Assembly: GCA_046331705.1 (NCBI GenBank)
Contig: JAXLQJ010000002.1
Coordinates: 78,370 to 142,369 of the forward strand
DNA from: a bacterium
GTDB lineage: Bacteria > JADJOY01
Length of the DNA: 64,000 nucleotides
Direction of reading: 5' to 3'
In this document: piece after piece, positions 1 through 64,000 of the stretch
Position numbering within the stretch: position 1 is the stretch's first letter
Layout: every line of letters begins with the position of its first letter
Notes under the pieces: generated by a model
Seen by the model: only the letters and a program-made list of their open reading frames with translations
Databases searched by the model: none
What the model was told of the DNA's origin: nothing
Translations under genes and position numbers: made by a program

Positions 1-402
1 GAAGCCGGTGATGCTTCTCGCTGTCGAGCGCCATGGCTTCGAGCAACGCCCGCGTCACCGTGCCGCCCTCCTCCGGAATCCGCGAGCGCAACTCGTGGCA
101 GGCATCGATCGTCTCGCGCTCGTGCCGTCGGAGCTCGCGCGTCAGCTGCAAGAGCTTCGGCCGATCGACGCTGTGGCGCTTGGTCGGCGACGCCTCCCGC
201 GGCTCGCGCAACCAGCTCGCCATGGTGCGCAGCAGCAGATGATGCAGCTCCTCCTCGGTGAGGATGTGACTCACGAGGCTGCCCAGCGCATCCTCGCCGA
301 GGTTCTCCGCGAGCTCCCGATACGTCTCGAGAATCCGTCCCTCTTCGTTCGCGTGGCGATCGAAGCTCGCCGCGAGCGATTCGCGCATCTCGTCCCTGGC
401 CA
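1..402 (-). CDS. hypothetical protein, partial (3' end beyond window start)
   Basis: Minus-strand frame with G/C-dominated third positions; GGAGGA 7 nt upstream of GTG at 402; reads VARDEMRESLAASFDRHANEEGRILETYREL. Preferred over overlapping plus ORF 8..469, whose third positions are mixed. Confidence 0.45.
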
Positions 403-444
403 CGGTCGTATCCTCCGCTCGTCGCGCGTCCGGGATCCGGATCG

Positions 445-2130
445 TCACGCGAGATACGTCTTCATGTAGCGGTCCATCTCGGACGTGGGCTTCCACCACT
501 TCCTGACGCCGAGATCCTCGGCGACGCTGTTGGCGCCCAGATATCCGGGCCCGCCCAGCACGAGCCCGCCGGGATAGGTCGACACGCCGCACACGTAGAG
601 ACCTTCGATCGGGGTGCGCGTGCTCGAGCAGTGCTCGTTCGGGCGGTAATAGCCCATCTGCAGCGGTCGATAGTCGCCGTGCTTGATCGAGCCGCGCCGC
701 ATGTGCGGAAAGCGGATCTCGATGTCCTCGGGGTCCTCCATCGAGCGGCTGACGATGTTCTCGGGCGTGAGGTTCGGCGCGGCCTTGCACCACTTGGCGA
801 GGATCGCTCGCTGGATCTCGTCGCGACGTGCGAGCCATCCGCCCTCGAGATCGTATGGGGCGTGGAGCTGGAACATCGAAACGTATTTCCCGGGCCGGTC
901 GCTCAGCGTCGGATCGAATTGGCTCTCGCAGGTCGAATGTCCGCCGAAGGCATTCAGATCCAGCTTGCCCTGGGCCACGTTCCCCCAATGCGCCAGCAGC
1001 GAATCGACGCCTTCGATCCCCACCACGGTGGCGAAGGCCTGATCGATCCAGGGGTCGTCCGAGCGGTACTTCGGGCGCTCGTTGGCGGCGATGTGAAGCG
1101 TGTTGAAACTCCACTTGTCCCATGCCCAGCCCTTCACCGAGTCCTTGAGCGCGGGCGTGAGGTGAGCCTCGCCGACCAGGTCGAGGAAGGTGGTGTGCGG
1201 ATCGAGCGTCGACATCACCACCTTGGCGCGCAGCTCGCGGTCCTCGTGGAAGAGATGGACGCCGACGGCGCGGCCGTTCTCCACGAGGATCTTGTCGACG
1301 GTGGCGGCTTCCAGGATCAGCCCGCCCCCCTTGAGCACCTGCCGTCCCAGGGCGCTCGCGAACTTGTGCGAGCCGCCGTAGCAGTAGCATTTGTTCATGG
1401 CGCGATCGATCATCAACGGCACCATGAAACCGAGGCCCGTCTCGCGAGGATCGAGCCCCCACATGCAGCTCGCGTAGAGCAAGAGCGCGCGCACCTTGTC
1501 GTGCTCGAAGGTCTCGGTGATGAGCTCGAGCGCGCTCTTCTCGCCCAGCTCCAGCATCTCTTGGCCGACCTTGGTGCGCTGCATCGCCATGGTGATCTCG
1601 ATGGGCGCCATGGGAGGGATGTAGGTCGCGGGCGCGATGATCTCGTCGACGATCTTGCGCCACTGGCGAATGACCTTGCCGAACCTCACCGAGTCCTTGA
1701 ACGAATACTTCGCGAAGGAATCCTTGGTGTCGTTCGCCATCTTGGCGAGCAGGATCGAGCGGCCGTCGTCGAACACCATCCCGGTCTGGCAATTCGGCCG
1801 GATCCAGGTCAGCGCCGGCCCGTCGAGGCCGAAGTCCCGGATGGCGGGCATGTAGTCCACCATCATGTGGTAGAGCACGTGCGGGTTCGACGAATAGCAG
1901 GGATAGAGATTCTCCTCGGTCGCGAGCCCACCCCCGGCCTCGAAGCGGCGCTCCACCACCGCGACGCTCAAGCCCGCCTGCGCGAGGTAGGCGCCGGCGA
2001 TGAGCCCGTTCGGTCCAGCGCCGATGATGACCACGTCGAACTCGCTTCGCTTCGGAAACTCCTCTTGCATGTGTCCGAAGGGATCGGACGGGTCGAACTC
2101 GAACTCGGACGTGTAGTTGAACTTGGGCAT
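445..2130 (-). CDS. FAD-dependent oxidoreductase, phytoene desaturase (CrtI) family, paralog 1
   Basis: N-terminal DVVIIGAGPNGL dinucleotide-binding motif and C-terminal RTPIEGLY motif; AGGACGAGG RBS before ATG (MPKFNYTSEF). Track ORF 445..2238 trimmed to this start. Confidence 0.8.
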   Translation of the reverse strand: MPKFNYTSEFEFDPSDPFGHMQEEFPKRSEFDVVIIGAGPNGLIAGAYLAQAGLSVAVVERRFEAGGGLATEENLYPCYSSNPHVLYHMMVDYMPAIRDFGLDGPALTWIRPNCQTGMVFDDGRSILLAKMANDTKDSFAKYSFKDSVRFGKVIRQWRKIVDEIIAPATYIPPMAPIEITMAMQRTKVGQEMLELGEKSALELITETFEHDKVRALLLYASCMWGLDPRETGLGFMVPLMIDRAMNKCYCYGGSHKFASALGRQVLKGGGLILEAATVDKILVENGRAVGVHLFHEDRELRAKVVMSTLDPHTTFLDLVGEAHLTPALKDSVKGWAWDKWSFNTLHIAANERPKYRSDDPWIDQAFATVVGIEGVDSLLAHWGNVAQGKLDLNAFGGHSTCESQFDPTLSDRPGKYVSMFQLHAPYDLEGGWLARRDEIQRAILAKWCKAAPNLTPENIVSRSMEDPEDIEIRFPHMRRGSIKHGDYRPLQMGYYRPNEHCSSTRTPIEGLYVCGVSTYPGGLVLGGPGYLGANSVAEDLGVRKWWKPTSEMDRYMKTYLA

Positions 2131-2152
2131 GGCCGAGCCTCGTCCTTTCGCC

Positions 2153-3877
2153 TCAACCGCGCTTCGCGGAGATCTTGCCTTGCTGCGGGATGTACCAAGG
2201 CGACGCGTACCACCAGTCGCCCGGCTCGGCGATGCCATCCTCGATGAGGATGTGCATGAGGTTGTAAGGGATCGCCATGAGGCAGAGCCCGCCTGGGTGC
2301 CCCGAGGTCTGATGCGCGTGGTAGAGGCCCTCGATCGGCGTGCGATAGCGCGCCAGCTCCTTGATCGGGCGGTTGGTCCAGAGCTGATCCTCGTCGTGGC
2401 GGCTGCCGCACCAGGTGCCGCCGATGAGCCCGGTGTTGCGGAACTCGACGTCGCGACCGGTGGCGCTCCAGTGGTGGATCAGGTTCGCGTCGTCCAGGCC
2501 GTCCACCATCTGGCCATACGCGGCGCGCATGTACGCATCCATCTCGGCCTTGTAGCGATCGAGGGCGTCCTCGCCTTCCTTGTGGAGGTCCGGCGACGTC
2601 ACCGCGACCTCGAAGGCGTTCGAGACGTAGCCGCGCCGATAGCTCGCCTGGCAGTCGGTGGGATCGAACGTCTGCGGCGGCGCGTGGAACCACATCACGC
2701 GCTCCGCCGGCACCACGGGTTGCCCTTTGTGCCCGTCCACGTCGGCGACGTTCTCGTAATAGATCTCGCGCGAGTCGCACGGATAGACGCCGAGCTGCGG
2801 GGTGCGCGCCGGACCCGCGCCGATACCTTTCGAGTCCGCGTGGGAGGCGAACTTCGCGTTGAGCCGGAGCGGCGTCTTGGTGTGAAAGACCGACACGTAG
2901 AGCGTCTGGTTCTTGAGGCTCACGTCCTTGATCTTCTGGATCACGCCCGGATCCAGGTGCTTCGGGCCGACCATCTTCAGGAACGCCTGGTGCACGTCGA
3001 CGGCGGCGATGACCGCCTTGTTCGCGCGGATGGTGCGACCGCCCATCGCCGCGGTCTCGCGGAGCCGCACGCCGATGGCACGACCATCCTCGATCAGGAT
3101 CTCTTCCACCGGACAGCAGGTGCGGACCATCGCGCCGTGGCTCACCGCAGCGCGATGGATCGCGTGGAAATAGCCGTGCAGACCGCCGCGCGGGATGCTG
3201 CGGTTCCCGGTGTTCGGAAGGGTGAGAAGCTGCACCGACGTCACCGCCGGGATCGCGACTCCCTCCCAGTGGCCCGCCGCCCCCGACGCCCAGGCCGCGA
3301 ACGCCATCGCGGTCTTGAAGTGCTCGGTCTCGCAGTGCTCGTCGAGCAGATCCAGCATCGTCATCTCGCGCAGCTCGTGCGTCCAGATGTCGGGCTGGTG
3401 CTGCTTGTAGACCTGCATGTACGGGACGTTGTCGTCCGTGACTTCCACCTCCGGCGGGTGCGGCGGGCACCAGAACGTCGCGCGCATCAGGTCGCGGGTG
3501 AAGGGCGGCGACCCCAACAACCCGCCGAGCTTCGCCCAGCCGAGCTTGTCGGTGTCGGAGATGGGCCGCCAGCCGTCCGTGCAGGCGAAGTCGGTGTTTT
3601 CCGTGAGCACGTCGTGGGGAGACCAATTCATGCGGAAACCGTGCTTGTGGAGCTCGAGCTGCTGGAAGCCCGGCGCCGGCGACGCGTACATGAGCATCGC
3701 GTGCGGAAAGATCCGCACGCCCGGGATCGGCTCCTGCGTCTCGCAGGCGCCGCCGCACTCGGTGCGCTCCTCGAGCACGCACACACTCAGGCCGCACTTC
3801 GCGAGGTACGCCGCCGTGGTCATGCCATTCGGCCCAGCGCCGACGATCACGATGTCGAACCGTTCGTCCTTGGCCAT
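2153..3877 (-). CDS. FAD-dependent oxidoreductase, phytoene desaturase (CrtI) family, paralog 2
   Basis: MAKDERFDIVIVGAGPNGM N-terminus with GGGAGG RBS; C-terminal RTPIEGLY motif. Track ORF 2153..4117 trimmed. Confidence 0.8.
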   Translation of the reverse strand: MAKDERFDIVIVGAGPNGMTTAAYLAKCGLSVCVLEERTECGGACETQEPIPGVRIFPHAMLMYASPAPGFQQLELHKHGFRMNWSPHDVLTENTDFACTDGWRPISDTDKLGWAKLGGLLGSPPFTRDLMRATFWCPPHPPEVEVTDDNVPYMQVYKQHQPDIWTHELREMTMLDLLDEHCETEHFKTAMAFAAWASGAAGHWEGVAIPAVTSVQLLTLPNTGNRSIPRGGLHGYFHAIHRAAVSHGAMVRTCCPVEEILIEDGRAIGVRLRETAAMGGRTIRANKAVIAAVDVHQAFLKMVGPKHLDPGVIQKIKDVSLKNQTLYVSVFHTKTPLRLNAKFASHADSKGIGAGPARTPQLGVYPCDSREIYYENVADVDGHKGQPVVPAERVMWFHAPPQTFDPTDCQASYRRGYVSNAFEVAVTSPDLHKEGEDALDRYKAEMDAYMRAAYGQMVDGLDDANLIHHWSATGRDVEFRNTGLIGGTWCGSRHDEDQLWTNRPIKELARYRTPIEGLYHAHQTSGHPGGLCLMAIPYNLMHILIEDGIAEPGDWWYASPWYIPQQGKISAKRG

Positions 3878-3930
3878 GAAGCCTCCCAGACTCGTCCCGT
3901 CACCCCACCGATCGACCGCCCCGGCGCCCG

Positions 3931-5559
3931 TCAGACGTAGCCCGCTTCTCGAGCCGCCGTGACGTACGTGGGCTCCGTCCACCACTTCGCGATCGCGAAG
4001 TCCTCGGCGATCGCGTTCGCGCAGTTGTAGCCAGGCCCGAAGATCACCATCCCCCCGGGCGCCGCGCTCGCGCCGCCGAGGTAGAGCCCCTTGACCGGCG
4101 TTCGATATTGCGAGCACTCCTGGTTCGGACGCAGGTAGCCCATCTGCAGCGGGTGGTACGCACCCTGCTTGTAGCTACCCCGCACCATGTTCGCGAACTT
4201 GTTCTGGAGGTCGGCAGGAGTCGTGAGATACGTCCACAACACGGCATCCTTGGTGAGGTTCGGAGCGTACCGACGAAGCACGGCGAGCTGCCGCTCGGCG
4301 GCCTCCTCTCGATACGCTCGATTCAGCCAACGTTCGGATCCCCCGTTCGCCAGCTCGAATGGCGCCATCTGGGAGATCAGTCCCGAGGCTCTCCCCGCGG
4401 GGGCTTGAAACGGATCGTGCCGGCTCGGAAAGCAGCAGTTGAAACCCGCGGCGTCCGGCATCTCGCCCCGCCCCATCGCATCCCAGTGGCTTTTCAGATC
4501 CGCCAGCGACTCGTAACCGAGGACGTAGATGAACGCGTCGTCGATCTCCGGCTCCTTCTCCGCGGCGGTGAAATGCGGCTGCTCGGCGAGGGCCAAGTGC
4601 TGGACGGCCAGGCTCCACTTCTCCCACTGCCACACACGCAGCATCTCGACGAACTCCTCGTCGAGCTTCTCCTCGCCCACGTACTTCAAGAAGGTCTGAT
4701 GGGTGTCGATGGTGCTCACGACGGCCTTGCTCGCCGCGTAGCGCGTCCCGTCCACGAGCTCGACGCCCTTGGCGACGTTGTTCTCGACCACGATCCGAGC
4801 GATCTGCGCGTTGGTTCGGATCTGACCCTTCTGCTCGAAGATCGATTTCAGCAGCGCTCCCGACACGCGGTGCGAACCGCCCACCGTGAGGCGATAATTC
4901 GCCATGCGATTCAAGTAGATCGGCACCATGTAGCTGACGCCCGACTGCGAATAGTCGAGCCCCCAATGACACGCCATGTAGAGCATCAGCGTTCGCACGT
5001 GCTCGTTCTCGAAGAGCTCGCAGACGATCTCTTCCGGCGTCTTCTCCGTGTACTCCGAGAGTGCTCGGCCGAGCTCCGTCATCTCCGCCCGCGCCGCCAT
5101 GAGCGGCGCCGCGTCCATCGGCACGTACGTCTGCGGCCCCAGGATGTGAGTCATCAGCTCGCCGAAGCGACGCTGCATGTCGCGGTAAGTATCCGCGTCT
5201 CGTCTCGAGAACCGAGCGATGGAAGCGCACGATCGCTCGACGTCGTGGTGAATGCAGAGCGCTCGCCCGTCCGCGAGCGGCATCGCGACCTGAAGCTCGG
5301 GGCGGATGTGTCGAACGCCGTATCGCTGCTCGAACTCGAAGTCCGAGTAGACCGGCGCGTAGTCGACCATCATCATGTAGACGGCGTGGGTGTTGTGATA
5401 GAAGTCCGGCAGCGTCACTTGCTCGGTGCAAAGGCCTCCTCCTGCTTCGAAACGTTTTTCGAGCAGCAACACCTTCTGCCCGGCCTTGCTCAGATACGCC
5501 GCGATGGCGAGCCCGTTCGGACCGCTTCCGATGACGATCACGTCGTAGACTTGCGTCAT
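3931..5559 (-). CDS. FAD-dependent oxidoreductase, phytoene desaturase (CrtI) family, paralog 3
   Basis: MTQVYDVIVIGSGPNGL N-terminus; C-terminal RTPVKGLY motif; 542 aa ORF. Confidence 0.8.
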   Translation of the reverse strand: MTQVYDVIVIGSGPNGLAIAAYLSKAGQKVLLLEKRFEAGGGLCTEQVTLPDFYHNTHAVYMMMVDYAPVYSDFEFEQRYGVRHIRPELQVAMPLADGRALCIHHDVERSCASIARFSRRDADTYRDMQRRFGELMTHILGPQTYVPMDAAPLMAARAEMTELGRALSEYTEKTPEEIVCELFENEHVRTLMLYMACHWGLDYSQSGVSYMVPIYLNRMANYRLTVGGSHRVSGALLKSIFEQKGQIRTNAQIARIVVENNVAKGVELVDGTRYAASKAVVSTIDTHQTFLKYVGEEKLDEEFVEMLRVWQWEKWSLAVQHLALAEQPHFTAAEKEPEIDDAFIYVLGYESLADLKSHWDAMGRGEMPDAAGFNCCFPSRHDPFQAPAGRASGLISQMAPFELANGGSERWLNRAYREEAAERQLAVLRRYAPNLTKDAVLWTYLTTPADLQNKFANMVRGSYKQGAYHPLQMGYLRPNQECSQYRTPVKGLYLGGASAAPGGMVIFGPGYNCANAIAEDFAIAKWWTEPTYVTAAREAGYV

Positions 5560-5656
5560 GAGATCCCTCGCGCCTCACTCGCGCCTCACGCGCGCCTCTC
5601 GCGCGCGGCGCGCAGCGCCCTCGCGGGGCTTCGCGCTTGCCATCGATGCGAAACGC

Positions 5657-7384
5657 TCACGCGACCCGCGGTCGGGCGTTCGCCTGCACCCGACGTTTCA
5701 CGATCTTGATCTGCTCGACCAGCGAGTCCGGCTCTTCCTTGCCTGGCTCGAGCCAAGGTTTCGCGAGCCCCAGATCCGCCGCGATGATCCGATAGCAGTT
5801 GTAGGCCTCCGTCGCTCCCGCGTTCGAGCCGACGTGCCACGCGCCGCCCGTGGCATAGAGGTTGGCGATCGGCGTGCGATGGTTCGCGAGCTCGGGCGTC
5901 GGACGGTTCTCGTCGGTCTGGAACGGCGAGCGATCGACGCCCGCCATGGTGCCGTTGGGACCGAGGTTCTTCATGCGGCGGTGATCGAACGAGCAGTTCG
6001 TATCGACGCCGATCACGTTGTCCCAGGTCATGTTGGGCGCGTAGTCCTGCCAGATCGTGATCAGCTCGTCGGCGTAGCGTTTCTTGATCTCGAGCCATTG
6101 CCGCTCGCTGAACGCCGTGGCGGGCGGTCCGAGCTGCTCGTTCTGGACGACGTGCTTTCCCGGAGGCGCGAAGCTCGGATCGACGAGGCTGTGACAGCCC
6201 ACCGTCGGCGCGTAGTCCTCGAGCGGCGGGAACTTCTGAAGCTTCTGGTACCAGCACTCGCGCGCCAGGTGCATCGGGTCGGGATCGGGCTGGAGCCCGA
6301 GCCACTGGCACTCGTGAATGTCCGGGTTGAACGCCTCGGCCTTGTACTTGGGCGCCGCGTGGACCGCGAAGCTGTACCACATGAGGCAGCCGAAGGTGTC
6401 TTGCAACAGCTCGACGCGCCGGCGCAGCAAGCCGTCCACGTGCTCCGCGCCGATCAGATCGAAGATCAATTGGTGCGGCGAGAGCGTGCTGACGACGATC
6501 TTGCGCGCCGCGATCTCGCTGCCGTCCGCGAGACGGATCCCGGTGGCGCGACCATTCTCGATGATGGCCTTGCTGACCGGTGAGCTGGTGAAGAACCGGC
6601 AGCCCCTCTGGATGAGGATCTGATGAGCCGCGTGCGCGATCTGGTGAGTGCCGCCGCGGTTGAAACCGATCGTCGGGAGCGTGGCCGCCATGCCCATCGT
6701 GGTCATGCCGGTGCCCGCTTCGTTGATGTCGACCACCGACGAGATGGCGAAACGCAGGATGCAGGATTGAAGCTCGGGAGACTCGAACCACTCCTGCGCG
6801 GCTCGTAGCCCGCTCGCCTTCATGGTCAACGTGTCCGGCGTGAAACCGTTCTCGAGCAGCGTCGGATAGAGCATCGCCTGGCGCTCCATGACGTCGCCCG
6901 AGATTCGTTCGTCGGCGGGCTTGAACAACGCGTCCACGAGCACCCGCAGGTATTCGTCGGTCTCGGTGAGCTTGGCGAGCCGACGCCAGGTATCGGCGTC
7001 GCGCTCCGAGAAGCGGGCGATCTCGTTGGCGGTCCGCTCTTGGGTGGGATCGTGCTTGACGCTGTAGATCGCGAGACAGCTCTCGGTGTCCCGGAACACG
7101 AAGCCGTCCGCGCACGTGTGCTGATCCCACTGCGCGCCGTAGTCCCAGAACTCGGGGAAGTCGCGCCACACGGGCGCGTAGTACCAGGGCAGGATGATGT
7201 TCGCGTGCGTGTTGCCGCGAAAGCCGGGGGCCGACGTCTCCTCGGTCGCGAGACAACCGCCGACCTCGTGACGGCGCTCGAAGATCCCGACGCTCATGCC
7301 GGCGTACTTCGTCAGGTACATCGCGAGCAACAGCGCCTTGTTGCCGCCCCCCACGATCACCGCGTCGAACGCCGCGTCGGCCAT
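5657..7384 (-). CDS. FAD-dependent oxidoreductase, phytoene desaturase (CrtI) family, paralog 4 (divergent GGGNKA nucleotide-binding loop)
   Basis: MADAAFDAVIVGGGNKAL N-terminus; C-terminal RTPIANLY motif; GAAGGGAG RBS before ATG. Confidence 0.75.
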   Translation of the reverse strand: MADAAFDAVIVGGGNKALLLAMYLTKYAGMSVGIFERRHEVGGCLATEETSAPGFRGNTHANIILPWYYAPVWRDFPEFWDYGAQWDQHTCADGFVFRDTESCLAIYSVKHDPTQERTANEIARFSERDADTWRRLAKLTETDEYLRVLVDALFKPADERISGDVMERQAMLYPTLLENGFTPDTLTMKASGLRAAQEWFESPELQSCILRFAISSVVDINEAGTGMTTMGMAATLPTIGFNRGGTHQIAHAAHQILIQRGCRFFTSSPVSKAIIENGRATGIRLADGSEIAARKIVVSTLSPHQLIFDLIGAEHVDGLLRRRVELLQDTFGCLMWYSFAVHAAPKYKAEAFNPDIHECQWLGLQPDPDPMHLARECWYQKLQKFPPLEDYAPTVGCHSLVDPSFAPPGKHVVQNEQLGPPATAFSERQWLEIKKRYADELITIWQDYAPNMTWDNVIGVDTNCSFDHRRMKNLGPNGTMAGVDRSPFQTDENRPTPELANHRTPIANLYATGGAWHVGSNAGATEAYNCYRIIAADLGLAKPWLEPGKEEPDSLVEQIKIVKRRVQANARPRVA

Positions 7385-7455
7385 CCGGACTCCCTTCTCT
7401 CGTCATCCGCCTGTCGATCGATACGGTGACTCCCCTGCGTCTTGTGCCACGCAGC

Positions 7456-7704
7456 TCAGAAATCGCCGGGATGGATCGGCGGCTTGAACCACGCGCGGAT
7501 GCGCAGCACGAAGGACACCACCGACATCGTGAGCATCGCCTTGAGAATGACGAGGATGTCCTGACGACTCACGGCACCGCGGATCTTCCAGCGCACCGGC
7601 TGAGTCGTTTGCATCTCCATGATGAGGTAATCGCCTTGAGCCTTCAGCGAGACCATCTCCGCCACCAGCTCCGCCTTGCCGAGTCCCGTCGATCGCATCA
7701 GCAT
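7456..7704 (-). CDS. small hypothetical protein with hydrophobic C-terminal segment (82 aa)
   Basis: High-GC3 minus frame; GAGGTGG RBS before ATG; putative TM stretch ILVILKAMLTMSVVSFVL; sits between the operator region and the oxidoreductase quartet. Confidence 0.45.
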   Translation of the reverse strand: MLMRSTGLGKAELVAEMVSLKAQGDYLIMEMQTTQPVRWKIRGAVSRQDILVILKAMLTMSVVSFVLRIRAWFKPPIHPGDF

Positions 7705-7759
7705 CGTTCGTCCACCTCGCTCGTGTCTCGAAAACCCGACCGGCCTCGATCGGCGCGCC

Positions 7760-8101
7760 TCAACTCATCGCCTCGAGATACTTTTCGAGGATGTGGCTCA
7801 TGATCTGCGCCGTCTGCGCCCGCGCTTTTCTGAGCGCGGGATTCGAATGGAGGAAGATGAGGTCGTCGAGCTCTTCGTCGGTGAAGGTCTCCGAGTAGAC
7901 GTACTCCGTGATCGCGATCGCTTGCTGGAAATCGTGGTGGTACTCGTCCTTTGCTTGCTGGAGCTCGGCCGCGAATCGTTCGTTTCCGTCGTTCTTGGCC
8001 TTCGCGATGAAGTACGTGAGCGCGAACTCGACGATGCTCGAATAGTGCGCGTGCGACTCCGATTCGCGCAGGTACTCGCGGGTCTTCTCTATCGATGCCA
8101 T
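7760..8101 (-). CDS. hypothetical protein (113 aa)
   Basis: ORF 7760..8347 trimmed to ATG at 8101 (MASIEKTREYLRESESHAHY); composition distinct from shadow ORFs; first gene downstream of the palindromic operator region on the minus strand. Confidence 0.55.
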   Translation of the reverse strand: MASIEKTREYLRESESHAHYSSIVEFALTYFIAKAKNDGNERFAAELQQAKDEYHHDFQQAIAITEYVYSETFTDEELDDLIFLHSNPALRKARAQTAQIMSHILEKYLEAMS

Positions 8102-8285
8102 GCGTGGCTCCGGGCAGTGGGCGAAGCGCGACGAGGCGCGCCCGGGCGCGTCGGCGCGAGCGCCGACGAGCTCGCAGAGGTTGCTTTCGCGTGAACCGAG
8201 CGCGTCGCGGAGAGTCGCGCGGAAGGTCTCGGTTGGGTGCGGATTCGAGTCACGACGTTCGCGTTTCGATTCCACCGCATGCGAA

Positions 8286-8301
8286 GTAGAACATGTTCTA
8301 C
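8286..8301. promoter_or_regulatory. perfect 16-bp palindrome GTAGAACATGTTCTAC, KstR-type (TnnAACnnGTTnnA) operator-like site
   Basis: Read directly; core TAGAACATGTTCTA fits the TetR/KstR-type consensus; lies in an AT-richer divergent intergenic region. Confidence 0.55.
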
Positions 8302-8475
8302 TCGACGGTATTTCAGGTGCGCAAGCAACTTGCGTGACCTGCAGCACGCAACGATGAAATATTTTTCGAATGGCTCACGGCGCGACGAGACGGTGCGCGG
8401 CGAGAATTTCGAGCGATCGAAGCGCTGGGTGACGGGCGTCACATTTTCAGCCGGCGGCGCTGTTCCATGATGCAA

Positions 8476-8491
8476 GTAGAACGTGTTCTAA
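8476..8491. promoter_or_regulatory. second operator-like palindrome GTAGAACGTGTTCTAA
   Basis: Core TAGAACGTGTTCTA is a perfect 14-bp palindrome fitting TnnAACnnGTTnnA; about 75 bp upstream of the acyl-CoA dehydrogenase start. Confidence 0.55.
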
Positions 8492-8562
8492 TCGAACCGA
8501 CGCGCCGCGGACGGACGGCGGCGGCACAGGCGATCCGCGGCGGATCGTGGAGCGAGCACGGC

Positions 8563-9744
8563 GTGGACTTCGAGCTCAGCCCGGAACAGCACGCGCTGCG
8601 GCGAGAGCTTCGGCGTTATTACCGCGAGCTCTTCACGCCCGAGCTGCGGGCGGCCCTCGACGCCGAATGGCACGAGGTGGGCGGTCCGGTGTTCCGCGAG
8701 GTGGTCGGACGCATGGGGGCGGACGGCTGGCTCGGCATCGGCTGGCCGCGCGAATACGGCGGCCAGGGCCGGACCGCGATCGAGCAGCTCATCTTCTGGG
8801 ACGAGACCTACCGGGCGCGCGCGCCGCTTCCCGTCATCTCGGTGAACACCGTCGGTCCCACGCTGATGCGCTACGGCACCGAGGACCAGAAGGCACGGCT
8901 GCTCCCGGGAATCCTGCGAGGCCAGCTCTTCTTCGCGATCGGCTACACCGAGCCCGGCGCGGGGACCGATCTCGCCTCACTCAAGACGCAAGCCCGCCGC
9001 GACGGTGACGAGTACGTCATCCAGGGACAGAAGGTCTTCACCACCCACGCGCACGACGCCGACTACGTGTGGCTGGCCGCCCGCACCGATCCCGAGGCGC
9101 CGAAGCACAAGGGCATCAGCATCATCCTGGTGCCCACCAGCACGCCCGGCTTCTCGGTGACTCCGACCTACACGCTCGGCGGCGAACGCACCAACACCAC
9201 GTACTTCGACGAGGTGCGCGTGCCGATCGCGAACCGGGTCGGCCCCGAGCACGGCGGCTGGCAGCTCATCACCGCGCAGCTCAATCACGAGCGCATCACG
9301 CTCGCAGCACCCGGCCTCGCCGATCGGTTGCTCGAAGAGGTCTGGCAATGGGCTCGGCGCACGCGCGGCCCCGACGGCGCGCCGATCGCCTCGGCGCCGT
9401 GGGTGGAGCTGTCGCTGGCGCGCGTCTACGCGAAGCTCGAGGCGCTCAAGCTCCTCAACTGGCGCTCCGCGTGGTCGATGTCGGAGGGCGTGCCGCGGAT
9501 GGCCGAGGCCTCCGCGCTCAAGGTGATGGGCACCGAGTTCTTCGGCGAGTGCTACCGGCTGCTGCTCGAGATCACCGGCGCCGCCGGCCTGGTTCCCCAA
9601 GGGGAGACCGGAGCGCTCTTCGGTGGCTTGCTGGAGCAGGCGTACCGGGGCGCCACCACGCTCACCTTCGGCGGTGGCGTGAACGAGGTGCAGCGCGATC
9701 TCATCGCGTGGTCGGGACTCGACCTGCCGAGGTCGCGAGGCTGA
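8563..9744 (+). CDS. acyl-CoA dehydrogenase
   Basis: VDFELSPEQHALRREL N-terminus typical of ACADs; C-terminal GGGVNEVQRDLIA; start moved from 8467 to in-frame GTG at 8563, because the 8467 start overlaps the operator palindrome. Confidence 0.8.
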   Translation: MDFELSPEQHALRRELRRYYRELFTPELRAALDAEWHEVGGPVFREVVGRMGADGWLGIGWPREYGGQGRTAIEQLIFWDETYRARAPLPVISVNTVGPTLMRYGTEDQKARLLPGILRGQLFFAIGYTEPGAGTDLASLKTQARRDGDEYVIQGQKVFTTHAHDADYVWLAARTDPEAPKHKGISIILVPTSTPGFSVTPTYTLGGERTNTTYFDEVRVPIANRVGPEHGGWQLITAQLNHERITLAAPGLADRLLEEVWQWARRTRGPDGAPIASAPWVELSLARVYAKLEALKLLNWRSAWSMSEGVPRMAEASALKVMGTEFFGECYRLLLEITGAAGLVPQGETGALFGGLLEQAYRGATTLTFGGGVNEVQRDLIAWSGLDLPRSRG

Positions 9745-9754
9745 CGAGGCAAAC

Positions 9755-10744
9755 ATGGCCGCCACCCCATCCGATCGCGAGCAGCTCGAGACGAGACTCA
9801 AGGGGTTCGCGGGCATCGCCGCGGGGCCGCCGGAGATCGCCCGCGACGTGGTGGAAGCCGCGACGATCCGCCAATGGTGCGATGCCCTCGACGATCGCAA
9901 CCCGATCTACACCGACCCCGCGGCCGCCGCCGCGTCGGTCCACGGCCGTGTGGTCGCTCCGCCCACCATGCTGCAGGCGTGGGTGCTGCCGGGCATCGAG
10001 ATGGCCAGCGGGGTCGCGCGCCCCGGCGACAAGCAGCGCGAGCTGCACGCGCTCCTCGACCGCCACGGCTACACCGGCGTCGTGGCCACCAATTGCCAGC
10101 AGGGCTACGACCGCTATCTGCACCTGGGCGAGCGCGTGACCGGCACCACCGTCATCGAGTCGATCTCGGGCGAGAAGGCGACCGCGCTCGGTATCGGCTA
10201 CTTCATCGACACGCGCACCACCTTCCGCGACGACGACGGCGAGCGCGTGGGATGGATGACGTTCCGCGTGCTCAAGTTCAAGCCCGCAGCGCCCCCTGCC
10301 GCGAGCGAGCGCGACGCCGCGGGCGCGCCCGTCAAGCCCCGGCGGCTGCGGCCCGCGCTGGGTCACGACAACGCGTGGTGGTGGGAAGGGATCCGCCGCG
10401 GCGAGCTGCTCATCCAGCGCTGCAAGAGCTGCGGCCACCTGCGCCATCCGCCGCGACCGATGTGCGGCGAGTGCCGTTCGCTCGAATGGGACGCGCTCTC
10501 CTCGAAGGGCCACGGCAGCGTCTACAGCTTCGTGGTGATGCACCACCCGCAGGTGCCCGGCTACGAGTACCCGCTCATCGTGGCCCTCGTCGAGCTCGAC
10601 GAAGGCACCCGGCTGATCGCGAACCTCACGGGCATCGAGCCCCGCGCCGTGCGCATCGGGCTGCGGGTCGCGCTCGCCATCGAAGCCGTCGATCCCGAGC
10701 TCAGCTTGCCGTTCTTCCACCCCGACACCACCGCACCGGGCTGA
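9755..10744 (+). CDS. MaoC-like hydratase fused to C-terminal DUF35 OB-fold/Zn-ribbon domain (ChsH2-like architecture)
   Basis: N-terminal hot-dog-like region; C-terminal CKSCGH...CGECRS zinc ribbon followed by an OB-fold-like segment; the same two-domain layout as mycobacterial ChsH2. Confidence 0.8.
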   Translation: MAATPSDREQLETRLKGFAGIAAGPPEIARDVVEAATIRQWCDALDDRNPIYTDPAAAAASVHGRVVAPPTMLQAWVLPGIEMASGVARPGDKQRELHALLDRHGYTGVVATNCQQGYDRYLHLGERVTGTTVIESISGEKATALGIGYFIDTRTTFRDDDGERVGWMTFRVLKFKPAAPPAASERDAAGAPVKPRRLRPALGHDNAWWWEGIRRGELLIQRCKSCGHLRHPPRPMCGECRSLEWDALSSKGHGSVYSFVVMHHPQVPGYEYPLIVALVELDEGTRLIANLTGIEPRAVRIGLRVALAIEAVDPELSLPFFHPDTTAPG

Positions 10745-10746
10745 CC

Positions 10747-11883
10747 ATGGATTTCGCGCTCGACGAGGATCAGCAGTCGCTCCAGGCGCTGGCCCGCCAG
10801 ATCTTGGAACGGGAGGTCACGCCAGCGCGGATTCGCGCGGCGCTGGCGAGCGCGGACGGCATGGATCACGCGCTCTGGTCGACGCTCGCCGACGCGGGCC
10901 TCCTGGGGATCGGCGTTCCCGAGACGCACGGCGGCCTCGGCGGCGGTCTCGAGGCGCTGAGCTTGCTGCTGGTCGAGGTGGGGCGCGCCGTGGCGCCCGT
11001 GCCGGCGCTCGCGTCGCTCGCGCTGGCGGGCCTCGCGATCGCGCGTTTTGGAACCGAGCGGCAACGCGCCGAGCTGCTCGCGCCGCTCGCCGCGGGCCGG
11101 ACCGTTCTCACCGCGGCGCTCGTCGACGGCGAATCGTCCGATCCCCTCCGCCCCGCATGCAGCGCGCGACGCGACGGCGCGAGCTGGGTGATCGACGGCT
11201 CGAAGCGCCAGGTGCCCGCGATCGCCGCCGCCAGCGCGATCGTCGTGCCCGCGCGCACCGAAGGCGGCGTCGGTCTCTTCGTGGTGCCGCCGAGCGCCGC
11301 CGGCGTCGAGCCGAGCCGCCGGCGCTGCTCGAGCGGCGAGCCGATCGCCGATCTGGCCCTCACGGGCGTGCGCGTGGACGCCGACGCGCTGCTCGGCACG
11401 GCGGCGCCCGTCGGCGACGACGCGAGCCGCTGGCTCCACGAGCACGCGCTCGCCGCGACTTGCGCCGTGCACCTGGGTGTCTGCGAGCGCGCGCTCGAGC
11501 TGACCCGCGACTACGTTCGCGAGCGGCGTCAGTTCGGCGTGCCGATCGGCTCGTTCCAGGCGGTGAGCCATCGCGCCGCCGATGGCTTCATCGACGTCGA
11601 GTGCATCCGCTGGACCACCTGGCAGGCGGTGACGCGGGTGGCGCGCGGCCTCGACGCGACCCGCGCGCTCGCCGTCGCGAAGTTCTGGGCCGCCGAGGGC
11701 GGAGCGCGCGTCACCAGCTCCGCGCAGCACCTCCACGGCGGCATCGGCGCCGACCTCGACTACCCGATCCACCGCTATTTCCTGTGGTCGAAGGCGCTCG
11801 AGCTGAGCCTCGGCGGTGCCACCGAGCAGCTCGCGAGGCTCGGTCGCGATCTGGTGACCCGCGGCCCGGAGGTGCTCGCATGA
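10747..11883 (+). CDS. acyl-CoA dehydrogenase (second subunit-like)
   Basis: MDFALDEDQQSLQALARQILEREV start 3 nt after the upstream stop. The track ORF 9874..11883 is an artefactual 5' extension in this frame. Confidence 0.8.
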   Translation: MDFALDEDQQSLQALARQILEREVTPARIRAALASADGMDHALWSTLADAGLLGIGVPETHGGLGGGLEALSLLLVEVGRAVAPVPALASLALAGLAIARFGTERQRAELLAPLAAGRTVLTAALVDGESSDPLRPACSARRDGASWVIDGSKRQVPAIAAASAIVVPARTEGGVGLFVVPPSAAGVEPSRRRCSSGEPIADLALTGVRVDADALLGTAAPVGDDASRWLHEHALAATCAVHLGVCERALELTRDYVRERRQFGVPIGSFQAVSHRAADGFIDVECIRWTTWQAVTRVARGLDATRALAVAKFWAAEGGARVTSSAQHLHGGIGADLDYPIHRYFLWSKALELSLGGATEQLARLGRDLVTRGPEVLA

Positions 11884-12308
11884 ACGACTGCGCGCTTCGC
11901 CTTCGCGACGTGAACGTGGGCGACGTGCTGCCCGAGCTGGCGATCGACGTCACCACCACCCTGATCGTCGCAGGCGCCCTCGCCTCGCACGACTTCACGC
12001 CCGTTCACCACGACAAGGCCGCTGCCCGAGCGCAGGGCTTGAACGACGTGTTCATGAACATCCTCACGACCAACGGCCTGGTGGGGCGCTACGTCACCGA
12101 TTGGGCCGGGCCGAACGCGCGGCTCACCGGCGTCGCGATCAAGCTCGGAGCGCCCAACCTGCCCGGCGACACGATGCGCATGTCGGGCGTCGTCAAGAGC
12201 AAGGACGACGCGCGCGGCTCCGTCGAGGTCGAGGTCACCGGCAAGAACTCGTGGGGAAACCACGTGACCGCGACGGTCGCGTTGCTGCTGCCCGAGGACG
12301 CCGCGTGA
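11880..12308 (+). CDS. MaoC family dehydratase, small hot-dog subunit (ChsH1-like)
   Basis: ATGA start/stop overlap with the upstream gene; GGAGG RBS; 142 aa MNDCALRLRDVNVGDV...; tail of track ORF 11157..12308. Confidence 0.75.
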   Translation: MNDCALRLRDVNVGDVLPELAIDVTTTLIVAGALASHDFTPVHHDKAAARAQGLNDVFMNILTTNGLVGRYVTDWAGPNARLTGVAIKLGAPNLPGDTMRMSGVVKSKDDARGSVEVEVTGKNSWGNHVTATVALLLPEDAA

Positions 12309-12357
12309 CGGCGCAGCTCCCGTCCGGACGCGCACCGAGCAGCGAGCGGAGCCACGC

Positions 12358-13530
12358 ATGCCCACGACGTTGAGGGATCAGGCCGCGATCGTCGGCATCG
12401 GCGAGACCGACTACTCGAAGAACTCGGGGCGCTCCGAGGTTCAGCTCGCCAGCGAAGCGGTCGCCGCCGCCCTCGACGACGCCGGGCTGCGCCCCTCCGA
12501 CGTCGACGGCATGACCACGTTCACCCTCGACTCGAGCGACGAGATCGAGGTGGCGCGTGCCGTGGGCATCCGCGACCTCACGTTCTTCAGCCGCGTGCCC
12601 CACGGCGGCGGCGCCGCGGTCGGCGTGGTCCATCAAGCGGCGATGGCGGTCGCCACCGGCGCGGCGCGCACGGTGGTGTGCTACCGCGCGCTCAACGGCC
12701 GCTCGGGTCAGCGCTACAGCTCCGGCGTCGCCGACGGGCCGACCACCTCCGATCTCATCCATTGGAGCTGGTACATGCCCTTCGGCCTCATGACGCCCGC
12801 GAGCTGGGTGGCGATGTTCGCCCAGCGCTACATGCACGAGTACGGCGTCACCAGCCTCGACTTCGGGCGGGTCGCGGTGTCGACGCGCAAGCACGCGGTG
12901 CGCAATCCGCGAGCGTTCTTCCACGGCAAGCCGCTCTCGATCGCCGAGCACCAGGCGTCGCGGCTGATCGTCGAGCCGTTGCGTCTCTACGATTGCTGCC
13001 AGGAGACCGACGGCGGCTGCGCCTGCATCGTGACCACGCCCGACCGCGCGCGCGATTGCCGCCAGCCCGCCGCGACGATTCGCGGCGTCGCGCAAGGCTC
13101 GTGCGCCGATCAGGAAGTGATGACCAGCTTCTATCGGCCGAGCATCTCCGGGCTGCCCGAGATGGACCTGGTGGCGCGCCAGGTCTACGACGTCTCGGGC
13201 TTGCGCCCAGACGACGTGGACGCGGCGGTGATCTACGACGCCTTCTCGCCCATCGTGCTGTGGCAGCTCGAGAGCTTCGGCTTCTGCAAGGTCGGCGAAG
13301 CGCGCGATTTCGTGAACGGCGGCAATCTCGAGATCGGCGGGCGCCTGCCGAGCAACACCCACGGCGGGCAGCTCAGCGAGGCCTACGTCCACGGCATGAA
13401 CGGCGTGAACGAGGGCGTGCGGCTGATCCGCGGCACCTCGTGCAATCAACCGCGGCGCAACGATCACGTGCTGGTCACCGCCGGCGTGGGCGTTCCGACC
13501 AGCGCCATGATCCTCGGCAAGACCGCGTGA
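12358..13530 (+). CDS. thiolase-like lipid-transfer protein (SCP-x type, Ltp2-like)
   Basis: IVGIGETDYSKNSGRSE thiolase-like N-terminus; CCQETDGGCACIV; GGAG RBS. Confidence 0.8.
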   Translation: MPTTLRDQAAIVGIGETDYSKNSGRSEVQLASEAVAAALDDAGLRPSDVDGMTTFTLDSSDEIEVARAVGIRDLTFFSRVPHGGGAAVGVVHQAAMAVATGAARTVVCYRALNGRSGQRYSSGVADGPTTSDLIHWSWYMPFGLMTPASWVAMFAQRYMHEYGVTSLDFGRVAVSTRKHAVRNPRAFFHGKPLSIAEHQASRLIVEPLRLYDCCQETDGGCACIVTTPDRARDCRQPAATIRGVAQGSCADQEVMTSFYRPSISGLPEMDLVARQVYDVSGLRPDDVDAAVIYDAFSPIVLWQLESFGFCKVGEARDFVNGGNLEIGGRLPSNTHGGQLSEAYVHGMNGVNEGVRLIRGTSCNQPRRNDHVLVTAGVGVPTSAMILGKTA

Positions 13531-14799
<1,269 letters not shown>

Positions 14800-14874
14800 G
14801 CTTCCGCGCCGACCAGCGGACCGCGTCGAACCACGCGAGGACCTCGACAACCCGAGCATGCGGAGGAGCTGGCG

Positions 14875-15810
14875 ATGACGACGAACGCGAGGCCGCTCGA
14901 AGGGAAGGTCGCGATCGTGACGGGCGCGGGACGTGGGCTGGGACGCGCCGAAGCGCTGGCGCTCGCCGCGCACGGCGCGCGCGTGGTGATCAACGACCTC
15001 GGCGTGGCGGGGGACGGCTCGGGCGCGGACGAGGGCCCCGCACGCGAGGTGGTGGCCGAGATCGAGCGCGCCGGTGGCGAGGCGATCGCCCATTTCGGCG
15101 ACGTCGCGCGCTGGGACGACGCGGCGGCGCTGGTGGCGCGGGCGGTCGACGTGTTCGGCGATCTGCACGTCCTCGTGAACAACGCCGGCTTCAGCCGCGA
15201 TCGCATGATCTTCAACATGTCGGAGCAGGATTGGGACTCGGTGATCCGCGTCCATCTCAAGGGCCATTTCTGCACCTCGCGATTCGCCACCGCGCATTGG
15301 AGGGAGCAGGCGAAGGTCGCGGGTGGCCCGGTCTACGGGCGCATCGTCAACACCGCGTCCGAGGCGTTCCTGTTCGGACCGGCCGGGCTGGCCAACTACG
15401 CCGCCGCGAAGTCGGGAATCGTCGGCCTCACCGTCGCCACCGCGCACGCGTGCGAGAAATACGGCGTGACGGCCAACGTGGTGTGCCCGCGGGCACGCAC
15501 CCGCATGAACAGCGAAGGGAGCCTCGGCGCGCTGTTCGCCAAGCCCGAGCAGGGATTCGACACCTACGACCCCGCCAACGTGGCGCCGCTGGTGGCGTAC
15601 CTCGCGTCGCCTGCCGCCGGGCGCATCAACGCCCACGTGTTCCTGGCGTGGGGAACGCAGGTCTGCTTGATCGGCGCGCCGCGCGTCCTCGAGACCTTCA
15701 CGAGCGACGCGCGCTGGACGGTCGACCGGCTCGACGAGCGCGTCGGCCGCTACCTGGAGACCCGCGATCCCGCCTCCACGGCGTTCGCCGCCGAGCTTCC
15801 CGGGATCTGA
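14875..15810 (+). CDS. SDR family oxidoreductase, MFE-2/Hsd4A-like hydroxyacyl-CoA dehydrogenase
   Basis: [13 protein letters not shown] cofactor motif, [14 protein letters not shown] segment, YAAAK catalytic motif; GGAGGAG RBS. Confidence 0.8.
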
Positions 15811-15832
15811 GCCGCGCGCGCGAGCCGTGCCG

Positions 15833-16615
15833 TCAGGACGCCTCGGCCTTCTCGATCAGCTTCCAGAGCAGCTTGGGCGCGAAGCGCCGGAGCCCGAGCA
15901 AGAACTTCGCCTCGCCGGTGGGGAAGACGATCTCGTCGCCGCGCTCGAGCGCTTCCTCGACCAGCTCCACGATGCGCTCCGGCTTCGCCAGCCGGCCCTG
16001 CTCGATGCCGATCTGGATCGAACGCGGATTGGATCCCTCGATCGCCTGCTCGAGCAGCGGCGTGTCCACCATCGGCGGACAGACGAGCAGGATGCGCACG
16101 CCGCTACCGCGATTCTCGTGGATCAACACCTCGGCGAAGATGTTCACCGCCGCCTTGCTGGCGTTGTAGGCGCCGAGGTGCGGAGTGGGCACCAGGCCCG
16201 CGAGCGAACCGTAGAAGATCCAGTCGCCCGCGCGGCGCGCGACCATCGCGGGCAAGGTGGCGGTGGCGAGATGGAGGGTGCCTTCGTAGTTGATGCGCAT
16301 GACGCGGCGGATGGTCTCGACCGGCATGGTCAGCAGCGGCGCCGTGGGCATGATCGCCGCCGCGTGAGTCACGCGGTCGACGGCGCCGAGCTCCGCGCCG
16401 ACGCGCTCCACGGTGGCGCGCACCTCGTCGAGATTCGCGAGGTCGCAGCGATAGGTGCGCACGCTGGCGCGCCCGGCGGCGGTGCGCGCGAGCCCCTCTT
16501 CGTTCACGTCGAGCGCCGCGACCGTGGCCCCCGCGTCGGCCAACCGCCACGCGGAGAGTTGCCCCATGCCACTGGCGGCGCCGGTGACCAAGGCGAGCTT
16601 CCCGTGAAAGGCCAT
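15833..16615 (-). CDS. SDR family oxidoreductase
   Basis: MAFHGKLALVTGAASGMG start (ORF 15833..16705 trimmed to ATG at 16615); YNASKAAV catalytic motif. Confidence 0.75.
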   Translation of the reverse strand: MAFHGKLALVTGAASGMGQLSAWRLADAGATVAALDVNEEGLARTAAGRASVRTYRCDLANLDEVRATVERVGAELGAVDRVTHAAAIMPTAPLLTMPVETIRRVMRINYEGTLHLATATLPAMVARRAGDWIFYGSLAGLVPTPHLGAYNASKAAVNIFAEVLIHENRGSGVRILLVCPPMVDTPLLEQAIEGSNPRSIQIGIEQGRLAKPERIVELVEEALERGDEIVFPTGEAKFLLGLRRFAPKLLWKLIEKAEAS

Positions 16616-16732
16616 CTGCGTTCCCCCCGCCCGCGGTCGCGCGCCTCGCGCGCGCGAGCGCCGAGCATACGTTTCACCCGCGCGACCACCCGTGACCTCG
16701 ATCACCCTGCTCGCACGTGCCCGACTGCGCCC

Positions 16733-16761
16733 TTGACCCTGGATCGGCGGGCCGGTAATAG
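16733..16761 (+). promoter_or_regulatory. sigma70-like promoter candidate TTGACC-N17-TAATAG
   Basis: Read in an AT-richer intergenic stretch about 45 bp upstream of the sterol desaturase-family gene; GGAGG RBS follows. Confidence 0.3.
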
Positions 16762-16806
16762 TGATTCTGAATTTAGGAATGCTGGTTTTTGAGCGGGAGG
16801 CTCTGC

Positions 16807-17484
16807 ATGTCGGTCGCCGTCGCCGTCGCGATCACGATTGGAATGGTGATGTCCGCCTTCACGATGGGGGCGGTGGTGTGGGGCTTCTACTCGCCGATCA
16901 GCGCCAACATCCGCATCCGGGAAGAGAAGGCGCGCAAGCTCAAGGGCTGGCCGGTGGCGCTGCGGATCGGGCTCAACGGGCTGTTCTCGTCGGGACTCGT
17001 GTACCTGCTCGCGCTGGCCTTGCAGCACCAGCTCTTCTACGCGGCGCGCCCGTCGCTGGCGCGGCTCGCGTTCGAGTCGGTCGCGGTGCTCGTCGTCTAC
17101 GACTTCCTCTACTACTTGCTGCACCGCTATCCGTTTCACGCGTGGCCGGGCTTGCGCGAGGTGCACGCGGTCCATCACCGCGCCAAGTACCCGATCGCGT
17201 TCGACAGCCTCTACCTGAATCCCATCGAGACCCTCGCCGGTCTCGCCTTGCTCACCTTCTGCACCTGGCTGGTCGGGCCGGTGAGCGTGCACGCGTTCGG
17301 GCTGATCTTCTTGGTGTACTCGCAGATGAACATCCTGGTTCACTGCGGGCTCGATCTGCCCGGCGCGCTCCGGCCGTTTGGCTTCATGGCGCGCAAGCAC
17401 GACGCGCATCACCGGCACATGAAGGCCGGCAACTTCGCGTCGCTGACTCCGATCTGGGATCGGCTCTTCCGCACCGCGGAGTGA
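16807..17484 (+). CDS. sterol desaturase / fatty acid hydroxylase superfamily membrane protein
   Basis: Histidine boxes HRYPFH, HAVHHR and HDAHHRH in a hydrophobic protein; start set at ATG 16807 behind GGAGG. Confidence 0.8.
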   Translation: MSVAVAVAITIGMVMSAFTMGAVVWGFYSPISANIRIREEKARKLKGWPVALRIGLNGLFSSGLVYLLALALQHQLFYAARPSLARLAFESVAVLVVYDFLYYLLHRYPFHAWPGLREVHAVHHRAKYPIAFDSLYLNPIETLAGLALLTFCTWLVGPVSVHAFGLIFLVYSQMNILVHCGLDLPGALRPFGFMARKHDAHHRHMKAGNFASLTPIWDRLFRTAE

Positions 17485-17543
17485 CGCCGAGCGGCGCCGG
17501 CGCTCGCTCCCGCTGCCTGCCGGACGGCGACCGCCGCTTCCCG

Positions 17544-19445
17544 TCAGGGGACCGTCCAGCGCGGCGGCAGCGGCGGCAAGCGGTGGGCGCGCGCCCACTC
17601 GCTCCACCACGTGTCGAAATCCTCGGGGAACACGTCGTCGCCGACTCCCTGGCGCGTCCAGAGCTCGAGCGCCAGCGCTCCGCCCACCGTGTCCGCGAGG
17701 GCGACCCCGAAATACTCCTCGATCGGCACGGGCTGCCCTTCGAACGGCGGCGGCGTTCCCGCCGAATAGCCCGAGAACGATCCGCGCTGGATGGCGAAGC
17801 GGATGCGCCGCGCATCGCCGAGCGCGGGACCGGCGGCGCACACGAACTGCGACGGCGTGACGAGCACGCCGGCGCCGAAATGATCCCACGCGACCCAGGC
17901 ATCGTTGCGATCGAGCCCCGCGATCCGCTCGATGATCGGCTTCACGATCGGGTGCGGCTCGTACCAACCGAGGACCCCGAGATTGGCGTCGAGGCTGCGG
18001 CCGAGCCGCGCGGCGGCCCAGCGATTCGCGGACACGATGGCCGTGTCGAGGTCGCCTTCCGCGGCGAACGGCTCGCCGCCGAGCTTACCGAGCGCCGTGA
18101 GCGCCGCCACCACGACCGGCCGCTCGACGGCGGGGTCCAGGCAATTCGCGAGACGCAGCAGCACGAGCACGTTCTCGTCCGAGCGGTCGCGGGACATCAG
18201 CGCGAGCCCGAGGTTGCGCAACGCGGGCATGCCGGTGAGCGGATCGACCACCGCCCTGCCGACACGTCCCCCGATCGACGGCACCAGGGCCACGCCAGCG
18301 ACCGCGGCGCAGAGCAGCAGCACCGGCGCGGCGCGCGCCAGCTTCCAGATCGCGAGCTGCTCGGGCGCGGGCGGCAAGCGCGCGAGCGAATGGACGTCGA
18401 GGGCGGGCTCGCGGCGGTCACCCGAACCGTCGCCGGCCGCGTCGTCGGGGTCGGGGTCGAGCGTGCCCGGGAACATCTCGTCCGCCCCGACCGCCGGGCT
18501 TTCCTCGAGCGCCACTGCGAGGAACGCCGCCAGATCGCGGGCGCGATCGCGCGCAACCTCGACCGTCCGTCCCGCGCCGAGCTGCTCGTCGCTCTCCCCG
18601 CCACGAAGCTCGACGAGCCACTCGCCGCGATCGGACGGCGACGCCAGCGCGCGCTTCGCCCAGCCCACGCGCAAGCCGGCGGGCAGCGCCTCGGTGCGTC
18701 GCGCGAATGCCAGGGGTCCGAGCGCCCGGAAGCGCGAGCGCGTGCGAGCCGCGCGATCGATCTCGATCACCTGCCACGACGCGAGCAACGCTCCCGCCGC
18801 CGCGAGCAGCCCGCCGAACACCACGCCGCCCCAGGCCACCGACTGCCCCTGGAGCCACAGGAACGCGAGCCCCACCGCCATCATCGGCACGCCGGCGGCC
18901 ACCTGCCGGCTCATCGTCACGATGCGAAAGGTCTGGGCGGCGCCGGCCACGGCACCGAACCGCTCGGCGCGCCGCACGAGGACGTTGAGCAGGATCGTGA
19001 AGATCGCCGGCAACACCAGGATCCAGGCGAGCGTGCGGACGGCGCGCCGCTCGAACGCGCCGACGTCGTCGACGTCGCCCCAGCGCACCCGCAAGCTGTC
19101 GTGGTTGATCCCGGTGGCGGGCAGCTCCGGGTTGAACCACACCGAGATCCGCGAGCCCACCGGGTGCGCGGCGATCGAGGCCGCGTCGCTCGCGAGCTCC
19201 TGCTCGGTGCCGTCGATGGTGCCGCGGAGCGTGCAGTGGACCGGCGAGGTGCCGGTGCGATGTCCCTGGGCGTCGTATTCGGGCTGACCACCCGTGCACG
19301 CGGAGCCCGTCACGACGAGCTCCGCGCGCCGGAATCCGGCGGCGTGACGAAGCACCAGCGAACGATTCCAGATCCCCGGGCCCACGATGAAGCCCAGCAG
19401 CACCACCAGCACGAGCACGGCGCGAACGAGCGTCCGGCCGTTCAC
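17544..19445 (-). CDS. hypothetical multi-pass membrane protein (633 aa)
   Basis: Several hydrophobic segments (VLVLVVLLGFIVGPGIW, WILVLPAIFTILLNVLV, VVFGGLLAAAGALLASW). Overlapping plus ORF 16761..19592 is Arg/Ala/Gly-rich shadow. Confidence 0.5.
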   Translation of the reverse strand: MNGRTLVRAVLVLVVLLGFIVGPGIWNRSLVLRHAAGFRRAELVVTGSACTGGQPEYDAQGHRTGTSPVHCTLRGTIDGTEQELASDAASIAAHPVGSRISVWFNPELPATGINHDSLRVRWGDVDDVGAFERRAVRTLAWILVLPAIFTILLNVLVRRAERFGAVAGAAQTFRIVTMSRQVAAGVPMMAVGLAFLWLQGQSVAWGGVVFGGLLAAAGALLASWQVIEIDRAARTRSRFRALGPLAFARRTEALPAGLRVGWAKRALASPSDRGEWLVELRGGESDEQLGAGRTVEVARDRARDLAAFLAVALEESPAVGADEMFPGTLDPDPDDAAGDGSGDRREPALDVHSLARLPPAPEQLAIWKLARAAPVLLLCAAVAGVALVPSIGGRVGRAVVDPLTGMPALRNLGLALMSRDRSDENVLVLLRLANCLDPAVERPVVVAALTALGKLGGEPFAAEGDLDTAIVSANRWAAARLGRSLDANLGVLGWYEPHPIVKPIIERIAGLDRNDAWVAWDHFGAGVLVTPSQFVCAAGPALGDARRIRFAIQRGSFSGYSAGTPPPFEGQPVPIEEYFGVALADTVGGALALELWTRQGVGDDVFPEDFDTWWSEWARAHRLPPLPPRWTVP

Positions 19446-19467
19446 GAGCGCCCCCGCACCGCGGGCC

Positions 19468-20643
19468 TCACAGCCGCACGCAGCGCACGCCGTCCTTCTC
19501 CATCTCGACGACGCACAGGTTGCACGGCACGCAGCGCGATTCGGTGGCGAGCCCAGCCTGGAAGCGCTTGGGCAGATCGGGCTCGGCGATGAGCGCCCGG
19601 CCCATCGACACCAGCTCGAAGCCCGCGCTCATCGCACGGCCGATCCCGGCGACGGTCTTGACGCCGCCCAGCAACGCCACCGGGATGCGCACCGCGTCGG
19701 CGACGCGCTTGGCGCCCTCGAAGAAGAAATTCTCGTGGAACGGATACTCCTTCACCACGATGCGCCCGAAGAGCTTGAGCCCCACGCGCCTGAGCGCGCC
19801 AGACTGCACGGCGACCATCTCGTTCACCGGCACCGTGCCACGCAGCATGTAGAACGGCGTACGGCTCACGAAGCCGCCGCTCGGCACCAGCGCATCGGCG
19901 CCGGCGGCTTCCAGCGCACGCGCCACCACGACGGCGTCGTCGTGGGTGACCCCGCCGCGAAAGCCGTCGTCGAGGTTCATCTTCACGAGCACCGCGGCGC
20001 GACCGCCGACCGCGGCCCGCACGCGCTTCACGATCTCCGCCGGCAATCGCACGCGCTTCTCGAGCGTGCCTCCCCAGTCATCGCGACGGCGGTTGGTGAA
20101 GGCGCTCACGAACTGGCTCAAGAGATAACCGTGGCCCACGTGGATCTCGACGGCGTCGAAGCCGGCCTCGACGGCGCGGCGCGCGGCCGTCACGAAATCC
20201 TCGACGATGCGCGCGATGTCGCCCTCGGTCATCGCGCGGCACACGCTCATCCCGTAGAGGTTGAGGGCCCGCGACGCGCCCATCGGACGCCCGCCGATCA
20301 CGTGCTTGTCGGCGAAGTAACCGGCGTGGCCGAGCTGGATGGCCGCCAGCCCACCTTCGCCGTGGACCGCGTCGGTCAGCCGCCGCAGCGGAGCCACGAT
20401 CTCGGGACGCATCCACAGCTGGTGCTCGAAGGTGAGACCGTCGTGCGCCACCGCGCAATACGCCACCGTGGTCATCGCGGTGCCGCCCGCGGCGATGCCG
20501 CGGTGGTGCTCGACGAGCTTCTCGGATGGAACGCCGTTCGGGGACATGCCCTCGAAGGTCGCCGTCTTGATGAAGCGGTTGCGAAGCCGAAGCGGCCCCA
20601 GCGAGGTCGGGGTGAAGGCCTTTTCCACGTCTCCGAGCGTCAT
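19468..20643 (-). CDS. NADH:flavin oxidoreductase, Old Yellow Enzyme family
   Basis: FIKTATFEGM, AAIQLGHAGY and EIHVGHGYLLSQF motifs typical of OYE-type TIM-barrel flavoenzymes. Confidence 0.85.
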   Translation of the reverse strand: MTLGDVEKAFTPTSLGPLRLRNRFIKTATFEGMSPNGVPSEKLVEHHRGIAAGGTAMTTVAYCAVAHDGLTFEHQLWMRPEIVAPLRRLTDAVHGEGGLAAIQLGHAGYFADKHVIGGRPMGASRALNLYGMSVCRAMTEGDIARIVEDFVTAARRAVEAGFDAVEIHVGHGYLLSQFVSAFTNRRRDDWGGTLEKRVRLPAEIVKRVRAAVGGRAAVLVKMNLDDGFRGGVTHDDAVVVARALEAAGADALVPSGGFVSRTPFYMLRGTVPVNEMVAVQSGALRRVGLKLFGRIVVKEYPFHENFFFEGAKRVADAVRIPVALLGGVKTVAGIGRAMSAGFELVSMGRALIAEPDLPKRFQAGLATESRCVPCNLCVVEMEKDGVRCVRL

Positions 20644-20868
20644 GCACCGCAGCGTGCCACGCGATCCGAGTGCGCGGCGAGGCGGCTGGCGGACGCGGGC
20701 GGCCGCCGCGCGCGCGCCGTCGCGCCTCGGTCCGGGCGGGCGCGGTGCGGGCGGGGTGCGCAGGCTACCCGCGCAACCCGGTGCCGCGCGGGGCGGCGAG
20801 TGCTATAGATTCGCGCTTCCCCGGGCGGTGCAAGGGCCCCCCGGGCGAGCCCCGACCAGGACCGAGCC

Positions 20869-21654
20869 ATGAACTATCGGACGATTCGCTACGAGACCGC
20901 CGACCAGGTGGCGACCATCACGCTCAACCGCCCGGAGTCGCGCAACGCCATCAGCCCGCTGATGATCAACGAGATCATCCACGCGCTCGAGTGCGCGCGG
21001 GCGGACGACGAAGTGCGCGTCATCGTCATCACCGGGGCCGGCAAGGGATTCAGCGCCGGCGGTGACCTCGGGATGATGGGCGGCGGCGGCAACGACGGCG
21101 ACGGCGAGACGGTCGAGATCAAGCACGGCTTCCCGGCGCTCAATCTCGCGTTCGCGCGGAACTCGAAGCCCACGATCGCCAAGGTGAACGGCCACGCCAT
21201 GGCCGGCGGTCTCGGGCTCATGGTGGCGTGCGATTTCGCGATCGCCTCCGACAAGGCCGAGTTCGCGACCCCCGAGATCAACGTCGGCCTCTTTCCGATG
21301 ATGATCATGGCCAACATCTTCCGCAACGTGCCGCGCAAGCGCGGCCTCGAGCTGGTGCTGCTCGGCGAGCGCATCGACGCGCGCGAGGCGGAGCGGATCG
21401 GTCTCATCACCCGCGCGGTGCCCGCCGCCGAGCTGGACACCGCGGTCGACGCGCTGGCCGCGAAGCTCAAGGCCAAGAGCCCGGCGATCCTGCGCCTCGG
21501 CCTCGAGGCCTTCTACGCGCAACAAGACATGGCGCTCGAGGAAGCGCTGCCCTACCTCGAGCAGATGCTGGGGCGTTGCTTCGAGACCGAGGATTTTCGC
21601 GAGGGCGTCGCCGCATTCCTGGAGAAGCGCCCACCGCGATGGAAGGGGAAGTGA
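20869..21654 (+). CDS. enoyl-CoA hydratase/isomerase (crotonase) family protein
   Basis: ITLNRPESRNAI, GAGKGFSAGGDL and KPTIAKVNGHAMAGG crotonase signatures. Confidence 0.85.
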   Translation: MNYRTIRYETADQVATITLNRPESRNAISPLMINEIIHALECARADDEVRVIVITGAGKGFSAGGDLGMMGGGGNDGDGETVEIKHGFPALNLAFARNSKPTIAKVNGHAMAGGLGLMVACDFAIASDKAEFATPEINVGLFPMMIMANIFRNVPRKRGLELVLLGERIDAREAERIGLITRAVPAAELDTAVDALAAKLKAKSPAILRLGLEAFYAQQDMALEEALPYLEQMLGRCFETEDFREGVAAFLEKRPPRWKGK

Positions 21655-21658
21655 CCGC

Positions 21659-22642
21659 ATGCGCTACGACGTCTTCGGTGTCGGCAACGCGATCGTCGAC
21701 TTGCAGCTCAAGATCGACGATCAGTTCCTCGATCACATCCGCGTCGCCAAGGGATTGATGACCCTGGTCGACGCCGATCGTCAGGTGGAGATCCTGGGCA
21801 CGCTCGCCGACCGCTCGGTCTCGCGTTGCTCGGGCGGCTCGGCGTGCAACACGGTCGTGGGTGTCGCGCACATGGGCGGGACCGGCGCCTACGCGTGCAA
21901 GACCGGCAACGACGATCTCGGCGAGTTCTACGTGAGCGACCTGAGGCACCTCGGGATCGCGGTGCCCGTGCCCGCCGCCGAGGGCATCACCGGAACCTCC
22001 GTCATCCTCATCACTCCCGATGCACAGCGCACCATGCTCACGCATCTGGGCATCTCGTCGAAGCTGGACCCCGCGGACCTGCCCGCGGACGAGATCGCGC
22101 AGGCCGAGTACCTCTACGTCGAGGGCTATCTCTTCCCCGGCGAGGAGACCCGCGCCGCGGCGCTCAAGGCCATCGAGATCGCCAAGGCGCGCGGCGTGAA
22201 GGTGGCGCTCACGCTCTCGGACGCGTGGGTGATCGGCACCTGCCGCACGCTCTTCTGGGAGCTGATCCGCGGCCCGGTGGACCTCCTCTTCGCGAACAAG
22301 GAAGAAGCGCACGCCTTGGTGGGCACGGACGATCCCATCGAGTGCGCGCGCACCATCCATCGCCACGCCACCAACGTGGCGCTCACGCTGGGCGTCGATG
22401 GCTCGCTGCTCATGCACGGCAACGAGGTCTTCCCGATCGAGGGCGTCCACACCCAGGCCGTCGACACCACCGGCGCCGGCGACATGTACGCTGCGGGTGT
22501 CCTCTACGGGCTCACCCACGGCTTGAGCTGGCAGCAGGCGGGGCGGCTCGGCTCCCATGCCGCCGCCAAGGTCGTCGGCCAGATGGGCGCGCGGCTGCCG
22601 CGCGCCTTCACCGCCGACGAGATCCGCGCGATGGCGGGCTGA
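21659..22642 (+). CDS. PfkB-family carbohydrate/adenosine kinase
   Basis: N-terminal GVGNAIVD and C-terminal DTTGAGDMYAAG anion-hole motif. Confidence 0.8.
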   Translation: MRYDVFGVGNAIVDLQLKIDDQFLDHIRVAKGLMTLVDADRQVEILGTLADRSVSRCSGGSACNTVVGVAHMGGTGAYACKTGNDDLGEFYVSDLRHLGIAVPVPAAEGITGTSVILITPDAQRTMLTHLGISSKLDPADLPADEIAQAEYLYVEGYLFPGEETRAAALKAIEIAKARGVKVALTLSDAWVIGTCRTLFWELIRGPVDLLFANKEEAHALVGTDDPIECARTIHRHATNVALTLGVDGSLLMHGNEVFPIEGVHTQAVDTTGAGDMYAAGVLYGLTHGLSWQQAGRLGSHAAAKVVGQMGARLPRAFTADEIRAMAG

Positions 22643-22685
22643 GCGCGTCACTCGCGATCGGCCAGAAAAGGAAAGGAAGACCCTC

Positions 22686-23276
22686 ATGACGACCCTGAAG
22701 GAGCTGCTCGCCAACCCGGGCGTGCGGCTCGCCGAAGTCACGAAGCACCTCGACGGTCTGAGCCGTTCGGAGCGCATCCTCGAGTGCATGACCCTCGACC
22801 GCCGCGCCCAGGAGCGTCTCTGGCAGATCGCCGAGCACAGCCAGCCGCTGGACCTCGACTACCTCCTGCCGTCCAGCGCCGAGCCGCTCGATCCCTACCC
22901 GTTCGAGGGCAAGAACTCGCTGCCGGTGTTCACCCGCTTCCAGAAGGTCTTCTACAAGACGCAGGAAGGAACGATCGGCGGCTACAACAACTCGAGCGTC
23001 GGGCCGGTGGTCGGCCCCGGGTACTACGTGACCCATCTGTGGGACGCTCGCCCCGGCGAGCTGGCGGTCGATTACCTGCAGGTGCCGAAGTCCAAGCCCG
23101 CGGCGTGGCCGCCCATCAAGCCGAACGACGTGGGCGTGAGCCAGTTCGTCTATGGTGGCATGGTCGATTTCCTGCGCTGGGTCAGCGACGACGTCGTGAT
23201 CGGACGCGCCTACAAGAAGGGCCAAGACCCCATGCCCAACTGGTTCGTGTTGTGCCGAACCCGGCCACGCGCCTGA
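22686..23276 (+). CDS. hypothetical protein (196 aa), paralogous to the next gene
   Basis: Tail of ORF 22557..23276 from ATG 22686 (MTTLKELLANPG); shares FxKxFYK and aromatic/Gly-rich segments with the downstream protein. Confidence 0.55.
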   Translation: MTTLKELLANPGVRLAEVTKHLDGLSRSERILECMTLDRRAQERLWQIAEHSQPLDLDYLLPSSAEPLDPYPFEGKNSLPVFTRFQKVFYKTQEGTIGGYNNSSVGPVVGPGYYVTHLWDARPGELAVDYLQVPKSKPAAWPPIKPNDVGVSQFVYGGMVDFLRWVSDDVVIGRAYKKGQDPMPNWFVLCRTRPRA

Positions 23277-23286
23277 GGAACTCACC

Positions 23287-23847
23287 GTGCGGATCGCCGC
23301 GCAACAGCTCGTACGTCTGCCCGAGGTAGAGCTCGATCTGCGCATGCGCGGGGGACGCGCGCCGCGCATCGAGGCGCTCGTGGGCTGGGAGTTCCGGGGC
23401 TTCAACGTCCCCGCCGTGACCGGGCTCTTGGGCTTCCAGAAGTTCAAGAAGGGCTTCTACCTGCGCCCCGACGAGAGCGCCGGCGCGGGGTGCTGCCACG
23501 GCTACAACGTGCTGGTGGCGCAAAACGAGCTCCACGAGCCCTGGCTCGCGAAGCCGTCGGAAGGGATGCCCAAGCGACACGGCTTCTACGACGTGGCGCC
23601 GGTGTCCGCGAGCGCTCGGCACCGGCTCTACCCCAACGCGCTCTTGATCGACTACGGGGTGCGCGAGAACAGCCGGGTCAACCCCGAGCGGCTGATCCGC
23701 GACTACCTGGTCCAGCCCGATCCCAGCGATCCCGACGTGCTGCTCGGCTTCGCCACCATCGCGCTGGGCTTCACCACCGTCCGGTTCGGCTTCTTCGTCC
23801 TCGATCGCGACCAGCCACCCGTCGGATTCACGCCGCCGAGTCGCTAG
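23287..23847 (+). CDS. hypothetical protein (186 aa), paralog of the upstream gene
   Basis: GTG start; FQKFKKGFYLRPDE, HEPWLAKP and IDYGVRE segments align by eye with the upstream protein. Confidence 0.5.
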   Translation: MRIAAQQLVRLPEVELDLRMRGGRAPRIEALVGWEFRGFNVPAVTGLLGFQKFKKGFYLRPDESAGAGCCHGYNVLVAQNELHEPWLAKPSEGMPKRHGFYDVAPVSASARHRLYPNALLIDYGVRENSRVNPERLIRDYLVQPDPSDPDVLLGFATIALGFTTVRFGFFVLDRDQPPVGFTPPSR

Positions 23848-23942
23848 AAGCCGGTTGCGCGTCGTGCTTCGCGCCGCGCCAGGCTCCTCACACCACGTCC
23901 TCTCGGGGCTCTCGACAGACCCCCGACCCGCGCGGCGCTGCC

Positions 23943-24545
23943 TCACCGGATCGGCGGCCTGGAACCGCTGGAACCGTCCTCCGCGCAAACCCAGCGCTCG
24001 TTGGTGAGCGACGTGAGCACGTGGTCGCGCCACGCGCCGCCGATCCTCAGATAGTCCCGCGCGTAGCCCTCGACCACGAAGCCGAGCCGTCGCAACAGCC
24101 GACCGCTGCGCTCGTTGGTCGGCTGGTGGTTCGCCATGACGCGGTGGAGCCTCATCTCCTCGAAGACGTAGGCGATCGCGGCGGTGAGCGCCTCCGCCAT
24201 CAAGCCCTGCCCCTCGCAAGCTCCATCGAGCTTGTAGCCGAGATGGCACGCCTGGAACGCTCCCCGCACCACGTTCGAGAACTGGATCTCGGCGAGCACC
24301 GGCCCGCGCGGATCCTCCCGCGCCACCGCCACCAGCACCAGACCGCGGTCCTCGTGGTGGTCGCGCTCGGCGCTCGTGACCCGGCGCGCCACCGCCTCCG
24401 CCAGCGAGCCCTGGTGCGGCGGCGGGCTGAAGCGCGCGAAGTGCTCCGCGTTGCGCTCGTTGAACGCCAGCACGCGCTCGAGGTCGGCGGGCTTGGGCAC
24501 GAACAGCACGAGCCGCGCGGTGGTGAGGGTCGGCGGTCGGTTCAC
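23943..24545 (-). CDS. GNAT family N-acetyltransferase
   Basis: ARLVLFVP...RGLVLVAV...RRLGFVVEGY acetyltransferase fold pattern; ORF 23943..24833 trimmed to GTG at 24545. Confidence 0.7.
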   Translation of the reverse strand: MNRPPTLTTARLVLFVPKPADLERVLAFNERNAEHFARFSPPPHQGSLAEAVARRVTSAERDHHEDRGLVLVAVAREDPRGPVLAEIQFSNVVRGAFQACHLGYKLDGACEGQGLMAEALTAAIAYVFEEMRLHRVMANHQPTNERSGRLLRRLGFVVEGYARDYLRIGGAWRDHVLTSLTNERWVCAEDGSSGSRPPIR

Positions 24546-24931
24546 GCCGCGGCGCCCTTTCGAAGGTGCTCGCTCACGAGCATCGAGAGCGCGCCGAAAC
24601 CGAGCAGATTCAGCCCCGGGACGAAGAGGACGATCGCCCACAGCAGCGTGGCGCGCGAGCCGAGCGCGCGGGCCACCCGAACCCCGGCACCCAGACCGGC
24701 GAGCGCGAACATCATCGAGACCGCCGCCAGCGCCCCCGCAGCGAGGCGCGGCTCGACGGCGTCGAACAGGGGCGCCGGGCTGCGAAAGGCGAGCACGGCC
24801 GCGATCGCGAAGAGCCACTGGAGCGCGAACCACGCGGCGAGCTTGCGGTGCTCGGAGCGCACGTTCGCGACGGCGTCGGCGCGCTGCGACGCGCGGCGGC
24901 GCTCGAGCTTGCGGGTCAGCTCCTCGTTCAC
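24542..24931 (-). CDS. small hypothetical membrane protein
   Basis: Three hydrophobic stretches; 4-nt overlaps with both neighbouring minus-strand genes suggest coupling; start uncertain. Confidence 0.35.
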
Positions 24932-25434
24932 CGTCGCCGCGCCTTCTTGAGCGGCTTCGCCAGGTGCCGGAACTCGTCGACGACGCGCTGGTAGACGGCG
25001 CGCTTGAACGGCACGATCAAGGCCGGCACGTCGTCGATCGGCACCCATTTCCAGGCGGCGAACTCGGGATGATCGGTCTCGAGATCGATGTCCGAATCAC
25101 CGCCGGTGAAGCGCATCGCGAACCACTTCTGACGCTGACCGCGATAGCGACCGCTCCACACCTTGCCGAGGAGCTTGTCGGGCAGGTCGTAGTCGTACCA
25201 GCTCGCCGACTCGCCGAGGAACTCGGCGGCGTCGGTGCCGATCTCCTCGACCAGCTCGCGCAACGCCGCGGCGCAAGGCTCTTCGCCCTCGTCGATGCCA
25301 CCCTGGGGGAATTGCCAAGCGGGCGTGTTCTGGTCGATGCGCCGGCCGACGAAGACCCGTCCCGCGCGGTTGATCAGCACCACGCCGACACACAGTCGGT
25401 AGGGGAGGCTCTCTCGTTCGATCGACCTTCGCAT
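24928..25434 (-). CDS. NUDIX hydrolase (RppH/Ap4A hydrolase-like)
   Basis: Nudix box [22 protein letters not shown]. Confidence 0.75.
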
Positions 25435-25533
25435 CGCTCGCCCTCCGCATCGGCGGCGCACCTCGAACCGCGCCCGGGCCTCGCATGTATCCTACTCGCG
25501 CGCGACCCGTCGATCGTCGCCGCGAGCAACCCC

Positions 25534-26403
25534 ATGGACATGACCCTGAGCCTGCCCCGGCGCTTCGAGCGCGCCTACCCGCCCACCCTCCCCGCCGCTG
25601 GCGCGGCTCGTTGGCTGGTGTTTCGCGGCGAGGAGCTGGTGGTGAGCGAGTGCGGCACCACCGTCGAGCTGCTCACGGGCGACGCGCTCGGCTGCGGTCT
25701 CGGCGCCGAGGTCCGCGAGATCGTCCACCTGGGGCGCCTCGACGGCGTGAGCTGCCTCGCGGGCAGCGTCCCCGGCGATGCGCACCTCGACGAGGGCCTG
25801 CGGACGATGGACCTGCGCACCCTCTTCGAGCATCTGCCCGCGGACCTCTACGCGGTCGCCGGCTACGCCTACCAGCTGGTGCGCTGGCAGCGAGCGAGCC
25901 GCTTCTGCGCCTTCTGCGGCGCCGCGACCGGCCCGGTGGAGGGCGAGTGGGGGCGGCGCTGCGGCGGCTGCAACCACGTGACCTACCCGCACGTCAGCCC
26001 GTGCGTGATCGTGCTGATCCACGACGGGGGCGATCGGTTGCTGCTCGCGCATCGGCGCGGCCGCGGCGCGATGCGCAGCTTGATCGCGGGCTTTCTGGAG
26101 CCGAGCGAGAGCCTGGAAGAGGCGCTCCGGCGCGAGGTGCGCGAGGAAGTCGGGCTCGAGATCGACGACATCCGCTACTTCGCGAGCCAGCCGTGGCCGT
26201 TCCCGCACCAGCTGATGGTGGGGTTCTTCGCGCGGCACGCGGGCGGCGAGGTGCGGCCGGACGGCGACGAGCTCGACGAGGCGCGCTGGTACGACGTCGA
26301 CGATCTGCCGACGCTTCCCGGTCCGATCAGCATCGCGCGCCGGCTCATCGACGCGTTCGTGACCGACCGGATCGCGCTCCGCTCGGCTGGACGGAACGAC
26401 TAG
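25534..26403 (+). CDS. nudC: NAD+ diphosphatase (NudC-type NUDIX hydrolase with zinc ribbon)
   Basis: CAFCGAATGP...CGGCNHVTYP zinc ribbon followed by Nudix box GFLEPSESLEEALRREVREEVG; tail of track ORF 24376..26403 from ATG 25534. Confidence 0.8.
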   Translation: MDMTLSLPRRFERAYPPTLPAAGAARWLVFRGEELVVSECGTTVELLTGDALGCGLGAEVREIVHLGRLDGVSCLAGSVPGDAHLDEGLRTMDLRTLFEHLPADLYAVAGYAYQLVRWQRASRFCAFCGAATGPVEGEWGRRCGGCNHVTYPHVSPCVIVLIHDGGDRLLLAHRRGRGAMRSLIAGFLEPSESLEEALRREVREEVGLEIDDIRYFASQPWPFPHQLMVGFFARHAGGEVRPDGDELDEARWYDVDDLPTLPGPISIARRLIDAFVTDRIALRSAGRND

Positions 26404-26489
26404 AACGCGTTTCAATCCGCCGCCGTCACCGCGCCGGAGCCGGGCTCGCCGCCGGGCGCCCCGAGGCGCGTGCCCCCCGAGGTCCACTC

Positions 26490-27479
26490 ATGAAGGTCGC
26501 CGTCACCGGCGCCGCCGGACACGTCGGCGGCAACCTGGTCCGGGCGCTCCTCGAGCGTCGCCACCAGGTGCGCGCGATCGTGTACCAGGACACCCGCGCC
26601 GTCGACGGCCTCGCCGTCGAGCGCGTGCCCGCGGACGTGCTCGACGCCGACCAGGTGCAGCGCGCCTTCGAGGGAGTCGACTGGGTCTTCCACCTCGCCG
26701 CCAAGGTCTCGATCGAGGGCGACCCCGACGGCTCGGTGCACCGCACCAACGTGCTCGGCACACGCCACGTGGTCGAGGCCTGCCTGGCGCGCGGCGTGAA
26801 GCGCCTGGTCCACTTCAGCTCGGTCCACGCGCTGCGCAACGATCCGTACGACGTGCCGATGGACGAAGGGCGCCCGCTCGCCGACGAAGGACATGCCTTC
26901 GCCTACGATCTCTCGAAGGCCGGTTCGGAACGCGAGGTCCAGGCGGGCATCAAGCGCGGCCTCGACGCCGTGATCGTGAATCCCACCGCCATCCTCGGCC
27001 CCAGCGACTTCAAGCCGTCGCGCATGGGTCAGGTGCTCGTCGATCTCCACTTCCGGCGCTTACCGGCGCTGGTGGCCGGCGGCTTCGACTTCGTGGACGT
27101 GCGCGACGTCGCCGAGGGCGCCATCGCCGCCGCCGAGAGAGGCCGCACCGGCGAGCGCTACCTGCTCGGCAACGAGTACCGGCCGGTGCGCGAGCTCGCC
27201 GGGCTCTGCCGCGACGTCGCCGGCATCCGACCGCCGCGCTTCACGTCGCCGCTTTGGCTCGCCAGGGCCGGAGCGCCGTTCGCCGTCGCGTGGGCCAAGG
27301 TCTCCGGCACGCGCCCGCTCTTCACCGAGGAGTCCCTGCACGCGCTCGCGGGCAATCCCAACGTGAGTCACGAGAAGGCCACCCGCGAGCTCGGCTATCG
27401 ACCGCGCCCGCTCGCCACGAGCGTCGCCGACACCTACGGCTGGCTGCGCGAAGCCGGCCTGCTCGAAACCAAGACGTGA
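26490..27479 (+). CDS. NAD-dependent epimerase/dehydratase family protein (extended SDR, 3beta-HSD-like)
   Basis: MKVAVTGAAGHVGGNLV Rossmann start; YDLSK catalytic motif; tail of track ORF 25485..27479. Confidence 0.8.
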   Translation: MKVAVTGAAGHVGGNLVRALLERRHQVRAIVYQDTRAVDGLAVERVPADVLDADQVQRAFEGVDWVFHLAAKVSIEGDPDGSVHRTNVLGTRHVVEACLARGVKRLVHFSSVHALRNDPYDVPMDEGRPLADEGHAFAYDLSKAGSEREVQAGIKRGLDAVIVNPTAILGPSDFKPSRMGQVLVDLHFRRLPALVAGGFDFVDVRDVAEGAIAAAERGRTGERYLLGNEYRPVRELAGLCRDVAGIRPPRFTSPLWLARAGAPFAVAWAKVSGTRPLFTEESLHALAGNPNVSHEKATRELGYRPRPLATSVADTYGWLREAGLLETKT

Positions 27480-27486
27480 GGCATCG

Positions 27487-28248
27487 ATGACCGAGCATCA
27501 GCTCTACATGTGGGTGGTCTGGATCTGGCTCGGCCTCGCGGCGTTCACCTTCGTCTCGCTGTTCTTCTTCACCGCTCCCTACGGGCGCCATGCGCGCGCC
27601 GGCTGGGGGCCGATGATCGAGCGCACGGCCGCGTGGATGATCATGGAATCGCCGGTGGTCTTCCTGCCGCTGATCCTGTTCTTGGTGAGCGACCGGCGCG
27701 CGCTGGTGCCGTACGGGATCTTCCTGCTGATCTGGGAGTTTCACTACGTCCACCGCACCTTCGTGTTCCCGTTCCGGCTGCGCGGCGGCCAACCCCAGAT
27801 GCCGCTCTCGATCGTGGCGAGCGCGATCGTGTTCAACGTCGGCAACGCCTATCTGCAAGCGCGCTGGCTCTTCCACCTGCGCGAGCCCTATCCCGCCACT
27901 TGGCTGAGCGATCCGCGCTTCGCCATCGGCCTGGTGCTCTTCGCCGTCGGCTTCGCCATCAACTACCACTCCGACGGGATCACGCGGAATCTGCGCAAGC
28001 CCGGCGAGACCGGCTACAAGATCCCCTACGGTGGGTTCTTCCGCTGGGTGTCGGCGCCCAACTACCTGGGCGAGCTGATCGAGTGGACCGGCTGGGCGAT
28101 CCTCACGTGGTCGCGCGGCGGTGTGGTGTTCGTGATCTGGAGCGCCGCGAACCTGGTGCCGCGCGCGATCGCCAACCACCGCTGGTACCGCGAGAAGTTC
28201 CCGGACTACCCGCCCGAGCGTCGCGCCATCGTTCCCGGGCTGCTCTGA
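27487..28248 (+). CDS. 3-oxo-5-alpha-steroid 4-dehydrogenase (steroid 5-alpha-reductase / DUF1295) family membrane protein
   Basis: C-terminal GGFFRWVSAPNYLGELIEWTGWAI matches the SRD5A-family signature; multi-pass hydrophobic protein; starts 7 nt after the upstream stop. Confidence 0.8.
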   Translation: MTEHQLYMWVVWIWLGLAAFTFVSLFFFTAPYGRHARAGWGPMIERTAAWMIMESPVVFLPLILFLVSDRRALVPYGIFLLIWEFHYVHRTFVFPFRLRGGQPQMPLSIVASAIVFNVGNAYLQARWLFHLREPYPATWLSDPRFAIGLVLFAVGFAINYHSDGITRNLRKPGETGYKIPYGGFFRWVSAPNYLGELIEWTGWAILTWSRGGVVFVIWSAANLVPRAIANHRWYREKFPDYPPERRAIVPGLL

Positions 28249-28270
28249 ACGCTGCGCGCGCCGCGCGCGC

Positions 28271-29449
28271 TCATGCGCCGAAGATCGGCAGCGGGCCGGG
28301 GTCCTCGGCGAGCCGGCGCGTCAGGTAGTCGGCGGGCGGGATCTCCTCGAGCGCGAAGGTGATGCGGCGCGAGGTGACGTCCTCGGCGAGCGTGAGGTAG
28401 CCCTCGTCCGCGAGCGCGCACAGCATCCCGAAGACGTGGCTCGGGGTCGACACCGTGTGGCTGTGCGCCTGCGGCACGAGCGGGCTCAGATCCGCCGCCG
28501 TGAACGGCTCGCGGCGCGGCGCCGGGCCGTCGGCGTGCAGGAACTCGTTGCGCAAGATGCGGTAGAGCCCCTCGAAGTAGCGCTCGGCGAAGCGCACCCA
28601 GGCCATCGGCTCGACCACCGCGAAGCGGCCGTGCGGCGGCAGCACCACGCGCACGGCGAAGCGCTCGAAGAAGCGGCGGATTCGACGCAACGTGAGCAGA
28701 TAGCTCTCGAAGCCGCGCGAGTAGCCCTGCCCCATCACGGTGAAGATGGGCACCACGAAGTCGCGGCTCGCGGGCTCCTCGACGCGCCCGACGCAGATGA
28801 TGGTGTCGCCGGGGATCACCACGCCGCGCGCGGTGTCGAGGTAGAGCACGCAGTCGTTGGAATGCCCGGGGCTCGCGAGCGCGACGAACCCCGGCGGCAA
28901 CCGTCCCTCGTCGACGAAGCGCAGCGCCGCCTTGGGGGTGCGGGCGAAATACTGGGCATACGGCGCGCGGCGCGGATGCTCGAGCATCGCGGTGCCGGTG
29001 AAGGTCGAGAGGTCGATCAAGCCGAACTGGGCGCGGGCCTGGAAGATCAGGAAGGTCTCGTCGAAGTACGAGGCGGCCGGTTGGGTCAAGAAGCGGTAGC
29101 CCGCCGAGTGGACGTGGATGGGCGCGCGCTCGCCGGGCGCGCGGCCGAGGCCCGCGACGACACCCGCCATGCCGGCGTGATCGCCGTGGCAATGGGTCAC
29201 GAGCACGGCGTCGAGCTCGGCCACGTCGGCCTGCACCAGCGCGTTGGTCAGCTCCGCGACGATGTCGGGCCGCGCCGCGGGCGCCTCGAAGAGCAGCGCG
29301 CGAGCGCCATCGCGGATCAGCACGGGATTGATGCGGCGCGGCGACGGATAACCGCTCGCGACCGGGTGCACCGAGACCTCGGCGGCGAGGCCGAGGTCGG
29401 CGAGTGCCACGTCGAAGGGCACGAGGGCGCGGCGGGTCTCTTCGGACAC
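28271..29449 (-). CDS. MBL-fold metallo-hydrolase
   Basis: VLVTHCHGDHAG metal-binding motif (HxHxDH). Confidence 0.75.
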   Translation of the reverse strand: MSEETRRALVPFDVALADLGLAAEVSVHPVASGYPSPRRINPVLIRDGARALLFEAPAARPDIVAELTNALVQADVAELDAVLVTHCHGDHAGMAGVVAGLGRAPGERAPIHVHSAGYRFLTQPAASYFDETFLIFQARAQFGLIDLSTFTGTAMLEHPRRAPYAQYFARTPKAALRFVDEGRLPPGFVALASPGHSNDCVLYLDTARGVVIPGDTIICVGRVEEPASRDFVVPIFTVMGQGYSRGFESYLLTLRRIRRFFERFAVRVVLPPHGRFAVVEPMAWVRFAERYFEGLYRILRNEFLHADGPAPRREPFTAADLSPLVPQAHSHTVSTPSHVFGMLCALADEGYLTLAEDVTSRRITFALEEIPPADYLTRRLAEDPGPLPIFGA

Positions 29450-29624
29450 GAAGGCTCGCGATCAGCCCCGTCGACGGCCTCGGGGGCGCGGCGGTGCAGT
29501 GGCGCTGAAGCTATGCGATGGCCTGCGCCTCGGCGAGAGCGCCGCGAGCGCCGCACCCGAGCTCGCGACCCGCGTCGAGGAGCACGCGCATCGCACCCAG
29601 CGCGCCGAGCGGATCCAAACGGGC

Positions 29625-32621
29625 ATGGATTCTGCTAACTCCACCTCGGTGCGATCGATCGAGCCTCGGGTCAAGCGAGCTGGAAGCCGGCGCCAGCGGC
29701 GCGCCGCGCGACTCGTCGGCCCGACGCTGGCGTGCGGCTGTGCCTTCGCGCTGCTGCTCGCGCGCGCCTCGGCGAGCGCGGCGGCGCCCGCCCCGGGCAA
29801 CCCCTACGTCGCGCGCTTCGGCGCCGCCGATCTGCCGGGCGACGCATACAACTACGGTGTGGCCGTCGACGCGGCCGGGGAGGTGCTGGTCGCGAACACG
29901 GCCGGGCTGATGCGCTTCGCCGGCGGCCAGTGGGAGCTCGTCGAGCTCCCGGGCCATCTCGAGGTGCGCTCGATCGCGACCACCGCCGACGGCCAGATCT
30001 TCCTAGGTTCGTTCGATCAGTTCGGTCGCTTGCACGAGGACCGCTTCGGCACGCCGCGCTTCGCCCCGCTCCAAGACGAGTTCCGGCGCGATCGCGAAGC
30101 GGGCTCGATCAGCGAGGTCTTCCGCACCGCGAGCACACGCGACGGCGTCTATTTCATCGCCTATTCCGAGGCCTTCTTGCTGGGCGCGGACGGGGCGCGA
30201 CGGCGCTTCTCGGCGGGGCAACGCATCGTCGCCGCGGCGCACGCTGGCGATACGGTGCTGGTTCAGCACGAGCGCGGCCCGCTCACGCGGCTCACCCCGG
30301 CGGGCTACGTCGACGTCCGCGGCCCCGCGGATCTCGGCCCCGACGGCCCGGTCTTCTCGGCAGCGGTTCCCGCACCCGACGGCAGGATTTACCTGCTCAG
30401 CCGTGACCGCGGCTGGTACCGCTTCGACGGCGAGTCCGTCGAGCGCTTCGAGGCCCCCAGCAGCCAGCGGCTCGGCGAGGCGCGCTGCTTCCGCGCGGTG
30501 AGCCTGCCGGAGGGCGGCTACGCGGTGGGGTGCGACTCGGGTGAGGTCTTCCAGCTCACTCCCACGCTGGACGTGAGCCACGTACACCGCGTGAGCGAGC
30601 TGCCGATCTCGGGCCTGGCGATCGACCGCGAAGGCTTCCTGTGGGTGGCCACCGAGGGCGAGATGCTGCGCATCGCGCTCGGCTCGGCGTGGAGTCTCTA
30701 CGACTCGTCCCTCGGTCTGCGCGGCACGATCCAGGGGAGCGCCGATCTCGGCGATACCACCTGGGTCGCCACCACCACCGGTGCCTATCGTTCGCATACC
30801 GACGGCGAGGGGCGGCTCTCGTTCGAGCACGTCGACACCGGGCTCGCGGAGGTGACCGATATCCAGGGGACTCCCTTCGGCATCCTGATCGCGGGCGGCG
30901 ACGGGCTCGTGGCCTGGGACGAGGGACGCTTCGAGCGGGTGCTGGAGAACGTCGGCGTGTGGAGCGTGGAACCGGCGTCCGCGGAAGGCGACCTGTTCTA
31001 CGCGATCGAGGACGAGCGGCTCGCGATCGTGCGCCACGAGCGCGCGGGCTGGCGGGTCACGGACACCAGCGGTGGCCCGCCGGTCGGCCTGAGCTCGCTG
31101 GCGCGCGGGCGCGACGGAGAGCTCTGGGCGGGGCAGATGCGCGGCGGCTTGATCCGCTTCCAGCTCGCGGCCGACGGCGCGCGGATCGCAAGCTGGGAGC
31201 CGCGTCCGCTGGCGGGCGCCTCGCCGGCGACGCCCTCCACCTGGGTGTTCCAGATCGGCGAGCGCGTGTTCGCCCGCGACGCCGACCGCTACTTCGTGCT
31301 CGACGACGGCGAGTTCCGGCGAGTGCGCGCCGGCGACGGCCTGCCGCAGACCATGCTCGACGAGCTCTCCGGCGAGGCGCTCACGTGTCCCGACGGACGA
31401 AGCTTCGCGCTCACCTCGACCAAGCTCTTCACGCGCGCTCCGAACGCTCGCGACTGGAGCGAGGTGCGGCCCTTCGACGGCGCCGCGCGGCGCATTCTGG
31501 GGGCGGATTGCGGCGCCGAGCACACGCTGCTGATCCAATCCGAGCGCGGCCTGCTGCGGTTCGATCCCGCCCGTCCGCGCGCGGCGGTGGGACGGCTCGT
31601 CACGCGGCTGCGGCGGGCCGTCGTCGTGCGCGCACGCAGCATCGACGAGCCGCTGGCGCTGGATTCGACGGAGCCGCTCGCGATTCAGCCGTTCCGGCGG
31701 ATGCGCTTCGAGTATGCGGTCCCCACCGGCGAGCTCGAGGTTCGCTATCGCACGCGCCTGGTCGGCCTCGACGACGACTGGACTCCCGCGACCCACGAAC
31801 CCGACCGCGAGCTCGGCGCGCTGCCCCCCGGGGACTACCGGTTCGAGGCGATCGCCATGGTGGCCGGCGCCCAGGAGGTGCAGCCCGCGACGCTGGCGTT
31901 TCGCGTGCTACCGCGCTGGTATCAGCGGCCCGCCGTGGCCGCGCTGGCGCTGGTTCCGCTCGGACTGCTCGTGGCCGGCGTGGTTCGATGGCGATCCGCG
32001 GCCTTGCTGCGGGCGAACGCGGCGCTCGACGCGCTGGTGCGACAGCGAACCCGCGAGCTCGAGGAAGCCAACGCGCGGCTCGAGCAACAAGCACGGCACG
32101 ACGACCTGACCGGGCTCGCCAACCGGCGGCGGCTCGAGCATTTCGGCGCGACCGCCTTCGCCGACTCCATTCACCTCGATCGACCGCTGTCGCTGCTGAT
32201 GGTCGACGCCGACCACTTCAAGGTGCTCAACGATCGGCTCGGGCACGCCGCGGGCGACCGGCGGCTGCGCGAGATCGCCGCCGTCCTGCGCGGCCACATC
32301 GAAGGCGCTCACGAGCTGGCGGCGCGCTACGGCGGGGAGGAATTCGCGCTCGTCCTACCCGAGGTGCCGCTCGAGGCCGCACACGCTCGCGCCGAAATCA
32401 TCCGCAGGGCGGCAGCCAAGCTCACGGACGGCGTCCTCTCGACGGTGTCGATCGGCGTGGCCGAGCGAGGGGCCCACGGCGCGACCTCGCTCGAGCACCT
32501 GTTGCGTCTGGCGGATGCGGCGCTCTACCGCGCGAAGCAGCGAGGTCGCGACCGCGTGGCCGTCGCCGAGGCGGGCCTCGTGGACGAACCGCACACCCGC
32601 GAGACGACCGCGACCGCGTGA
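29625..32621 (+). CDS. sensor diguanylate cyclase (signal peptide, periplasmic propeller-like region, TM helix, GGDEF domain)
   Basis: C-terminal RYGGEEFALVL GGDEF motif after coiled coil; TM WYQRPAVAALALVPLGLLVAGVV; ORF 29499..32621 trimmed to ATG at 29625 before a signal-peptide-like stretch. Confidence 0.8.
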   Translation: MDSANSTSVRSIEPRVKRAGSRRQRRAARLVGPTLACGCAFALLLARASASAAAPAPGNPYVARFGAADLPGDAYNYGVAVDAAGEVLVANTAGLMRFAGGQWELVELPGHLEVRSIATTADGQIFLGSFDQFGRLHEDRFGTPRFAPLQDEFRRDREAGSISEVFRTASTRDGVYFIAYSEAFLLGADGARRRFSAGQRIVAAAHAGDTVLVQHERGPLTRLTPAGYVDVRGPADLGPDGPVFSAAVPAPDGRIYLLSRDRGWYRFDGESVERFEAPSSQRLGEARCFRAVSLPEGGYAVGCDSGEVFQLTPTLDVSHVHRVSELPISGLAIDREGFLWVATEGEMLRIALGSAWSLYDSSLGLRGTIQGSADLGDTTWVATTTGAYRSHTDGEGRLSFEHVDTGLAEVTDIQGTPFGILIAGGDGLVAWDEGRFERVLENVGVWSVEPASAEGDLFYAIEDERLAIVRHERAGWRVTDTSGGPPVGLSSLARGRDGELWAGQMRGGLIRFQLAADGARIASWEPRPLAGASPATPSTWVFQIGERVFARDADRYFVLDDGEFRRVRAGDGLPQTMLDELSGEALTCPDGRSFALTSTKLFTRAPNARDWSEVRPFDGAARRILGADCGAEHTLLIQSERGLLRFDPARPRAAVGRLVTRLRRAVVVRARSIDEPLALDSTEPLAIQPFRRMRFEYAVPTGELEVRYRTRLVGLDDDWTPATHEPDRELGALPPGDYRFEAIAMVAGAQEVQPATLAFRVLPRWYQRPAVAALALVPLGLLVAGVVRWRSAALLRANAALDALVRQRTRELEEANARLEQQARHDDLTGLANRRRLEHFGATAFADSIHLDRPLSLLMVDADHFKVLNDRLGHAAGDRRLREIAAVLRGHIEGAHELAARYGGEEFALVLPEVPLEAAHARAEIIRRAAAKLTDGVLSTVSIGVAERGAHGATSLEHLLRLADAALYRAKQRGRDRVAVAEAGLVDEPHTRETTATA

Positions 32622-32680
32622 CGCGCCGTGCTGGCGCGGACCGGCGGCGCCGTGCTGGCGCGGATGAGCGCGGCGAGTCG

Positions 32681-33496
32681 TCAGCCGCCACCGCCGCGCC
32701 GGCGATGAACGGTGCGCTCGCGACCGCCGCTCACGCTGCCACCGTCGCGCTGTCGCCAGCCGCTGCGATCCGTGCTGAAGCCACCGCCTTGATTGCCCTG
32801 ACCGTCGGTGTGGCTCTTCCAGTCCCAGCGGCCCTCGCCGTCGCGAGTGGCCGAGCCACTCGTCTCGGATCCCCACTCGCGACCAGCGCGTCCCTGCCCC
32901 TCGCGATCGCGCTGCCACTCGACGCCGTCCTCGGTGGCCTGGGCGCCGCCCGTCTCGCTACGCGACCAGCTCCGGCCTTGCGCGTCCTCGCCCTGACGCT
33001 CGCGACTCCAGGTGGTCCCGTCCTCGCCGCGTTGCACGTTGCCCGAGAGCTCGGCGCCTTGGGTCTGGCCGTTGGGGCCGGTGCGCTCGACGTCGCCCGA
33101 CCACGAGCGGCTGCCGTCCTCGCCCTTGGTGACGGTCACGTCCTTGTCGACGTTGACCGTCTTGCCGTCCTGATTCGTGTAGGTCTTGTCGCGCGAGTAC
33201 GTGGTGGTGCCGTCCTCGTTGTGGGTGACGGTGCCCTCGCGCTCGATGGTGCCGGAGCGACCCGCCGCGGTCGTGCCCGAGGTCGAGCTGCTCGTGGTGC
33301 GGCCGTCCTCGGTGCGTTGCGCCGAGCCCGAGGTGGTCGAGGACCAGGAATTCCCGGCCGAGCCGGTGACCGTGTTCTCGCGCGACCACTCGGCACCGGA
33401 TCCCTCCTCGGCCCGGCTCGATGTGGCCGCGCCGTGAAACACGGCGCAGCACGCTCCCGCCACCACGACCCGCCGCCAGCTCCTCGTCATCGTCAT
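32681..33496 (-). CDS. secreted low-complexity protein (Gly/Ser/Thr/Arg/Asp/Glu-rich, Trp-punctuated)
   Basis: GGAGGAG RBS before ATG at 33496; signal-peptide-like MTMTRSWRRVVVAGACCAVFHGAATSSRA; ORF 32681..34435 trimmed. Confidence 0.5.
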   Translation of the reverse strand: MTMTRSWRRVVVAGACCAVFHGAATSSRAEEGSGAEWSRENTVTGSAGNSWSSTTSGSAQRTEDGRTTSSSTSGTTAAGRSGTIEREGTVTHNEDGTTTYSRDKTYTNQDGKTVNVDKDVTVTKGEDGSRSWSGDVERTGPNGQTQGAELSGNVQRGEDGTTWSRERQGEDAQGRSWSRSETGGAQATEDGVEWQRDREGQGRAGREWGSETSGSATRDGEGRWDWKSHTDGQGNQGGGFSTDRSGWRQRDGGSVSGGRERTVHRRRGGGG

Positions 33497-33540
33497 CGAA
33501 TGCTCCTCCGTGTCGCGAGGCCAGCGCCGCCGCGATCGAT

Positions 33541-34926
33541 TCACCACGCCCCGGTGCCGCGCACGATCGCCGGCACGGTCTTGAGCAGGATCTCGAGATC
33601 CTTGAGCAGGCTCCAATTGTCCACGTATTCCATGTCCATGTGCATCCAGCGCTCGAAATCGACCTGGTTGCGCCCGCTCACCTGCCACGGCCCCGTGATC
33701 CCCGGCTTCATGCTGAGCCGGCGGCGCTGCCAAGGCTGGTAGGCGTCGACCTCGCTGGGAATGGGCGGGCGCGGTCCCACCAGGCTCATGTGGCCGAGCA
33801 ACACGTTGACGAGCTGCGGCAGCTCGTCCACCGAGGTCGCCCGCAGCACGCGACCCACCTTCGTGACGCGCGGATCGTTGCGGATCTTGAACACCGGCCC
33901 GTCCATCTCGTTCAGCGCCTCGAGCTCGCCGCGGCGATGCTCGGCGTCGACCACCATGGTGCGGAACTTGAGCAGCGTGAAGCGTCGCTTGTTGAGCCCG
34001 TACCGTACCTGGCGGAAGAACACTGGGCCGGGGCTCGTGAGCCGGATCGCGGCAGCGGCGAGCAAGGCGAGTGGCGACGTCACCACCAGCGCGACGCTGG
34101 CCACCACCACGTCGATGGCGCGCTTGACGAGGAGCTGCCAGTAGCGCGACGGCGGAATGCCGAACGAGATCGACGGGATGCCGTTCAGCGTCTCGAGGTA
34201 GTTGTCCATCGAGTCGAGCGGTGGCGGCAGGAAGAAGAGACGTGCCTTCACTCCTTCGCGCGCGCACATCGGCAGCCATTCCGTCAGGCGGGCCGTGCCC
34301 AGGTCGTTGAGCAGGAAGGCCACCTCGTCCACGGGCCGCGACTTGAGGACCGCCTCCAGGTCGTCCAACGAGCCCAGCGTCTCGAGGCCGCGCTCCGCCG
34401 CGTCCGCGACGTCGGGCGCGAGGCAGCCGACGCATTGATAGCCCCGCCCCGGGTTCCCTTCGATCGACGCAACCAGCTCCTGCGCTTGCGCGCCGGCCCC
34501 AACCACCAAGACGTAGCGCTGGTTGTAGTGCCGGCTGCGGATCAGCTCGAGCAGCCGCTTGACGACCACCCGCTCCACGCTGAGCGCCACGACTCCGACC
34601 CCGACGAAGGTCAGGATCAGGCTACGGCTGATGGTCGGATCCTTGAGCGCGAAGAGCGTGAACCCGAGGATCCCCAGCACGGCCATGCCGGTGCGCAGCT
34701 GCATGCCGACCAGCGAGCCGAAGGACGCGGATCGATAGGAGTAATAGCCACCGGTGACGTGCAGCACGATCACCCAGGTGACGGTGGCGGTCAGCATCAC
34801 CCAGCGGTACGCCTCGAACGCCAGCAGCGCCGGCACGTCGGGCGCGAGGAGCTCGACGCGCACCAAGTTCTGGGCGGCGTAGACCCAGCCGAACACCAGG
34901 CCCAGCAGCACGGCGTCGAGCACCAT
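33541..34926 (-). CDS. exopolysaccharide polyprenyl glycosylphosphotransferase (bacterial sugar transferase)
   Basis: C-terminal VLLGHMSLVGPRPPIPSEV and ITGPWQVSGRN motifs; N-terminal TM segments; start set at ATG 34926. Confidence 0.75.
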   Translation of the reverse strand: MVLDAVLLGLVFGWVYAAQNLVRVELLAPDVPALLAFEAYRWVMLTATVTWVIVLHVTGGYYSYRSASFGSLVGMQLRTGMAVLGILGFTLFALKDPTISRSLILTFVGVGVVALSVERVVVKRLLELIRSRHYNQRYVLVVGAGAQAQELVASIEGNPGRGYQCVGCLAPDVADAAERGLETLGSLDDLEAVLKSRPVDEVAFLLNDLGTARLTEWLPMCAREGVKARLFFLPPPLDSMDNYLETLNGIPSISFGIPPSRYWQLLVKRAIDVVVASVALVVTSPLALLAAAAIRLTSPGPVFFRQVRYGLNKRRFTLLKFRTMVVDAEHRRGELEALNEMDGPVFKIRNDPRVTKVGRVLRATSVDELPQLVNVLLGHMSLVGPRPPIPSEVDAYQPWQRRRLSMKPGITGPWQVSGRNQVDFERWMHMDMEYVDNWSLLKDLEILLKTVPAIVRGTGAW

Positions 34927-35291
34927 GTGCGCGCCGCGCAGCAGGGATTCGTGCTCTTTGATCACGACGGTGCGTTCGCGAGGTGCGCGGTGGAAGCTCG
35001 ACGATGAGCGGGGCTCGTTCGCTTCTTCCGCGAAATGCAGGAAATCACGCGAAATCCCGCCCCTTATAGCACGTCCGTCCGCAGCGAGCCGACCCCACCA
35101 CCGGCCGCCGAGTGCCGCCACGCGCGATCCGCGGGGCCGCCGAGGATCGTCTTTGACGTGAGGAGTCCGCGTTGGTAACTTGCGCGCGACTCGTGCTTCC
35201 ACGGGTCGCTCGCGCGATGCCTTCGGTGGCCCTCCTCTCTCGCCTCGCCGCGCCCACGCCGCAGCCGATCGCAAGGTTGCGCGCCACCAGC

Positions 35292-37307
35292 ATGCTCACC
35301 CGGCTCACCGGGGTTACCCGCAGTCGGGGCGGCAAGGCGGCGCGCCGGATCGCCGTCGTGCTCGCGATCCTGATCGGCCTCGCCGGCGGGACGGCGAGCG
35401 CGTCGCGACCGCTCGATCCGGCGCTCTTCCCGGCGCCGCCGCAGCTCGAAGCGAACGTCCTGTTCTGGACGGACGTCTACAGCCGTTACGACAGCCATCG
35501 CGTGGTCATCCACGACAACGTGTATCTGGACATCGTCTACACCGTGCTCGATTTCAGCGAGCTCGATCGCCAGGACATCTCGGATGCCGCCAAGGCCTCG
35601 AGCCGCGCGGACAGGGTCGAGCGCGCGCTCGCGAGCTACGCCGACATCCTGCGGGATCTGGCCGGATCACCGAGCCCCGGCGCCACCATCAGCGCCTCCG
35701 AGCGCCGCGACGTGGAGACGATGTTCCGGCGAGTGAGCGGCGGCGACGGCAAATACCTCGCCGCCGTCGACCGCCTTCGCGCGCAAACCGGGCTCGCCGA
35801 CAAGTTCGAAGGCGCCATCCGCCGCTCGGGCCGGTACATGCCCGAGATCGAGCGCATCTTCCGCACCCGCGGGCTGCCGATCGAGCTCTCGCGGCTGCCT
35901 TTCGTCGAGTCCATGTTCCAGGACCGCGCGCGCTCGAAGGTGGGCGCCGGCGGCATCTGGCAGTTCATGCCTTCCACCGGCCGCCTCTACCTGCGCATTC
36001 GCCGTGAGCTGGACGAGCGCTGGGATCCCTTCGCCGCGAGCGACGGCGCCGCGCGGCTGCTGGCGGACAACTACGAACGGTTGGGGAGCTGGCCGCTCGC
36101 CCTGACGGCGTACAACCACGGCGCGGCGGGAATGGCGCGCGCGGCGAGCCAGCTCGGCACCACCGACCTCGGCGTGATCGCCTGGAACTACGACTCTCGT
36201 TCGTTCGGGTTCGCCTCGCGGAACTTCTACGCCGAGTTCCTCGCCGCGGTCTCGGTCTACGAGAACCGCGCCATCCATTTCCCGGGTGTCGTCCCGGATG
36301 CCGCGCTGGCGTTCGACGAGCTGGTGGTGTCGAAGCCGATCTCGATTCGCACCCTCGCCGATCGGACCGGCACCAGCGTCGACTCGATCGAAGACTTGAA
36401 CCTCGGCCTGACCTCGGGCGTCCTCGCCGGCAAGTACCCGCTGCCGGCGGGCTACCGGCTGCGCGTTCCCGAGGGCTCGCGAGGCGTTTTCCTGGCCGCG
36501 CTCGAGTCCGCCGCTCCTGCCGTGCGGACCGCCAGCGCCCCAGCCACTTCCACCCGAACGCACGTGGTCGCGCGCGGCGAGACCGTCTCGCAGATCGCGG
36601 CGCGTTACGACGTCCCCACGAACGACCTGCTGCGCGCCAACGGCCTGCGACCGTCGTCGCGCATTCGGCAGGGTCAGCGGCTGCGCGTGCCGACGGCCGG
36701 CTCCGGCGAGGACACGCCGGAAACGACACTCTCGGTCGTGGCGCTCGCCGAGCCGGAATCGACCCCGTCGGCGAGCCAGCCGAGCCAACCGGCGGACGCG
36801 GCTCCTCGGCTCGTGGCCAAGCGCAGCTCGACACCGTCCACGGCCCGCGCCGCCGCGTCGGCGAAGCCGATCGACACGGCCTCGGCCGCGCCTGCGGCGT
36901 CTCGCACCGAGACTCACCTGGTGGCGCGGGGCGAGACGCTCTCGAGCATCGCCGCACGTTACGGTACGACCGCGCAAGCGATCCAAGCCGCGAACGGGCT
37001 ACGCAAGAACGGTCAGATCAAGGCGGGTCAGACGCTTCGGATCGACGACGCCGCCGAAGCGGCGCCGACCCTACCCGCCGCGCCGCCCCCAGCGGTGGCC
37101 AAGGCCGAGCGCGACACGCGCGTCAGTCGCGCCGAGGGCGCTCGTGCCGAGCCCCGCAAACCCGTGACGCACAAGGTGAAACGCGGCGAGACCCTGGTCG
37201 AGATCGCATCTCGGTACGGCACTTCGGTCACCGATCTCAAGAAAGAGAACCGGCTGCGCGGACCGACCATCCAACCCAACCAGCTGCTCCGTATTCCCCG
37301 CGATTGA
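35292..37307 (+). CDS. membrane-bound lytic murein transglycosylase D-like (SLT domain plus three LysM repeats)
   Basis: SLT-like FVESMFQDRARSKVGAGGIWQFMPSTG; three LysM repeats (HVVARGETVSQIAARY, HLVARGETLSSIAARY, HKVKRGETLVEIASRY); signal-peptide-like N-terminus from ATG 35292. Confidence 0.8.
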   Translation: MLTRLTGVTRSRGGKAARRIAVVLAILIGLAGGTASASRPLDPALFPAPPQLEANVLFWTDVYSRYDSHRVVIHDNVYLDIVYTVLDFSELDRQDISDAAKASSRADRVERALASYADILRDLAGSPSPGATISASERRDVETMFRRVSGGDGKYLAAVDRLRAQTGLADKFEGAIRRSGRYMPEIERIFRTRGLPIELSRLPFVESMFQDRARSKVGAGGIWQFMPSTGRLYLRIRRELDERWDPFAASDGAARLLADNYERLGSWPLALTAYNHGAAGMARAASQLGTTDLGVIAWNYDSRSFGFASRNFYAEFLAAVSVYENRAIHFPGVVPDAALAFDELVVSKPISIRTLADRTGTSVDSIEDLNLGLTSGVLAGKYPLPAGYRLRVPEGSRGVFLAALESAAPAVRTASAPATSTRTHVVARGETVSQIAARYDVPTNDLLRANGLRPSSRIRQGQRLRVPTAGSGEDTPETTLSVVALAEPESTPSASQPSQPADAAPRLVAKRSSTPSTARAAASAKPIDTASAAPAASRTETHLVARGETLSSIAARYGTTAQAIQAANGLRKNGQIKAGQTLRIDDAAEAAPTLPAAPPPAVAKAERDTRVSRAEGARAEPRKPVTHKVKRGETLVEIASRYGTSVTDLKKENRLRGPTIQPNQLLRIPRD

Positions 37308-37379
37308 GCGACGCGTGACGCCCTCGGCAACGTGTGCCGCGAAACGCAACACCGACTTGCACTTTCCCACGGCGATCTC

Positions 37380-37409
37380 TTGACACGGGTCAAAACGCGT
37401 CGGTAGCAT
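37380..37409 (+). promoter_or_regulatory. sigma70-like promoter candidate TTGACA-N18-TAGCAT
   Basis: Read in the intergenic region about 140 bp upstream of the ferredoxin gene. Confidence 0.3.
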
Positions 37410-37547
37410 CGAAAATGATTGTCAGTCGCAACGCGTGCAACTACCCCGTCGGCCGGCCGCTGCGTCGCGCTTCGATGCTACGGGTACTTCACTCGCCACG
37501 GACGCGCGGGCTGACGCGCGGTCCCGGGAGGCTGAAAAGAGGTTCTC

Positions 37548-37787
37548 GTGTTCCACCAAATCACGGATGACTGCATCCGCTGCGACGCCTGCCCACGGGA
37601 ATGCCCGGTCGGTGCGATCGCGCCAGGACCACGCAAGTACCTGATCCGAAAGGATGCATGTCTCGACTGCGGCGCCTGCGTCGCGGTCTGCCCAACCGAC
37701 GCCATCGTCTGCAACGCGCGCAGCCACGACGAGATCACGGATGCCTGGGGTCAAAGCGAATCCGAGTCGCTCCAAGCCAGTGGATGA
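37548..37787 (+). CDS. 4Fe-4S dicluster ferredoxin
   Basis: CIRCDACPRECP and CLDCGACVAVCP cluster motifs; AAGAGG RBS before GTG. Confidence 0.8.
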   Translation: MFHQITDDCIRCDACPRECPVGAIAPGPRKYLIRKDACLDCGACVAVCPTDAIVCNARSHDEITDAWGQSESESLQASG

Positions 37788-38967
37788 CCGCATCGTCGTC
37801 ATCGACGAGCGCTTGCGCAAAGTCTTCCACTTCTACATCTCGCTCTTTCCCAACTACCGCGAGGCTGGTCGCGCGGTGGGCGTCGGCAAAGACACGATCG
37901 CGAAGTACGCCACCGAGAGCAACAACATGGCGTACCCGATCTACTTGGCGATGACGAGCGAGATCCAGCGGCGGGTGCCGCGCAAGCAGGTCGTCGAGGT
38001 CTTCGGCAGAACCGGCCTGGATCGCTGGCCCGTGGAGGTGCGATCCAAGAACGGCAGCCAGATCGACAACGTGATGTTCGAGATCACGCCGGGCATCCGG
38101 CGCTTGATCCAGCACTTCACGGCGGCGTTTCCGAACCGGAGCCAAGCCGCGCGCGCGCTCGACCTGAACCCGCGCACGCTCAAGGCGTACGCCAACGGCC
38201 AGATCCAATGCTTTCCGCGCAGTCGCTTCAAGCGCATGGTGGACATCCTGCGCGAGCACGGCGAGGACGAGAGCGTGTTGCTCGAGATGGTCGGCTCGAA
38301 CGAGTGGGAAGCCGTCATTCGCGAGCGCACGCGCTCGGAAACGCTCTACATGGATCGCGAGCAGCTGCTCGAGCGGCTGGTCGATTTCCTGGCCGCGGGC
38401 GACGCGGACCTGAAGGACGTGAGCCGGCCGATCTACAACGCCTGCCGGCGCTATTTCGGCGCGCTCGGTCCGGCGTGCGACGCGGCCATGGACTTCCTCG
38501 TCGACCGCACCGAGAAGCGCGGCAGAGCCTTGGTGCAAGCCGGAAAGATCGTCGAGGCGCAGGAACTGGTGCTGCGCTTCGAGCGCGCGCTACGCACCTA
38601 CACGGCGAAGATCAAGGCGCGGGTCCACGCCGCGCGCCGAGAATCCAAGCTCGACTGGCAGGAGCGCGTGGTCCAGATGGTGAAGCGCAAGGACCGCATC
38701 AAGGATCTGATCCAGAAGGAAAGCCAGTTCCATCCCGACGTCAACGCGCGCGCCGAGCACGAGAAGATTCGTTTCGCGCACCCGTACCTGCGTGGCTTCC
38801 GGATCTACTCGCGCGACTTCACCTATCGCCCGGGCGAGCTGCTCTTCCATCCGCTCTTCGGGATGGGTCGCGTCGTGGACGTCGTCGATCGCGGCCACAT
38901 GCGCGTCTCGTTCGGCTCGAAGCACGGCGCCAAGCTGCTGGCCTTCCAGCCCGAACGCCACGCCTGA
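37780..38967 (+). CDS. hypothetical protein with HTH-like motifs and C-terminal Tudor/CarD-like segment
   Basis: GTG start overlapping the ferredoxin stop (GTGGATGA); HTH-like AGRAVGVGKDTIAKY and SQAARALDLNPRTLKAY; C-terminal GELLFHPLFGMGRVVDV; ORF 37654..38967 trimmed. Confidence 0.5.
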   Translation: MDDRIVVIDERLRKVFHFYISLFPNYREAGRAVGVGKDTIAKYATESNNMAYPIYLAMTSEIQRRVPRKQVVEVFGRTGLDRWPVEVRSKNGSQIDNVMFEITPGIRRLIQHFTAAFPNRSQAARALDLNPRTLKAYANGQIQCFPRSRFKRMVDILREHGEDESVLLEMVGSNEWEAVIRERTRSETLYMDREQLLERLVDFLAAGDADLKDVSRPIYNACRRYFGALGPACDAAMDFLVDRTEKRGRALVQAGKIVEAQELVLRFERALRTYTAKIKARVHAARRESKLDWQERVVQMVKRKDRIKDLIQKESQFHPDVNARAEHEKIRFAHPYLRGFRIYSRDFTYRPGELLFHPLFGMGRVVDVVDRGHMRVSFGSKHGAKLLAFQPERHA

Positions 38968-39067
38968 ACGGCCCGCGAACGGCGGGCGCGCGTCTCGACG
39001 CACGCCGTCGATCGCGCGGCTTCGCCGTGACGGGAAGCGGCGACGCAGGCCCCGCGATGGGGCGAGC

Positions 39068-39925
39068 TCACCCGGCAGCAGGCGCGGCGAGCTTGTCGAC
39101 GATCTCGCGCATCTGGGCGAAGGCCCGGCGCATGCGCGAGCCGGCGGAAAGCATCTGCGATCCATCGACCAGCACCACGTGGCCGTCGCGACAGGCGGGC
39201 ACGTCGCTCAGCTCGAGCATCTCCTCGCGGTGCTTGGGGCGGAATCGGAACGGATCGCTGGCCAGCAGCACGAGCGCCGGGCTGGCGCTGACCAGGTCGG
39301 CCAGCTCGATCGCCTGCACGGGCTCGCCCTTCGCGGGAAACACGTTGTCGAGGCCGTGCAGCGCGAGGAAATCACTCGCGTACGTCTGGGCCGAGAGCGC
39401 GGCGAACGGGTCCTTGGAGACCAAGCACGCCGTCCGGATCCGGGGCCGACCGCGCGCCCACAGCTTGCTCACGTTCTGCTCGGCACGGATCTCTTGAACC
39501 AGCGCTGCCGCCTGTTCCTCGCGATCGACGAGAATCCCCAGCGTCTCGAGGTTGGCCACCGCCTCCTCGACGGTCTTCACGTGCACGACGAACAGCGGCA
39601 CCTTGCTGCCGAGCTTCTCGAGATCCTCGGCGCGGTTGTGCTCGAGATCGGCGAGCACCAGGTCCGGCATGAGGTCGGCCACCCGCTGCAGATCCAGGTC
39701 CTTCGAGACCTGCGGTCGCTCCAAGCCTCGCACGCGCTCGCCCCGCGGCTGGCCACCACCCTTGCCATTGCCGACCAGCTCGTCGTCGAGGCCCAGATCG
39801 CTGAGCGTCTGGGTGATGGTGGGCGAGAGCGAGACCACGCGGCGGGGATAGCGCAGCAGCTCGCGCCGGGCTCCCGTGCCGTCGGTGATCGAGATGAATT
39901 CGAGCGCAGCGGCCCGTACACCCAT
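39068..39925 (-). CDS. periplasmic-binding-protein-fold protein (BtuF/TroA-like), no obvious signal peptide
   Basis: RRVVSLSPTITQTLSDLGLDDELVG pattern typical of class III solute-binding proteins. Confidence 0.5.
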   Translation of the reverse strand: MGVRAAALEFISITDGTGARRELLRYPRRVVSLSPTITQTLSDLGLDDELVGNGKGGGQPRGERVRGLERPQVSKDLDLQRVADLMPDLVLADLEHNRAEDLEKLGSKVPLFVVHVKTVEEAVANLETLGILVDREEQAAALVQEIRAEQNVSKLWARGRPRIRTACLVSKDPFAALSAQTYASDFLALHGLDNVFPAKGEPVQAIELADLVSASPALVLLASDPFRFRPKHREEMLELSDVPACRDGHVVLVDGSQMLSAGSRMRRAFAQMREIVDKLAAPAAG

Positions 39926-40230
39926 CAGAAACCTCGTCGGGGCGAGCGTCGCGTTTCGAACGGCCCCTGCGTCGTCGATGCCGATCGTGGTCGGTCGCCC
40001 AGGAAGGCTGCGCTCGACCTCGAGTCCATCGCGAGTTTCGCTGATCGCGGACCGGAGTGTTCGCGGATGACGATGGACGCCGCGCGCGCGTCCTGGGCCC
40101 TCGGCGCTTTCCGCTCTCGGCGCTCCAATCGCGTTTCGAAGATACGCGCGCCCCGGGGCAGAAGCAACCGAACGTCGACGCCGCCGACGGGGGGCCGCGG
40201 CCGCGCCGATCGACGTACACTGGCATCACC

Positions 40231-40713
40231 ATGGCCGACGATCTGACGCGAGCCGACGTCCCAACCCTCCTCGCCACGCTGCGCCTCGACGACCCCACGG
40301 CGCGGGATCGCGCCACCGCCGAGCTCTGGGAGCGCTGGTTCGACGAGAAGGGGCCGGATGCGCGGCGGCGGCTCGAGTACGGCACGACCCTGCTCAGCGT
40401 CGAGCGCTTCGCCGAGGCGCTCGCCGTCTTCGAGCACCTGCTGGGCTCGCATCCCGACTTCGCCGAGGCGCACAACAAGCGCGCGACCGTGCTGTTCTTG
40501 ATGCGTCGCTACGAGGACGCCCGCGCGGAGTGCCTCGAGACCTTGCGCCTCAACGACACGCATTTCGGGGCCTGGCAGGGCCTCGGCTTGTGCGAGATGG
40601 AGCTGGGTCATTTCCTGGCCGCGGCGAGGGCCTTCGAGCGCGCGCTCGCGATCCAACCGCACACGCCGCGGAATCGCGAGTTCCTGGACCGCTGCCGCCA
40701 GCAGATCAACTGA
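40231..40713 (+). CDS. tetratricopeptide repeat protein
   Basis: TPR-like helical repeats (AEAHNKRATVLFLMRRYEDA..., GAWQGLGLCEMELGHFLAAARAFERALAI); ORF 40057..40713 trimmed to ATG 40231. Confidence 0.6.
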   Translation: MADDLTRADVPTLLATLRLDDPTARDRATAELWERWFDEKGPDARRRLEYGTTLLSVERFAEALAVFEHLLGSHPDFAEAHNKRATVLFLMRRYEDARAECLETLRLNDTHFGAWQGLGLCEMELGHFLAAARAFERALAIQPHTPRNREFLDRCRQQIN

Positions 40714-40733
40714 GCCTGGAAGGGCTGCGCCCG

Positions 40734-41249
40734 CTATTCGGATCCCGGCGCGCCACCCGCGCCCGGCGCATCGACCAGGAAGTGGGCGTTCGCCGAGGCG
40801 ATGGGTTGCTCGGGATCGCGCTGCCACGCACGCACGAACACGTTGACCACGCGGCGACCCTGCTTGGTGACGTAGCCCTGCGCGCGGACGTCCTCGGGAC
40901 GCGCGGAACGCAGGTAGTCGATGGTCAGATTGATGATCTTCGGCACGCCGATCCCCTCGACGCGCCAGGCCACGGTCACCAACGCGGTCATCTCGAGCAG
41001 CGCGCCCACCGTTCCCCCGTGCAATGCCGGAAGCACGGGGTTGCCGATGAGCCGCTCGCTGAACGCGAGTCGTCCGATCAGGTCCTCGTCCTCGAGCTCC
41101 GCGGACACACCCAGAAATCGCGCGTACGGGATGCCCGCGACCAGCAGCATCGGCGCGCGCGTGCGGCGCGCCTCGGCCACGCGCTCGATCCAGCGTCGCG
41201 TGGTAGCGAGCGCGTCGCGATCGGTGGGGCGCGGCGTGGCGTCGCTCAT
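40734..41249 (-). CDS. PaaI-family hot-dog thioesterase
   Basis: LPALHGGTVGALLEMT motif; start set at ATG 41249 (MSDATPRPT). Confidence 0.6.
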   Translation of the reverse strand: MSDATPRPTDRDALATTRRWIERVAEARRTRAPMLLVAGIPYARFLGVSAELEDEDLIGRLAFSERLIGNPVLPALHGGTVGALLEMTALVTVAWRVEGIGVPKIINLTIDYLRSARPEDVRAQGYVTKQGRRVVNVFVRAWQRDPEQPIASANAHFLVDAPGAGGAPGSE

Positions 41250-41722
41250 GCCGGCCTCCGCGGGCGCCGCGTGAGCATGAAGGCGCCTGTCGCCGAGGCG
41301 ATCGGATCGTCCGGATCGTCGTGATACGCGACGGCGCGTGCGAACGCGACGTGACGGGTGAGTCGATAGCAATCCGCGCGTGCCAGCACGGCTTGGCGCG
41401 CCGTGGCGGGGCGCAGGTAGTCGATCCGAAGGTCGAGCGTCGCCACCGCCGCTGGCTTCACGAGCGCTGCCATCACGGCCATGCCGCACGTGGAATCGAG
41501 CAAGGCGGTGATGACGCCGCCAGCCAACACCCCCGTGATCGGATTGCCCACCAAGTCCTCGCGATACGCCAATCGCATGCGCCCGCCGCCGGGCCACACG
41601 TCGAGAAGCTCGAGCCCGAGCTCGCGGTTGTGAGGAATGCCCTCCATGCAGATCTGCCGCAGGATGTCGAGCTGCGGCAGCGCATCCTGAGGGCGAGCGC
41701 GACGATCGTCTTGCGGGTCCAT
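41246..41722 (-). CDS. PaaI-family hot-dog thioesterase (paralog)
   Basis: ITGVLAGGVITALLDSTCGMA motif; 4-nt overlap with the downstream paralog. Confidence 0.6.
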   Translation of the reverse strand: MDPQDDRRARPQDALPQLDILRQICMEGIPHNRELGLELLDVWPGGGRMRLAYREDLVGNPITGVLAGGVITALLDSTCGMAVMAALVKPAAVATLDLRIDYLRPATARQAVLARADCYRLTRHVAFARAVAYHDDPDDPIASATGAFMLTRRPRRPA

Positions 41723-41757
41723 GGCGCCGCAAATCTAGCGTATGGTGGCGCGGGCGC

Positions 41758-43212
41758 ATGCGCGTCCTACTCGTCCACCCCCACCTCTTCCATCACCCGA
41801 CGGCGACCGTTCCGAGCGGGCTCGCGTGGCTGGCGGCGGCGCTGCGGGCGCGTGGCGCCCAAGTGGCTCTGCTCGATCTCGCCTTCGTCTGGAACCGCAG
41901 CCGCGTCATCCCCGCGGCGATCGGCGAGCTCGAGCCCGACGTCATCGGCATCGGCGTCGCGCACCTCGACAACGAGTGCGCGTTCCACTCGATCACGTTC
42001 CTTCCGCAAATCCGCTGGGTGATCGATCGCATCCGCGCCGCCAGCCGCGCCCCGATCGTGGCAGGCGGCTTCGGCATCACGCAGTGCGCCCGCGACGTGC
42101 TCACGTACCTGGGCCTGGCGCACGGCTTCCAGGGCGGCGACGTGGCGGAGGCGGCGCGCTGGATCGAAGCCGTCGGCGGACGCGACGATCGCGCCGAGGT
42201 GGCCGGCGCCATCCGCTGGACCGGTGCCGCGTACGAGAGCTTCACCGCGGCCGCGCGACCGACCCACGGGCTGCCCATCCCGTGCTCGGCAGCGCACGAC
42301 CTCGTCGACTACTCGCCGTACCGGCGGACGTCGGCTGCGGCCGTGGTGCCGATCGTGCTGGATCGGGGCGGCGTTCCGGCGCGGCGACCCGCGGCCGAGA
42401 TCGCGGACGAGCTCGGCGCGCTCGCCGCAACGCGTTCGGTTTCCCGCGCCTTGCTCGCGGGCCTGACGGTGGGGCTCGATCCCGCCCACGACGACGAGCT
42501 GCTCGAGACCTTGGCGAGCCGTGGCGCGCCGCTCGCCACGGAGATCCAGCTCGCGGCGCGCGCCGCGACTCGCGAGCGGGTCGCGCTGCTGCGCGCCAGC
42601 GGCGCCCGCGCGATTCGGCTGCGGCTCGCGGCGCCGGCCAGCGGCGAGGTGTCGCGCCCATCTCGGCTCGCCGCCGAGCGCGATGCGCTTCCGCGCGCGC
42701 TCGAGCGCATCGGCGGCGCCATCCCCATCCGGCTCGAGGTTGCGATCGGCGGGCTCGACGAGTCGGCAGACTCACTCGCACGAACGCTCGCCCTCGTCGA
42801 TGCGTTGCACCCGCGGCCGGCTGCGATCGAGCTCGTCCCCGGCGTCCGGCTCTGGGACGAGCCCGGCGAGGGCGCCGTCATCCGGCGCGGCGGCTTCGCC
42901 GGTGACTCGCCGATCTGGCCGCGCTTCGGCTTCGCCGCCGAGATCGAGTCGGGCTTGGCGGAGCGCCTCCGGCAGTTCGCCTCGACGCGCCCGGGCGTGA
43001 GCGTGGACTCGACGCCTACGCGCCGTGGCAACGCGTTGCCCACGCGATCGGGCGCCGCTGCGGGGTCTGGCCCGCGTGGCTCGCGGGCTCGGCGCTGGCC
43101 GATCTCCCGAAACGCCTGCGACGCGCGTGTATCGAAAGAGTACCGTTCCGCATGCAGCCGATGTAACATCCGTCGACGCCACGATCGAAACCGAGACGAA
43201 CGTCGAGCATCC
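41758..43212 (+). CDS. B12-binding-domain radical-SAM-like protein lacking the CxxxCxxC motif; 3' boundary unresolved
   Basis: N-terminus MRVLLVHPHLF...GLAWLAAALRARGAQVALLDL resembles the B12-binding domain of class B radical SAM enzymes, but no Cys triad follows; codon bias decays near 43000 yet the frame has no stop before 44298. Confidence 0.4.
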
Positions 43213-44298
43213 ATGGCCTCGCCGACCACGACCACGGTCCTCACGCAGGAAGAGATCAAGGTTCCCTGGAAGCTGTTCCGCGGGAACCATCAGCGCAGCG
43301 GCCAAGTCGCCGCGATGAATCCGGTTCGTCTCACCGGCGTGCGCTGGGAGCTGCGCGTCGGTCGCGTGACGTGGTCATCGCCCGCGATCGACGACGACAC
43401 CGTCTACATCGGCCTCGAGGACGGCGCGCTGCTGGCGGTCGACGCACGTTCCGGCAAGCGCGTGTGGCGATATCGCACGGGCGGCGCCGTGCTGAGCTCG
43501 CCCGCCATCGATGGGGAATTGGTGCTGGTCGGATCCGAGGACCAGAACCTGCACGCCGTCGACCGCAAGGTCGGCGTGGCGCGCTGGACCGCGCCGCTCG
43601 GAAGCGCGGTGACCAGCTCGCCGCTGGTGAAGGGCGGGCGCATCTTCGTGGGTTCGTGGGACGAGAACCTCTACTGCCTCTCGGAGAAGGACGGCGCGGT
43701 GCTGTGGAGCCATCCCACCGGCGGGCGCGTGTGGAGCTCGCCTGCGCTAGCCGACGACACCGTGGTGGTGGCATCGGCGTCCGGCTACATCCTGGCGCTC
43801 GATCCCCGTGACGGCTCACGGAAGTGGCGCTTCAAGGCCCGCAACCGCATCTACTCGACGCCCGCCATCGCCCACGGAATGGTCTTCGTGGGCTGTCACG
43901 ACGGCAACCTCTACGCCATCGACATGAAGACGGGCAAGCGGCGCTACGCGGTGGAGACCAAGGACAAGATCCGGTCGTCGCCGGCGGTCGTGGAAGGCAA
44001 GGTCCTGTTCGGGTCCGAGGACGGGAAGTTCCATTGCATCGACGCGCTGAGCGGCGAGCAGCGCTGGGTCTTCGATGCCAAGGGCGGCATCGACTCGTCG
44101 CCCGCCGTGAGCGGCGACACCGTCCTCTTCGGCACGCTCGCCAACCGCGTGCACGCGCTCGACGTGAACAACGGCCGCGAACGCTGGGGCTTCTCCACCG
44201 ACGACTGGGTCGATTCCAGCCCGGCGCTGTGGGGTCGATTGATCGTGTTCGGGTCGTACGACGGCCACCTCTACGGGCTCGAGTTCGACACCGAGTGA
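43213..44298 (+). CDS. PQQ-like beta-propeller repeat protein (BamB-like fold)
   Basis: Repeated SSPA(I/V)..G.(V/I)(Y/F).G..DG.L.A(V/L)D propeller blades; ATG at 43213 follows an AT-richer stretch; in frame with the upstream ORF. Confidence 0.6.
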   Translation: MASPTTTTVLTQEEIKVPWKLFRGNHQRSGQVAAMNPVRLTGVRWELRVGRVTWSSPAIDDDTVYIGLEDGALLAVDARSGKRVWRYRTGGAVLSSPAIDGELVLVGSEDQNLHAVDRKVGVARWTAPLGSAVTSSPLVKGGRIFVGSWDENLYCLSEKDGAVLWSHPTGGRVWSSPALADDTVVVASASGYILALDPRDGSRKWRFKARNRIYSTPAIAHGMVFVGCHDGNLYAIDMKTGKRRYAVETKDKIRSSPAVVEGKVLFGSEDGKFHCIDALSGEQRWVFDAKGGIDSSPAVSGDTVLFGTLANRVHALDVNNGRERWGFSTDDWVDSSPALWGRLIVFGSYDGHLYGLEFDTE

Positions 44299-44326
44299 GG
44301 CGCCGCTCGCAGCCGCGCCAACCCGA

Positions 44327-44638
44327 TCAGTCCTCGCCTTCGCCTTCGTCCTCGTCCAGGAAGAATCGACGCTTGCGGGCGTAGAACTCCTCCAGCTCGC
44401 GTCGCGCCATCCAGAAATCGCCACCATCGAGGCCGACCGCCAGCGCCAGCTCCTTGGCGCGGTTGACGATCGTGACTTGCTGCCACTCCTCCTCGAAGAT
44501 GTCAATCTCGAGTCCGTCCAGCAGCCCGCGCAACGTGCGGCCGAACTCGGCCGACTCCATGTGCGACGCGCGCTGCCGCTGGGTCCCGAGCCAGCTCGGA
44601 TGGGCTCGATCCACGTCCTTGGGGTCGTTCGTGCTCAT
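44327..44638 (-). CDS. small acidic hypothetical protein (103 aa)
   Basis: ORF 44327..44779 trimmed to ATG 44638 (MSTNDPKDVDRAH); acidic C-terminal tail DEDEGEGED. Confidence 0.45.
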   Translation of the reverse strand: MSTNDPKDVDRAHPSWLGTQRQRASHMESAEFGRTLRGLLDGLEIDIFEEEWQQVTIVNRAKELALAVGLDGGDFWMARRELEEFYARKRRFFLDEDEGEGED

Positions 44639-44879
44639 GTTCGATCTCGATTCGCGCGTTCCAGGGTACGAGCGCCGTCGCGGTCGAGCAAGCGACGACG
44701 CCCGTGCCACGGCTCGAGCGCCAGAGGCAGTCGGCGCGGTCTCGCGCGCCGGGCCGCAAGCGCCTTCGGGCCTTCTCACGACCAGGGGCCCATGCTAGGT
44801 TTGCGTGCTTTGCCGAGGCTTCGGCGTCCGATCCGATCGGGTCGTGGGCGCCACTGGATCGCCCGGCTCGGAGGCTTCC

Positions 44880-44969
44880 TTGGGTAGCGTGGTCAAGAAG
44901 CGGCGCAAGAAGATGCGGAAGCACAAGTACAAGAAGCTGCTTGCCCGCATGCGCCACCGCAAGAAGTGA
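44880..44969 (+). CDS. bS22-like small basic ribosomal protein (AURKAIP1/COX24-type), 29 aa
   Basis: TTG start behind GGAGG; encodes MGSVVKKRRKKMRKHKYKKLLARMRHRKK, closely resembling actinobacterial bS22 ([25 protein letters not shown], recalled); below the ORF-track size cutoff. Confidence 0.6.
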   Translation: MGSVVKKRRKKMRKHKYKKLLARMRHRKK

Positions 44970-45011
44970 ACGCCGCGCTTCGCTCTTCCTCGAGGCGCTC
45001 ACCCACGTCAG

Positions 45012-45043
45012 GCCGCACCGCGCGCGAACGCGCCGGGTGCGGC
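45012..45043 (+). terminator. GC-rich imperfect hairpin downstream of the bS22-like ORF
   Basis: GCCGCACC ... GGTGCGGC arms around a GC-rich loop; no U-tract. Confidence 0.25.
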
Positions 45044-45184
45044 AGCGATCGTCCCTCGGCTTAGCCCCGGCGCCGTTGGCGATCGGTTGCGGATCGCGAG
45101 CGATCCCACGCCACGCGTCGGTTGTGCGGTGACGATCGTGAGCGCTACCATCGACCGTCCACCCAGGCCCTGAGGACGCGAACG

Positions 45185-46234
45185 ATGGAGCCCACGCGCA
45201 TTCGACGTTGCCACGGACACGATGGAACCGAGCTCCACGTCGAGGAGTACGGCAGCGGCGCCCCCATCGTGCTCTGCAATGGCGTCGTCTGCACCATCGG
45301 CCCCTACTGGCAATTCTTGATTCGGCACCTGGCCACGCTGGGCCGGGTGATCGCCTGGGACTATCGCGGACACGGACGATCCGGGGTACCGCGAGACCTC
45401 GAGGCCTGCGCGATCGGGGACCACGTCCGCGACCTCGGCTGCGTCCTCGACGCCACGGGCGTCGAGGACGCCGTGCTCATCGGCCACAGCATGGGTTGCC
45501 AGGTGATCCTGGAGGCCTATCGGCAATTTCCCGAGCGTATCCGCGGGCTAGTTCCGATCTGCGGCACGTACGGCCGGCCTTACCGGACCTTCTACGGGAA
45601 GGACTTCCTGGAGCCGTTCTACGACCCGATGCTGCGGGAGGTGCGACGGCATCACGAGCTCGTTCGGCAGATCGCCGACGTCGTGAAGCGCACGCCGATC
45701 CCGCAGCTGGTGGCACGCGCCGGCGCTGTCCACTGGTACCTCGCCCCGTGGAGCTCGATGGACGCGTACTTCGAGCACGTGTTCTCGATGAACACGGAGT
45801 TTCTGCTCACCGTGGTGCGACGCATGGGCGAGCACAGCGCAGAGGACCTGTTGCCGCACGTGGACGTTCCCACGCTGATCGTCGCCGGCGCCAAGGATCC
45901 GTTCACGCCCCCTTCCGTGGCGTGGGAGATGCACCGCCAGATCCCCGGCGCGGAGATCCTGGTGATCCCGAACGGCACCCACGTGGCACAGCTCGAGCAC
46001 CCGGACCTGGTGGGGCTGCGAATCGAGAAGTTCGTCTCCGACCACGGCTTGCTCTCGAGGCGCGGGCGAAGCAGCGGCGCGTCCGCCCGGGAGCGGGCCA
46101 ACGGCCGCGAACGCGCCGCGCCTCGTCGCCGGTCGCGTGCCACGCGGCCCGCCGGTGAGGATGGACGCGAGCGCGCTCCGGCACGACGGCGACGAGCGGC
46201 GCGCGGCGCGCGCGTGTCCTCACGTCTCGCTTGA
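45185..46234 (+). CDS. alpha/beta hydrolase with Arg-rich C-terminal tail
   Basis: Nucleophile elbow GHSMGC; HGRSG oxyanion region; ORF 45122..46234 trimmed to ATG 45185. Confidence 0.75.
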   Translation: MEPTRIRRCHGHDGTELHVEEYGSGAPIVLCNGVVCTIGPYWQFLIRHLATLGRVIAWDYRGHGRSGVPRDLEACAIGDHVRDLGCVLDATGVEDAVLIGHSMGCQVILEAYRQFPERIRGLVPICGTYGRPYRTFYGKDFLEPFYDPMLREVRRHHELVRQIADVVKRTPIPQLVARAGAVHWYLAPWSSMDAYFEHVFSMNTEFLLTVVRRMGEHSAEDLLPHVDVPTLIVAGAKDPFTPPSVAWEMHRQIPGAEILVIPNGTHVAQLEHPDLVGLRIEKFVSDHGLLSRRGRSSGASARERANGRERAAPRRRSRATRPAGEDGRERAPARRRRAARGARVSSRLA

Positions 46235-46379
46235 GATGCGCAGCCTGCGCGGCGTCGACACCGACGCCGCACCCATCCCCCCGCGCCCTTCAGCCGAGCG
46301 GCATCGCATGCAGCTTCGAAGCGTACGCGCGCACCGATCGACCGCTCGCGCCCCGCGCTCTCGGCGACCGAGGAAATGA

Positions 46380-47198
46380 ATGGAACCCAAGCTCGCGGTA
46401 TTCGTGGACTTCGAGAACATCGAGCGCGGCATCGAAGAGGCCGGGCTCGGCAAGTTCCAGGTGGACTTGGTGCTGAATCGCCTGCGCGAGAAAGGCAAGG
46501 TGATCGTGTCGCGGGCCTACGCCGACTGGGGTCGGTACACGGCCTACAAGTTCGATTTCCAGGACCACGGCATCGATCTGATCGAGCTACCGTCGCGCCG
46601 CAAGGGCCAGAAGAACATGGCCGACATCAAGATGGTGGTGGACGCGCTCGACTACGCGTGGAAGTGGTCCTACATCGACTCGTTCGTGATCGTCTCGGGC
46701 GACAGCGACTTCACGCCGCTGATCTCGAAGCTGCGCGAGTACAACCGCTTCGTGATGGGCATGGGCGTACGCAAGTCCACCTCGACGCTGATCGCCGACA
46801 CCTGCGACGAGTTCGTCTACTACGACGATCTGGTGCGCATCAAAGAGAAGCAACGCGAGCGGCGCCGCATCGACGACGACCCGAGCCAGGTCTTCACGCT
46901 GCTCGTCGAGACGGTGGACGCGATGAAGGCGAGCCACGAGGTCATCCTGAGCTCCATGGTCAAGCAGACCATGCTGCGCAAGAAGCCGGATTTCGACGAG
47001 CGCGCGCTCGGCTTCCGCACCTTCAAGCGGCTGCTCGAGAACGCGCGCGACAAGGGCCTGATCGGCTTGGTGCGCGACGAGCGCAGCGGCACCTATCGGA
47101 TCGTCGAGCCCGAAGAGGGTGCCGCGGCGCAACCCGTCAAGAGCGTTCGATCCGAACGACCAGCGGCGGGTGCGCCCCCGGATGGCGGCGTAACGTGA
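46380..47198 (+). CDS. NYN domain (LabA-like) protein
   Basis: LAVFVDFENI...VSRAYADW...VIVSGDSDFTPL pattern of NYN/LabA nucleases; GAGGAAATGA RBS context. Confidence 0.8.
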   Translation: MEPKLAVFVDFENIERGIEEAGLGKFQVDLVLNRLREKGKVIVSRAYADWGRYTAYKFDFQDHGIDLIELPSRRKGQKNMADIKMVVDALDYAWKWSYIDSFVIVSGDSDFTPLISKLREYNRFVMGMGVRKSTSTLIADTCDEFVYYDDLVRIKEKQRERRRIDDDPSQVFTLLVETVDAMKASHEVILSSMVKQTMLRKKPDFDERALGFRTFKRLLENARDKGLIGLVRDERSGTYRIVEPEEGAAAQPVKSVRSERPAAGAPPDGGVT

Positions 47199-47808
47199 GC
47201 GTGCCGGTCTCGTCCGTCGCGAGCCCGCGGACCACGACCACGCGATTGAGCGGGATGACGCGCTCGATGAACTTGAAGCCGAGCGTCTGGACGTCCATGC
47301 GACGATCGAGATCGGCCGTCAGCACGTAAGGGAACTCCTTGACCTTGAGCTTGGCCTCGGTCTGGCTCGCGAGCCCGATGCGCTCGAAGCGCTCGACGAT
47401 GGTCTCCGACTCGAATTGCGCGCCTTCGGGATCGACGGTCACCTCGTCGTCCCGATCGCCGAGCCAGAAGATGCCGCACGAGCGGCGCTTCGCCATCAGC
47501 ACGTCCTGACCGCTCGAGGAATCCTGGTCGCCGAGCAGCGGCAGCGCGCCGTCGCGGGCCTTGCGCTTCCAGAGGCGTTCGACGACGTACTCGTAGTAGA
47601 TGCACGGGCTCGAATCGATGCCGGAGCGCAAGGCCGCGGGCGTGCGCGCCATGCCGCTCACCTCGACCGGTAGACGGAAGGTTCCTTTCGGGTGCCGCGA
47701 ACGGTGTTCCTGATACGACCGCACGAGCTCGCGCACCGACACCACGCGCCCGGGCGCGAGCGCACCGGGGCTTGGCGTGGGAACGTCGGGACGCTGCATG
47801 AGTCGCAA
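47137..47808 (-). CDS. hypothetical protein
   Basis: ORF with non-shadow composition (Lys, Phe, Tyr, Ile present); convergent 62-bp overlap with the NYN gene; start uncertain. Confidence 0.35.
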   Translation of the reverse strand: MRLMQRPDVPTPSPGALAPGRVVSVRELVRSYQEHRSRHPKGTFRLPVEVSGMARTPAALRSGIDSSPCIYYEYVVERLWKRKARDGALPLLGDQDSSSGQDVLMAKRRSCGIFWLGDRDDEVTVDPEGAQFESETIVERFERIGLASQTEAKLKVKEFPYVLTADLDRRMDVQTLGFKFIERVIPLNRVVVVRGLATDETGTLTLRRHPGAHPPLVVRIERS

Positions 47809-47853
47809 GACCGGATCCTCGGGCGCGCCAGGCTCGCCGGCACGGTCGCTCCG

Positions 47854-48969
47854 TTACTCGAAGATGTCTCGAACGCGATCGAAGAACCCACGATCCTCCG
47901 GCGGCGAGGCCCCATCCTCGCGCGCGAGCGCCTCGTAGAGCTCGCGCTGCCGGGCGTTCAGCTCGTCGGGAACGTGGACGCGAATGCGTACTTTCTGATC
48001 GCCGCGGCCGGCGGCGCTGCCCGACGGCATCCCCTTGTTCCGCAAGCGATAGATGCGCCCGGGCTGGGTCCCGGGCTGCGTCTTCATGCGGATCGGACCA
48101 TCGAGCGTGGGAATCTGCACCTCGGTACCGAGCGCCGCCTGCGCGACGGTCAACGTCAGGTCGTAGATGAGGTCCGCACCCTCGCGCTTGAACTGGGGAT
48201 GCTCCTGGATCTGCACCACCACGTAGAGATCGCCGGCGCCGCCCCCGGCGATCCCCATCTCGCCCTCGCCCTGCAGCCGGAGCCGGCTCTCGTGCTCGAC
48301 GCCCGCAGGCACGCGCACCTTGAGCTCGTGGCGCGCCTTCACCGAGCCCGCGCCCTGACACCGCGAGCACGGATCTCGCACGATTCGTCCTCGCCCCTCG
48401 CATTGCGTGCAGGGCTTCGAGACGCTGAAGAAGCCTTGCTGCAGGCGAACCTGCCCCGAACCGCGACAGCTCGGGCACGTCGTCGAGCCGGTGGCGCTCG
48501 CGGCGCCGGTGCCATTGCAGTGGGCGCATGGCCGGCGGCGCGGCACACGGACGCGCTTCTCCGTGCCGAACGCGGCTTCTTCCAGCGTGATCTCGAGGTT
48601 GTAGCGCAGGTCGGTGCCACGCTCGCCGCGTGACTGCGAGCCCGGGCCGCGGCCACCGAAGATGTCGTTGAAGAGATCGCCGAAGAGATCCTGGAAGTTG
48701 CCCGGTCCTTGCGGGCCGGCCCCCGGACGGGCACCACCGAAGGGGCCACCCGCCGAGCCAAAGCGATCGTAGTTCGCCCGCTTCGGCGGATCGCTGAGCA
48801 CCGAGTACGCCTCGGAGAGCTCCTTGAAGCGCTCCTCTGCCGCTGGATTCCCGGGATTCTTGTCCGGATGACACTCGTGGGCGAGGCGGCGATACGCCTT
48901 CTTGAGGTCATCGGGCGTCGCGTTCCGGGACACCCCCAGCACTTGGTAGTAATCGCGGGCCGCGCTCAC
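47854..48969 (-). CDS. dnaJ: molecular chaperone DnaJ
   Basis: J-domain DYYQVLGV...HPDKNP; four CxxCxGxG zinc-finger repeats; start set at GTG 48969 behind GGAGG, giving a GTGA overlap with the upstream Hsp70-like stop. Confidence 0.85.
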
Positions 48970-50756
48970 GACGACAGCACCTCCGGCGTCGCCGACGAAC
49001 GAAGCCACGGCGCGAGCGCCCTGGCGGCGTGCTGGATTCGCTCGAGATCGGCGCTCGCGAGCGCGCTGCGAGCGCGCTCCATCGCCACGCCGAGATCACG
49101 CTCCGACGCCGCGTTTCCGCGCAGCCGTCCCTCGCCCAGGATGCGCGCGGTGGTGAGCAGCTGCCCGTCCAGCATCCAACGGGCGCGCAACAACCCCTCG
49201 TGGCCGCGTTGCGATTCGAGCAATCGATCCAGCTCGTGCGTGATGTCCGCCAGCGCGGGAACGGCGCCCTCCAGCCGCTCCAGCGCAGCGGTCTCGAGCG
49301 AGCCCGGCGCGCGCACGCCCACCGCGAGCCGCCCGTCGGTACTGGCCTCGACGACCAGCTCGACCCGACGGAAGTCGTTCCGCGGGCCGGAATCGGACGC
49401 CATCCGGAACGAGGCCAGCGAGGCTCCGAGCTCCGCCCGGTCGACCTCGCCCTCGATGAGCTCGACCGGCTGCCGTCCGAGGGCCGAGACCGGATACGGC
49501 CCGCTCACCGTCGCCGGCAGCGGCGCGAAGCGATCGACGAACCGCAGCACCCCGCCGTCGGGATTGCGGACGCCGATGGCGTGAGGCGCGACCTGCAAGA
49601 GGAAGACGTCCGGGACGTCGCCCTCGCGGCGGGCTCCGTGAAGACACGCACCCACCGCACCCCACGGCGTGCGGTCCGGGTCGATCCGCACCTCGCGCGC
49701 CGCGCGAGCGCGCAGCGCTTGCGCGACGAACGTGATCGACGGCGCGCCGCCCACGACCTGCCAGCGCGACACCCGATCCGGCGCCGTGCCCTTGAGCACC
49801 GACGCCAGCTCCTCCTCGAACGCGCCGAGCAACGGCCGCGCGAGCTCGCGAAGCCGATCCCCGTCGACCTCGACGTCGAGGTGGCGCGGGCCGGCGGCGG
49901 TGAGCGCCAGGTACGGCACCGTCACCCGCGTCGGCACCTTGGGTTGCGACCGCAGACGCGCCAGCCCGTCCTCGCACGCGGCGCGCAGCCGTGCCACCGA
50001 TCGCGGCCGCATGCCGGCATCCAGGATCAGCTCGCCCTCGAAGGGCGCGGCGAGGAACCGCATCATGCGGACGAGAAGATCGTCGCCCAGCCCAGCCACC
50101 CTGCCGCCCATGCGCTCGAGCTCGATCGCCTCGTCGGAAAGATCGATCAGCGCCGCGCCGACGCTCGCGCTCTCGTGCTCCACCAAGCCCACGGTTCCCC
50201 GCGCTCCCGAGTCGTGGAGCGCGGTGGCGATCGCGGCGGCGGCCGGCAACGTGTGCACCTGCTCGAACCCCGCGGCGCGCGCCGCCAACGCGACGCGCTC
50301 GCGCGCCGTCGCGCCGTACCACGTCGGATAAGCGATCGACGCGACGCCGATCGAGCGTCCGATCCAATCGCTGGCTCCCTGACGAAGCCGCGCGAGCAAG
50401 CAGGCGACCAACGCCGTGACGCTCCACTCCGCGCCCCGGATGCCGAGCTGCGGCCCGGTCGCGTCGAGGCGCGGCTGCGGCAGCGAGAGCAACGCCGCGT
50501 CGTCGGACGGGACGGTGCGCGCGAGCCCCAGCGCATGCACGAGACGAGCCGCCGCCCCGTCCGGATCGGAGACCGACCGCGCGCGCGCATCGTGGCCGAC
50601 GCGAACCAAGCCGGCGGCGTCCACGTGGACGATCGCCGGCCCCTCCAACGCCGTGGCGGCCAGACGCTGCATGCGCTCGCCCTTGCCGCGCATGACCACG
50701 CCGGCGAGCTGGCGATCGGAGAGATCGATGCCGAGTATCGGCTCGTGCAACCCCAC
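48966..50756 (-). CDS. Hsp70-family (actin-like ATPase fold) protein, highly divergent
   Basis: [17 protein letters not shown]-terminus (compare DnaK GIDLGTT); [15 protein letters not shown]...[16 protein letters not shown] matches the Hsp70 adenosine motif, but phosphate-2 DLGGGTFD is not recognisable. Confidence 0.6.
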
Positions 50757-50933
50757 CTCGATCCCTCCGGAAGACGGCGTCTTCCGATCCTACGATGGTC
50801 CCCGCCAGCGAGCCACCGCGACGCGTGGAACGCGACTCGGCCGCCCCGGCGCGTGCTTCAGCTCGGACGTCCCCGCAACGCGCGCGAGGCCACGACCGAC
50901 GAGCCCGGGCGGCGGCCTCGGCACCTGCCTCCG

Positions 50934-51884
50934 TCAGTCATCGTCCGAGGAATCCTCGCCATTTCGGGTCGAAACCTTGGGCGCCGGCCCACCGAGCGCG
51001 ACGCGATCGGGAGCCGGCTTGGGTGCCGCCTTGGCGACGGCCACCATCGCGGGCCTGAGCAAACGGTCCTTGTAACGATAGCCCTTCACGTACTCGCTGG
51101 CGACGTGTCCCGGTGGCACGTCACCGCTCTCGACCTGGGTCATCGCGTCGTGCAACTGGGGATCGAACACGGTGCCCACCGAAGAGAAGGGCTCCACCCC
51201 GAACTTCGCGAGCGTGTGCAGGATCTGGTTGTGGGTGATCTTGACGCCCTCGGCGATCGAGGCGACGTCGTTGGCTTGCGAGGCGGCGCCGAGCGCGCGC
51301 TCCAGGTTGTCGATCGCCGGCAGCATCTCCCGGAGCAGCTCCTCTTGCGCGTACTGAACCGCATCGGCCTTGTCCTTCGCCGAGCGGCGTCGATAGTTCT
51401 CGAAATCCGCTTGAAGCCTCAGCCGCGCCTCGTAGCTCTTCTCACCCTCGGCCTTGGCCTCGGCGAGCTGCTTCTCGACCTCGGCCAAGTGGCGCTCGAG
51501 CTGCTGAAGGAGCTTGGCCGGGACCTTCTTGCCCTTCTTCTTGCCGAGCTCGGCATCCTCCGACTGTCCCTTGTCCGGCGTGGGCTCCGAACCCGAGCCC
51601 GCTTCCTCGCCGATGCCGGCGTCGCCACGTCGCAGCTGCTCGAGGAACGCCTCCGCGAGCGCGGCCGCTTCGGCCACGGCCTTGGACTTGTGGGCACCAT
51701 CCTCGCCAGCGCCGCCGGCGGGCGCGGGCTCGGCGCCGGGCTCCTGCGTGATGCCCGGTGCGTCGTCGTTGTTGGACGGCGGGTTGCGACTGGCATCTCG
51801 TTCCGACAAGGACAGCCTCTCTTCCCTGGCAAGGGTTGCGAATGGTGCTCGTACGCGTCCTGGCGGCGGCCCGTCCGCTCGCAA
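50934..51884 (-). CDS. grpE: nucleotide exchange factor GrpE
   Basis: RLQADFENYRRRSAKDK signature; start uncertain (long Ala/Pro-rich N-terminus). Confidence 0.8.
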   Translation of the reverse strand: MRADGPPPGRVRAPFATLAREERLSLSERDASRNPPSNNDDAPGITQEPGAEPAPAGGAGEDGAHKSKAVAEAAALAEAFLEQLRRGDAGIGEEAGSGSEPTPDKGQSEDAELGKKKGKKVPAKLLQQLERHLAEVEKQLAEAKAEGEKSYEARLRLQADFENYRRRSAKDKADAVQYAQEELLREMLPAIDNLERALGAASQANDVASIAEGVKITHNQILHTLAKFGVEPFSSVGTVFDPQLHDAMTQVESGDVPPGHVASEYVKGYRYKDRLLRPAMVAVAKAAPKPAPDRVALGGPAPKVSTRNGEDSSDDD

Positions 51885-51908
51885 CGGACGGCGAACGGTG
51901 CACCGCGA

Positions 51909-52970
51909 CTAGCGCGGTTCCAGGAATCGGCTGATGAGCTGCGCCGTGTATTCGACCATGGGGATGATTCGCGAATAGTCCAGCCGCGTGGGGCCGAGGA
52001 TTCCGATCGAGCCAATCACTTGAGGCCCGCGTCGATACGGCGACGACACCACGACCAGATCGTCGACTCCGTCGATCCCGGCCTCCGAGCCGATCGAGAC
52101 GCACACACCGCCGGCGACGCGCGCGCGATCGAGGATGTTCACGATCCGCTCCCGATCCTCCAGCGCCTCGATCAGCGCCCGGACTCGCTCGGGCTCGCTG
52201 AACTCGCGGTGCGCGAGCAGGCTCGAGGTGCCTTCGACGAACACCTCGCCTTGACCCTCGTTCTCGAACACGCAGCGACTGACCGCGAGAATGCGGCGCG
52301 AGAGATCATCGATCAGCTCGCGGTCGCGGGCCAGCTCGTCCAGCAGACGGTCGCGCACCTGGTCGAGCGGTGCTCCCGTGAGGCGTTCGCAGAGCAGCTC
52401 CGTGAGCCGATTCAAGCGGGTCTGGGCGACGTCCTCGTCGAGGCGCACGATGCGATTCACGATCACGCCCGTCGACGACACGAAGATGACCAGGATCTCC
52501 GCGGGCCGCAGCCGCACGAAGTCGACGTGCTGGAACACCGCGTCGCCCAGCATCGGCGCCACCGCCATCCCCGGGCAACGCGAGAGCCGCGACAACGCCC
52601 GCGACGCGTCCCGCAAGCACGCCGCGAGCCCACCCTCCGAGCTCGCCGTCACCTGGTTGAGCGACTGGCGATCCGCGCGGCTCAGGGTGTAATCCGCCAT
52701 GCGCGTCTCGACGAACCAGCGAAACGCGTGCTCGGTGGGCACCCGGCCGGCCGACGTGTACGGATGCGACAGCAACCCGGCGTCCTCCAGGTCCATCATC
52801 TCGTTTCGGACCGTGGCCGGGCTCACGTCGAGCCCGTGCGCGCGAGTCAGGGTTCGCGAGCCCACCGGCTCACCCGAGGCGATGTAGGTCTCGATCACCA
52901 GCTCGAGGACCCGGCGGCTGCGCTGTGGCAGCTCGTCGATGGATCGCGGCGTGCGGCTGGTCGTGGTCAT
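51909..52970 (-). CDS. hrcA: heat-inducible transcription repressor HrcA
   Basis: N-terminal winged helix RSRRVLELVIETYIASGEPVGSRTL; overall HrcA-like length and organisation; directly upstream of grpE. Confidence 0.85.
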   Translation of the reverse strand: MTTTSRTPRSIDELPQRSRRVLELVIETYIASGEPVGSRTLTRAHGLDVSPATVRNEMMDLEDAGLLSHPYTSAGRVPTEHAFRWFVETRMADYTLSRADRQSLNQVTASSEGGLAACLRDASRALSRLSRCPGMAVAPMLGDAVFQHVDFVRLRPAEILVIFVSSTGVIVNRIVRLDEDVAQTRLNRLTELLCERLTGAPLDQVRDRLLDELARDRELIDDLSRRILAVSRCVFENEGQGEVFVEGTSSLLAHREFSEPERVRALIEALEDRERIVNILDRARVAGGVCVSIGSEAGIDGVDDLVVVSSPYRRGPQVIGSIGILGPTRLDYSRIIPMVEYTAQLISRFLEPR

Positions 52971-53277
52971 GACTGAGCGGTGCGGGAGCGAGAGCGCAAC
53001 TTTGAGACGCGGTTAGCGTCAAGCTATCAGTCGCCATTTCGGCATGTCAAGCAAGACTTCCGCCATCGCGTCCGGCAAAACTCGATTGATTTCGACACCT
53101 TATGGCTTGACGTCGGGGCGCGATCCGGGTCATGCCCGACGCACCACCGAGCCGATGTTGCACATGCGGCGCCAACTCCTCGCCGCCACGCCACGATCCC
53201 GCGGGGTCATGCGCCGAGATGAAACGCAGGTTTGGGAATTGCCAGTCGCGGTCCGGCGCGGGTATGGTCGGCGCAGC

Positions 53278-53583
53278 ATGGCTCGCCCAACCAAGCGGAT
53301 CTCGGAGCGTGAAAGCGCCGAGATCCAGCTCCTCGATACGCTCGAAGAAGTGGCACGCCAGGTCGGCGTGGAGGTGGTTCACGACCACATCCGCGCCGAG
53401 GGCTTCATGTCGCGTGGCGGCTCGTGTCGCTTGCGGGATCGCTGGATGATCCTGCTCGACCGCAAGATGCCCACGTCGGACAAGGTGGATCTGCTCGCCA
53501 CCGAGCTCCGCCAGTGGCCGATCGACGGGGTCTTCGTCCCCCCCGCGATCCGCCACTTGCTCGAGCCGCGCTCCGCTTCCTGA
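53278..53583 (+). CDS. hypothetical protein (101 aa)
   Basis: Tail of ORF 53044..53583 from ATG 53278 (MARPTKRISERESAEIQLLDTLEE); followed by a short GGGTGC/GCACCC hairpin. Confidence 0.35.
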   Translation: MARPTKRISERESAEIQLLDTLEEVARQVGVEVVHDHIRAEGFMSRGGSCRLRDRWMILLDRKMPTSDKVDLLATELRQWPIDGVFVPPAIRHLLEPRSAS

Positions 53584-53718
53584 CCGGGTGCTGGGACGTG
53601 CTGACCGGCACCCCGACGCACCACCGATCCCCACCAATCGTTTCATCCGTCGCGGCGTACGCGCCCCAGGGGCGCGTCCAGCCGACGCGACGCGATAGCC
53701 ATGCGAAGAGGAGCCACG

Positions 53719-55353
53719 ATGGGTGACCTCATCCTTGCGATCGACCAGGGAACCACCGGCACGCGAGTCATTGCGTACGACCGACGAGCACGCCAGGTCG
53801 CGCAATCGTACCGCGAGTTCACCCAGTACTATCCGCGCCCCGGCTGGGTCGAGCACGACGCCGACGAGATCTGGGAGAGCACGCTCACCACGCTTCGCGA
53901 GTGCCTCAAGCGCGCCGACGCGGATCTCTCGCGCGTGCACGCCATCGGCATCACCAATCAGCGCGAGACCGTGGTGCTCTGGGATCGCGCCACGTCGCGG
54001 CCCGTGCATCGCGCGATCGTGTGGCAATGCCGGCGCACCGCCGAGCTCTGCAACCAGCTGAAGGCCGAGGGACGCGAGCGCCTATTCCGTCGCAAGACGG
54101 GCCTCGTGCTCGATGCCTACTTCTCCGGAACGAAGCTGCGCTGGATGCTCGAACAAAACCCCGTTCTGGAAGCGCGCGCCAAGGCTGGCGAGCTGGCTGC
54201 CGGCACCATCGACTCGTGGCTGATCTGGAAGCTGACCGACGGCGAGAGCCACGTCACCGATCCGACCAACGCCTCGCGCACGCTCCTCTACGACATCCAC
54301 GAGCGCGACTGGAGCGATCCGCTCCTCGGCGTGCTGCGCGTGCCGCGCGCGGTGCTGCCCCAGGTGCGCCGGTCGAGCGGCGAGTTCGGGCGCGTCAGCG
54401 CCAAGCTCGGGCTGGGCGGCACGCCACCGATCAGCGGCGTCGCCGGCGATCAGCAAGCGGCGCTCTACGGTCAGGGTGCGTGGTCGCCAGGCATGGGCAA
54501 GAACACGTATGGAACCGGATGCTTCCTGCTCATGAACACGGGCACCGAGCTGGTGCACTCGAAGCGCGGCTTGCTGACCACGCTCGCGTGTGACGCCGAC
54601 GGGCGCCCCGCCTATGCCCTCGAGGGGTCGGTCTTCATCGCCGGCGCGGCGCTGCAATGGTTACGCGACGAGCTCGGCCTGATCTCGAGCGCGGCCGAGT
54701 CGGAGGAACTGGCACGCGCGGTGGACGACACCGCGGGCGTCTACATGGTTCCCGCATTCGTCGGGCTGGGGGCGCCGTACTGGGACATGGGCGCCCGCGG
54801 CGCGCTGGTGGGGCTCACGCGTGGCGCGAACCGCAAGCACGTGGTCCGCGCCACCCTCGAGTCACTCGCCTATCAGACCAAGGACGTGTGCGATGCGATG
54901 ATCGCCGACGCCGGGCTCGACCTGAGGGAGCTACGCGTCGACGGCGGCGCCTGCCGCAACGACTTCCTGATGCAGTTCCAGGCCGACGTGCTCGGTGTGG
55001 CCGTGGACCGCCCCACCGTGATCGAGACCACGGCGCTCGGCGCCGCGTTCCTGGCGGGGCTCGGAAGTGGATTCTGGAAATCGCCGAGCGAGGTAGCCGG
55101 AGTGCGCGAGACCCATCGTCGCTTCGAGCCGGCGATGGCGCGAGCGCGCGCCGCCGAGCTCTACGAGGGGTGGAAGCAGGCGGTGGCGCGGGTGCGCAGC
55201 GCCACGCCAGCGGCTGCGCCGGCGAAACCCGCGCGGCGCGCTGGGCCGGCGAGTGCGGCCAAGCGGGCGAGCGCGCCCAAGCCGCGCGTCACACGGGCCG
55301 CTTCCAAGGCAGCCAAGCCGGCGCGCACCGCCAAGCGAGGCCGCAAACGCTGA
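53719..55353 (+). CDS. glpK: glycerol kinase with Lys/Ala/Pro-rich C-terminal tail
   Basis: LILAIDQGTTGTR N-terminus; FGGY-kinase motifs throughout; GAAGAGGAG RBS; about 45 extra basic C-terminal residues. Confidence 0.85.
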   Translation: MGDLILAIDQGTTGTRVIAYDRRARQVAQSYREFTQYYPRPGWVEHDADEIWESTLTTLRECLKRADADLSRVHAIGITNQRETVVLWDRATSRPVHRAIVWQCRRTAELCNQLKAEGRERLFRRKTGLVLDAYFSGTKLRWMLEQNPVLEARAKAGELAAGTIDSWLIWKLTDGESHVTDPTNASRTLLYDIHERDWSDPLLGVLRVPRAVLPQVRRSSGEFGRVSAKLGLGGTPPISGVAGDQQAALYGQGAWSPGMGKNTYGTGCFLLMNTGTELVHSKRGLLTTLACDADGRPAYALEGSVFIAGAALQWLRDELGLISSAAESEELARAVDDTAGVYMVPAFVGLGAPYWDMGARGALVGLTRGANRKHVVRATLESLAYQTKDVCDAMIADAGLDLRELRVDGGACRNDFLMQFQADVLGVAVDRPTVIETTALGAAFLAGLGSGFWKSPSEVAGVRETHRRFEPAMARARAAELYEGWKQAVARVRSATPAAAPAKPARRAGPASAAKRASAPKPRVTRAASKAAKPARTAKRGRKR

Positions 55354-55407
55354 ACCGAACGAGCGACGTGGCTTCGGCGCGCGGCCGCCACGGCGCCGCG
55401 GCTGGAC

Positions 55408-57930
55408 TCAGAAGATCCCCTTGATCCAGTCCCAGGCGCTGTCGTCGCGCTCCTTGGGGCTCGTGGACCGGCTGCCGTTTGGCGGGGCCGCATCACGCGA
55501 TCCGCGACCCGCACCCGCGGCGCTCTCGTCGTCGCCGCGAACCTTGTCGAGCAGCGTCGGATGCAGCGGACACGTACGGCTCGGCTGGGTGCCTTCGAGA
55601 AAGGGCAGGCGCTCCGTCCGCGGGCACGCTGCGGTCGCCAGCAAGCCCGTCTCCGGATCGATCTCCGCGAAGGAGATCCCGCGCGGCGCCTCCAACTCGT
55701 CCGCCGGCCACCACGACGTGTGCGTGACGTAATCGACCCAGATGGGTAGCGCCGCCTTCGCCCCGACCATCCCGACCGGCTGGTTGTTGTCGCGGCCCAC
55801 CCAGACGACGACCACGCGGCCCGGCAGGTAGCCCGCGAACCAGGCGTCGCGGAAGTCGTCGGTGGTGCCCGTCTTGCCGGCAGCGGGACGATCGAGCCCG
55901 AGCGTCCGCGCCGACGCTCCCGTCCCCGTCTGCAGCACCTCCTCGAGCGTCCAGGTGACGAGATACGCGATCTCGGGATCCATCACGCGCGTCGCCCGCG
56001 GCCGCGTGCGGGTCAGCACGCGGCCATTGGCGTCCACCACCGAGCGCACGGTGGTGGGAGAGGTGCGCAGGCCACCGGAGGCCAGCACGCCGTACGCGCG
56101 CGCGACGTCGAGCGGAGTCACCTCCGCCGCACCCAGCGCCAGCGACGGCACGTTGGGCAGCTTGCCGCCGAAGCCGACCGCTTCGAGCTGCTTGCGCAAG
56201 GCGGCCGTCCCGACCTGCTGCCAGATCCGGACCGCCGGCGTGTTGAGCGAGAGCGCCAGCGCCTCGTGAAGCGGCACGACGCCGCGATACTCGCCGTCGT
56301 AGTTGGTGGGGCGCCACGTCTGCCGATCGTAGCGGATCGTGATCTCGCGGTCCTCGACCTCGCTGGCGAGCGTGGGATGGAAGTCGCGCTGTCCCGCGAG
56401 CGCACACGCGTAGAGAAACGGCTTGAAGAGCGAGCCGGGCTGGCGGCGACTCTTGACCGCGCGGTTGTACGGCGCGCTCCGGTAATCGCGACCGCCGACC
56501 AGCGAGCGGATGGAGCCCGTGTCGGGGTCGAGCTCGATCAACGCCGCCTGCAGTCGCGCGGGGTCGCCCTCGGGATGGTGCTCGTCGCGACGCTTCTCGA
56601 GCGCCGCCAACCCCTCGGCTACCGCGCGCTCCGCCTCGTGCTGGAGGATCGGATCGAGCGTGCTCATCACGCGCAAGCCGCCCGCGTTGAGCGTGTTGGT
56701 GCTGTAGGTGGATTCGAGCTCGTCGCGCAGCAGATCGACGAAATAGGGGGCGCCCTCGGGGGGACCGGGAGCGTAGGACTGGCTGAGCGGCTCGCGCGCG
56801 GCGCGCTCCGCTTCCTCGGGGCTCAGCCGATGGGTCTTCACCATGCGGTCGAGCACCACCGCGCGGCGCTCGCGCGCCGCGTCCGGGTGCCGGAAAGGAT
56901 CGTAGCGGCCCGGCGACCGGATGAGCCCGCCCAACATCGCGCACTCGCCGAGGCTCAGGTCCTCGACGGGCTTGCCGAAGTAGTAGCGCGCGGCCTCGCC
57001 CACCCCGTAGACGCCCATGGCGCCGCGCTGCCCGAGGTAGATGGCGTTCAGGTACACGCCCAGGATCTCGTCCTTGTCGTAGAGCGCGTCCAGCACCAGC
57101 GCCATCGCCGCCTCGCGGACCTTGCGCGACAGCGTGCGTTCGGGAGTCAGGAACAGGTTCTTCACCAGCTGCTGCGTGATCGTGCTGCCGCCCTCTTGCA
57201 CCGAACCGGAGCGCAGGTTGGCGACCAGCGCGCGCGCGATCCCGATCGGGTCGACGCCCGCGTGATCGAGGAAGCGAGTGTCCTCGGTGGCGACGATCGC
57301 GTTGACGAGCGCGCGCGGGACCTTGCCGACCTCCACCAGCTCGCGCTCCTCCCAAACCCGTTCGAACAAGCCGCTCACGACCTCCGGTTCGAGCACGTAG
57401 GGCGGCGTGGCCTTGCGATCGGGAGCGACGACCTGCGTCACGCGTCCGTCGTCGAGCGTGAGCACGACGCGGTACGCGGGCAGCTTGCGATCGCCGTACG
57501 CGAGCGCACGCACCCCGATCTCGACCCGATCCGGCTGGACGTGGAACTGGCCCGAGCGAACGGGCGTGGTATCGACGCGCCGATACCCGGCGTTCACCAG
57601 CCGGTCGAGGATCTTGAAGCGCGTCACCTCGAGGCCGCGCGCGAGGACTGGCGGCTCGGCGTAGACGCGCGACGGCAGACGGAAGCGCTGTCCCTCGAAT
57701 CGCGCGATGATGTCCTGCGAGATCGAGAATCCCCACACGAGCGCGAGCGCCGTCCCGTAGAGGACCACGTACGGCAGCACGCGCCGGATCAGACCGCGAC
57801 GCTTGGAGCGCCGCCAGAGATCCGTCTGCTCCGTCGCCGGGCGCCGGCCGCGTCCGCGCCCTGCTTCCCGCGTCGTCTTCGCTCTACGCGATCGGGCCGC
57901 CACCAGCTCGCCTGGAACCGCCGCGCGCAC
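55408..57930 (-). CDS. penicillin-binding protein 1A family (bifunctional glycosyltransferase/transpeptidase)
   Basis: GT51 motifs EDTRFLDHAGVD and GGSTITQQLVKN; transpeptidase SLFKPF and KTGTT motifs. Confidence 0.85.
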   Translation of the reverse strand: MRAAVPGELVAARSRRAKTTREAGRGRGRRPATEQTDLWRRSKRRGLIRRVLPYVVLYGTALALVWGFSISQDIIARFEGQRFRLPSRVYAEPPVLARGLEVTRFKILDRLVNAGYRRVDTTPVRSGQFHVQPDRVEIGVRALAYGDRKLPAYRVVLTLDDGRVTQVVAPDRKATPPYVLEPEVVSGLFERVWEERELVEVGKVPRALVNAIVATEDTRFLDHAGVDPIGIARALVANLRSGSVQEGGSTITQQLVKNLFLTPERTLSRKVREAAMALVLDALYDKDEILGVYLNAIYLGQRGAMGVYGVGEAARYYFGKPVEDLSLGECAMLGGLIRSPGRYDPFRHPDAARERRAVVLDRMVKTHRLSPEEAERAAREPLSQSYAPGPPEGAPYFVDLLRDELESTYSTNTLNAGGLRVMSTLDPILQHEAERAVAEGLAALEKRRDEHHPEGDPARLQAALIELDPDTGSIRSLVGGRDYRSAPYNRAVKSRRQPGSLFKPFLYACALAGQRDFHPTLASEVEDREITIRYDRQTWRPTNYDGEYRGVVPLHEALALSLNTPAVRIWQQVGTAALRKQLEAVGFGGKLPNVPSLALGAAEVTPLDVARAYGVLASGGLRTSPTTVRSVVDANGRVLTRTRPRATRVMDPEIAYLVTWTLEEVLQTGTGASARTLGLDRPAAGKTGTTDDFRDAWFAGYLPGRVVVVWVGRDNNQPVGMVGAKAALPIWVDYVTHTSWWPADELEAPRGISFAEIDPETGLLATAACPRTERLPFLEGTQPSRTCPLHPTLLDKVRGDDESAAGAGRGSRDAAPPNGSRSTSPKERDDSAWDWIKGIF

Positions 57931-57948
57931 CCGCGGACGGGTGTGCGC

Positions 57949-58893
57949 TCAGCGCGAGCCGCGGGGGCTGGCCGAGCCGCCCAGCTCCTTGAGCTTCTCG
58001 CGCGCCATGCGGGCCTCTTCCGTCGACGGATAGGAATCGACGAGCTTGAGCAGCACCACCCGCGCATCACCGGTGTAGTTGAGGCTCGCGAAGCAAAGAC
58101 CCTGCTTGAGCAGCGCCGCCGGAACCTTGTCGCTCCGGGGATAGTTCTTGATGAGCTTGTCGTAGGCGGGCAAGGCCCACTCGAACTGACGCTCGTTGTA
58201 GAACGTCTCGCCGACGTAGAACTGCGCGTCATCCGCCAGATCTTCGTCCGGGCGGCCGGCCAAGTAGGCGAGAAACGCGTTCCGCGCATCCTTGTAGCGA
58301 CCCGCTTGGAGCGCGCTGTAGCCGGTCTGGAACTGCTGGGATGGCGGAAGCGCCGCTGGCGACACCGGCGCCGCGGGTGCGGTCGCGGCTGGCGCAGGGA
58401 CCGCGGGCGCCACGGGTGTGGGCGCCGTCGCGGTGGGGGACGGCGGCATCGGGGTCACCCCGACCGGCGCCAACGTGCCCGCATCGGGTGGCTTCACACC
58501 GAGGCGCGTCTCGAGCTCGATGACGCGGTTACGCACCTCGAGAAGCTGCGCCATGACCTGCTCGTTGAACGCGTCGCTGAGCTGGTCGTCGAGGCGCCCC
58601 TTCGGCGTCCGACGCTCGTCCACTTGGCCGCGCAACGCGCGCAGGTCCGAGTTGAGGCGCTCGGAGTCCGCGGAGAGATCGGCGTTGCGAGTGCGGATCT
58701 CCTGGAGCTCCTTCGACTGGGCCGCGCGCTCGGCCTCCAGCCGATCGACGCGCATCAGCAGCGAGGTGTACTCGGCCTTGCTCACGCAGCCCGCGAGCGC
58801 TCCGACCAGCAGGAACGTCCCACACACGCGGGGCGCGCGCGCCCCACGGGCAATCGCGCGAATCGACGTGTCGAACCGTATGCGCTCGTTCAT
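57949..58893 (-). CDS. cpoB: Tol-Pal system protein YbgF/CpoB
   Basis: Lipoprotein-like N-terminus; coiled coil; C-terminal TPR region (FYVGETFYNERQFEWALPAYDKLIKNYP); position immediately downstream of pal. Confidence 0.7.
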   Translation of the reverse strand: MNERIRFDTSIRAIARGARAPRVCGTFLLVGALAGCVSKAEYTSLLMRVDRLEAERAAQSKELQEIRTRNADLSADSERLNSDLRALRGQVDERRTPKGRLDDQLSDAFNEQVMAQLLEVRNRVIELETRLGVKPPDAGTLAPVGVTPMPPSPTATAPTPVAPAVPAPAATAPAAPVSPAALPPSQQFQTGYSALQAGRYKDARNAFLAYLAGRPDEDLADDAQFYVGETFYNERQFEWALPAYDKLIKNYPRSDKVPAALLKQGLCFASLNYTGDARVVLLKLVDSYPSTEEARMAREKLKELGGSASPRGSR

Positions 58894-58970
58894 GACGCGG
58901 CGAGGATAGATGCTGTGGATGGTCCTGTCAGCCCACGGCCATCACCGAGGACGCCGTGAGCTGCGCGCGC

Positions 58971-59519
58971 TCACTGACCCAGCACGCGGAACTGCGCCCG
59001 TCGATTCTTCGAGAACGCCGCCTCGTCGTGCCCCACCACCGCCGGCAGCTCTTCGCCGTAGCTGATCGTCTCGATCCGCGACGCGGAGATGCCGAGCTGC
59101 ACCAGGTAGTTCTTCACCGCGCCCGCGCGCTTCTGGCCGAGCGCCATGTTGTACTCGTTGGTGCCGCGCTCGTCGGTGTGGCCCTCGATCTCCACGCGCA
59201 GCGACGGCGTGCTGCGCAACGTCTGGTAGTCCTCCTGCAACGTGGCGCGCGCATCCGCGGAAAGAGTCGACGAGTCGTAGTCGAAATAGATCCGCGCGAG
59301 CCCCGGCGGATCGATCGTGCCGCGACCGGCGCCCTCGGTGTCGAACGGTGTCGAGGAGACCATCGGCGACGCCTTGTACGGCGTGGTGGGCGTGGTCGAC
59401 GAGATGGGCGGCGACATGTCGGGGGGCTGAGCCGGCTGCTCCTTGGAGCACCCACCCGCCACCGCCAGCACCAGCGAACCAACGCAGCACAGACGCTTCA
59501 CTTCGTCCCGCAAGCTCAT
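58971..59519 (-). CDS. pal: peptidoglycan-associated lipoprotein Pal
   Basis: Lipobox LAVAGGCS; OmpA-like C-terminal domain (IEGHTDERGTNEYNMALGQKRA...NRRAQFRVL); start set at ATG 59519. Confidence 0.85.
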   Translation of the reverse strand: MSLRDEVKRLCCVGSLVLAVAGGCSKEQPAQPPDMSPPISSTTPTTPYKASPMVSSTPFDTEGAGRGTIDPPGLARIYFDYDSSTLSADARATLQEDYQTLRSTPSLRVEIEGHTDERGTNEYNMALGQKRAGAVKNYLVQLGISASRIETISYGEELPAVVGHDEAAFSKNRRAQFRVLGQ

Positions 59520-59798
59520 TCCGACATCTCCTCGACGACCGTCGTGGGCCGTCACCAGCGCCGCGCGATGCTTTCCACCTCGGAAGCCAGCGCGGTCACC
59601 CTTTTCATCGTGCGGATCTTCGTTGCCACCGAGAGCCGAGCCGCTTGCCGCCGTCCGTGCGCGGTGCTCGTCGAGCTCGATGCATGGGTTACCGGAGAAG
59701 CCGCGACCACGTCAATGCAACCAAGCGCCTCCTGACCATTCCTTGACCGAAAAACCAACACGCGTGCAGTGAGCCTCGCGTCGCGAGCACCGAGCGCC

Positions 59799-61154
59799 TC
59801 ACGGCGCGTGCTGCATCGGTCCCCAATCGGGCTGCAGGTCCATGGCGCGGCCATCGGTGAGCCTCACGGGTTTCCCACCGAGAGCCGACACCAAGAACAG
59901 GCTCGACGAGCCGCCACCACCCGAGCTGTAAACGAGCGTGCGGCCGTCCGGCGACCAGCTTGGATGCTCGTCGGATCCTGGCCCGTCGCTGACCCTGCGG
60001 ACTCCGGAGCCGTCGGCATTCATCACGTAGATCCGCCACGGGCCCGGGTTCGCCTCGAACGCGATCATCTGACCGTCCGGCGAGAACCTCGGCGAACCGT
60101 GGTCCATCCCCATCGTCGAGATCTTGCGCTGGCCGGATCCGTCCGAGTTCATCAAGTAGAGCTGGGGACGCCCCGCGCGATCGGAGACGAAGACGATCTG
60201 GCTACCGTCGGGCGACCACGATGGCGAAACGTCGAGCGCGTCGCCCGAGGTGAGCTTGGTGAACCCGGACCCATCCACACCGATGATGCAAATGTTTCCG
60301 TCCTTGCTGAACGCGACGCGACGGCCGTCGGGCGAGAAGGCACCGCCCGTGTTCAGCCCTCCGCTCGCGATCAGGCTCGGGCGCCCCGTGGCCGCGTCTT
60401 GGATCCAGAGGTCCGGCTTGTAGCTTCGATACGACGTGTAAAGAATCGAGCTTCCGCTCGGCGACCAATCCGGCATCATCGCGATCTTGTCGTCGAACGT
60501 GAGGCGCGTGAGGTTGCTGCCGTCGGTGTCGATGACGAAGATGTCCTTGCGACCTGCGTGGCCGCGCGTCGATGAAAAGACGATGCGCGTTCCGAACGCG
60601 CCCATCTTGCCCGTGGTCGCCTCCAGCACACGGTTCGCGAAATCGTGGACCGCCGCTGCCAGCTGGCTGGGCGGCACTTGGTATTTCCTACCGAGGATCT
60701 GCCGCGCGTCGGGCACCTTGTGGAGCCTGAGCTCGAGCGCGTAGGCGCCGCCGCTCTGCTCGGCGGTCGCCTTGATGAGGAAATCCGCGCCGAGCGTCCG
60801 CCAAGGCGCGAAGTCGATCTCGCCGTCGACGACCGGTGCCGCCTGCGCGTCCTCCGCGTACGAGCCTTCGGGTATCCAGTGAAAGAACCCGGAAAGCTCG
60901 AGATCGCGAACCAGGAGGTCGTGCATCTTCTTGAGCTGCGGGTCGCCGGGCGAAAGCCCAGGCCCGACCTTCCATGCCGCGTGCGCAAAATGCCACGCAG
61001 CGCCGCCCTCGACGGAGACTCGCCACGGTGTCACCGCTGCATCGTCGTTCGTCGCTTGGCCAAACGCCGCGCCGGCACGGAGCGTCGCCAAGACGGCGAG
61101 CAGACCCACGACGATGCCACGCGCTCTCGCGACTCGAGGCCCAGGTCGTTTCAT
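59799..61154 (-). CDS. tolB: Tol-Pal system beta-propeller protein TolB
   Basis: Signal peptide; repeated DWSPDG/FSPDG propeller blades. Confidence 0.85.
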   Translation of the reverse strand: MKRPGPRVARARGIVVGLLAVLATLRAGAAFGQATNDDAAVTPWRVSVEGGAAWHFAHAAWKVGPGLSPGDPQLKKMHDLLVRDLELSGFFHWIPEGSYAEDAQAAPVVDGEIDFAPWRTLGADFLIKATAEQSGGAYALELRLHKVPDARQILGRKYQVPPSQLAAAVHDFANRVLEATTGKMGAFGTRIVFSSTRGHAGRKDIFVIDTDGSNLTRLTFDDKIAMMPDWSPSGSSILYTSYRSYKPDLWIQDAATGRPSLIASGGLNTGGAFSPDGRRVAFSKDGNICIIGVDGSGFTKLTSGDALDVSPSWSPDGSQIVFVSDRAGRPQLYLMNSDGSGQRKISTMGMDHGSPRFSPDGQMIAFEANPGPWRIYVMNADGSGVRRVSDGPGSDEHPSWSPDGRTLVYSSGGGGSSSLFLVSALGGKPVRLTDGRAMDLQPDWGPMQHAP

Positions 61155-62164
61155 CCTGCAGATCCCCCTTCAGCGACGAACTCGATGGCGCCCGCGAACG
61201 ACGACCGTTGCCAGCAAGCGGGCAGCGGCTCGAACGGTGCCGCCTTCTTGAGGCCCGCGATCACCGACTCGTCGAACAATCGATCTCCGCTCGACGTACC
61301 CACCGATTGGCTCACGAGCGATCCATCCTTCGCGATCTCGAGCTTGATGAGCGCGGTGAGACCGCGGCGCTGATCGGGATAGTTGACGCTGGCGCGGAGC
61401 TTCTTGATCACCTCGCTGCCGTATTGGGCCAACGCCGCCTGGCATGCATCCGCCGGCACCTTGCCGGTGCCCCCCTCGACGCCCCACGTGACGCCGGTCT
61501 CCACGCCGGCTTTCGCCGCGCGCTCCGCCATTTCCTGGATGCGCTTTTCCATCGACGCAACGTCCGATTCGCTGGGGCGTGTCGTCGTCACGTCGGCGGG
61601 CTTGCTCGGTTTGGCGGCGGAGCTCGTCTTGGCCGGCGACTCCTTCGCCGAGTCGGGCTTCTTCGACTTGTCCGCGTCCACCAGCTTCTCGGGCTTCTCC
61701 GGCTTCTTGGGCTCGGGCGGCTTCGTCTCTTTCGGCTTCTCGGCCTTGGCGTCGCGGAGTGGCTTTTCGGGCGCCTTTGGCTTCTCGGGCTCTTTGGGCT
61801 TCTCCGGCGGCTTGACCGGTTTCTCCTCGCGAATGGGGATGGCGTTCGGCGGCGGCTCGGGTGGCTTGACGGGCTTGGGTGGATCGGGGGGCGGTGTCTC
61901 CGCGGTTTTCGGCTCGGGCGGCCGTGGCGCAACGGGCGCAGAAGGCGCAGACGGCTTGCTGCCGCCGCCCTCGATCGCCGCCAGCTCCTCCGGCGAGACG
62001 AGGCTCGCGCCGATGACCGGCGGGGGCGAGAAGAAGGACGCCTCGTTACTGCGAGTGATCGCCAGCGCTGCGATGGCGGCCGCGTGCAGCACGAGCGAGA
62101 TCGCGAACGCCAGGCGAAGCCCGCGCGGGACTCGATCCTTGAGCGCGCTCGTCCGCGGGATCAC
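61151..62164 (-). CDS. tolA: TolA/TonB-family energy-transducer protein
   Basis: N-terminal TM helix, long Pro/Lys/Glu-rich spacer, C-terminal globular domain; position between tolR and tolB. Confidence 0.7.
   Translation of the reverse strand: MIPRTSALKDRVPRGLRLAFAISLVLHAAAIAALAITRSNEASFFSPPPVIGASLVSPEELAAIEGGGSKPSAPSAPVAPRPPEPKTAETPPPDPPKPVKPPEPPPNAIPIREEKPVKPPEKPKEPEKPKAPEKPLRDAKAEKPKETKPPEPKKPEKPEKLVDADKSKKPDSAKESPAKTSSAAKPSKPADVTTTRPSESDVASMEKRIQEMAERAAKAGVETGVTWGVEGGTGKVPADACQAALAQYGSEVIKKLRASVNYPDQRRGLTALIKLEIAKDGSLVSQSVGTSSGDRLFDESVIAGLKKAAPFEPLPACWQRSSFAGAIEFVAEGGSAG
61560..61930. repeat. imperfect coding repeats (PEKPK-type Pro/Lys/Glu-rich) inside the tolA-like gene
   Basis: Recurring GGCTTCTC/GGGCTT-type units on the plus strand, matching the KPPEKPKEPEKPK protein repeats. 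Confidence 0.4.
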
Positions 62165-62640
62165 TTCCGCTTCTCGCTCTTCCCCGTCGTCGCTGCCGCC
62201 GAGGCGGTCGTGGGCATGGTGACGAGCCCGACACCCGTCACGCCGGCGTCCTTGAGCGCCGACATCAGCGCGACCACCTTGCCGTAGTCGACTTTCTCGT
62301 CGCCCCGCAGAAAAACGTCCTTCTTGGGGTCGTTCTGACGAGCGGTCTGGACGAACTGCACCAGGCCATCCAGGTCTTGCGGCTTGCTGTCACGCAGCAG
62401 GAAATACGTGCCCTTGGGATCGATCGTGATCACGATCGGATCGCGCGTGTCCGTCGTCATCGGTTCCGCGGGCTTGGTCTGCGGCAGGTCGACCTTCACT
62501 CCTTGATTGATGTCCAGCATCGGCGCCGAGACCATGAAGATGATGAGCAAGACCAGCATCACGTCGACCAACGGCGTCACGTTGATCTCGGCCATCTGCG
62601 CGCGGCCTCGCGCAGGGCTACGACTGAGCTGGATCGACAT
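62161..62640 (-). CDS. tolR: biopolymer transport protein TolR/ExbD
   Basis: INVTPLVDVMLVLLIIFMV TM motif typical of ExbD/TolR; 4-nt overlap with tolA start. Confidence 0.8.
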   Translation of the reverse strand: MSIQLSRSPARGRAQMAEINVTPLVDVMLVLLIIFMVSAPMLDINQGVKVDLPQTKPAEPMTTDTRDPIVITIDPKGTYFLLRDSKPQDLDGLVQFVQTARQNDPKKDVFLRGDEKVDYGKVVALMSALKDAGVTGVGLVTMPTTASAAATTGKSEKRK

Positions 62641-62710
62641 GGTCGGTCACGCGTGACGGGCGCGCGGCGAGCGCTCGTTCGCTAGGAAGCGGGGATCCGG
62701 CGCAGAAGGT

Positions 62711-63454
62711 TCATTCGCTCGTGAGCGCGTCGCGCAACACCTGCCGCTGAGCCAGATTCAGAAACTCCGTCCGAAACCCTTCCAGCTCGCCGGCAAGGTA
62801 TCCGATCTGATTGTGAAACAGATTGTAAAAAAGCACCGCCGGGATCGCCGCTGCCAAGCCCGCCGCCGTCGCGATCAGCGCCTCGGCGATGCCCGGTGCG
62901 ACCGCCTGAACGGTGGATGCGGCACCCGCGCTGATTCCCTGGAATGCGCGGATGATGCCGAGCACCGTGCCGAAGAGACCGATGAACGGGGTGGCGCTGG
63001 CGGTGGTCGCGAGCAGCCCCAGGCCGCGCTCGAGCTTGCGCACTTGCAGGCTGATCGATGCGTCGAGCGCGCGCTCCACCGTGGTGAGACCCACCACGCG
63101 CACGGCTTCCACCAGCGATTGCTTGGCCGAAGGCCCACCGAGACTGCCGAGCGCCTTGAGCTCGCGGTAGCCCGCGCGAAACACCTCGGCCTCGAGCGCG
63201 TGCGTGAAGCGCGGCGCCTGATCGTAGATCGAGCTCAGGCTGCGCGCTTCCCAGAAGACCTTCACGAACTCGACACCCTGCGTCCGGCTCGCGCGAATCT
63301 CGCGCCACTTCCAGAGGATCACCGCCCAGCTCGCCACCGAGAACACGCACAGCATCAACATCACGAGCTTGGCGTCGAGCCCCGCGTGACGCAGCAAGCT
63401 CACGATGCTCTGGCCGGCGGCTCCGGTCGCGATCACGAAAGTCGGTGGGTGCAT
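62711..63454 (-). CDS. tolQ: proton-channel protein TolQ/ExbB (MotA/TolQ/ExbB family)
   Basis: Three TM segments with conserved C-terminal region ATPFIGLFGTVLGIIRAF. Confidence 0.85.
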   Translation of the reverse strand: MHPPTFVIATGAAGQSIVSLLRHAGLDAKLVMLMLCVFSVASWAVILWKWREIRASRTQGVEFVKVFWEARSLSSIYDQAPRFTHALEAEVFRAGYRELKALGSLGGPSAKQSLVEAVRVVGLTTVERALDASISLQVRKLERGLGLLATTASATPFIGLFGTVLGIIRAFQGISAGAASTVQAVAPGIAEALIATAAGLAAAIPAVLFYNLFHNQIGYLAGELEGFRTEFLNLAQRQVLRDALTSE

Positions 63455-63875
63455 GGAGGTTCGCTCGCCCCGCTCCGTGGCAGCACCGGATACGCGGGCG
63501 ATGAGTTCGCTGAGCGTTGGGGGATCTGCGGACCTTCTATGAATCGGCCGGGTGACGGGCCGATGGAGCCAGGGGTTCGCGCACTGGGCTGGCGAGACGG
63601 AAGACGCGACCCTCGCGGCCAGCGCCGCCCCTCGATGCGCGCAGGATGATCGAAAGGCCGGGCCGCGTCAATGCGATCCCGGCTCCACGGCGCGCCGCCG
63701 AGGCCGCGGATCGCGGGCCGGTTCCGTCGCGATCCCGCGAGCTTGCCGGGTCGCGGGGGTTGCGCCGATCCGCCGGGAACGTTCCACGGGGCCACCCTTC
63801 CGCGGCTCGACGCGCTCGGGCCACCGATCCCTCGCCGGCGGGAAATCGCAGGCACGGTTCATGACGTCGAGACGG

Positions 63876-63904
63876 TTGACGGGCACGAATCCGTGGATAA
63901 GATT
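63876..63904 (+). promoter_or_regulatory. sigma70-like promoter candidate TTGACG-N16-TAAGAT
   Basis: Read directly; immediately upstream of the CIRCE-like inverted repeat, as at groE-type promoters. Confidence 0.3.
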
Positions 63905-63905
63905 C

Positions 63906-63932
63906 CTGGCACTCACCGATTCGGAGTGCTAA
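63906..63932 (+). promoter_or_regulatory. CIRCE-like inverted repeat CTGGCACTC-N9-GAGTGCTAA (HrcA operator-like)
   Basis: Perfect GCACTC/GAGTGC arms with 9-nt spacer; right arm identical to the CIRCE consensus half GAGTGCTAA; left arm differs at two flanking positions. Confidence 0.5.
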
Positions 63933-64000
63933 CAGGGGTTCGTTTGCGACCCGGCGGGTGCGCCGGCGCGTGGGCGTCCATCCGTTCCGCGCCAGCTCGC

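Follow-up and report, generated by a model that had tools for sequence, protein, structure and literature searches.

The locus raises the question of what four consecutive genes for CrtI-like flavoproteins (A-D) contribute to a cluster that faces a steroid-type beta-oxidation operon and has no carotenoid genes beside it. The window, meaning the whole 64 kb stretch of DNA that was analysed, had been described in a sequence-only reading, and the claims of that reading are taken up below where the results bear on them.

Gene cluster and family placement of the four flavoproteins

Seven co-oriented genes lie on the minus strand in the order F-E-D-C-B-A-G with intergenic gaps of 22-97 bp, and the four consecutive large open reading frames that the sequence-only reading had placed in such a cluster, at that spacing, were confirmed. 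The first gene, F (7760..8101), encodes 113 aa and is followed by E (7456..7704, 82 aa), D (5657..7384, 575 aa), C (3931..5559, 542 aa), B (2153..3877, 574 aa) and A (445..2130, 561 aa). The last cluster gene inside the window, G (1..403), has a GTG start at 403, 41 bp past the stop of A, and is cut by the window start. No terminator-like site was found on the minus strand within 1-8600, and in close relatives the cluster extends beyond G with a fifth flavoprotein paralog.

The Pfam domain search gave N-terminal Rossmann/NAD_binding_8 and Amino_oxidase matches for each of A, B, C and D, in agreement with the dinucleotide-binding motif noted earlier in all four. The C-terminal motif RTP(I/V)xGLY, which had been described as shared, does not extend to D, where RTPIANLY has N in place of the G. 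Proteins A and C were 38% identical (E 7e-130) and the remaining pairs among the four 25-28% (E 2e-20 to 5e-48), including 27.6% for D-C and 25.7% for B-A. The dN/dS ratios of the four flavoproteins (0.05-0.16; A 0.08-0.13, D 0.11-0.16) indicate purifying selection, and all four reading frames are intact. Each of the four types had orthologs among Binatia-like MAGs (79-95% identity) and among Dehalococcoidia (65-73%). B was 71% identical to a 581-aa protein of locus L003 and 95% identical to its ortholog in L083; D had more than 1000 homologs, of which the best 120 were 66-100% identical and came from Binatia, Chloroflexota and Dehalococcoidia MAGs. A-D are true paralogs, intact and anciently diverged, within the CrtI superfamily.

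Their sequences place A-D in the CtmAB/delta-24-steroid-desaturase (delta-24-SD) family of heteromeric covalent-flavin enzymes, already described in papers of 2014 and 2024 (PMC4109377; PMC11061730), and outside the standard carotenoid pathway, as had been suggested. All four aligned end to end with both subunits of the delta-24-SD of Sterolibacterium denitrificans. A and C each showed full-length identity of 35% with its beta subunit (SDbeta; E 1.7e-94 for A and 1.6e-94 for C), a value comparable to the 38% published for SDbeta and CtmB (PMC11061730). B and D were only 25-28% identical to the alpha subunit (SDalpha; E 1e-14 to 1e-38; B 25-27%), no closer than to the beta subunit. In the NJ tree, A was sister to SDbeta-like sequences, D formed its own clade, and B grouped weakly with SDalpha-like sequences on a short unbootstrapped branch. 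The alpha position is taken by two distinct lineages, one of B and one of D. The delta-24-SD is an alpha4beta4 assembly of subunits of ~63 (alpha) and ~57 kDa (beta) with 26-27% mutual identity (PMC11061730), and the subunit sizes predicted here (~63 and 57-61 kDa) match the published values for delta-24-SD and CtmAB.

The published covalent-FMN motif is G-F-[LR]-x-[NS]-[TL]-H-A, in which the N-terminal His is the flavin site (PMC11061730). D matched it exactly (GFRGNTHA, within PGFRGNTHAN), and the His was present with degenerate flanks in C (DFYHNTHA, within PDFYHNTHAV), B (GVRIFPHA, within PGVRIFPHAM) and A (CYSSNPHV, within PCYSSNPHV). The motif His58 of C was invariant in alignment A1 and corresponds to the His58 that carries the flavin in the beta subunit from Sterolibacterium. 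Across orthologs the His was found in 19/19 sequences of A, 16/17 of B and 65/67 of C, and D orthologs had His in 43 cases and Cys in 15. It was absent from the 505-type outgroup paralog, which is more CrtI-like than A-D. If A-D behave like the two members studied so far, each large subunit would carry its flavin covalently on this conserved N-terminal His.

The divergent operon and the candidate substrate

Next to F lie a divergent control region (8102..8490) and, on the plus strand, an operon for steroid-type side-chain beta-oxidation (8467..15807), assigned from Pfam architectures and NCBIfam matches. The operon encodes an ACAD, a ChsH2-like protein (MaoC-like, zinc ribbon and OB), a further ACAD, a MaoC protein, an Ltp2-like protein, a thiolase and an SDR. 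The Ltp2-like lipid-transfer protein scored 633 bits with PRK07855 (cut-off 469), and the steroid 3-ketoacyl-CoA thiolase scored 648 bits with NF005889 (cut-off 515, equivalog level). Classed by gene content the operon is igr-like, since the paired ACADs, the MaoC pair with ChsH2 architecture, the Ltp2-type protein and the steroid thiolase are all present. The Chs/Ltp2 architectures and the above-cut-off thiolase thus bear out the earlier statement that the cluster is divergent from a steroid-type beta-oxidation operon.

Two KstR-type palindromes, already noticed in the divergent region, were confirmed, TAGAACATGTTCTA at 8287-8300 and TAGAACGTGTTCTA at 8477-8490, and a third was found at 26401-26414. 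This third site precedes a 3beta-HSD-family gene by 76 bp, and a steroid-5alpha-reductase-family gene comes next. Three matches to TNNAACNNGTTNNA were obtained, compared with 0.17 expected by chance. The operator palindrome TnnAACnnGTTnnA stands at 3 sites that mark steroid-type genes, two of them within the divergent region or at its edge. L083, a close relative, and L002 keep both palindromes of the control region.

The mycobacterial igr operon (Rv3540c-Rv3545c) combines a ChsE1/E2-ChsH1/H2-Ltp2 set with TnnAACnnGTTnnA operators, and Cyp125 serves for terminal side-chain oxidation. The locus studied here likewise has a Chs/Ltp2-type set beside candidate genes for side-chain oxidation, with the same operators. 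It differs in that flavin dehydrogenases stand at the place of the O2-dependent P450 Cyp125, in its host, which belongs to a different phylum, and in the lack of a KstR gene or any TetR_N match among the window ORFs scanned, which took in part of the small ones; the regulator may be encoded beyond the window.

The reading that we favour, with slightly better than even confidence, is that two allylic flavin dehydrogenases (D+C and B+A) prepare the side chain of a sterol or isoprenoid for beta-oxidation. Clearly less probable is that the same enzyme family acts here on a non-steroid terpenoid or isoprenoid (monoterpene, squalene, phytadiene or hopanoid-type), that CtmAB-type allylic methyl hydroxylation feeds a generic branched/alicyclic acyl-CoA beta-oxidation, and that the steroid look is coincidental. 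The distribution of the D/C/E module speaks for such a substrate. It occurs widely among MAGs of anaerobe type, including those of Desulfobacterales, Dehalococcoidia and Bacillota. The majority of its relatives are from anaerobes and adjoin genes for aldehyde:ferredoxin oxidoreductase (AOR) and for regulators of the XylR type instead of steroid genes, so that the substrates of the enzyme family are probably diverse. AOR genes were neighbours in 19/39 long loci and SDR genes in 17/39, with Zn-ADH, CoA-transferases, beta-oxidation genes and XylR_N/V4R activators of the hydrocarbon-sensor type as further neighbours. This ADH/AOR/CoA-transferase/beta-oxidation context fits a route from hydrocarbon through alcohol, aldehyde and acid to acyl-CoA. 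SCP-x thiolase/DUF35 sets serve non-steroid pathways too, BbsB was among the NCBIfam matches, and no steroid ring-degradation genes (kstD, kshA, hsa) were found in the window. A coincidental resemblance would nevertheless have to account for the equivalog-level thiolase match, the full ChsE/ChsH2/ChsH1/Ltp2-type gene set, and three exact KstR-type boxes, one of them before the 3beta-HSD-/steroid-5alpha-reductase-family genes.

An O2-dependent enzyme of the fatty-acid-hydroxylase family is encoded in the window as well, so the organism is not confined to anoxic chemistry.

Pairing of the large subunits and the small proteins

Gene order in the window and in the related loci shows two modules, D+C (plus E) and B+A, and not four equal paralogs. 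A-type genes stood beside a B-type gene in 11/11 cases, with the order B then A kept in 12/12, and C-type genes stood beside a D-type gene in 33/39. The 'quartet' of the sequence-only reading holds as a count of four genes and fails as a single unit, as it resolves into two pairs of alpha and beta subunits, accompanied by a third, small protein. Enzyme 1 would consist of D in the alpha position and C as the beta-type subunit, probably with E, and enzyme 2 of B in the alpha position and A as its beta-type partner.

It is doubtful that A-D, with E, form one obligate four- or five-subunit complex. Such a complex would suit the order D-C-B-A with 22-97 bp gaps, which is conserved in the Binatia-like genomes L007, L008 and L083, and the occurrence of all four types together in 5 loci from two phyla, a co-occurrence that the earlier reading had proposed looking for; further tandem alpha-beta/alpha-beta sets occur in L077-L079, and delta-24-SD is itself a large (alpha-beta)4 assembly. 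The pairs are separable, however: D-C-E occurs without B-A in L005, L006, L009 and L019, and B-A without D-C in L070, L076 and L085. In Dehalococcoidia the pairs lie ~3.6 kb apart, and CoA-transferase genes are found between D and C.

Protein E gave no Pfam or NCBIfam match, and every one of its 331 homologs is annotated 'hypothetical'. Its family has 147 representatives among 1.84 billion proteins, nearly all of them stand-alone proteins of 80-90 aa, and an N-terminal RSTGLGKAEL and a C-terminal HPG are invariant. The E-family HMM had matches in 38/80 loci, in most cases at a distance of 4-100 bp from a C- or D-type gene, and an ortholog in Dehalococcoidia (46% identical) lies beside a C-type gene. 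The dN/dS of E was 0.08-0.12, and its AF2 model is helical (pLDDT 71). The Kyte-Doolittle maximum was 2.09 here, 1.35 in the family consensus and 1.22 in Dehalococcoidia; the hydrophobic helix behind the earlier description of E as a membrane protein is present in this genome but is not conserved in orthologs, and the label is doubtful. E is probably a third (gamma) component of the D/C enzyme.

No family match was found for F. Its position was conserved only in the Binatia-like loci L002, L005, L007 and L083 (52-100% identity), with dN/dS of 0.15-0.26. Protein G, ~144 aa in relatives, has 129 homologs, some of which JGI names ferritin-like/YciE, and shows invariant His and Glu residues (H17, E21, E51, E52, H54, H55, H94, E95, H131). 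Its AF2 model is a four-helix bundle (pLDDT 92), for which Foldseek against the PDB gave no significant match (best bacterioferritin, E 0.24). The gene lies after C or A in L005, L007, L030 and L083.

Predicted chemistry and relation to known systems

If D+C and B+A are allylic dehydrogenases, they would catalyse an O2-independent oxidation of a C-H bond that flanks a C=C bond in an isoprenoid chain, the probable substrate here being the side chain of a sterol or another isoprenoid. The reaction would be either a desaturation, as in delta-24-SD, or a water-dependent hydroxylation of an allylic methyl, as in CtmAB, the type being presumptive for each pair. Electrons would pass to a putative acceptor, for which the ferritin-like G is a candidate only. 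Once oxidised, the terminus would be turned into an acyl-CoA, which the divergent ChsE/ChsH/Ltp2/FadA5-like operon would shorten, both operons being under a KstR-type repressor. The sequence-only reading had suggested a multi-subunit or sequential desaturase/isomerase system acting on a sterol-like or polyene lipid; a desaturase-type, multi-subunit family and a steroid-type context were indeed found, and the isomerase part found no support.

Like delta-24-SD, the locus has adjacent CrtI-like alpha/beta genes with the N-terminal His motif in a context of steroid side-chain degradation, and A and C resemble its beta subunit. Unlike it, B and D fall in clades separate from its alpha subunit, two pairs stand in tandem, and D/C is linked to the conserved 82-aa protein, none having been reported for delta-24-SD. 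The host, an uncultured Binatia-like bacterium, also differs from Sterolibacterium in that no Mo-dependent C26 hydroxylase was seen in the window. Delta-24-SD requires that a delta-22 bond be already present (PMC11061730), so a saturated cholesterol side chain would have no precedent as a substrate for desaturation.

CtmAB, the limonene dehydrogenase of Castellaniella defragrans, is a heteromeric pair of COG1233/phytoene-dehydrogenase-like flavoproteins (PMC4109377), and both subunits carry the same His motif (PMC11061730). It oxidises an allylic methyl without O2, and alcohol/aldehyde dehydrogenases, CoA activation and beta-oxidation-like steps then follow (PMC4109377), which by description mirror the ADH/AOR/CoA-transferase neighbours of the D/C/E module in other genomes. 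The ctm cluster includes the small hypothetical genes ctmC and ctmD (PMC4109377). Its 2Fe-2S ferredoxin and reductase (ctmEF) are absent here, and no ferredoxin, ETF or reductase gene was found in the cluster.

With CrtI, CrtD, CrtO and CRTISO (PDB 4dgk, 4rep), A-D share the N-terminal Rossmann and Amino_oxidase regions, the C-terminal TPxxxLY flavin-binding motif and, as predicted, a chemistry beside existing double bonds. Unlike those enzymes, they are paired/heteromeric, have the flavinylation His and lie in a catabolic context, and C matched CrtI only at E 2e-9, over half its length. That A-D work reductively, as saturases of isoprenoid/polyene double bonds related to RetSat/CRTISO, seems very improbable: the CrtI superfamily contains isomerases as well as saturases, strict anaerobes are numerous among the host lineages and OYE-type ene-reductases lie nearby in the window and in L005, but both characterised relatives are oxidative and the ADH, AOR, CoA-transferase and beta-oxidation neighbours suit oxidative activation.

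Comparison with carotenoid and KstD profiles, a check proposed earlier, left every curated cut-off missed. The four proteins scored 68.5, 31.7, 104 and 33.8 bits with crtI_fam (TIGR02734, cut-off 238.1) and 174, 104, 232 and 135 bits with the CrtO ketolase model (NF045689, cut-off 1000), and also fell below the cut-offs for CrtD and CRTISO. The match with KstD was limited to the ~46 residues at the N terminus, in the Rossmann region (B 30 and D 14 bits, cut-off 789). No carotenoid, prenyl-diphosphate synthase or cyclase domain (crtB, crtE, crtY) was present among the ORFs scanned across the window, which agrees with the earlier remark that phytoene synthase and its partners are missing from it, and no crt genes appear in the Pfam gene tables of L003, L005 and L006. 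A conventional carotenoid desaturase/ketolase set (CrtI, CrtO, CrtD, CRTISO) with its synthase and cyclase elsewhere in the genome is scarcely credible, although CrtO was the top NCBIfam match of all four and JGI ortholog names read 'beta-carotene ketolase (CrtO type)', given these scores, the catabolic neighbourhood and the covalent-flavin His that the more CrtI-like 505-type paralog lacks. Public pipelines label such genes carotenoid ketolases/desaturases, which may inflate 'pigment' predictions in MAG studies.

A tentative extension of the favoured reading, which we regard as rather unlikely, is that D+C+E and B+A catalyse successive steps of a route that relies on flavin alone and needs neither O2 nor molybdenum nor ATP. 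One would desaturate and the other would hydroxylate the resulting allylic methyl, with E as an unrecognised third subunit and G linking flavin re-oxidation to a metal centre. If true, the route would functionalise an unactivated side-chain terminus in place of Cyp125 in aerobes or the S25DH/kinase/S26DH cascade in Sterolibacterium, and E would be a third subunit across a large, widespread clade of these enzymes.

Few ways are known in which unactivated C-H bonds of hydrocarbons are attacked without O2, and this family represents one of them; its biochemistry so far covers two members, limonene dehydrogenase and delta-24-SD. The ~80 related loci and the window show that it is large, extending over uncultured Binatia-like bacteria, Chloroflexota/Dehalococcoidia, Desulfobacterales, Actinomycetota and Bacillota, and modular, with alpha/beta pairs that often stand two in tandem; one major clade carries the conserved, previously undescribed 82-aa partner protein. 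Together with the KstR-type operators and the igr-like operon, the locus offers a testable candidate for O2-independent activation of sterol/isoprenoid side chains in a globally distributed uncultured phylum.

Anatomy and integrity of the flavoprotein cluster

The first 8.1 kb of the window contain seven co-oriented genes on the minus strand: F (7760..8101, 113 aa), E (7456..7704, 82 aa), the four CrtI-superfamily flavoprotein genes D (5657..7384, 575 aa), C (3931..5559, 542 aa), B (2153..3877, 574 aa) and A (445..2130, 561 aa), and G, which runs from 403 off the window start (at least 134 aa). The genes are spaced 22-97 bp apart, and a scan found no terminator-like sites on the cluster strand. 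The promoter scan returned 0 promoter-like sites and the terminator scan fewer sites than expected; both were uninformative.

All four flavoproteins gave N-terminal Rossmann/NAD_binding_8 and Amino_oxidase matches. A and C share 38% identity and the remaining pairs 25-28%; judged by their sequences, A-D are ancient but true paralogs. The sequence-only reading had assigned them a common C-terminal RTP(I/V)xGLY motif, of which RTP..LY was present in 4/4, with D departing from the rest (RTPIANLY). Decay of the paralogs to pseudogenes, which the same reading had named as evidence against its proposal, was ruled out: the ORFs are intact, and dN/dS against orthologs from two related genomes was 0.05-0.16 for A-D and E, values of purifying selection (F, 0.15-0.26). 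The cluster (window 1-8000) has a G+C of 0.64-0.67 versus 0.67-0.73 for most of the window, which, together with the identity of the window proteins to their orthologs in a Dehalococcoidia MAG (B 71%, A 65%, C 68%, D 73%), is in keeping with a horizontally transferred module.

Family placement and the flavinylation histidine

Two relatives have been characterised, the limonene dehydrogenase CtmAB of Castellaniella defragrans and the delta-24 steroid desaturase (delta-24-SD) of Sterolibacterium denitrificans, both heteromers of two adjacent phytoene-dehydrogenase-like subunits with a mutual identity of 26-27% (PMC11061730; PMC4109377). Covalent FMN was shown in each delta-24-SD subunit at the His of G-F-[LR]-x-[NS]-[TL]-H-A, and CtmAB has the same motif, with a covalent flavin likewise described in each subunit (PMC11061730). 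This kind of enzyme is already known from the 2014 and 2024 papers.

The delta-24-SD subunits SDalpha and SDbeta were compared using the reference sequences printed in the supplement of PMC11061730. A and C were 35% identical to SDbeta over the full length (E about 1e-94), approximately the published distance between SDbeta and CtmB, and by this comparison are beta-type. B and D were only 25-28% identical to SDalpha, not above their identity to SDbeta. The neighbour-joining tree, which was not bootstrapped, gave four separate clades, with C, A and SDbeta in one beta clade, D alone, and B grouping weakly with SDalpha-like sequences.

D carries the exact flavinylation motif (GFRGNTHA), and the His is retained in C (DFYHNTHA), B (GVRIFPHA) and A (CYSSNPHV). 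In an alignment of 188 family members from 80 loci, His occupied this position in 19/19 A-type, 16/17 B-type and 65/67 C-type proteins; the 58 D-type proteins had His (43) or, in distant members, Cys (15). The Cys-bearing relatives occur at loci L027, L031, L035-L060 and others (for example PGFIQNPCAHF), and the substitution could provide another covalent flavin linkage. A fifth, more CrtI-like paralog (the 505-aa type) has Trp, Phe or Gly at this position.

Two modules and their accessory proteins

More than 1000 D homologs were found in the database. The best 120 (66-100% identity) belong to MAGs of Candidatus Binatia, Chloroflexota and Dehalococcoidia, so the window probably derives from a Binatia-like MAG. 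Loci were surveyed with a beta-type profile against one genome per GTDB species, and the best 80 of 215 relatives, nearly all uncultured and mostly of anaerobe-type lineages, were kept; Castellaniella and Sterolibacterium are not among these 80. The cluster consists of two modules instead of four equal genes. Where loci could be typed, B-type and A-type genes were always neighbours, with B first (11/11 and 12/12), and C-type and D-type genes were neighbours in 33/39, in variable order. One Binatia genome has F-E-D-C-G without B-A, several loci have B-A(-505) alone, and in Desulfobacterales C-E-D adjoins a XylR_N/V4R sigma-54 activator. On co-occurrence of the quartet, a check that the sequence-only reading had proposed, all four types stand together in five loci from two phyla, and the modules also occur singly. 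The complete order F-E-D-C-B-A-G is conserved in the Binatia-like loci L007 and L083, with the 505-type paralog after G. In Acidimicrobiales and Actinomycetes loci the tandem set is another one, in which B/A-like genes are combined with SDalpha/SDbeta-like genes, so the tandem alpha-beta/alpha-beta layout is a recurrent one.

In these closest relatives the cluster extends beyond G, past the point corresponding to the window start (L083 15164-20916; L007 15292-17227). The fifth CrtI-family paralog (~500 aa, without the flavinylation His; crtI_fam 111 bits versus a cut-off of 238) is followed by an acetoacetate-decarboxylase-family gene and then a fused 751-aa ACAD. The trio of B, A and 505-type genes is kept in L014, L041, L070, L076 and L085.

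E received no family assignment from Pfam or NCBIfam, and every one of its 331 homologs is annotated 'hypothetical'. The family has an invariant RSTGLGKAEL at the start and HPG at the end; its HMM matched in 38/80 loci, in most cases with a C- or D-type gene 4-100 bp away, and found 147 members among 1.84 billion representatives, almost all stand-alone and 80-90 aa long. The hydrophobic helix of E is not kept across the family, and its AF2 model is of moderate confidence (pLDDT 71). We infer that the D/C enzyme has E as its third component. G was confidently modelled by AF2 as a four-helix bundle (pLDDT 92), and a fold search against the PDB gave no significant match. Its assignment as ferritin-like was made because of invariant His/Glu pairs resembling ferritin-like di-metal sites, a weak Pfam Ferritin match (E 2e-4, under cut-off) and JGI names. 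F could be assigned to no family.

Steroid-type context and proposed reaction

The divergent operon begins with an ACAD and a protein of ChsH2 architecture (MaoC-like, zinc-ribbon and OB-fold domains). Another ACAD and a MaoC protein follow, then a lipid-transfer protein of Ltp2 type (633 bits, cut-off 469), a thiolase assigned as steroid 3-ketoacyl-CoA thiolase (648 bits, cut-off 515) and, last, an SDR. Two exact palindromes, which we take to be KstR-type boxes by comparison with the mycobacterial motif, lie within or at the edge of the control region shared by both operons and are kept in the close relative L083. These architectures and boxes bear out the steroid-type beta-oxidation operon with KstR-type palindromes described from sequence alone. 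A third palindrome, TAGAACGCGTTTCA (26401-26414), is located 76 bp upstream of a gene (ATG 26490 to 27479) in the 3beta-hydroxysteroid-dehydrogenase/NAD-epimerase family, which is followed by a PF02544 3-oxo-5alpha-steroid 4-dehydrogenase-family (steroid-5alpha-reductase-family) gene (~27.5-28.2 kb); window 26401-28245 resembles another steroid-type transcription unit, one that would belong to the same putative regulon. No TetR/KstR gene was found among the window ORFs scanned.

The beta-oxidation operon is flanked by a fatty-acid-hydroxylase-superfamily gene (PF04116, di-iron, O2-dependent; 16777-17481, plus) and an OYE-family flavoprotein gene (19471-20802, minus), so the host is not confined to anoxic chemistry. 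The PF04116 superfamily also covers sterol desaturases. Between the two lies a minus-strand 694-aa ORF (17547-19628) with a strong coding signal (GC3 0.89) and no Pfam matches, even at E 0.01. The remaining window is housekeeping (hrcA-grpE-dnaK-dnaJ, tol-pal, PBP1, kinases). An unusual 919-aa protein (41539-44295, plus) with an N-terminal B12-binding domain and PQQ/beta-propeller repeats is unrelated to the cluster.

The analysis shows the cluster's anatomy, its family placement, the His motif, the pairing, purifying selection and the genomic context; covalent flavin, reaction types, substrate, electron acceptor and the role of E are inferred. In the proposed scheme, two covalent-flavin alpha/beta dehydrogenases would act on sterol or isoprenoid side chains, oxidising allylic C-H bonds independently of O2; the reaction would be a desaturation, a water-dependent hydroxylation of a methyl group, or both. 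The oxidised product would pass through acid and CoA ester to chain shortening by the neighbouring operon, with a KstR-type repressor over both operons. The substrate may instead be a non-steroid terpenoid, as limonene is for CtmAB; the genes beside the cluster are of steroid type. A single four-subunit complex in place of two enzymes would fit the loci holding all four types, and is to be set beside the modules that occur alone. A reductive, saturase-type activity is a further rival; both characterised relatives, a dehydrogenase and a desaturase, act oxidatively.

A conventional carotenoid role for A-D is essentially excluded by curated cut-offs and by the absence of crt partners from the window ORFs scanned. 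All four have CrtO ketolase as their top NCBIfam model (104-232 bits, cut-off 1000); crtI_fam, the general model, gave 32-104 bits (cut-off 238), and the CrtD, CRTISO, HpnE and KstD models far lower scores still. No phytoene synthase, prenyl-diphosphate synthase or lycopene cyclase was found by Pfam in coding-like ORFs across all 64 kb, in agreement with the earlier view that the quartet lacks carotenoid partners and does not belong to a standard carotenoid pathway. A KstD-like assignment was also ruled out, the match being confined to the Rossmann motif. In phmmer searches of the PDB, the nearest entry to C was CrtI (4dgk, E 2e-9, half of C's length) and D had essentially none (one weak match), leaving the family without a structural template there. 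Many D orthologs are labelled 'beta-carotene ketolase (CrtO type)' or 'phytoene dehydrogenase-like' by JGI; these labels are probably misleading and could inflate the carotenoid or pigment predictions made from MAGs of Binatia and Chloroflexota.

Literature searches for the quartet, the E protein and the AOR association turned up only the two known enzymes. In the searchable literature, four features appear to be undescribed: the D/C/E clade, which includes a small partner protein; two pairs in tandem as a recurring arrangement; how widely the family extends through uncultured phyla; and its link, in an organism of Binatia type, to a steroid-type regulon with KstR boxes. Among the 39 long loci (at least 12 kb; L007-L085), the flavoprotein pairs have a tungsten-type aldehyde:ferredoxin oxidoreductase (AOR) within 10 kb in 19, an SDR as neighbour in 17 and a XylR_N/V4R sigma-54 activator within 10 kb in 6; further neighbours in other genomes are Zn-ADH, CoA-transferases and beta-oxidation genes. 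The AOR and activator neighbours suggest a widespread anaerobic route from hydrocarbon through alcohol and aldehyde to acid.

Follow-up and report, generated by a model that had tools for sequence, protein, structure and literature searches.

The closest described counterpart of the sites reported here is the regulon of KstR (KstR1, Rv3574) in mycobacteria and rhodococci, whose operator is the palindrome TAGAAC(N2)GTTCTA with the core TnnAACnnGTTnnA (Kendall et al. 2007, PMC1995591). KstR sites are intergenic and often lie between divergent genes, with the operator at or beside the -10 element, and both the fadE26/chsE4 orthologue and genes of 3β-HSD type are among their targets. Two copies may occur within a single divergent region, as at Rv3570c/Rv3571, and in the Rv3503c/Rv3504 region of M. 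tuberculosis a site stands in front of Rv3504 (PMC1995591). The repressor, a TetR-family protein with TetR_N (PF00440) and TetR_C_20 (PF17925) domains, usually regulates its own gene, and its release by a steroid acyl-CoA has been reported (Ho et al. 2016). The literature presents KstR as a regulator of Actinobacteria, and a review describes bile-acid-degrading Proteobacteria as being without KstR homologues. Two other repressors of the TetR family are relevant as comparisons from Gram-negative bacteria, namely PsrA of Pseudomonas, which responds to long-chain fatty acids and has its palindrome, (C/G)AAAC-N2-4-GTTT(G/C) with a typical spacing of N4, 5' of beta-oxidation genes, and EdcR of Caenibius tardaugens, a steroid-responsive repressor of oestrogen degradation with palindromes in divergent promoters (PMC8700777).

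In the present study we examined a divergent intergenic control region of 461 bp (8102-8562) within a 64-kb stretch of bacterial DNA, the whole of which we refer to as the window. The region is bounded by the gene for a 113-aa protein, whose start codon is the minus-strand ATG 8101, and by an acyl-CoA dehydrogenase (ACAD) gene starting at GTG 8563 on the plus strand. Two KstR-type palindromes had been proposed for this region in a preliminary description, and both are found exactly as claimed: site 1, GTAGAACATGTTCTAC, at 8286-8301 (core 8287-8300), is a perfect 16-bp palindrome, and site 2, the palindrome GTAGAACGTGTTCTAA at 8476-8491 (core 8477-8490), ends 72 nt 5' of the GTG at which the ChsE4-like gene begins. 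Both sites share a 22 nt direct repeat, AAGTAGAACnTGTTCTAnTCGA, the copies of which are 190 bp apart. In addition, we found a third site, TAGAACGCGTTTCA, at 26401-26414, which lies 76 nt 5' of ATG 26490. When up to two mismatches were allowed, the motif TAGAACNNGTTCTA gave three matches within the 64 kb, where 0.23 would be expected, and three matches were reached by none of 100 dinucleotide-preserving shuffles, and the looser core TNNAACNNGTTNNA returned the identical three window sites against 0.17 expected. No perfect match to the motif was present elsewhere in approximately 1.04 Mb of related loci. The lower G+C content noted earlier for positions 7400-8500 was also borne out, with a value of 0.605 there, and of 0.548 for 8260-8500, compared with 0.693 for the whole window.

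The KstR consensus given in the preliminary description proved to be that of the published motif (Kendall et al. 2007, PMC1995591), and sites 1 and 2 match all 12 of the specified bases of TAGAAC(N2)GTTCTA, while site 3 has the 8-base core exactly and 10 of the 12 bases of the full palindrome. The resemblance extends to individual mycobacterial operators, as the 16-mer TAGAACGTGTTCTAAT inside site 2 is the operator of the M. tuberculosis kstR gene's own promoter, site 1 is the same as the Rv3520c/21 site over TAGAACnTGTTCTACTCG, and site 3 differs from the EMSA-positive Rv3545c/Rv3546 site by a single base in the unspecified centre (PMC1995591). From the full set of 47 KstR sites published for M. 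smegmatis and M. tuberculosis we also built a symmetrised weight matrix of 16 bp, on which sites 2, 3 and 1 scored 25.1, 24.1 and 22.8 bits respectively. These values place the window sites mid-range among the 47 training sites, which scored 14.7-28.7 bits (median 24.0) on their own matrix; no other window position exceeded 9.4 bits, and the best scores in shuffled sequence (n=20) had a mean of 10.8 and a maximum of 19.9. One difference lies in the base flanking TAGAAC, which is G or A in the window and mostly C in mycobacteria. In their intergenic placement between divergent genes, and in the presence of two copies within one divergent region, sites 1 and 2 are arranged as in the KstR regulon.

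Several of the genes that adjoin these sites are likewise of the kind known from the KstR regulon. The plus-strand operon (8563-15810), which was assigned from Pfam domains and PDB matches and whose gene order is kept in relatives, begins with the ChsE4-like ACAD (8563-9744), which matches PDB entry 4X28_A with 450 bits compared with no more than 159 bits for ordinary ACADs; 4X28 is the ChsE4-ChsE5 (FadE26-FadE27) complex of M. tuberculosis. This is followed on the same strand by genes for a ChsH2-like protein with MaoC and DUF35 domains (9755-10744; matches to 6OK1_B and 4WNB), a second ACAD corresponding to ChsE5 (10747-11883), a MaoC/ChsH1-like protein (11880-12308), an Ltp2-like protein (12358-13530) that matches Ltp2 of T. 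curvata (6OK1_A) with 531 bits, a thiolase (13627-14799) and an SDR (14875-15810). A heteromeric ACAD pair, ChsH1/ChsH2 (MaoC plus DUF35) and an Ltp2 aldolase, the combination that distinguishes an igr/Chs operon, are thus predicted together, and, as far as can be judged from homology, these putative enzymes constitute a sterol side-chain operon of the igr/Chs type. Rv3504 is fadE26, the orthologue of the gene 3' of site 2. The third site precedes a pair of plus-strand genes located 18 kb from sites 1 and 2, one belonging to the 3β-HSD/epimerase family (26490-27479; PF01073, 3.7e-22) and the other to the 3-oxo-5α-steroid 4-dehydrogenase family (27487-28248; PF02544, 1.8e-50). Taken as predicted, the targets in the window are therefore KstR-regulon-like (ChsE4, ChsH2, Ltp2 and the 3β-HSD family), and they include, as in the described regulon, both the fadE26/chsE4 orthologue and a gene of 3β-HSD type.

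On the minus strand, the operon that diverges from the control region begins with the gene for the 113-aa protein (7760-8101), which has no family match and is kept together with CrtO-like genes in Binatia MAGs, and continues with a gene for an 82-aa protein (7456-7704), also without a family match. These are followed, between 445 and 7384, by four paralogous CrtO/CrtI-like FAD oxidoreductase genes (5657-7384, 3931-5559, 2153-3880 and 445-2130, or 445-2238), the products of which carry the Pfam domains Amino_oxidase and NAD_binding_8. The NCBIfam CrtO model matches the quartet with E values of 1e-30 to 1e-68, yet far under the curated cut-offs, and the closest solved structure, CrtI (4DGK), gives only 39 bits. 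The placing of the palindromes between a CrtI quartet and an igr-like beta-oxidation operon, as originally described, thus stands, with four CrtI/CrtO-like flavoproteins on one side and strong matches to M. tuberculosis ChsE4 and ChsH2 and T. curvata Ltp2 on the other. The CrtO-like quartet, the two small proteins and the steroid 5α-reductase-family gene are members of the proposed window regulon that are absent from the described KstR regulon.

The extent of the control region depends on the start of the ACAD gene, for which automated gene calls in related contigs use ATG 8467, giving a protein of 425 aa with site 2 inside an N-terminal extension. We rejected this start as a spurious extension, as GTG 8563 is replaced by ATG in the relatives L007 and L008 and the sequence 5' of it is poorly conserved and contains indels. 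With the ACAD start at GTG 8563, site 2 is therefore non-coding. For the minus-strand operon of small-protein and CrtO-like genes, a candidate promoter can be proposed from the sequence at 8295-8324 (minus strand), with a -35 element TTGCGC (8324-8319), an 18-nt spacer and a -10 element TAGAAC (8300-8295) inside site 1; CTTGCG shows no variation among the five sequences that were aligned. On the other side, our guess for the -10 element of the ChsE4 operon is a weak CATGAT at 8466-8471, 5 nt 5' of site 2. A strict sigma-70 scan for promoters and terminators in 7700-8700 returned no promoter and nothing else relevant in the region, so that the overlap of operator and promoter in the window, a feature that would be held in common with the KstR regulon, is one that we infer. 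Two further elements stand out by conservation. The block CGCAAG..CGTGAC..CACGCAACGATGAAATATTTT at 8320-8366 is 75-85% identical to its counterparts in L007-L009, compared with 35-60% in the adjoining spacer, and may contain promoter elements or a site for a second regulator. The palindrome GTGACGGGCGTCAC (GTGA-N6-TCAC) at 8429-8442 is conserved in L007, L008 and L009 and has its centre approximately 42 nt 5' of the point at which we guess transcription of the ChsE4 operon to begin; it resembles the site of CRP-family regulators (consensus TGTGA-N6-TCACA). A small ORF from ATG 8354 was rejected, that ATG being ACG in L009, as was, by inspection, a sigma-54 promoter in GGTCACGCAAGTTGC, in which the distance from GG to GC is wrong by one.

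Among the gene products of the window are TolQ, TolR, TolB, Pal and HrcA, and the genomes nearest to it, with up to 89% amino acid identity, are MAGs that bear the label Candidatus Binatia or 'Deltaproteobacteria bacterium'. The Tol-Pal genes and these nearest MAGs together indicate that the host is a diderm and not an actinobacterium, and the MAG labels suggest that it belongs to the Binatota. The host therefore lies beyond the known taxonomic range of KstR-type operators, the Actinobacteria, although this range does not define them; in contrast with the actinobacterial hosts of KstR, it is a Gram-negative, Binatia-like and uncultured organism. The window species itself recurs in the short contigs L001-L006. 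In its relatives of approximately 89% amino acid identity (L007, L008 and L009), sites 1 and 2 occur at orthologous positions 187-188 bp apart. Site 1 is kept at 16 of 16 positions in all of these, amid flanking intergenic DNA that is 40-57% identical, and site 2 keeps the 12 specified core positions, with only the N2 centre varying. In the comparison with L009, the whole intergenic region is 47% identical and the neighbouring spacers 35-43%, against 16/16 for site 1 and 12/12 specified positions for site 2. Site 3 is unchanged in L148/L149 (87% amino acid identity; L148 and L007 come from one MAG) and in L150 (78%), amid flanks that have diverged; in L150 the site is no longer contiguous with the stop codon upstream. 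These data show that all three sites are phylogenetic footprints, the surrounding intergenic DNA of the relatives being 35-60% identical. Each part of the preliminary interpretation that could be checked was borne out. The third site, the wide conservation in relatives and the Gram-negative host all go beyond the preliminary description, the case for which is made much stronger by site 3 and the conservation.

The back-to-back arrangement of the 113-aa/82-aa/CrtO-like operon and the side-chain operon was found only in the clade of the window. Sister Binatia lineages keep the 113-aa/82-aa/CrtO-like operon with different control elements. In L010, L011, L019, L021 and L022, the CrtO-like operon has the element AAACAAACGTTTGTTT or a form of it 1 nt shorter, which in L010, L019 and L021 is positioned directly 3' of a TTGACA-17-TAAnCC promoter, and in L015 and L016 a TetR gene adjoins the operon, with the palindrome ATTGTACTGA-N4-TCAGTACAAT. 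Some ChsE4 orthologues similarly carry AAACGnnCGTTT at the operator position. The presence of different palindromes at orthologous operons indicates that regulators turn over in this group.

A wider view of the motif was obtained by scanning metagenomes with the ChsE4-like protein, which yielded 55 loci, and we counted the 19 contigs that combined 65-82% ChsE4 identity with a matching gene order and usable upstream sequence. The core motif was present 46-131 bp 5' of the chsE4 start in 11 of these 19 contigs, and the half-site variants of the orthologues (TAGAAC, TGAAAC and TGTAAC) are those of mycobacteria. In several cases the motif follows a recognizable promoter, namely TTGCAA-17-CATAGT, a gap of 7 nt and then TAGAACGTGTTTCA in L091, L109 and L141; TTGAAC-17-CATAAT (L097) or TTGAAC-17-AATAAT (L103) followed directly by TGAAACACGTTTCA; TTGCCG-17-AATATT abutting TGAAACACGTTTCA in L106; and TTGACC-17-CATGGT followed by a motif site in L094 and L137. 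By sequence these are clear promoters of sigma-70 type, and the motif stands immediately downstream of them, which is the classic place for a repressor that acts by occluding RNA polymerase. L097, L103 and L106 have a tetranucleotide signature like that of the window (r 0.97-0.98), and L097 and L103 have a gene for a large signal-peptide protein upstream. Contigs with approximately 50% ChsE4 identity (e.g. L113, L126-L134 and L136) are actinobacterial-looking, and in them a true kstR (E 1e-78 to 1e-82) adjoins the sites.

The protein that would act at these sites was sought in several collections. The preliminary description had recognized no TetR-family gene in the window, and our phmmer searches with the N-terminal domains of AcrR, TetR and QacR and with M. 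tuberculosis KstR, a query sequence that we verified against PDB 5UA2, agree in finding none in the 64 kb; the same four queries found no TetR-type protein in the 13-22 kb orthologous loci L007-L009. The cluster thus differs from the KstR regulon in having no regulator gene in or near it. The sole helix-turn-helix-like protein of the window (37654-38967) has sub-threshold matches and is encoded 29 kb away, and the TetR genes of L015 and L016 were rejected as candidates, being not KstR-like and paired with a different palindrome. No contig of the Gram-negative-like ChsE4 group contained a KstR-like gene. A word-index protein search with KstR returned only mycobacterial matches, an exhaustive search of protein representatives yielded approximately 90 full-length KstR-like proteins, and in 30 clusters of KstR-like proteins the named members were all actinobacterial and the others unnamed metagenomic sequences. 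A profile of the distant KstR-like representatives again gave matches of Streptosporangiales type, and in the plasmid collection KstR homologues were confined to Actinobacteria. Six metagenomic KstR-like proteins could be placed on contigs, none of which was tied to the window lineage: L087 and L154 have actinobacterial-like gene content, and the other KstR-like contigs were not singled out as the window lineage by their tetranucleotide r values of 0.60-0.93, a range shared at its upper end with named Binatia loci (0.92-0.93). The distant KstR-like proteins have 36-41% identity to M. tuberculosis KstR and both PF00440 and PF17925 (TetR_N and TetR_C_20), and they keep the HTH segment GGYDAVQMR.VA.RA.VALGTLYRYFPSK. 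The motif occurs 5' of the KstR-like gene itself in L086 and L151, with further copies elsewhere in L086, L151, L154 and L157, which shows that the motif tracks the family over a wide divergence.

Given the match to published KstR sites, the non-random occurrence, the conservation in relatives, the placement beside recognizable promoters in orthologous contigs and the steroid-type gene content, the three sites are very probably functional repressor operators, and we favour the reading that they are bound by a dimeric TetR-type repressor of the KstR family encoded outside the window, to which we would assign a probability of approximately 0.65-0.7. According to this model, a KstR-type dimer would bind each palindrome. 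At site 2, which would lie at or just 3' of the promoter of the ChsE4 operon, bound repressor would block RNA polymerase; site 1 would overlap the likely -10 element of the divergent small-protein/CrtO-like operon, and site 3 would control the 3β-HSD-like/5α-reductase-like pair. By analogy with KstR of M. tuberculosis, the inducer that releases the repressor may be a steroid acyl-CoA intermediate. What is new here is the host and the content of the regulon and not the mechanism.

The alternative, and one that would be equally unusual, is that an unrelated regulator has converged on the exact KstR palindrome. Such a repressor, whether a PsrA- or FadR-like TetR protein or a member of another family, would also control lipid or steroid beta-oxidation genes, and it would fit a host that is Gram-negative, as its Tol-Pal genes indicate, a lineage to which no KstR homologue was tied among the proteins searched and a group in which relatives differ in the regulators of the same operons. 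PsrA is the obvious model, since here too a palindrome stands 5' of beta-oxidation genes in a Gram-negative organism and its consensus overlaps the TGAAACACGTTTCA variants of L097, L103 and L106; indeed some related sites (TGAAAC-AC-GTTTCA) fit both the PsrA and the KstR consensus. However, the half-sites of sites 1 and 2 (AGAAC/GTTCT) deviate from the PsrA consensus at two positions in each half, and only one half of site 3 fits it; in addition, the window sites have N2 and not the N4 spacing typical of PsrA. The full range of half-site variants and the preference for GT/AC at the centre instead mirror mycobacterial KstR sites, the matrix scores fall in the middle of those of true KstR sites and the target genes are orthologous to known KstR targets. 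EdcR resembles the present case in its Gram-negative host and in the palindromes of its divergent promoters, but its palindrome, TnnCnnTACnAnTnGTAnnGnnA, is unrelated to the window motif (PMC8700777). We therefore regard convergence of this kind as unlikely.

Two further explanations fare considerably worse. The sites might have arisen by chance or be repeats without function, or they might act as hairpins in the RNA of a leader, since palindromes can fold as hairpins, the leader before the 113-aa gene would be long (approximately 185 nt) and a promoter consensus was not detected. Against this, three matches were seen where 0.2 were expected, the sites are perfectly conserved amid diverged flanks, a 2-nt loop makes a poor hairpin and a search of the control region against Rfam gave no match; moreover, the motif recurs at orthologous promoters, where its variants keep the protein-binding consensus and do not show compensatory pairing. 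Chance is excluded by the statistics and the footprints, and this explanation as a whole is very improbable. The GAAC/GTTC half-sites are also those of the LexA/SOS boxes of the Gram-positive Cheo type, the consensus of which is GAAC-N4-GTTC. However, the spacing is N2 and not N4 in each of the three sites and throughout the relatives, the adjoining genes are catabolic and not DNA-repair genes, and there is no lexA or recA nearby, by which the assignment to SOS boxes is effectively refuted and its likelihood negligible.

Returning to a KstR-family repressor as the preferred explanation, the locus probably represents a KstR-like sterol regulon outside the Actinobacteria, as judged from the predicted operators and targets. 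A more far-reaching version, which we put forward tentatively and rate somewhat below even odds, is that an uncultured diderm phylum (Binatota-like) possesses a sterol regulon of KstR type, which would be either shared from ancient times or acquired together with actinobacterial-type Chs genes, and that its operators mark new members of steroid metabolism, namely the four CrtO-like flavoproteins, the two small proteins and the eukaryote-type 5α-reductase homologue. The sister lineages, with different palindromes at an equal promoter position of orthologous operons, provide an illustration of regulator turnover. If the proposal is correct, sterol catabolism and its control logic would be extended to an uncultured and environmentally widespread phylum, the palindrome would serve as a simple sequence marker of steroid-responsive genes in metagenomes, and the CrtO-like quartet with its two small partner proteins (113 and 82 aa), together with the bacterial homologue of 5α-reductase, would be nominated as candidates for steroid-transforming functions.

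The first gene of the plus-strand sterol side-chain operon, which encodes the ChsE4-like acyl-CoA dehydrogenase, is started at ATG 8467 (425 aa) in automated calls on related contigs, a reading that engulfs the KstR-type operator at 8476-8491. Alignment of the orthologues rejected this start and places the true start at GTG 8563, giving a protein of 393 aa. Within the intergenic region (8102-8562), a further palindrome, GTGACGGGCGTCAC (8429-8442; GTGA-N6-TCAC), is kept in the close relatives L007-L009 and resembles a CRP-family site. Its centre lies approx. 42 nt 5′ of the guessed transcript start of the ChsE4 operon and, given that start, would be placed as in class II activator-dependent promoters. 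Between the two operators, the block at 8320-8366 (CGCAAG..CGTGAC..CACGCAACGATGAAATATTTT), which includes repeats of CGCAA/TTGCG and an A+T-rich run, displays 75-85% conservation, compared with 35-60% in its surroundings. An ORF starting at ATG 8354 in this block was excluded because L009 has ACG at that position. As a side observation, the centre (8288-8299) of the operator at 8286-8301, AGAACATGTTCT, is made up of the two halves of the glucocorticoid/androgen response element of vertebrates, AGAACAnnnTGTTCT, without the 3-nt spacer that separates them in that element; this likeness is almost certainly a coincidence.

On the minus strand, two small proteins of 113 and 82 aa (7456-8101) have no match in Pfam or NCBIfam, and in Binatia MAGs (metagenome-assembled genomes) their genes are always found ahead of those for the four CrtO-like flavoproteins, which the two small proteins could serve as partners or carriers.

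A third KstR-type site, TAGAACGCGTTTCA (26401-26414), lies 76 nt 5′ of a 3β-HSD/epimerase-family gene, which is followed by a gene of the 3-oxo-5α-steroid 4-dehydrogenase family (the pair spanning 26490-28248), the latter being of the eukaryote-type steroid 5α-reductase family. The sequence of this site is unchanged in relatives with 87 and 78% amino acid identity. Additional lipid- or steroid-style genes occupy 15833-21654 without any KstR-type site, namely a second SDR (15833-16618, minus strand), a fatty-acid hydroxylase/sterol desaturase-family membrane protein (16789-17484), an Old-Yellow-Enzyme-type flavin oxidoreductase (19468-20643, minus strand) and an enoyl-CoA hydratase (20869-21654). 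Past the window's left edge, beyond the fourth CrtO-like gene, by-eye reading of translations from the relatives (L007:12100-16613, L008:8522-12102 and L009:17425-20463) pointed to an extra FAD oxidoreductase of CrtI-like type and to a 259-aa protein that is conserved but of no assigned family. L007 and L008 further show a methyltransferase-like ORF and a small protein of helical character, and L007 an ACAD-like ORF. The steroid-type island therefore appears to reach past the window.

Apart from HrcA, the sole candidate DNA-binding protein in the window is a 437-aa protein (37654-38967) with two weak, sub-threshold helix-turn-helix matches (HTH_31 and NUMOD1), and nothing suggests a connection between this protein and the palindromes. 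The orthologous operons of sister lineages bear different palindromes at the operator position: AAACAAACGTTTGTTT in L010 (9090), L011 (9033), L019 (9075), L021 (9100) and L022 (8983), ATTGTACTGA-N4-TCAGTACAAT adjoining a local TetR gene in L015/L016 (9820-9845), and AAACGnnCGTTT 5′ of chsE4 in the metagenome contigs L093, L095 and L108. Such differences indicate that the repressor has been replaced repeatedly among these lineages.

Follow-up and report, generated by a model that had tools for sequence, protein, structure and literature searches.

A stand-alone SMO-like membrane oxygenase gene beside a steroid side-chain β-oxidation-type operon: a plausible bacterial sterol oxidase

The window analysed here, a 64,000-nucleotide stretch of bacterial DNA, carries a small membrane oxygenase gene close to an operon that looks equipped for steroid breakdown. 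Which reaction does such an enzyme catalyse, and does it serve sterol tailoring or sterol catabolism? The methyl oxidation of sterols in Myxococcota is only partly settled: SdmABC is enough in Enhygromyxa salina, where it reconstituted complete C-4 demethylation and where strict cutoffs left no accepted ERG25 homologue (PMC10202945), and homologues of ERG25-27 have been reported from sequence in Myxococcota and Dadabacteria (PMC8237579). An initial annotation of this DNA described a stand-alone ERG3/ERG25-like gene with its own promoter and ribosome-binding site, flanked by an SDR gene and a membrane-protein gene, and proposed an ERG26-like partner elsewhere in the window.

The oxygenase locus is a real, intact, single-gene unit, with a divergent SDR gene on one side and a convergent membrane-protein gene on the other, as that annotation had it (Table 1). 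The open reading frame was listed as 16789..17484 (+), a TTG-started frame of 231 aa. The ATG at 16807 is nevertheless the likely start, since GGGAGG lies 6 nt ahead of it, an NCBI MAG protein of the same 225 aa (P0001) is 100% identical to the product, and the N-termini of the homologues fit. The GGAGG of this site is kept in two relatives carrying 87% orthologues (L010 and L011). Against these orthologues dN/dS is 0.14–0.16, with dS of 0.46–0.58; together with a third-codon-position GC of 0.93, similar to that of the neighbouring genes, this identifies a native gene under purifying selection. A search of the oxygenase locus for an intrinsic terminator found none.

Table 1. Coordinates of the oxygenase gene, its upstream elements and the surrounding features, numbered along the window.
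Feature	Position	Strand	Remarks
Steroid side-chain β-oxidation-type operon	8467..15810	+	Pfam, NCBIfam; stops some 1 kb short of the oxygenase gene
Divergent classical SDR	15833..16705	-	Pfam adh_short; NCBI form of 260 aa starts at 16615
-35-like hexamer TTGACC	16733..16738	+	Sigma-70-like match; kept in L010 and L011
25-nt motif GTAATAGTGATTCTGAATTTAGGAA	16755..16779	+	Spans TAATAG and the imperfect palindrome TTCTGAAT/TTAGGAA
-10-like TAATAG	16756..16761	+	17 nt after TTGACC
Ribosome-binding site GGGAGG	16795..16800	+	6 nt before the ATG; from sequence
Predicted SMO-like FA_hydroxylase-superfamily membrane di-iron oxygenase CDS	16807..17484	+	225 aa plus stop
Histidine box 1, HRYPFH (H106, H111)	17122..17139	+	Invariant in 31 homologues; aligns with MSMO1 HRLLHH
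Histidine box 2, HAVHH (H120, H123, H124)	17164..17178	+	Invariant; aligns with MSMO1 HKVHH
Histidine box 3, HDAHH (H198, H201, H202)	17398..17412	+	Histidines invariant; aligns with MSMO1 HHDFHH...GNYAS
Convergent 633-aa membrane protein	17544..19445	-	Several hydrophobic segments; no Pfam or NCBIfam match
SDR proposed earlier as ERG26-like partner	26490..27479		Scores given in the text

The promoter also stands as a promoter-like site. TTGACC-N17-TAATAG is the sole sigma-70-like match between 16400 and 17700, where shuffled sequences give an expectation of 0.1, and it is conserved in relatives, although TTGCCC replaces TTGACC in the sister lineage (L012 and L013). The 25-nt motif around its downstream half recurs with 0–3 mismatches in L010, L011, L012 and L013, even though the surrounding intergenic DNA has diverged; it is unique within the window (0 expected by chance) and is likely to represent a -10 element plus a putative operator. 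When it was used as a regulon marker in the window, the fetched loci and a metagenome collection, the same locus alone matched, and the motif was not found upstream of the TetR-HSD operon described below.

The encoded protein matches the Pfam family FA_hydroxylase (PF04116) with E 2.5e-25 and 89.8 bits (cutoff 31), covering profile positions 2–132 of 132; no NCBIfam model matches it. Nine histidines (H106, H111, H120, H123, H124, H179, H198, H201 and H202) are invariant among 31 homologues and a tenth, H138, is at least 90% conserved, giving the HX3-4H, HX2-3HH, HX2-3HH pattern that characterises PF04116, H179 and H138 being its extra conserved histidines. The GNFAS that follows box 3 corresponds to the GNYAS motif of sterol methyl oxidases (SMO). 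A structure model is confident and helical, and its sole solved-structure match from the superfamily is Scs7p, whose helical membrane fold the protein is predicted to resemble. These features uphold the earlier reading, in which a membrane oxygenase with three histidine boxes belongs to the 'sterol desaturase'/FA_hydroxylase superfamily, and the protein is probably a small integral-membrane di-iron monooxygenase with about 4–5 transmembrane helices. Its database name, 'sterol desaturase family protein', is generic and correct at superfamily level. Members of the family occur in Nannocystaceae, Polyangiaceae and Sandaracinaceae, plus one Dadabacteria MAG, and their carriers include the sterol producers E. 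salina and Plesiocystis pacifica. The oxygenase belongs to an uncharacterised branch of the superfamily that is largely confined to Myxococcota.

Eleven reference enzymes, each verified by exact look-up, were scored with a profile of this family. The human C-4 methylsterol oxidase MSMO1 ranked first with 82.6 bits, the ten others reaching about 47 bits at most: SUR2 47.2, ERG25 46.1, CH25H 31.0, ERG3 30.6, AGMO 25.5, FA2H 15.6, CrtZ 11.2 and SCS7 about 6 bits, with ERG3, SC5D and STE1 between 26 and 31. BLAST, run on 16 family members, placed MSMO1 first for 15 of them, and for the window protein ERG25 (52.0 bits) and MSMO1 (51.6 bits) tied. The alignment with MSMO1 runs from the N-terminal 'RIREE' segment ('KYKIQKDK' in MSMO1) to the C-terminal GNFAS/GNYAS motif, at an identity to SMO of only about 30%. 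Of the first matches beyond the family to be looked up after a whole-library search, at 87–95 bits, some carry the JGI annotation 4-alpha-methylsterol oxidase and others are eukaryotic SMO homologues. Among the verified references, the C-4 methylsterol oxidases are the nearest characterised relatives of the family.

Nearest does not mean nested, however. In neighbour-joining trees, for which sampling was limited, the family is monophyletic and falls outside ERG25+MSMO1 (91% bootstrap), outside the same group with CH25H (97%) and outside that with SUR2 (86%). A larger neighbour-joining tree sets the eukaryotic SMOs and two bacterial proteins, P0431 and P0390, apart from the family; these two score 117–126 bits on MSMO1 vs 52 for the window oxygenase. 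The ERG3/ERG25-like label of the initial annotation therefore survives only as an affinity to C-4 methylsterol oxidases; ERG25/SMO membership proper does not, and the ERG3 clade excludes the family. The phylogeny that the annotation had called for also keeps the family apart from fatty-acid, sphingolipid and carotene hydroxylases: placements with FA2H/SCS7 (16/6 bits) and CrtZ (11 bits) were rejected, the family is nested in neither SUR2 (47 bits) nor AGMO (25 bits), and CH25H (31 bits) groups with SMO instead of the family.

Gene neighbourhoods were compared at 66 related loci spread across the family tree, at 36–74% identity and with differing gene orders. At 32 of them the oxygenase adjoins an NSDHL/ERG26-like 3β-HSD, a GMC oxidase, an aldehyde dehydrogenase, a PaaE-type reductase or some combination of these. 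The 3β-HSD is present at 27 loci, often 7 bp downstream of the oxygenase, the aldehyde dehydrogenase at 25, the GMC oxidase at 20, and the PaaE-like reductase at 17, where it lies 20–150 bp upstream; a TetR regulator accompanies 26. Five loci have CYP51 nearby: in L020, L022 and L029 the CYP51-ferredoxin genes adjoin the oxygenase gene divergently, whereas in L031 and L036 the distance is 9 kb. A 626-aa protein near CYP51 in L022 was considered as an oxidosqualene cyclase (OSC) and rejected, as it has no PDB match and no DCTAE motif. The solved structure that best matches the linked 3β-HSD is human NSDHL (E 1.4e-37, the next being 1e-18), and JGI widely gives members of the 3β-HSD's family the name sterol-4alpha-carboxylate 3-dehydrogenase. 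Among NCBIfam models it scores highest, below cutoff, on OleD, so a non-sterol β-hydroxy-acid substrate is also possible. HsaC/HsaD-like genes are found near the oxygenase in relatives; these and the TetR control fit catabolism over biosynthesis, and leave the oxidised position unfixed. About half of the 66 loci have no informative neighbours, and the P. pacifica copy has no sterol genes beside it, its neighbours encoding a fatty-acid desaturase and a MerR regulator. Other recurring neighbours (serpin, MBL hydrolase, VKOR-DsbA, PntAB and poly-gamma-glutamate genes) were judged unrelated.

Partnering of the ERG26 type, as the initial annotation had imagined it, is thus a physical linkage in relatives, extending to CYP51, but the particular partner proposed in the window does not hold. 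The product of the SDR gene at 26490..27479 scores only 42 bits with NSDHL; its top solved relative is 3WJ7 (183 bits), and it reaches 248 bits on HpnA (cutoff 368) and 225 on the SdmB model (cutoff 600). It is best described from these scores as HpnA/SdmB-like, not NSDHL-like, and has no conserved linkage to the oxygenase family elsewhere. Within the window we found no reductase, NSDHL-like, GMC, aldehyde dehydrogenase or CYP51 gene, and no OSC, P450 or Rieske motif. The sister lineage (L012 and L013, 74% identity) still has ALDH-GMC-HSD-TetR beside the oxygenase gene, and in the MAG of L010 TetR-HSD-GMC-ALDH lies on a separate contig. The immediate flanks were dropped as functional clues because they are lineage-specific: the divergent SDR has orthologues beside the oxygenase only in L010 and L011 and is at most 32% identical to SDRs adjoining other family members, and homologues of the 633-aa protein occur only in the immediate clade (L001, L002 and L011). 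The upstream operon encodes an ACAD, a ChsH2-like protein, a MaoC protein, an Ltp-type thiolase-like protein, a steroid 3-ketoacyl-CoA thiolase and an SDR, with NCBIfam scores of 648 bits for PRK07850 (cutoff 515), 633 for PRK07855 (cutoff 469) and 377 for PRK07792 (below its cutoff of 414). The steroid 3-ketoacyl-CoA thiolase equivalog and Ltp both exceed curated cutoffs and ChsH2-type domains are also present, in agreement with the sterol-catabolic functions claimed for the window at the outset.

We favour the view that the oxygenase is a sterol methyl-group oxidase, with the C-4 methyl as the preferred target, and give this about an even chance of being right. The fold and family, the catalytic motifs, the similarity ranking, the linkage in relatives and the purifying selection are its basis; that the substrate is a sterol and the reaction a methyl oxidation is inferred, as are the electron donor and the regulation. 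Nine to ten conserved histidines would hold two irons at the cytoplasmic face, and O2 with two electrons from a separately encoded reductase would allow hydroxylation of a methyl group on a sterol-like lipid, most likely at C-4 as in SMO/MSMO1/ERG25. By analogy with relatives, the donor would be a PaaE-type FNR-[2Fe-2S] protein, encoded directly upstream there. The resulting alcohol would in those relatives be taken to the acid by the adjacent GMC alcohol oxidase and aldehyde dehydrogenase, and the acid then handled by the NSDHL/ERG26-like 3β-hydroxysteroid dehydrogenase. In the lineage of the window the gene would have split from this operon to become monocistronic, with its own conserved promoter/operator, and its position beside the side-chain β-oxidation operon hints at a role in remodelling or catabolising sterols.

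Compared with the eukaryotic C-4 methylsterol oxidases (MSMO1/SC4MOL, ERG25 and plant SMO), the window oxygenase shares the superfamily and histidine-box architecture, scores over nearly the full length, and has in common a basic segment next to the membrane and, behind box 3, a motif of the GNYAS type; in relatives an NSDHL/ERG26-like gene is paired with it. The differences are also clear. It is about 70–85 residues shorter, at about 30% identity and outside the SMO clade, and where the 'WHY' motif of SMO has its first histidine, the family has an invariant tyrosine (Y102). The likely donor would be a PaaE-type FNR-ferredoxin reductase in place of the cytochrome b5 of SMO, and genes for a GMC oxidase and an aldehyde dehydrogenase accompany the family in relatives, whereas eukaryotic SMO needs neither.

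Several observations weigh against the methyl-oxidase reading. Identity is low, the family lies outside the SMO+CH25H+SUR2 clade (86–97% bootstrap) and other bacterial proteins are nearer to SMO; about half of the related loci are uninformative and partner genes are missing from the window; and SdmABC achieves complete C-4 demethylation in E. salina. The 'ERG25 homologues' of the literature (Desmond and Gribaldo, 2009; Wei, 2016, PMC4919349; Hoshino and Gaucher, 2021, PMC8237579), compared here by description, resemble the family in their range across Myxococcota and Dadabacteria and in CYP51/ERG26-like synteny in some genomes. However, the E. salina copies of the family reach only about 35 bits on yeast ERG25, under the cutoffs of those papers, and the P0431/P0390 group, markedly closer to MSMO1, may be what the literature calls bacterial ERG25. 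With SdmA/SdmB(/SdmC) the family would share a task, the oxidation and removal of a sterol C-4 methyl group, and the window does hold an HpnA/SdmB-like SDR. SdmA, on the other hand, is a Rieske oxygenase unrelated to the window oxygenase, and the SdmB-like gene, at a distance of 9 kb, scores under the curated cutoff and is unlinked to the family elsewhere.

The oxidised carbon could instead lie in the side chain. The enzyme would then be a C-26/27 or C-25 hydroxylase, a functional counterpart of Cyp125 or CH25H outside the P450 class that primes the chain, with a GMC oxidase and an aldehyde dehydrogenase carrying it to the acid and the neighbouring β-oxidation enzymes shortening it. In actinobacterial cholesterol catabolic gene clusters cyp125 sits among side-chain genes. 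The window oxygenase is similarly placed, about 1 kb from an operon of ChsE/ChsH/Ltp/FadA5 type in a window with no P450, the class to which Cyp125 belongs. The 3β-HSD, hydroxylase, alcohol oxidase, aldehyde dehydrogenase and TetR of relatives, with HsaC/HsaD-like genes nearby, would make up an entry set for sterol catabolism, and in L034 the oxygenase follows an apparent acyl-CoA ligase (from reading the sequence), a thiolase-like protein with a ChsH2-type (DUF35) region and an Ltp-like protein. A C-25 hydroxylase is still to be assigned in E. salina (PMC10202945), and CH25H shares a super-clade with the family. We nevertheless regard side-chain hydroxylation as rather unlikely: CH25H scores 31 bits vs 82.6 for MSMO1, no acyl-CoA ligase gene lies beside the oxygenase gene in the window, and the tight 7-bp operonic pairing with an NSDHL-like enzyme and the adjacency of CYP51 suggest methyl groups of the nucleus.

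The substrate might also not be a sterol at all. Myxobacteria produce sphingolipids and ether lipids, and a membrane-lipid hydroxylase could act on a sphingoid base (SUR2-like), a fatty acyl or ether-lipid chain, a hopanoid or other terpenoid, or a 2-alkyl-3-hydroxy acid, its sterol neighbours being coincidental or part of a lipid-oxidation module of the AlkB-AlkJ-AlkH type. Hydroxylase, GMC oxidase and aldehyde dehydrogenase amount to a generic methyl-to-acid route, and the relatives' module resembles the Alk system in its membrane di-iron hydroxylase, GMC-family alcohol dehydrogenase, aldehyde dehydrogenase and dedicated electron-transfer protein. SUR2 is the second-best reference, OleD (2-alkyl-3-oxoalkanoate reductase) is the top NCBIfam model for the partner HSD, below cutoff, and half of the loci, among them that of P. 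pacifica with its fatty-acid desaturase, have no sterol-related neighbours. Unlike the oxygenase, AlkB belongs to the FA_desaturase family, the relatives' module adds an NSDHL-like enzyme, and the window has no partner gene. CYP51 is adjacent in three loci and near in two more, NSDHL is by far the top solved relative of the partner HSD, a steroid-specific thiolase equivalog lies close by in the window, and FA2H, SCS7, AGMO and CrtZ score poorly with the family not nested in SUR2; we therefore consider a non-sterol role unlikely. Ether-lipid cleavage of the alkylglycerol monooxygenase type, considered as a cause of the aldehyde dehydrogenase linkage, was dropped, as AGMO scores 25 bits and no literature support was found. 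A C-5 sterol desaturase of the ERG3/SC5D type, the option that the initial annotation named first and which the common superfamily and the generic database name might suggest, is hardly credible, as ERG3, SC5D and STE1 form a 100%-bootstrap clade without the family and score 26–31 bits against 82.6 for MSMO1, and ERG3 is inferred to have arisen within eukaryotes (Hoshino and Gaucher, PMC8237579).

A wider proposal, which takes the parts jointly and which we hold as tentative and on balance doubtful, is that the family supplies the oxygenase of a bacterial sterol methyl-oxidation pathway independent of both P450 and cytochrome b5. A PaaE-type reductase, the SMO-like di-iron hydroxylase, a GMC alcohol oxidase, an aldehyde dehydrogenase and an NSDHL-like dehydrogenase/decarboxylase would act under TetR control. 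The pathway could be a second, ERG25/26-like route of C-4 demethylation alongside SdmABC, for remodelling or catabolising methylsterols, or its oxygenase could be the missing bacterial side-chain (C-25/C-26) hydroxylase. The copy in the window would then be a relocated and separately regulated one, feeding the side-chain β-oxidation operon of a Myxococcota-like bacterium.

For the oxygenase gene itself the result is modest: the superfamily annotation is right, the specific activity is deduced from comparison, and a plausible bacterial sterol oxidase with a proposed regiochemistry is hardly a surprise. Our literature search for sterol degradation in Myxococcota, including steroid side-chain catabolism, found no report, and the window suggests side-chain catabolism in a Myxococcota-like lineage. 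The sterol pathway of Myxococcota bears the closest bacterial likeness to the eukaryotic one, these bacteria having been proposed as the source of the latter, and the linkage of this family to NSDHL-like, CYP51, GMC, aldehyde dehydrogenase and reductase genes makes it a concrete and cheap candidate for a sterol oxidase.

The target gene encodes a 225-residue protein of the FA_hydroxylase superfamily (PF04116, E 2.5e-25, 89.8 bits against a cutoff of 31) that matched none of the NCBIfam models. Translation probably starts at the ATG at 16807, 6 nt beyond a GGGAGG sequence. NCBI lists a 100% identical protein under the name 'MAG: sterol desaturase family protein [bacterium]', and the identical gene call recurs on contigs of GCA_964620525.1 and in two SRA assemblies. 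In an alignment of 31 homologues, nine histidines do not vary (H106, H111, H120, H123, H124, H179, H198, H201, H202) and H138 is conserved at 90% or more; they make up the three histidine boxes and the additional histidines expected for this di-iron family. The GC3 of 0.93 matches that of neighbouring genes and dN/dS against the 87% orthologues is 0.14–0.16, so the gene is native and under purifying selection.

With a divergent SDR gene on one side and a convergent gene on the other, the target gene is monocistronic; terminator prediction at the gene found none. The sole sigma-70-like site in 16400..17700 comprises TTGACC (16733) and TAATAG or AATAGT, separated by 17–18 nt (chance expectation 0.1). 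The initial annotation of a stand-alone gene with its own promoter was borne out in every detail. Overlapping the -10 element is a 25-nt AT-rich stretch, GTAATAGTGATTCTGAATTTAGGAA (16755–16779), with 0–1 mismatches in L011 and L010, the loci of the 87% relatives, and 2–3 in L012 and L013, those of the 74% relatives. The remaining intergenic DNA has diverged, and dS of the target gene is 0.46–0.58. Conservation at a coding dS of about 0.5 suggests a candidate operator for a regulator, overlapping a putative -10 element. The motif occurs once in the window; across the fetched loci it is restricted to the clade of the window, apart from near-matches in L012 and L013; a metagenome collection returned the same locus only, so a regulon is not derivable from it.

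Coordinates of features in the window and in the loci of relatives
Feature	Position	Strand	Remark
Open reading frame of target	16789..17484	+	
SDR, divergent neighbour	15833..16705	-	
633-aa membrane protein, convergent neighbour	17544..19445	-	predicted; no known family
Steroid side-chain beta-oxidation-type operon	8467..15810	+	acyl-CoA dehydrogenase (ACAD), ChsH2-type hydratase subunit (FAS1_DH + zinc ribbon + OB), MaoC hydratase; ends ~1 kb before target gene
HpnA/SdmB-like SDR and steroid 5alpha-reductase-family pair	26490-28248	+	NCBIfam, PF02544
CrtI/CrtO-like tandem paralogues	445-7384	-	542-654 aa
B12-binding/beta-propeller protein	41758-44298	+	846 aa
25-nt motif in relatives	L010 3973; L011 1569; L012 161; L013 9930		
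CYP51 genes	L022 8002-9831; L029 8114-9907; L020 2-1510; L031 19186-20670; L036 19195-20670		
BphC-like and HsaD/BphD-like genes	L055 1788-3717; L063 539-1378		
TetR-HSD-GMC-ALDH operon	L095 582-4914; L096 1266-4632		GCA_964447125.1
P0431	L090 10001-10846		

The kind of FA_hydroxylase was addressed with 11 reference enzymes, each confirmed by an exact look-up that returned its database name. A profile of the target family scored MSMO1 at 82.6 bits over profile positions 27–223, followed by SUR2 (47.2), ERG25 (46.1), CH25H (31.0), ERG3 (30.6), SC5D (29.4) and STE1 (26.2), with SCS7 at 6.3. The juxtamembrane 'RIREE' of the family aligns with 'KYKIQKDK' of MSMO1, and after box 3 the target has GNFAS where MSMO1 has GNYAS. 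MSMO1 was the top BLAST match for 15 of 16 family members (27–35% identity); for the target itself ERG25 and MSMO1 tied at about 52 bits. Against 1.84 billion cluster representatives the profile retrieved 72 clusters below an E-value of 1e-30 and 1396 below 1e-10. Ten matches (87–108 bits) were looked up individually, and those at 87–95 bits include two JGI '4-alpha-methyl-delta7-sterol-4alpha-methyl oxidases' and two eukaryotic proteins with their top BLAST score on MSMO1.

In a bootstrapped neighbour-joining tree the target family is monophyletic and lies outside ERG25 plus MSMO1 (91%), also when joined by CH25H (97%) and SUR2 (86%), and outside ERG3/SC5D/STE1 (100%). A larger tree groups two other bacterial proteins, P0431 and P0390, with the eukaryotic sterol methyl oxidases (SMOs) and places the target family in a separate bacterial radiation; these two score 117–126 bits on MSMO1, compared with 52 for the target. 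Thus the target is SMO-like, yet stands outside the SMO clade. ERG3-type desaturation, a very unlikely activity here, was rejected on scores of 26–31 bits and the separate clade, and carotene hydroxylase (CrtZ, 11.2 bits), fatty-acid 2-hydroxylase (FA2H, 15.6) and alkylglycerol monooxygenase (AGMO, 25.5) were likewise ruled out. P0431 and P0390 belong to a separate high-GC group of about 270–280 aa, metagenomic and probably bacterial, which may be the true 'bacterial ERG25'; there are no obvious sterol genes around P0431.

Scanning a single genome for each species yielded 305 relatives, of which the best 80 are almost all from Myxococcota (among them Nannocystaceae, Polyangiaceae, Sandaracinaceae, Byssovorax, Enhygromyxa salina, Plesiocystis pacifica and Paraliomyxa) and include one Dadabacteria MAG. 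ORFs were called in all loci and clustered, and neighbours counted within 8 kb in those 66 loci that were non-redundant and had sufficient flanking sequence. A 3beta-HSD-family gene, typically 7 bp downstream of the oxygenase gene, was present in 27 loci, a TetR regulator in 26, an aldehyde dehydrogenase (ALDH) in 25, a GMC oxidoreductase in 20 and, 20–150 bp upstream, a PaaE-like FNR-[2Fe-2S] reductase in 17. At least one of the four enzymes occurs in 32 of the 66; in about half the neighbours were uninformative, and in P. pacifica they are a fatty-acid desaturase and a MerR regulator. The associations recur with several different gene orders and over the full 36–74% range of family identity, which favours functional coupling over inherited synteny. 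For the 3beta-HSD partner the best solved relative is human NSDHL (E 1.4e-37; next match 1e-18), a sterol-4alpha-carboxylate 3-dehydrogenase (decarboxylating), the name JGI gives to many members of the partner family; its top NCBIfam model is OleD, below cutoff. A CYP51-ferredoxin fusion divergently adjoins the oxygenase gene in L020, L022 and L029, and CYP51 lies 9 kb away in L031 and L036; the best PDB match of these P450s is Methylococcus CYP51 (6MCW; E 8e-161 in L022, 2e-180 in L031). At least the L022 protein carries the ferredoxin part found at the C-terminus of the Methylococcus-type fusion. One sub-clade has HsaD/BphD-like and BphC-like genes nearby, which hints at ring cleavage within the same catabolic island. 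In this sub-clade (L055, L063) the BphC-like extradiol dioxygenase and the meta-cleavage-product hydrolase (190 bits on the HsaD model, cutoff 400) adjoin GMC-ALDH.

In the sister lineage (L012, L013) the oxygenase gene converges on an operon of TetR, HSD, GMC and ALDH, read toward it in that order. In the window and the 87% relatives the gene for the 633-aa protein, which has no match in Pfam or NCBIfam and is found only in this immediate clade, substitutes for that operon, and none of these partner genes lies anywhere in the 64-kb window. The operon persists in the window's clade: MAG GCA_964447125.1, the assembly of L010, carries it on a separate contig, with an HSD 78% identical to that of L013. 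By analogy, the window's genome likely also carries it elsewhere.

The window does hold steroid-catabolic-type genes, as first proposed. The operon upstream of the target encodes, besides a PRK07792-like SDR, an Ltp-type protein (633 bits on PRK07855, cutoff 469) and a steroid 3-ketoacyl-CoA thiolase (648 bits on PRK07850, cutoff 515), a set typical for steroid side-chain degradation; OYE flavoenzyme and enoyl-CoA hydratase genes come after it. The remainder is housekeeping (hrcA-grpE-dnaK-dnaJ, tol-pal, class A PBP), and a search of the window for OSC, SHC, P450 and Rieske motifs found none. Elsewhere lie four tandem FAD-dependent oxidoreductase paralogues, three of which were scanned (best NCBIfam model CrtO beta-carotene ketolase, 135–232 bits, cutoff 1000), and a protein of unusual architecture with an N-terminal B12-binding domain and PQQ/BamB-type repeats. 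The extended SDR at 26490..27479, proposed as an ERG26-like partner, did not hold up in that role: it scores 42 bits on NSDHL against 183 on the unrelated 3WJ7, its NCBIfam matches are led by HpnA (248 bits against a cutoff of 368) and SdmB (225 against 600), and the pair it forms with a steroid-5alpha-reductase-family gene 8 bp downstream (253 aa, E 1.8e-50) lacks a conserved association with the target family. The pair may modify the rings of sterols or hopanoids.

The best-supported reading, to which we give about an even chance, is that the target is a membrane di-iron monooxygenase oxidising a methyl group on a sterol-like molecule. The C-4 methyl is most likely, because SMOs are the nearest characterised relatives, the enzyme most tightly paired with the gene in relatives is NSDHL-like, and CYP51 recurs among the neighbours. 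Gene linkage suggests that GMC and ALDH would take over the alcohol-to-acid steps as separate enzymes and that the PaaE-like reductase would stand in for cytochrome b5. The main rival, side-chain (C-25/26) hydroxylation by an analogue of Cyp125 or CH25H, is the better fit to the window's context and is nonetheless rather unlikely; a non-sterol lipid substrate is, in our estimate, also improbable.

ERG25 and ERG26 homologues were reported in some myxobacteria at lenient cutoffs (Wei et al., 2016; PMC4919349), and ERG25–27 homologues, frequently in synteny with further sterol genes, in both myxobacteria and Dadabacteria (Hoshino and Gaucher, 2021; PMC8237579); the target family matches the latter in taxonomic range and in the kind of synteny. 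Either this family or the P0431-type group, which is nearer to SMO, may correspond to the ERG25 of the literature. At strict cutoffs no ERG25 homologue was found in E. salina, whose C-25 hydroxylase was left unidentified in the study that reconstituted C-4 demethylation with SdmABC (Lee et al., 2023; PMC10202945). Our literature searches for a role of such a protein, and for sterol degradation, in Myxococcota returned nothing relevant.

In conclusion, the interpretation in the initial annotation is partly supported: superfamily membership and SMO-likeness survive from it; the ERG3 type, the SMO clade and the ERG26-like partner do not. The target adds a new member to a known superfamily; its connection to sterols is credible and comes mainly from relatives. 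The TetR and HsaC/D-like neighbours, together with the side-chain operon in the window, point to a role in remodelling or catabolism and away from housekeeping biosynthesis. Tentatively, and with less confidence than in the enzyme activity itself, Myxococcota may possess a P450- and b5-independent pathway of sterol methyl oxidation.

Follow-up and report, generated by a model that had tools for sequence, protein, structure and literature searches.

Bacterial homologues of the steroid 5alpha-reductases (SRD5A) are structural stand-ins for a human drug target and an example of plant-to-bacterium gene transfer. PbSRD5A reduces progesterone in vitro and is a selective enzyme that does not accept testosterone (PMC7815742). 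A Leifsonia DET2 homologue located next to a tRNA gene rescues Arabidopsis det2, and the authors of that transfer study called the role of the transferred gene in bacteria unknown (PMC11131428). In gut Bacteroidota, an SRD5A-like 5AR is clustered with a 3beta-HSDH and makes isoalloLCA, with the reductase acting first and the SDR then reducing the 3-ketone (Sato et al. 2021, as reviewed in PMC12345280 and PMC10382948).

SdmB-type enzymes oxidize and reduce the sterol C-3 position; on its own, the Calothrix SdmB turns lanosterol into lanosterone (PMC10202945). The HpnA family is annotated in NCBIfam as "hopanoid-associated sugar epimerase". In the DHRSX and SRD5A3 system, the dehydrogenase forms a conjugated carbonyl, the SRD5A-family enzyme saturates it and the dehydrogenase restores the alcohol (PMC11250103). 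A literature search on an operon joining an SDR gene to an SRD5A gene found nothing relevant.

Layout and family of the two genes

The window, that is, the whole 64,000-nt stretch of DNA that was analyzed, comes from an environmental MAG. Its forward strand carries an SDR gene at 26490-27479 (ATG at 26490, stop TGA at 27477-27479, 329 aa), followed by a reductase gene at 27487-28248 (ATG at 27487, 253 aa) whose translation contains GGFFRWVSAPNYLGELIEWTGW. The spacer between the SDR stop and the reductase ATG is 7 nt (ggcatcg). Both start codons are considered right, because homologues of the SDR and of the reductase align from residue 1. These coordinates and motifs agree with the sequence-only reading, in which an SDR bearing YDLSK ends 7 nt 5' of an SRD5A-family membrane protein gene. 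A GAGG at 26479-26482 (forward strand), 7 nt 5' of the SDR start codon, is Shine-Dalgarno-like by consensus resemblance only. A second GAGG at 27478-27481 on the same strand overlaps the SDR stop TGA and lies 5 nt 5' of the reductase ATG; read from the sequence, it is likely the site of translational coupling from SDR to reductase. Scanning 26200-28500 for promoters and terminators found none, a result that is uninformative at 70% G+C.

The SDR carries all the cofactor and catalytic motifs of an extended SDR: TGxxGxxG within its N-terminal TGAAGHVGG (T6-G7-A-A-G10-H-V-G13), the serines S110/S111 and YxxxK as Y139-D-L-S-K143. S110, S111, Y139 and K143 were invariant across 28 SDR orthologues. 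Among Pfam families, PF01370 (Epimerase) scored 104.7 bits and PF01073 (3Beta_HSD) scored 79.1 bits, the latter match spanning no more than profile positions 1-187 of 280, which is the Rossmann half; adh_short gave no match. The partial PF01073 match and the higher Epimerase score ruled out a canonical 3beta-HSD/isomerase. The earlier description of a 3beta-HSD-like extended SDR thus stands for the extended SDR motifs and is withdrawn for the canonical 3beta-HSD.

Full-length matches were obtained with HpnA (TIGR03466, 248 bits) and SdmB (NF052578, 224.9 bits), neither of which reached its cut-off (367.65 and a curated equivalog cut-off of 600, respectively). Models of sugar enzymes (GalE, RmlB and others) scored 20-62 bits, and against the curated cut-offs GalE reached 45.7 of 262, dTDP-glucose dehydratase 44.8 of 365 and LegB 62 of 475. 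Grouping with sugar epimerases was not seen, as HpnA gave 248 and SdmB 225 bits vs 45 bits for GalE-type models. By sequence, HpnA and the sterol C-3 enzyme SdmB are the nearest named families, the best named relatives of the SDR. Naming it SdmB was rejected (224.9 vs 600 bits; no Rieske-domain ORF among the window ORFs scanned), as was naming it HpnA (below cut-off; no hopanoid genes in the scanned window ORFs or near 93 paired loci).

The best PDB match of the SDR was 3WJ7 (Gox2253, 36% identity), on the function of which our literature search found nothing relevant. Its AF2 model had a pLDDT of 93.5. Beyond Gox2253, the Foldseek PDB neighbours were generic extended SDRs, with sugar epimerases and cinnamoyl-CoA reductases included, and are not discriminating; the sugar epimerase structures were 18-27% identical to the SDR. 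Together, translation, Pfam, NCBIfam, PDB match and AF2 model suggest an extended SDR of an HpnA/SdmB-like subfamily.

The match of the reductase to PF02544 (Steroid_dh) extended over profile positions 2-149 of 150 and scored 171.3 bits, the cut-off being 22.6. Its other Pfam matches were DUF1295 at 26 bits and PEMT at 22 bits, the latter under the PEMT cut-off. The domain check therefore came out for Steroid_dh (171.3 bits vs 26 bits for DUF1295). The reductase was 47.6% identical to PbSRD5A (PDB 7C83, E 2e-75) and 38.6% identical to human SRD5A2 (PDB 7BW1, E 4e-46), and a TECR-like chain followed at E 5e-14. Among PDB chains it fell with SRD5A2 (4e-46 vs 5e-14 for the TECR-like chain), not with the groups that the sequence-only reading had named as refuting. 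The AF2 model (pLDDT 89.4) matched the seven-helix membrane fold of PbSRD5A and human SRD5A2, with Foldseek TM values of 0.91 to 7C83 and 0.82 to 7BW1. The catalytic pair E54 and Y87 (human E57 and Y91) was kept in all 80 related loci. The window reductase itself also has all eight NADPH-binding residues, namely N159, D163, R170, N192, E196, R226, H231 and Y234, for human reference positions N160, D164, R171, N193, E197, R227, H231 and Y235.

Human Q56 of the QEY motif is M53 in the reductase (M-E-Y), and Met occupies this position in 80 of 80 related loci too. A putative DET2 sequence aligned to the reductase at 44.7% and carries M-E as well. Mutating Gln56 of QEY inactivates human SRD5A2 (PMC7815742). 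The Gln is probably dispensable, because the det2-complementing Leifsonia homologue belongs to the M-E-Y group; L060, a locus from a Leifsonia genome, had 56% identity to the reductase, the M-E-Y motif and a tRNA gene directly upstream. The Q-to-M exchange as a sign of a different substrate was rejected, since this Leifsonia lineage also has M, as does the putative DET2 sequence. A neighbour-joining tree placed both PbSRD5A and the Leifsonia enzyme within the set of related loci. PF02544, the PDB matches, residue mapping and the AF2 model identify the predicted product of 27487-28248 as a 7-TM enone reductase that depends on NADPH and is of the SRD5A1/2/DET2 type, which sets it apart from PEMT, ICMT and DUF1295 proteins. 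The SRD5A-family membrane protein of the sequence-only reading was confirmed by the PF02544 score of 171.3 bits, the intact catalytic pair and the TM of 0.91 to 7C83.

Conservation and surroundings of the pair

Among the 80 closest species-level SRD5A loci, 36 had an orthologous SDR immediately upstream on the same strand. These upstream orthologues were 42-57% identical to the SDR over the full length, and the 36 loci came from six or more bacterial phyla and, among archaea, from Thermoplasmatota. The two genes overlapped in 17 of the 36; the overlap was 4 nt at 13 loci and 8 nt at the other 4. When the search was anchored on the SDR instead, the reductase was immediately downstream in 55 of 72 informative metagenome loci. 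The co-occurrence analysis thus gave pairing from both sides (36/80 reductase-anchored, 55/72 SDR-anchored), and the adjacency is far beyond chance. Because the pairing is conserved across phyla, SDR and reductase form a functional unit; the coupled gene pair first proposed as a module is indeed one that recurs across phyla, overlapping in 17 of 36 loci. The SDR and reductase distance matrices correlated with a Mantel r of 0.73 that none of 999 permutations reached, although the same correlation is expected for any two vertically co-inherited genes.

Paired loci were scattered over the whole neighbour-joining tree of the reductase. Carriers included Chloroflexota (Dehalococcoidia and Anaerolineales; 12 of 14 Chloroflexota loci were paired), Myxococcota, other Proteobacteria, Acidobacteriota and Acidimicrobiia, together with a few archaea (Thermoplasmatota). 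One of them, Polyangium fumosum DSM 14668 (locus L014), is cultured and could be used for testing the pair. The locus studied here is an unremarkable representative of a large family.

All-against-all clustering of ORFs within 4-5 kb, for 80 and then 93 loci, found no third conserved gene. The most-shared flanking clusters occurred in at most 13 of the 80 and at most 9 of the 93 loci and consisted of generic ABC ATPases, kinases and clade-specific synteny. A Pfam census of 112 flanking ORFs returned housekeeping families only, such as LepA, DEAD helicases, ABC transporters and CoA ligases. By clustering and census, no sterol, hopanoid or isoprenoid genes accompanied the pair at the 93 paired loci. 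The sequence points to a self-contained, stand-alone two-gene operon.

The pair had also been described as lying near other sterol-type genes, a claim that proved weak. The window ORFs that were scanned included neither an oxidosqualene nor a squalene-hopene cyclase, no CYP51, no Rieske KshA/SdmA and no clear KstD. A generic beta-oxidation-like cluster lies 10-18 kb upstream of the pair, and the window also has an FA_hydroxylase-family ORF and an OYE flavoenzyme. The nearest relative, L001, was the sole locus sharing the putative sterol-context genes of the window. The OYE gene, 5.7 kb from the pair, was conserved with it only there. Four FAD enzymes at 0.4-7.4 kb were rejected as KstD, being CrtO/CrtI-like and far under the cut-offs. 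A ChsH2-like hydratase and an Ltp thiolase were suggestive as steroid context yet generic, and were syntenic only in L001. NudC, on the same strand with an 86-nt gap upstream, was excluded from the unit because it was conserved only in L001.

Proposed reactions and rival substrates

The observations on this pair are that its products belong to the families named above, that the active site is intact and that the two genes are closely and widely coupled. We lean toward a C-3 oxidoreductase and a delta4-5alpha-reductase acting successively on one steroid-like lipid, and saturation of the A-ring of such a lipid is most likely what the pair does. Both products would work in turn on the same hydrophobic molecule. 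In the reductase, Glu54 and Tyr87 would hold the C-3 carbonyl, and hydride from NADPH would go to C-5 of the 3-oxo-delta4 ring. The SDR, a putative C-3 hydroxyl/ketone oxidoreductase related to SdmB, would do one or both of two jobs, converting a 3beta-hydroxy-delta5 lipid to the 3-oxo-ene substrate and reducing the saturated 3-ketone product to the alcohol. The net conversion would lead from a delta5-stenol or a delta4-3-ketosteroid to a 5alpha-stanone or 5alpha-stanol. We infer that the natural substrate is a steroid, and likewise the sequence of steps and the stereochemistry at C-3; the evidence for steroid 5alpha-reduction comes from homologues at 48-56% identity to the reductase. The sequence-only reading placed the dehydrogenase before the reductase; the one characterized bacterial precedent runs from the reductase to an SDR acting on the 3-ketone. 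Its steroid ring-modifying module survives as a true SRD5A1/2/DET2-type enzyme within a functional unit and loses the canonical 3beta-HSD; its sterol context is weak.

To our knowledge, sterol synthesis has not been reported in Dehalococcoidia, Anaerolineales, Acidimicrobiia or Thermoplasmatota. Because many carriers belong to phyla in which we know of no sterol synthesis, uptake of the substrate from the surroundings is probable. Microbial hydrogenation of stenols to stanols in anoxic sediments and soils has been recorded by geochemists, and we know of no enzymes for microbial stanol formation. A literature search on bacterial stanol-forming 5alpha-reductases found nothing relevant. That the operon is the enzymatic basis of this delta5-stenol to 5alpha-stanol hydrogenation, via delta4-3-ketones, is a doubtful extension of our reading. 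The SDR would then act twice, as DHRSX does, and the net reaction would be stenol plus NADPH to stanol.

Other substrates were weighed against a steroid-like lipid. The pair could detoxify or remodel other membrane-soluble alpha,beta-unsaturated carbonyls, such as lipid-derived 2-alkenals or non-steroid terpenoid or polyketide enones, with the enone reductase first and the carbonyl reductase second. The random genomic contexts of the module, frequent for stand-alone detoxification genes, would fit, and the SDR has, next to Gox2253, near structural relatives that work on non-steroid carbonyls, among them cinnamoyl-CoA, kavalactone and dihydroflavonol reductases. PbSRD5A rejects testosterone (PMC7815742), so its range is not simply all steroids. 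However, every experimentally tested SRD5A1/2/DET2 member acts on 3-oxo-delta4 steroids, and the top scores of the SDR belong to two triterpenoid-associated families (HpnA and SdmB), which makes a detoxifying role unlikely.

We consider it quite improbable that the pair serves to alpha-saturate polyprenols, as a prokaryotic analogue of the DHRSX/SRD5A3 route of eukaryotes. Here the SDR would oxidize polyprenol to polyprenal, the reductase would saturate the conjugated C2=C3 bond, and a second SDR step would yield a dolichol-like carrier lipid from dolichal. Eukaryotes are known to use this scheme, in which one SDR works both before and after an SRD5A-family enal reductase (PMC11250103). A universal substrate would fit the breadth of carriers, including Thermoplasmatota archaea and Dehalococcoidia, and the 93 pairs without sterol genes nearby. 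However, with its 253 aa the reductase belongs to the short SRD5A1/2/DET2 type and shares 38.6% identity with human SRD5A2, and real steroids are reduced by other enzymes of its prokaryotic clade (PMC11131428, PMC7815742). DHRSX is moreover a classical SDR, whereas the window SDR is extended and has no adh_short match, and the Pfam census of 112 flanking ORFs linked no glycosylation or prenyl-synthase genes to the pair.

It is very hard to sustain that the SDR is a nucleotide-sugar epimerase/dehydratase for envelope glycans with no substrate in common with the reductase: its top Pfam match is the generic Epimerase family, UDP-sugar epimerases are numerous among its Foldseek matches and HpnA carries its sugar epimerase annotation, but GalE, RmlB and similar models score 20-62 bits vs 248 (HpnA) and 225 (SdmB), epimerase structures are only 18-27% identical, the census of 112 flanking ORFs has no glycosyltransferase theme, and the reciprocal, cross-phylum and often overlapping linkage argues for a shared pathway of SDR and reductase.

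Comparison with known systems

A dedicated, co-translated SDR partner in about half of the closest species-level loci turns an SRD5A homologue into a concrete two-enzyme hypothesis. Should an environmental sterol be the substrate, the operon would mark 5alpha-stanol formation and bear on the interpretation of sterol biomarkers. Should it be a polyprenol, the recently revised dolichol pathway would have a prokaryotic counterpart in this pair.

The window reductase shares with PbSRD5A the fold (TM 0.91), 47.6% identity, the catalytic Glu/Tyr, the NADPH-binding residues and the prokaryotic clade. PbSRD5A differs in having Q-E-Y in place of M-E-Y, and the loci closest to it (L028 and L045) are without an SDR partner. 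Plant DET2 and the Leifsonia DET2 homologue belong to the same SRD5A1/2/DET2 subclass, L060 with 56% identity and M-E-Y. In contrast, the Leifsonia gene is a solitary insertion beside a tRNA gene without an SDR, and DET2 works within the long brassinosteroid pathway.

SdmB/SdmC of bacterial sterol C-4 demethylation and the hopanoid-associated HpnA are of the same extended-SDR subfamily as the window SDR (full-length matches of 225 and 248 bits). However, the window SDR is under both cut-offs and its partner is an SRD5A reductase, while SdmA Rieske and hopanoid genes are absent among the scanned window ORFs. DHRSX and SRD5A3 of dolichol synthesis follow a reaction logic identical to that proposed for the window pair, but with what is probably another SRD5A subclass, a classical rather than an extended SDR and a polyprenol substrate; the closest PDB chains of the window reductase are SRD5A2-type.

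The Bacteroidota 5AR/3beta-HSDH/5BR system likewise clusters an SRD5A-like reductase with a 3-HSDH for sequential action on the steroid A-ring. Its bacteria live with a host, its substrates are bile acids and an OYE-type 5beta-reductase is part of it, whereas the OYE of the window lies 5.7 kb off and accompanies the pair only in L001, and the carriers of the pair are environmental and of other phyla. The new result is the SDR-SRD5A pair as a conserved unit, best read as a variant of the known bacterial 5AR/3beta-HSDH systems.

Conservation of the SDR-reductase gene pair

The extended short-chain dehydrogenase (SDR) gene and the SRD5A-type reductase gene form a conserved unit, which is our main result. 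In the window, where G+C content is about 70%, the SDR gene (26490-27479, + strand) starts with ATG at 26490, ends with TGA at 27477-27479 and encodes 329 aa; its translation begins with MKVAVTGAAGHVGG and contains S110/S111 and Y139-D-L-S-K143. After a 7-nt spacer (ggcatcg), the reductase gene (27487-28248, + strand, ATG start) encodes a 253-aa membrane protein carrying GGFFRWVSAPNYLGELIEWTGW. ORF translation confirmed the adjacency, 7-nt gap, YDLSK motif and SRD5A signature claimed in the sequence-only reading. A GAGG at 27478-27481 shares bases with the SDR stop codon and lies 5 nt ahead of the reductase ATG; a second GAGG lies 7 nt ahead of the SDR start. Homologues of both proteins align from residue 1, confirming both start codons. 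The next ORF, an MBL-fold gene (28271-29449), is convergent to the pair, so the reductase is the last gene of its transcription unit.

Using an alignment of reductase homologues to scan a single genome for each species, we obtained at least 577 matching stretches; the best 80 came from Myxococcota, Spirochaetota, Chloroflexota, Actinomycetota, Acidobacteriota, Planctomycetota, Gemmatimonadota, other Proteobacteria and Thermoplasmatota archaea. The linkage proposed from the window alone recurred in 36 of these best 80 loci, with a full-length SDR orthologue (42-57% identity) directly upstream on the same strand. Of these 36, 13 had a 4-nt and four an 8-nt overlap of stop and start, and most of the remaining paired loci had gaps of 27 nt or less. 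When counted from the SDR side, among metagenome loci whose sequence continued for 300 nt or more downstream, the reductase lay directly downstream in 55/72; it did so in two of three SDR homologues found by exact-sequence look-up. For the 75 complete pairs, pairwise distances of the two proteins showed a correlation (Mantel r = 0.73, reached by 0 of 999 permutations), some of which is expected from shared vertical descent alone.

Pairing was found in 12 of 14 Chloroflexota, both Thermoplasmatota and one of nine Actinomycetota loci, and in none of eight Spirochaetota or six Sandaracinaceae loci. In a neighbor-joining tree, paired loci were scattered over the whole prokaryotic reductase clade, which also holds the crystallized bacterial 5alpha-reductase PbSRD5A and the Leifsonia homologue. 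The window locus is one ordinary member of this family. The closest relative (L001, 87% identical), from a long-read activated-sludge MAG, has its SDR gene (9008-9993) broken into two frames near residue 227, representing either a frameshift pseudogene or an assembly indel error. At locus L081 (5051-8265), an SDR orthologue (P0142, sharing 59% identity with that of the window) is flanked by a second 3Beta_HSD/Epimerase-type SDR in front and a thiolase behind, with no reductase following it, so the SDR subfamily occurs in other contexts too.

Family assignment of the two enzymes

The reductase matched PF02544 (Steroid_dh) with 171 bits; DUF1295 (26 bits) and PEMT (22 bits, below its cut-off) were weak echoes, which upheld the proposed SRD5A assignment. 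Its top PDB chains were PbSRD5A (7C83, E 2e-75, 47.6% identity) and human SRD5A2 (7BW1, E 4e-46, 38.6% identity), with a TECR-like chain much weaker (E 5e-14). An AlphaFold model built from 26 homologues (pLDDT 89.4) superposed on 7C83 and 7BW1 with TM 0.91 and 0.82, respectively. Han et al. (PMC7815742) name E57 and Y91 as catalytic and N160, D164, R171, N193, E197, R227, H231 and Y235 as NADPH-binding. By residue mapping, both catalytic residues are kept as E54 and Y87, and all eight NADPH-binding residues as N159, D163, R170, N192, E196, R226, H231 and Y234.

Gln56 of the human "QEY" motif is Met53 in the window reductase, and Met occupies this position in all of the best 80 of at least 577 matching stretches. 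PbSRD5A, nested inside this clade, has Gln. What we take to be the Arabidopsis DET2 sequence aligns at 44.7% and also reads M-E. Arabidopsis det2 is complemented by a Leifsonia homologue (PMC11131428), and the Leifsonia locus in our set, which has a tRNA-Val directly upstream as described there, encodes a reductase 56% identical to that of the window with M-E-Y. We therefore do not favor Met53 as a mark of different chemistry.

The SDR had the generic Epimerase family as its top Pfam match (105 bits), ahead of 3Beta_HSD (79 bits), which aligned over the Rossmann half alone (profile positions 1-187 of 280). The SDR is not a canonical 3beta-HSD/isomerase. Among NCBIfam models, HpnA (hopanoid-associated) and SdmB (bacterial sterol C-4 demethylation) matched over the full length with 248 and 225 bits against curated cut-offs of 368 and 600, respectively, and OleD gave 101 bits (cut-off 580). 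An unrelated sugar epimerase, as the top Pfam match might suggest, is very improbable, with sugar-enzyme equivalogs scoring 20-62 bits against cut-offs of 224-730. From these scores, the SDR represents a distinct subfamily beside two triterpenoid-associated SDRs. SdmB-type enzymes perform oxidation and reduction at sterol C-3, and Calothrix SdmB by itself converts lanosterol to lanosterone (PMC10202945). The SDR model was confident (AF2, pLDDT 93.5); its nearest solved structure is Gox2253 (3WJ7, 36% identity), followed by generic extended SDRs (18-27%). Both the genetic coupling of the pair and the family assignment of each protein are shown.

Genomic surroundings

ORF clustering around 80, then 93, loci found no third gene traveling with the pair, and Pfam matches of 112 flanking ORFs were to unrelated housekeeping families only. 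The NudC, RppH, GNAT, PfkB, ECH, OYE, MBL and GGDEF neighbors were syntenic only in the closest relative among the best 80 loci. Two Nudix hydrolase genes stand head to head at 24928-26403, RppH-like (24928-25461, - strand) and NudC-like (+ strand, assigned by eye from the translation with no domain match). The latter ends at 26403, 86 nt short of the SDR gene, and adjoins the pair only in that relative among the compared loci.

The idea that the pair lies near other sterol-type genes found little support: about 45 window ORFs scanned included no cyclase, CYP51, Rieske oxygenase or clear KstD. A beta-oxidation-like cluster (8338-16831) encodes an acyl-CoA dehydrogenase, two classical SDRs and two thiolases, one of them of the Ltp "lipid-transfer" type (PRK07855, 633 bits, above its cut-off). 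It also contains a hydratase with ChsH2 architecture (hotdog, zinc ribbon and OB fold), a high-GC3 gene that had not been called (~10.75-11.88 kb) and a short hotdog ORF of the MaoC type (~11.9-12.3 kb). The cluster resembles steroid side-chain degradation sets and is compatible with, though not diagnostic of, that role. An FA_hydroxylase-family ORF follows at 16.8-17.5 kb. An OYE-family NADH:flavin oxidoreductase gene (19468-20802, - strand), whose match to the bile-acid enzyme BaiCD stays below threshold (160 bits against 825), adjoins an enoyl-CoA hydratase gene; it lies 5.7 kb away from the pair.

An unusual tandem array (445-7402, - strand) consists of four paralogous FAD-dependent oxidoreductases in a row, each ~550-680 aa and best matching beta-carotene ketolase CrtO and the phytoene desaturase (CrtI-like) family (103-232 bits against a cut-off of 1000). 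A 920-aa ORF (41539-44298, + strand) shows an odd pairing of domains, B12-binding at the N terminus and a PQQ/BamB-like beta-propeller (Beta-prop_ACSF4, 278 bits) at the C terminus. An HrcA-GrpE-Hsp70-DnaJ chaperone cluster occupies 47854-53012 (- strand); the weak PF00012 match (100 bits) of its Hsp70-family ORF (48966-50789) suggests a divergent DnaK paralogue.

Proposed function and known systems

To our knowledge, every characterized SRD5A-family enzyme reduces a C=C bond in conjugation with a carbonyl, so an alcohol substrate must be oxidized first, and the ketone or aldehyde that the reductase forms is usually reduced again. We propose that the SDR would handle the C-3 oxygen function of a steroid-like substrate and the membrane enzyme would saturate its delta4 bond, yielding 5alpha-3-ketones or 5alpha-3-ols; here, we infer the substrate, step order and C-3 stereochemistry. 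Because many carriers belong to phyla in which we know of no reported sterol synthesis, an exogenous sterol or steroid is the most economical substrate, and the one we lean toward. On an unlikely further reading, this operon would account for the hydrogenation of stenols to 5alpha-stanols in the environment.

A different lipid enone or enal is improbable as the substrate. A polyprenol-to-dolichol-like route is slightly less probable; its precedent is eukaryotic dolichol synthesis, where DHRSX catalyzes the steps on either side of SRD5A3 (PMC11250103).

That bacteria have SRD5A enzymes, and that these work together with 3-HSDHs, is established; we found no description of this particular SDR and SRD5A operon in the searchable literature. 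According to two reviews (PMC12345280, PMC10382948), gut Bacteroidota cluster an SRD5A-like 5alpha-reductase (5AR) with a 3beta-HSDH and with an OYE-type enzyme, the presumed 5beta-reductase; 5AR acts first, and 3-keto reduction then gives isoalloLCA. Both this system and DHRSX/SRD5A3 show the same logic of an oxidoreductase paired with enone saturation. The operon described here is distinguished by its tight coupling, its occurrence in several phyla and its HpnA/SdmB-like extended SDR.
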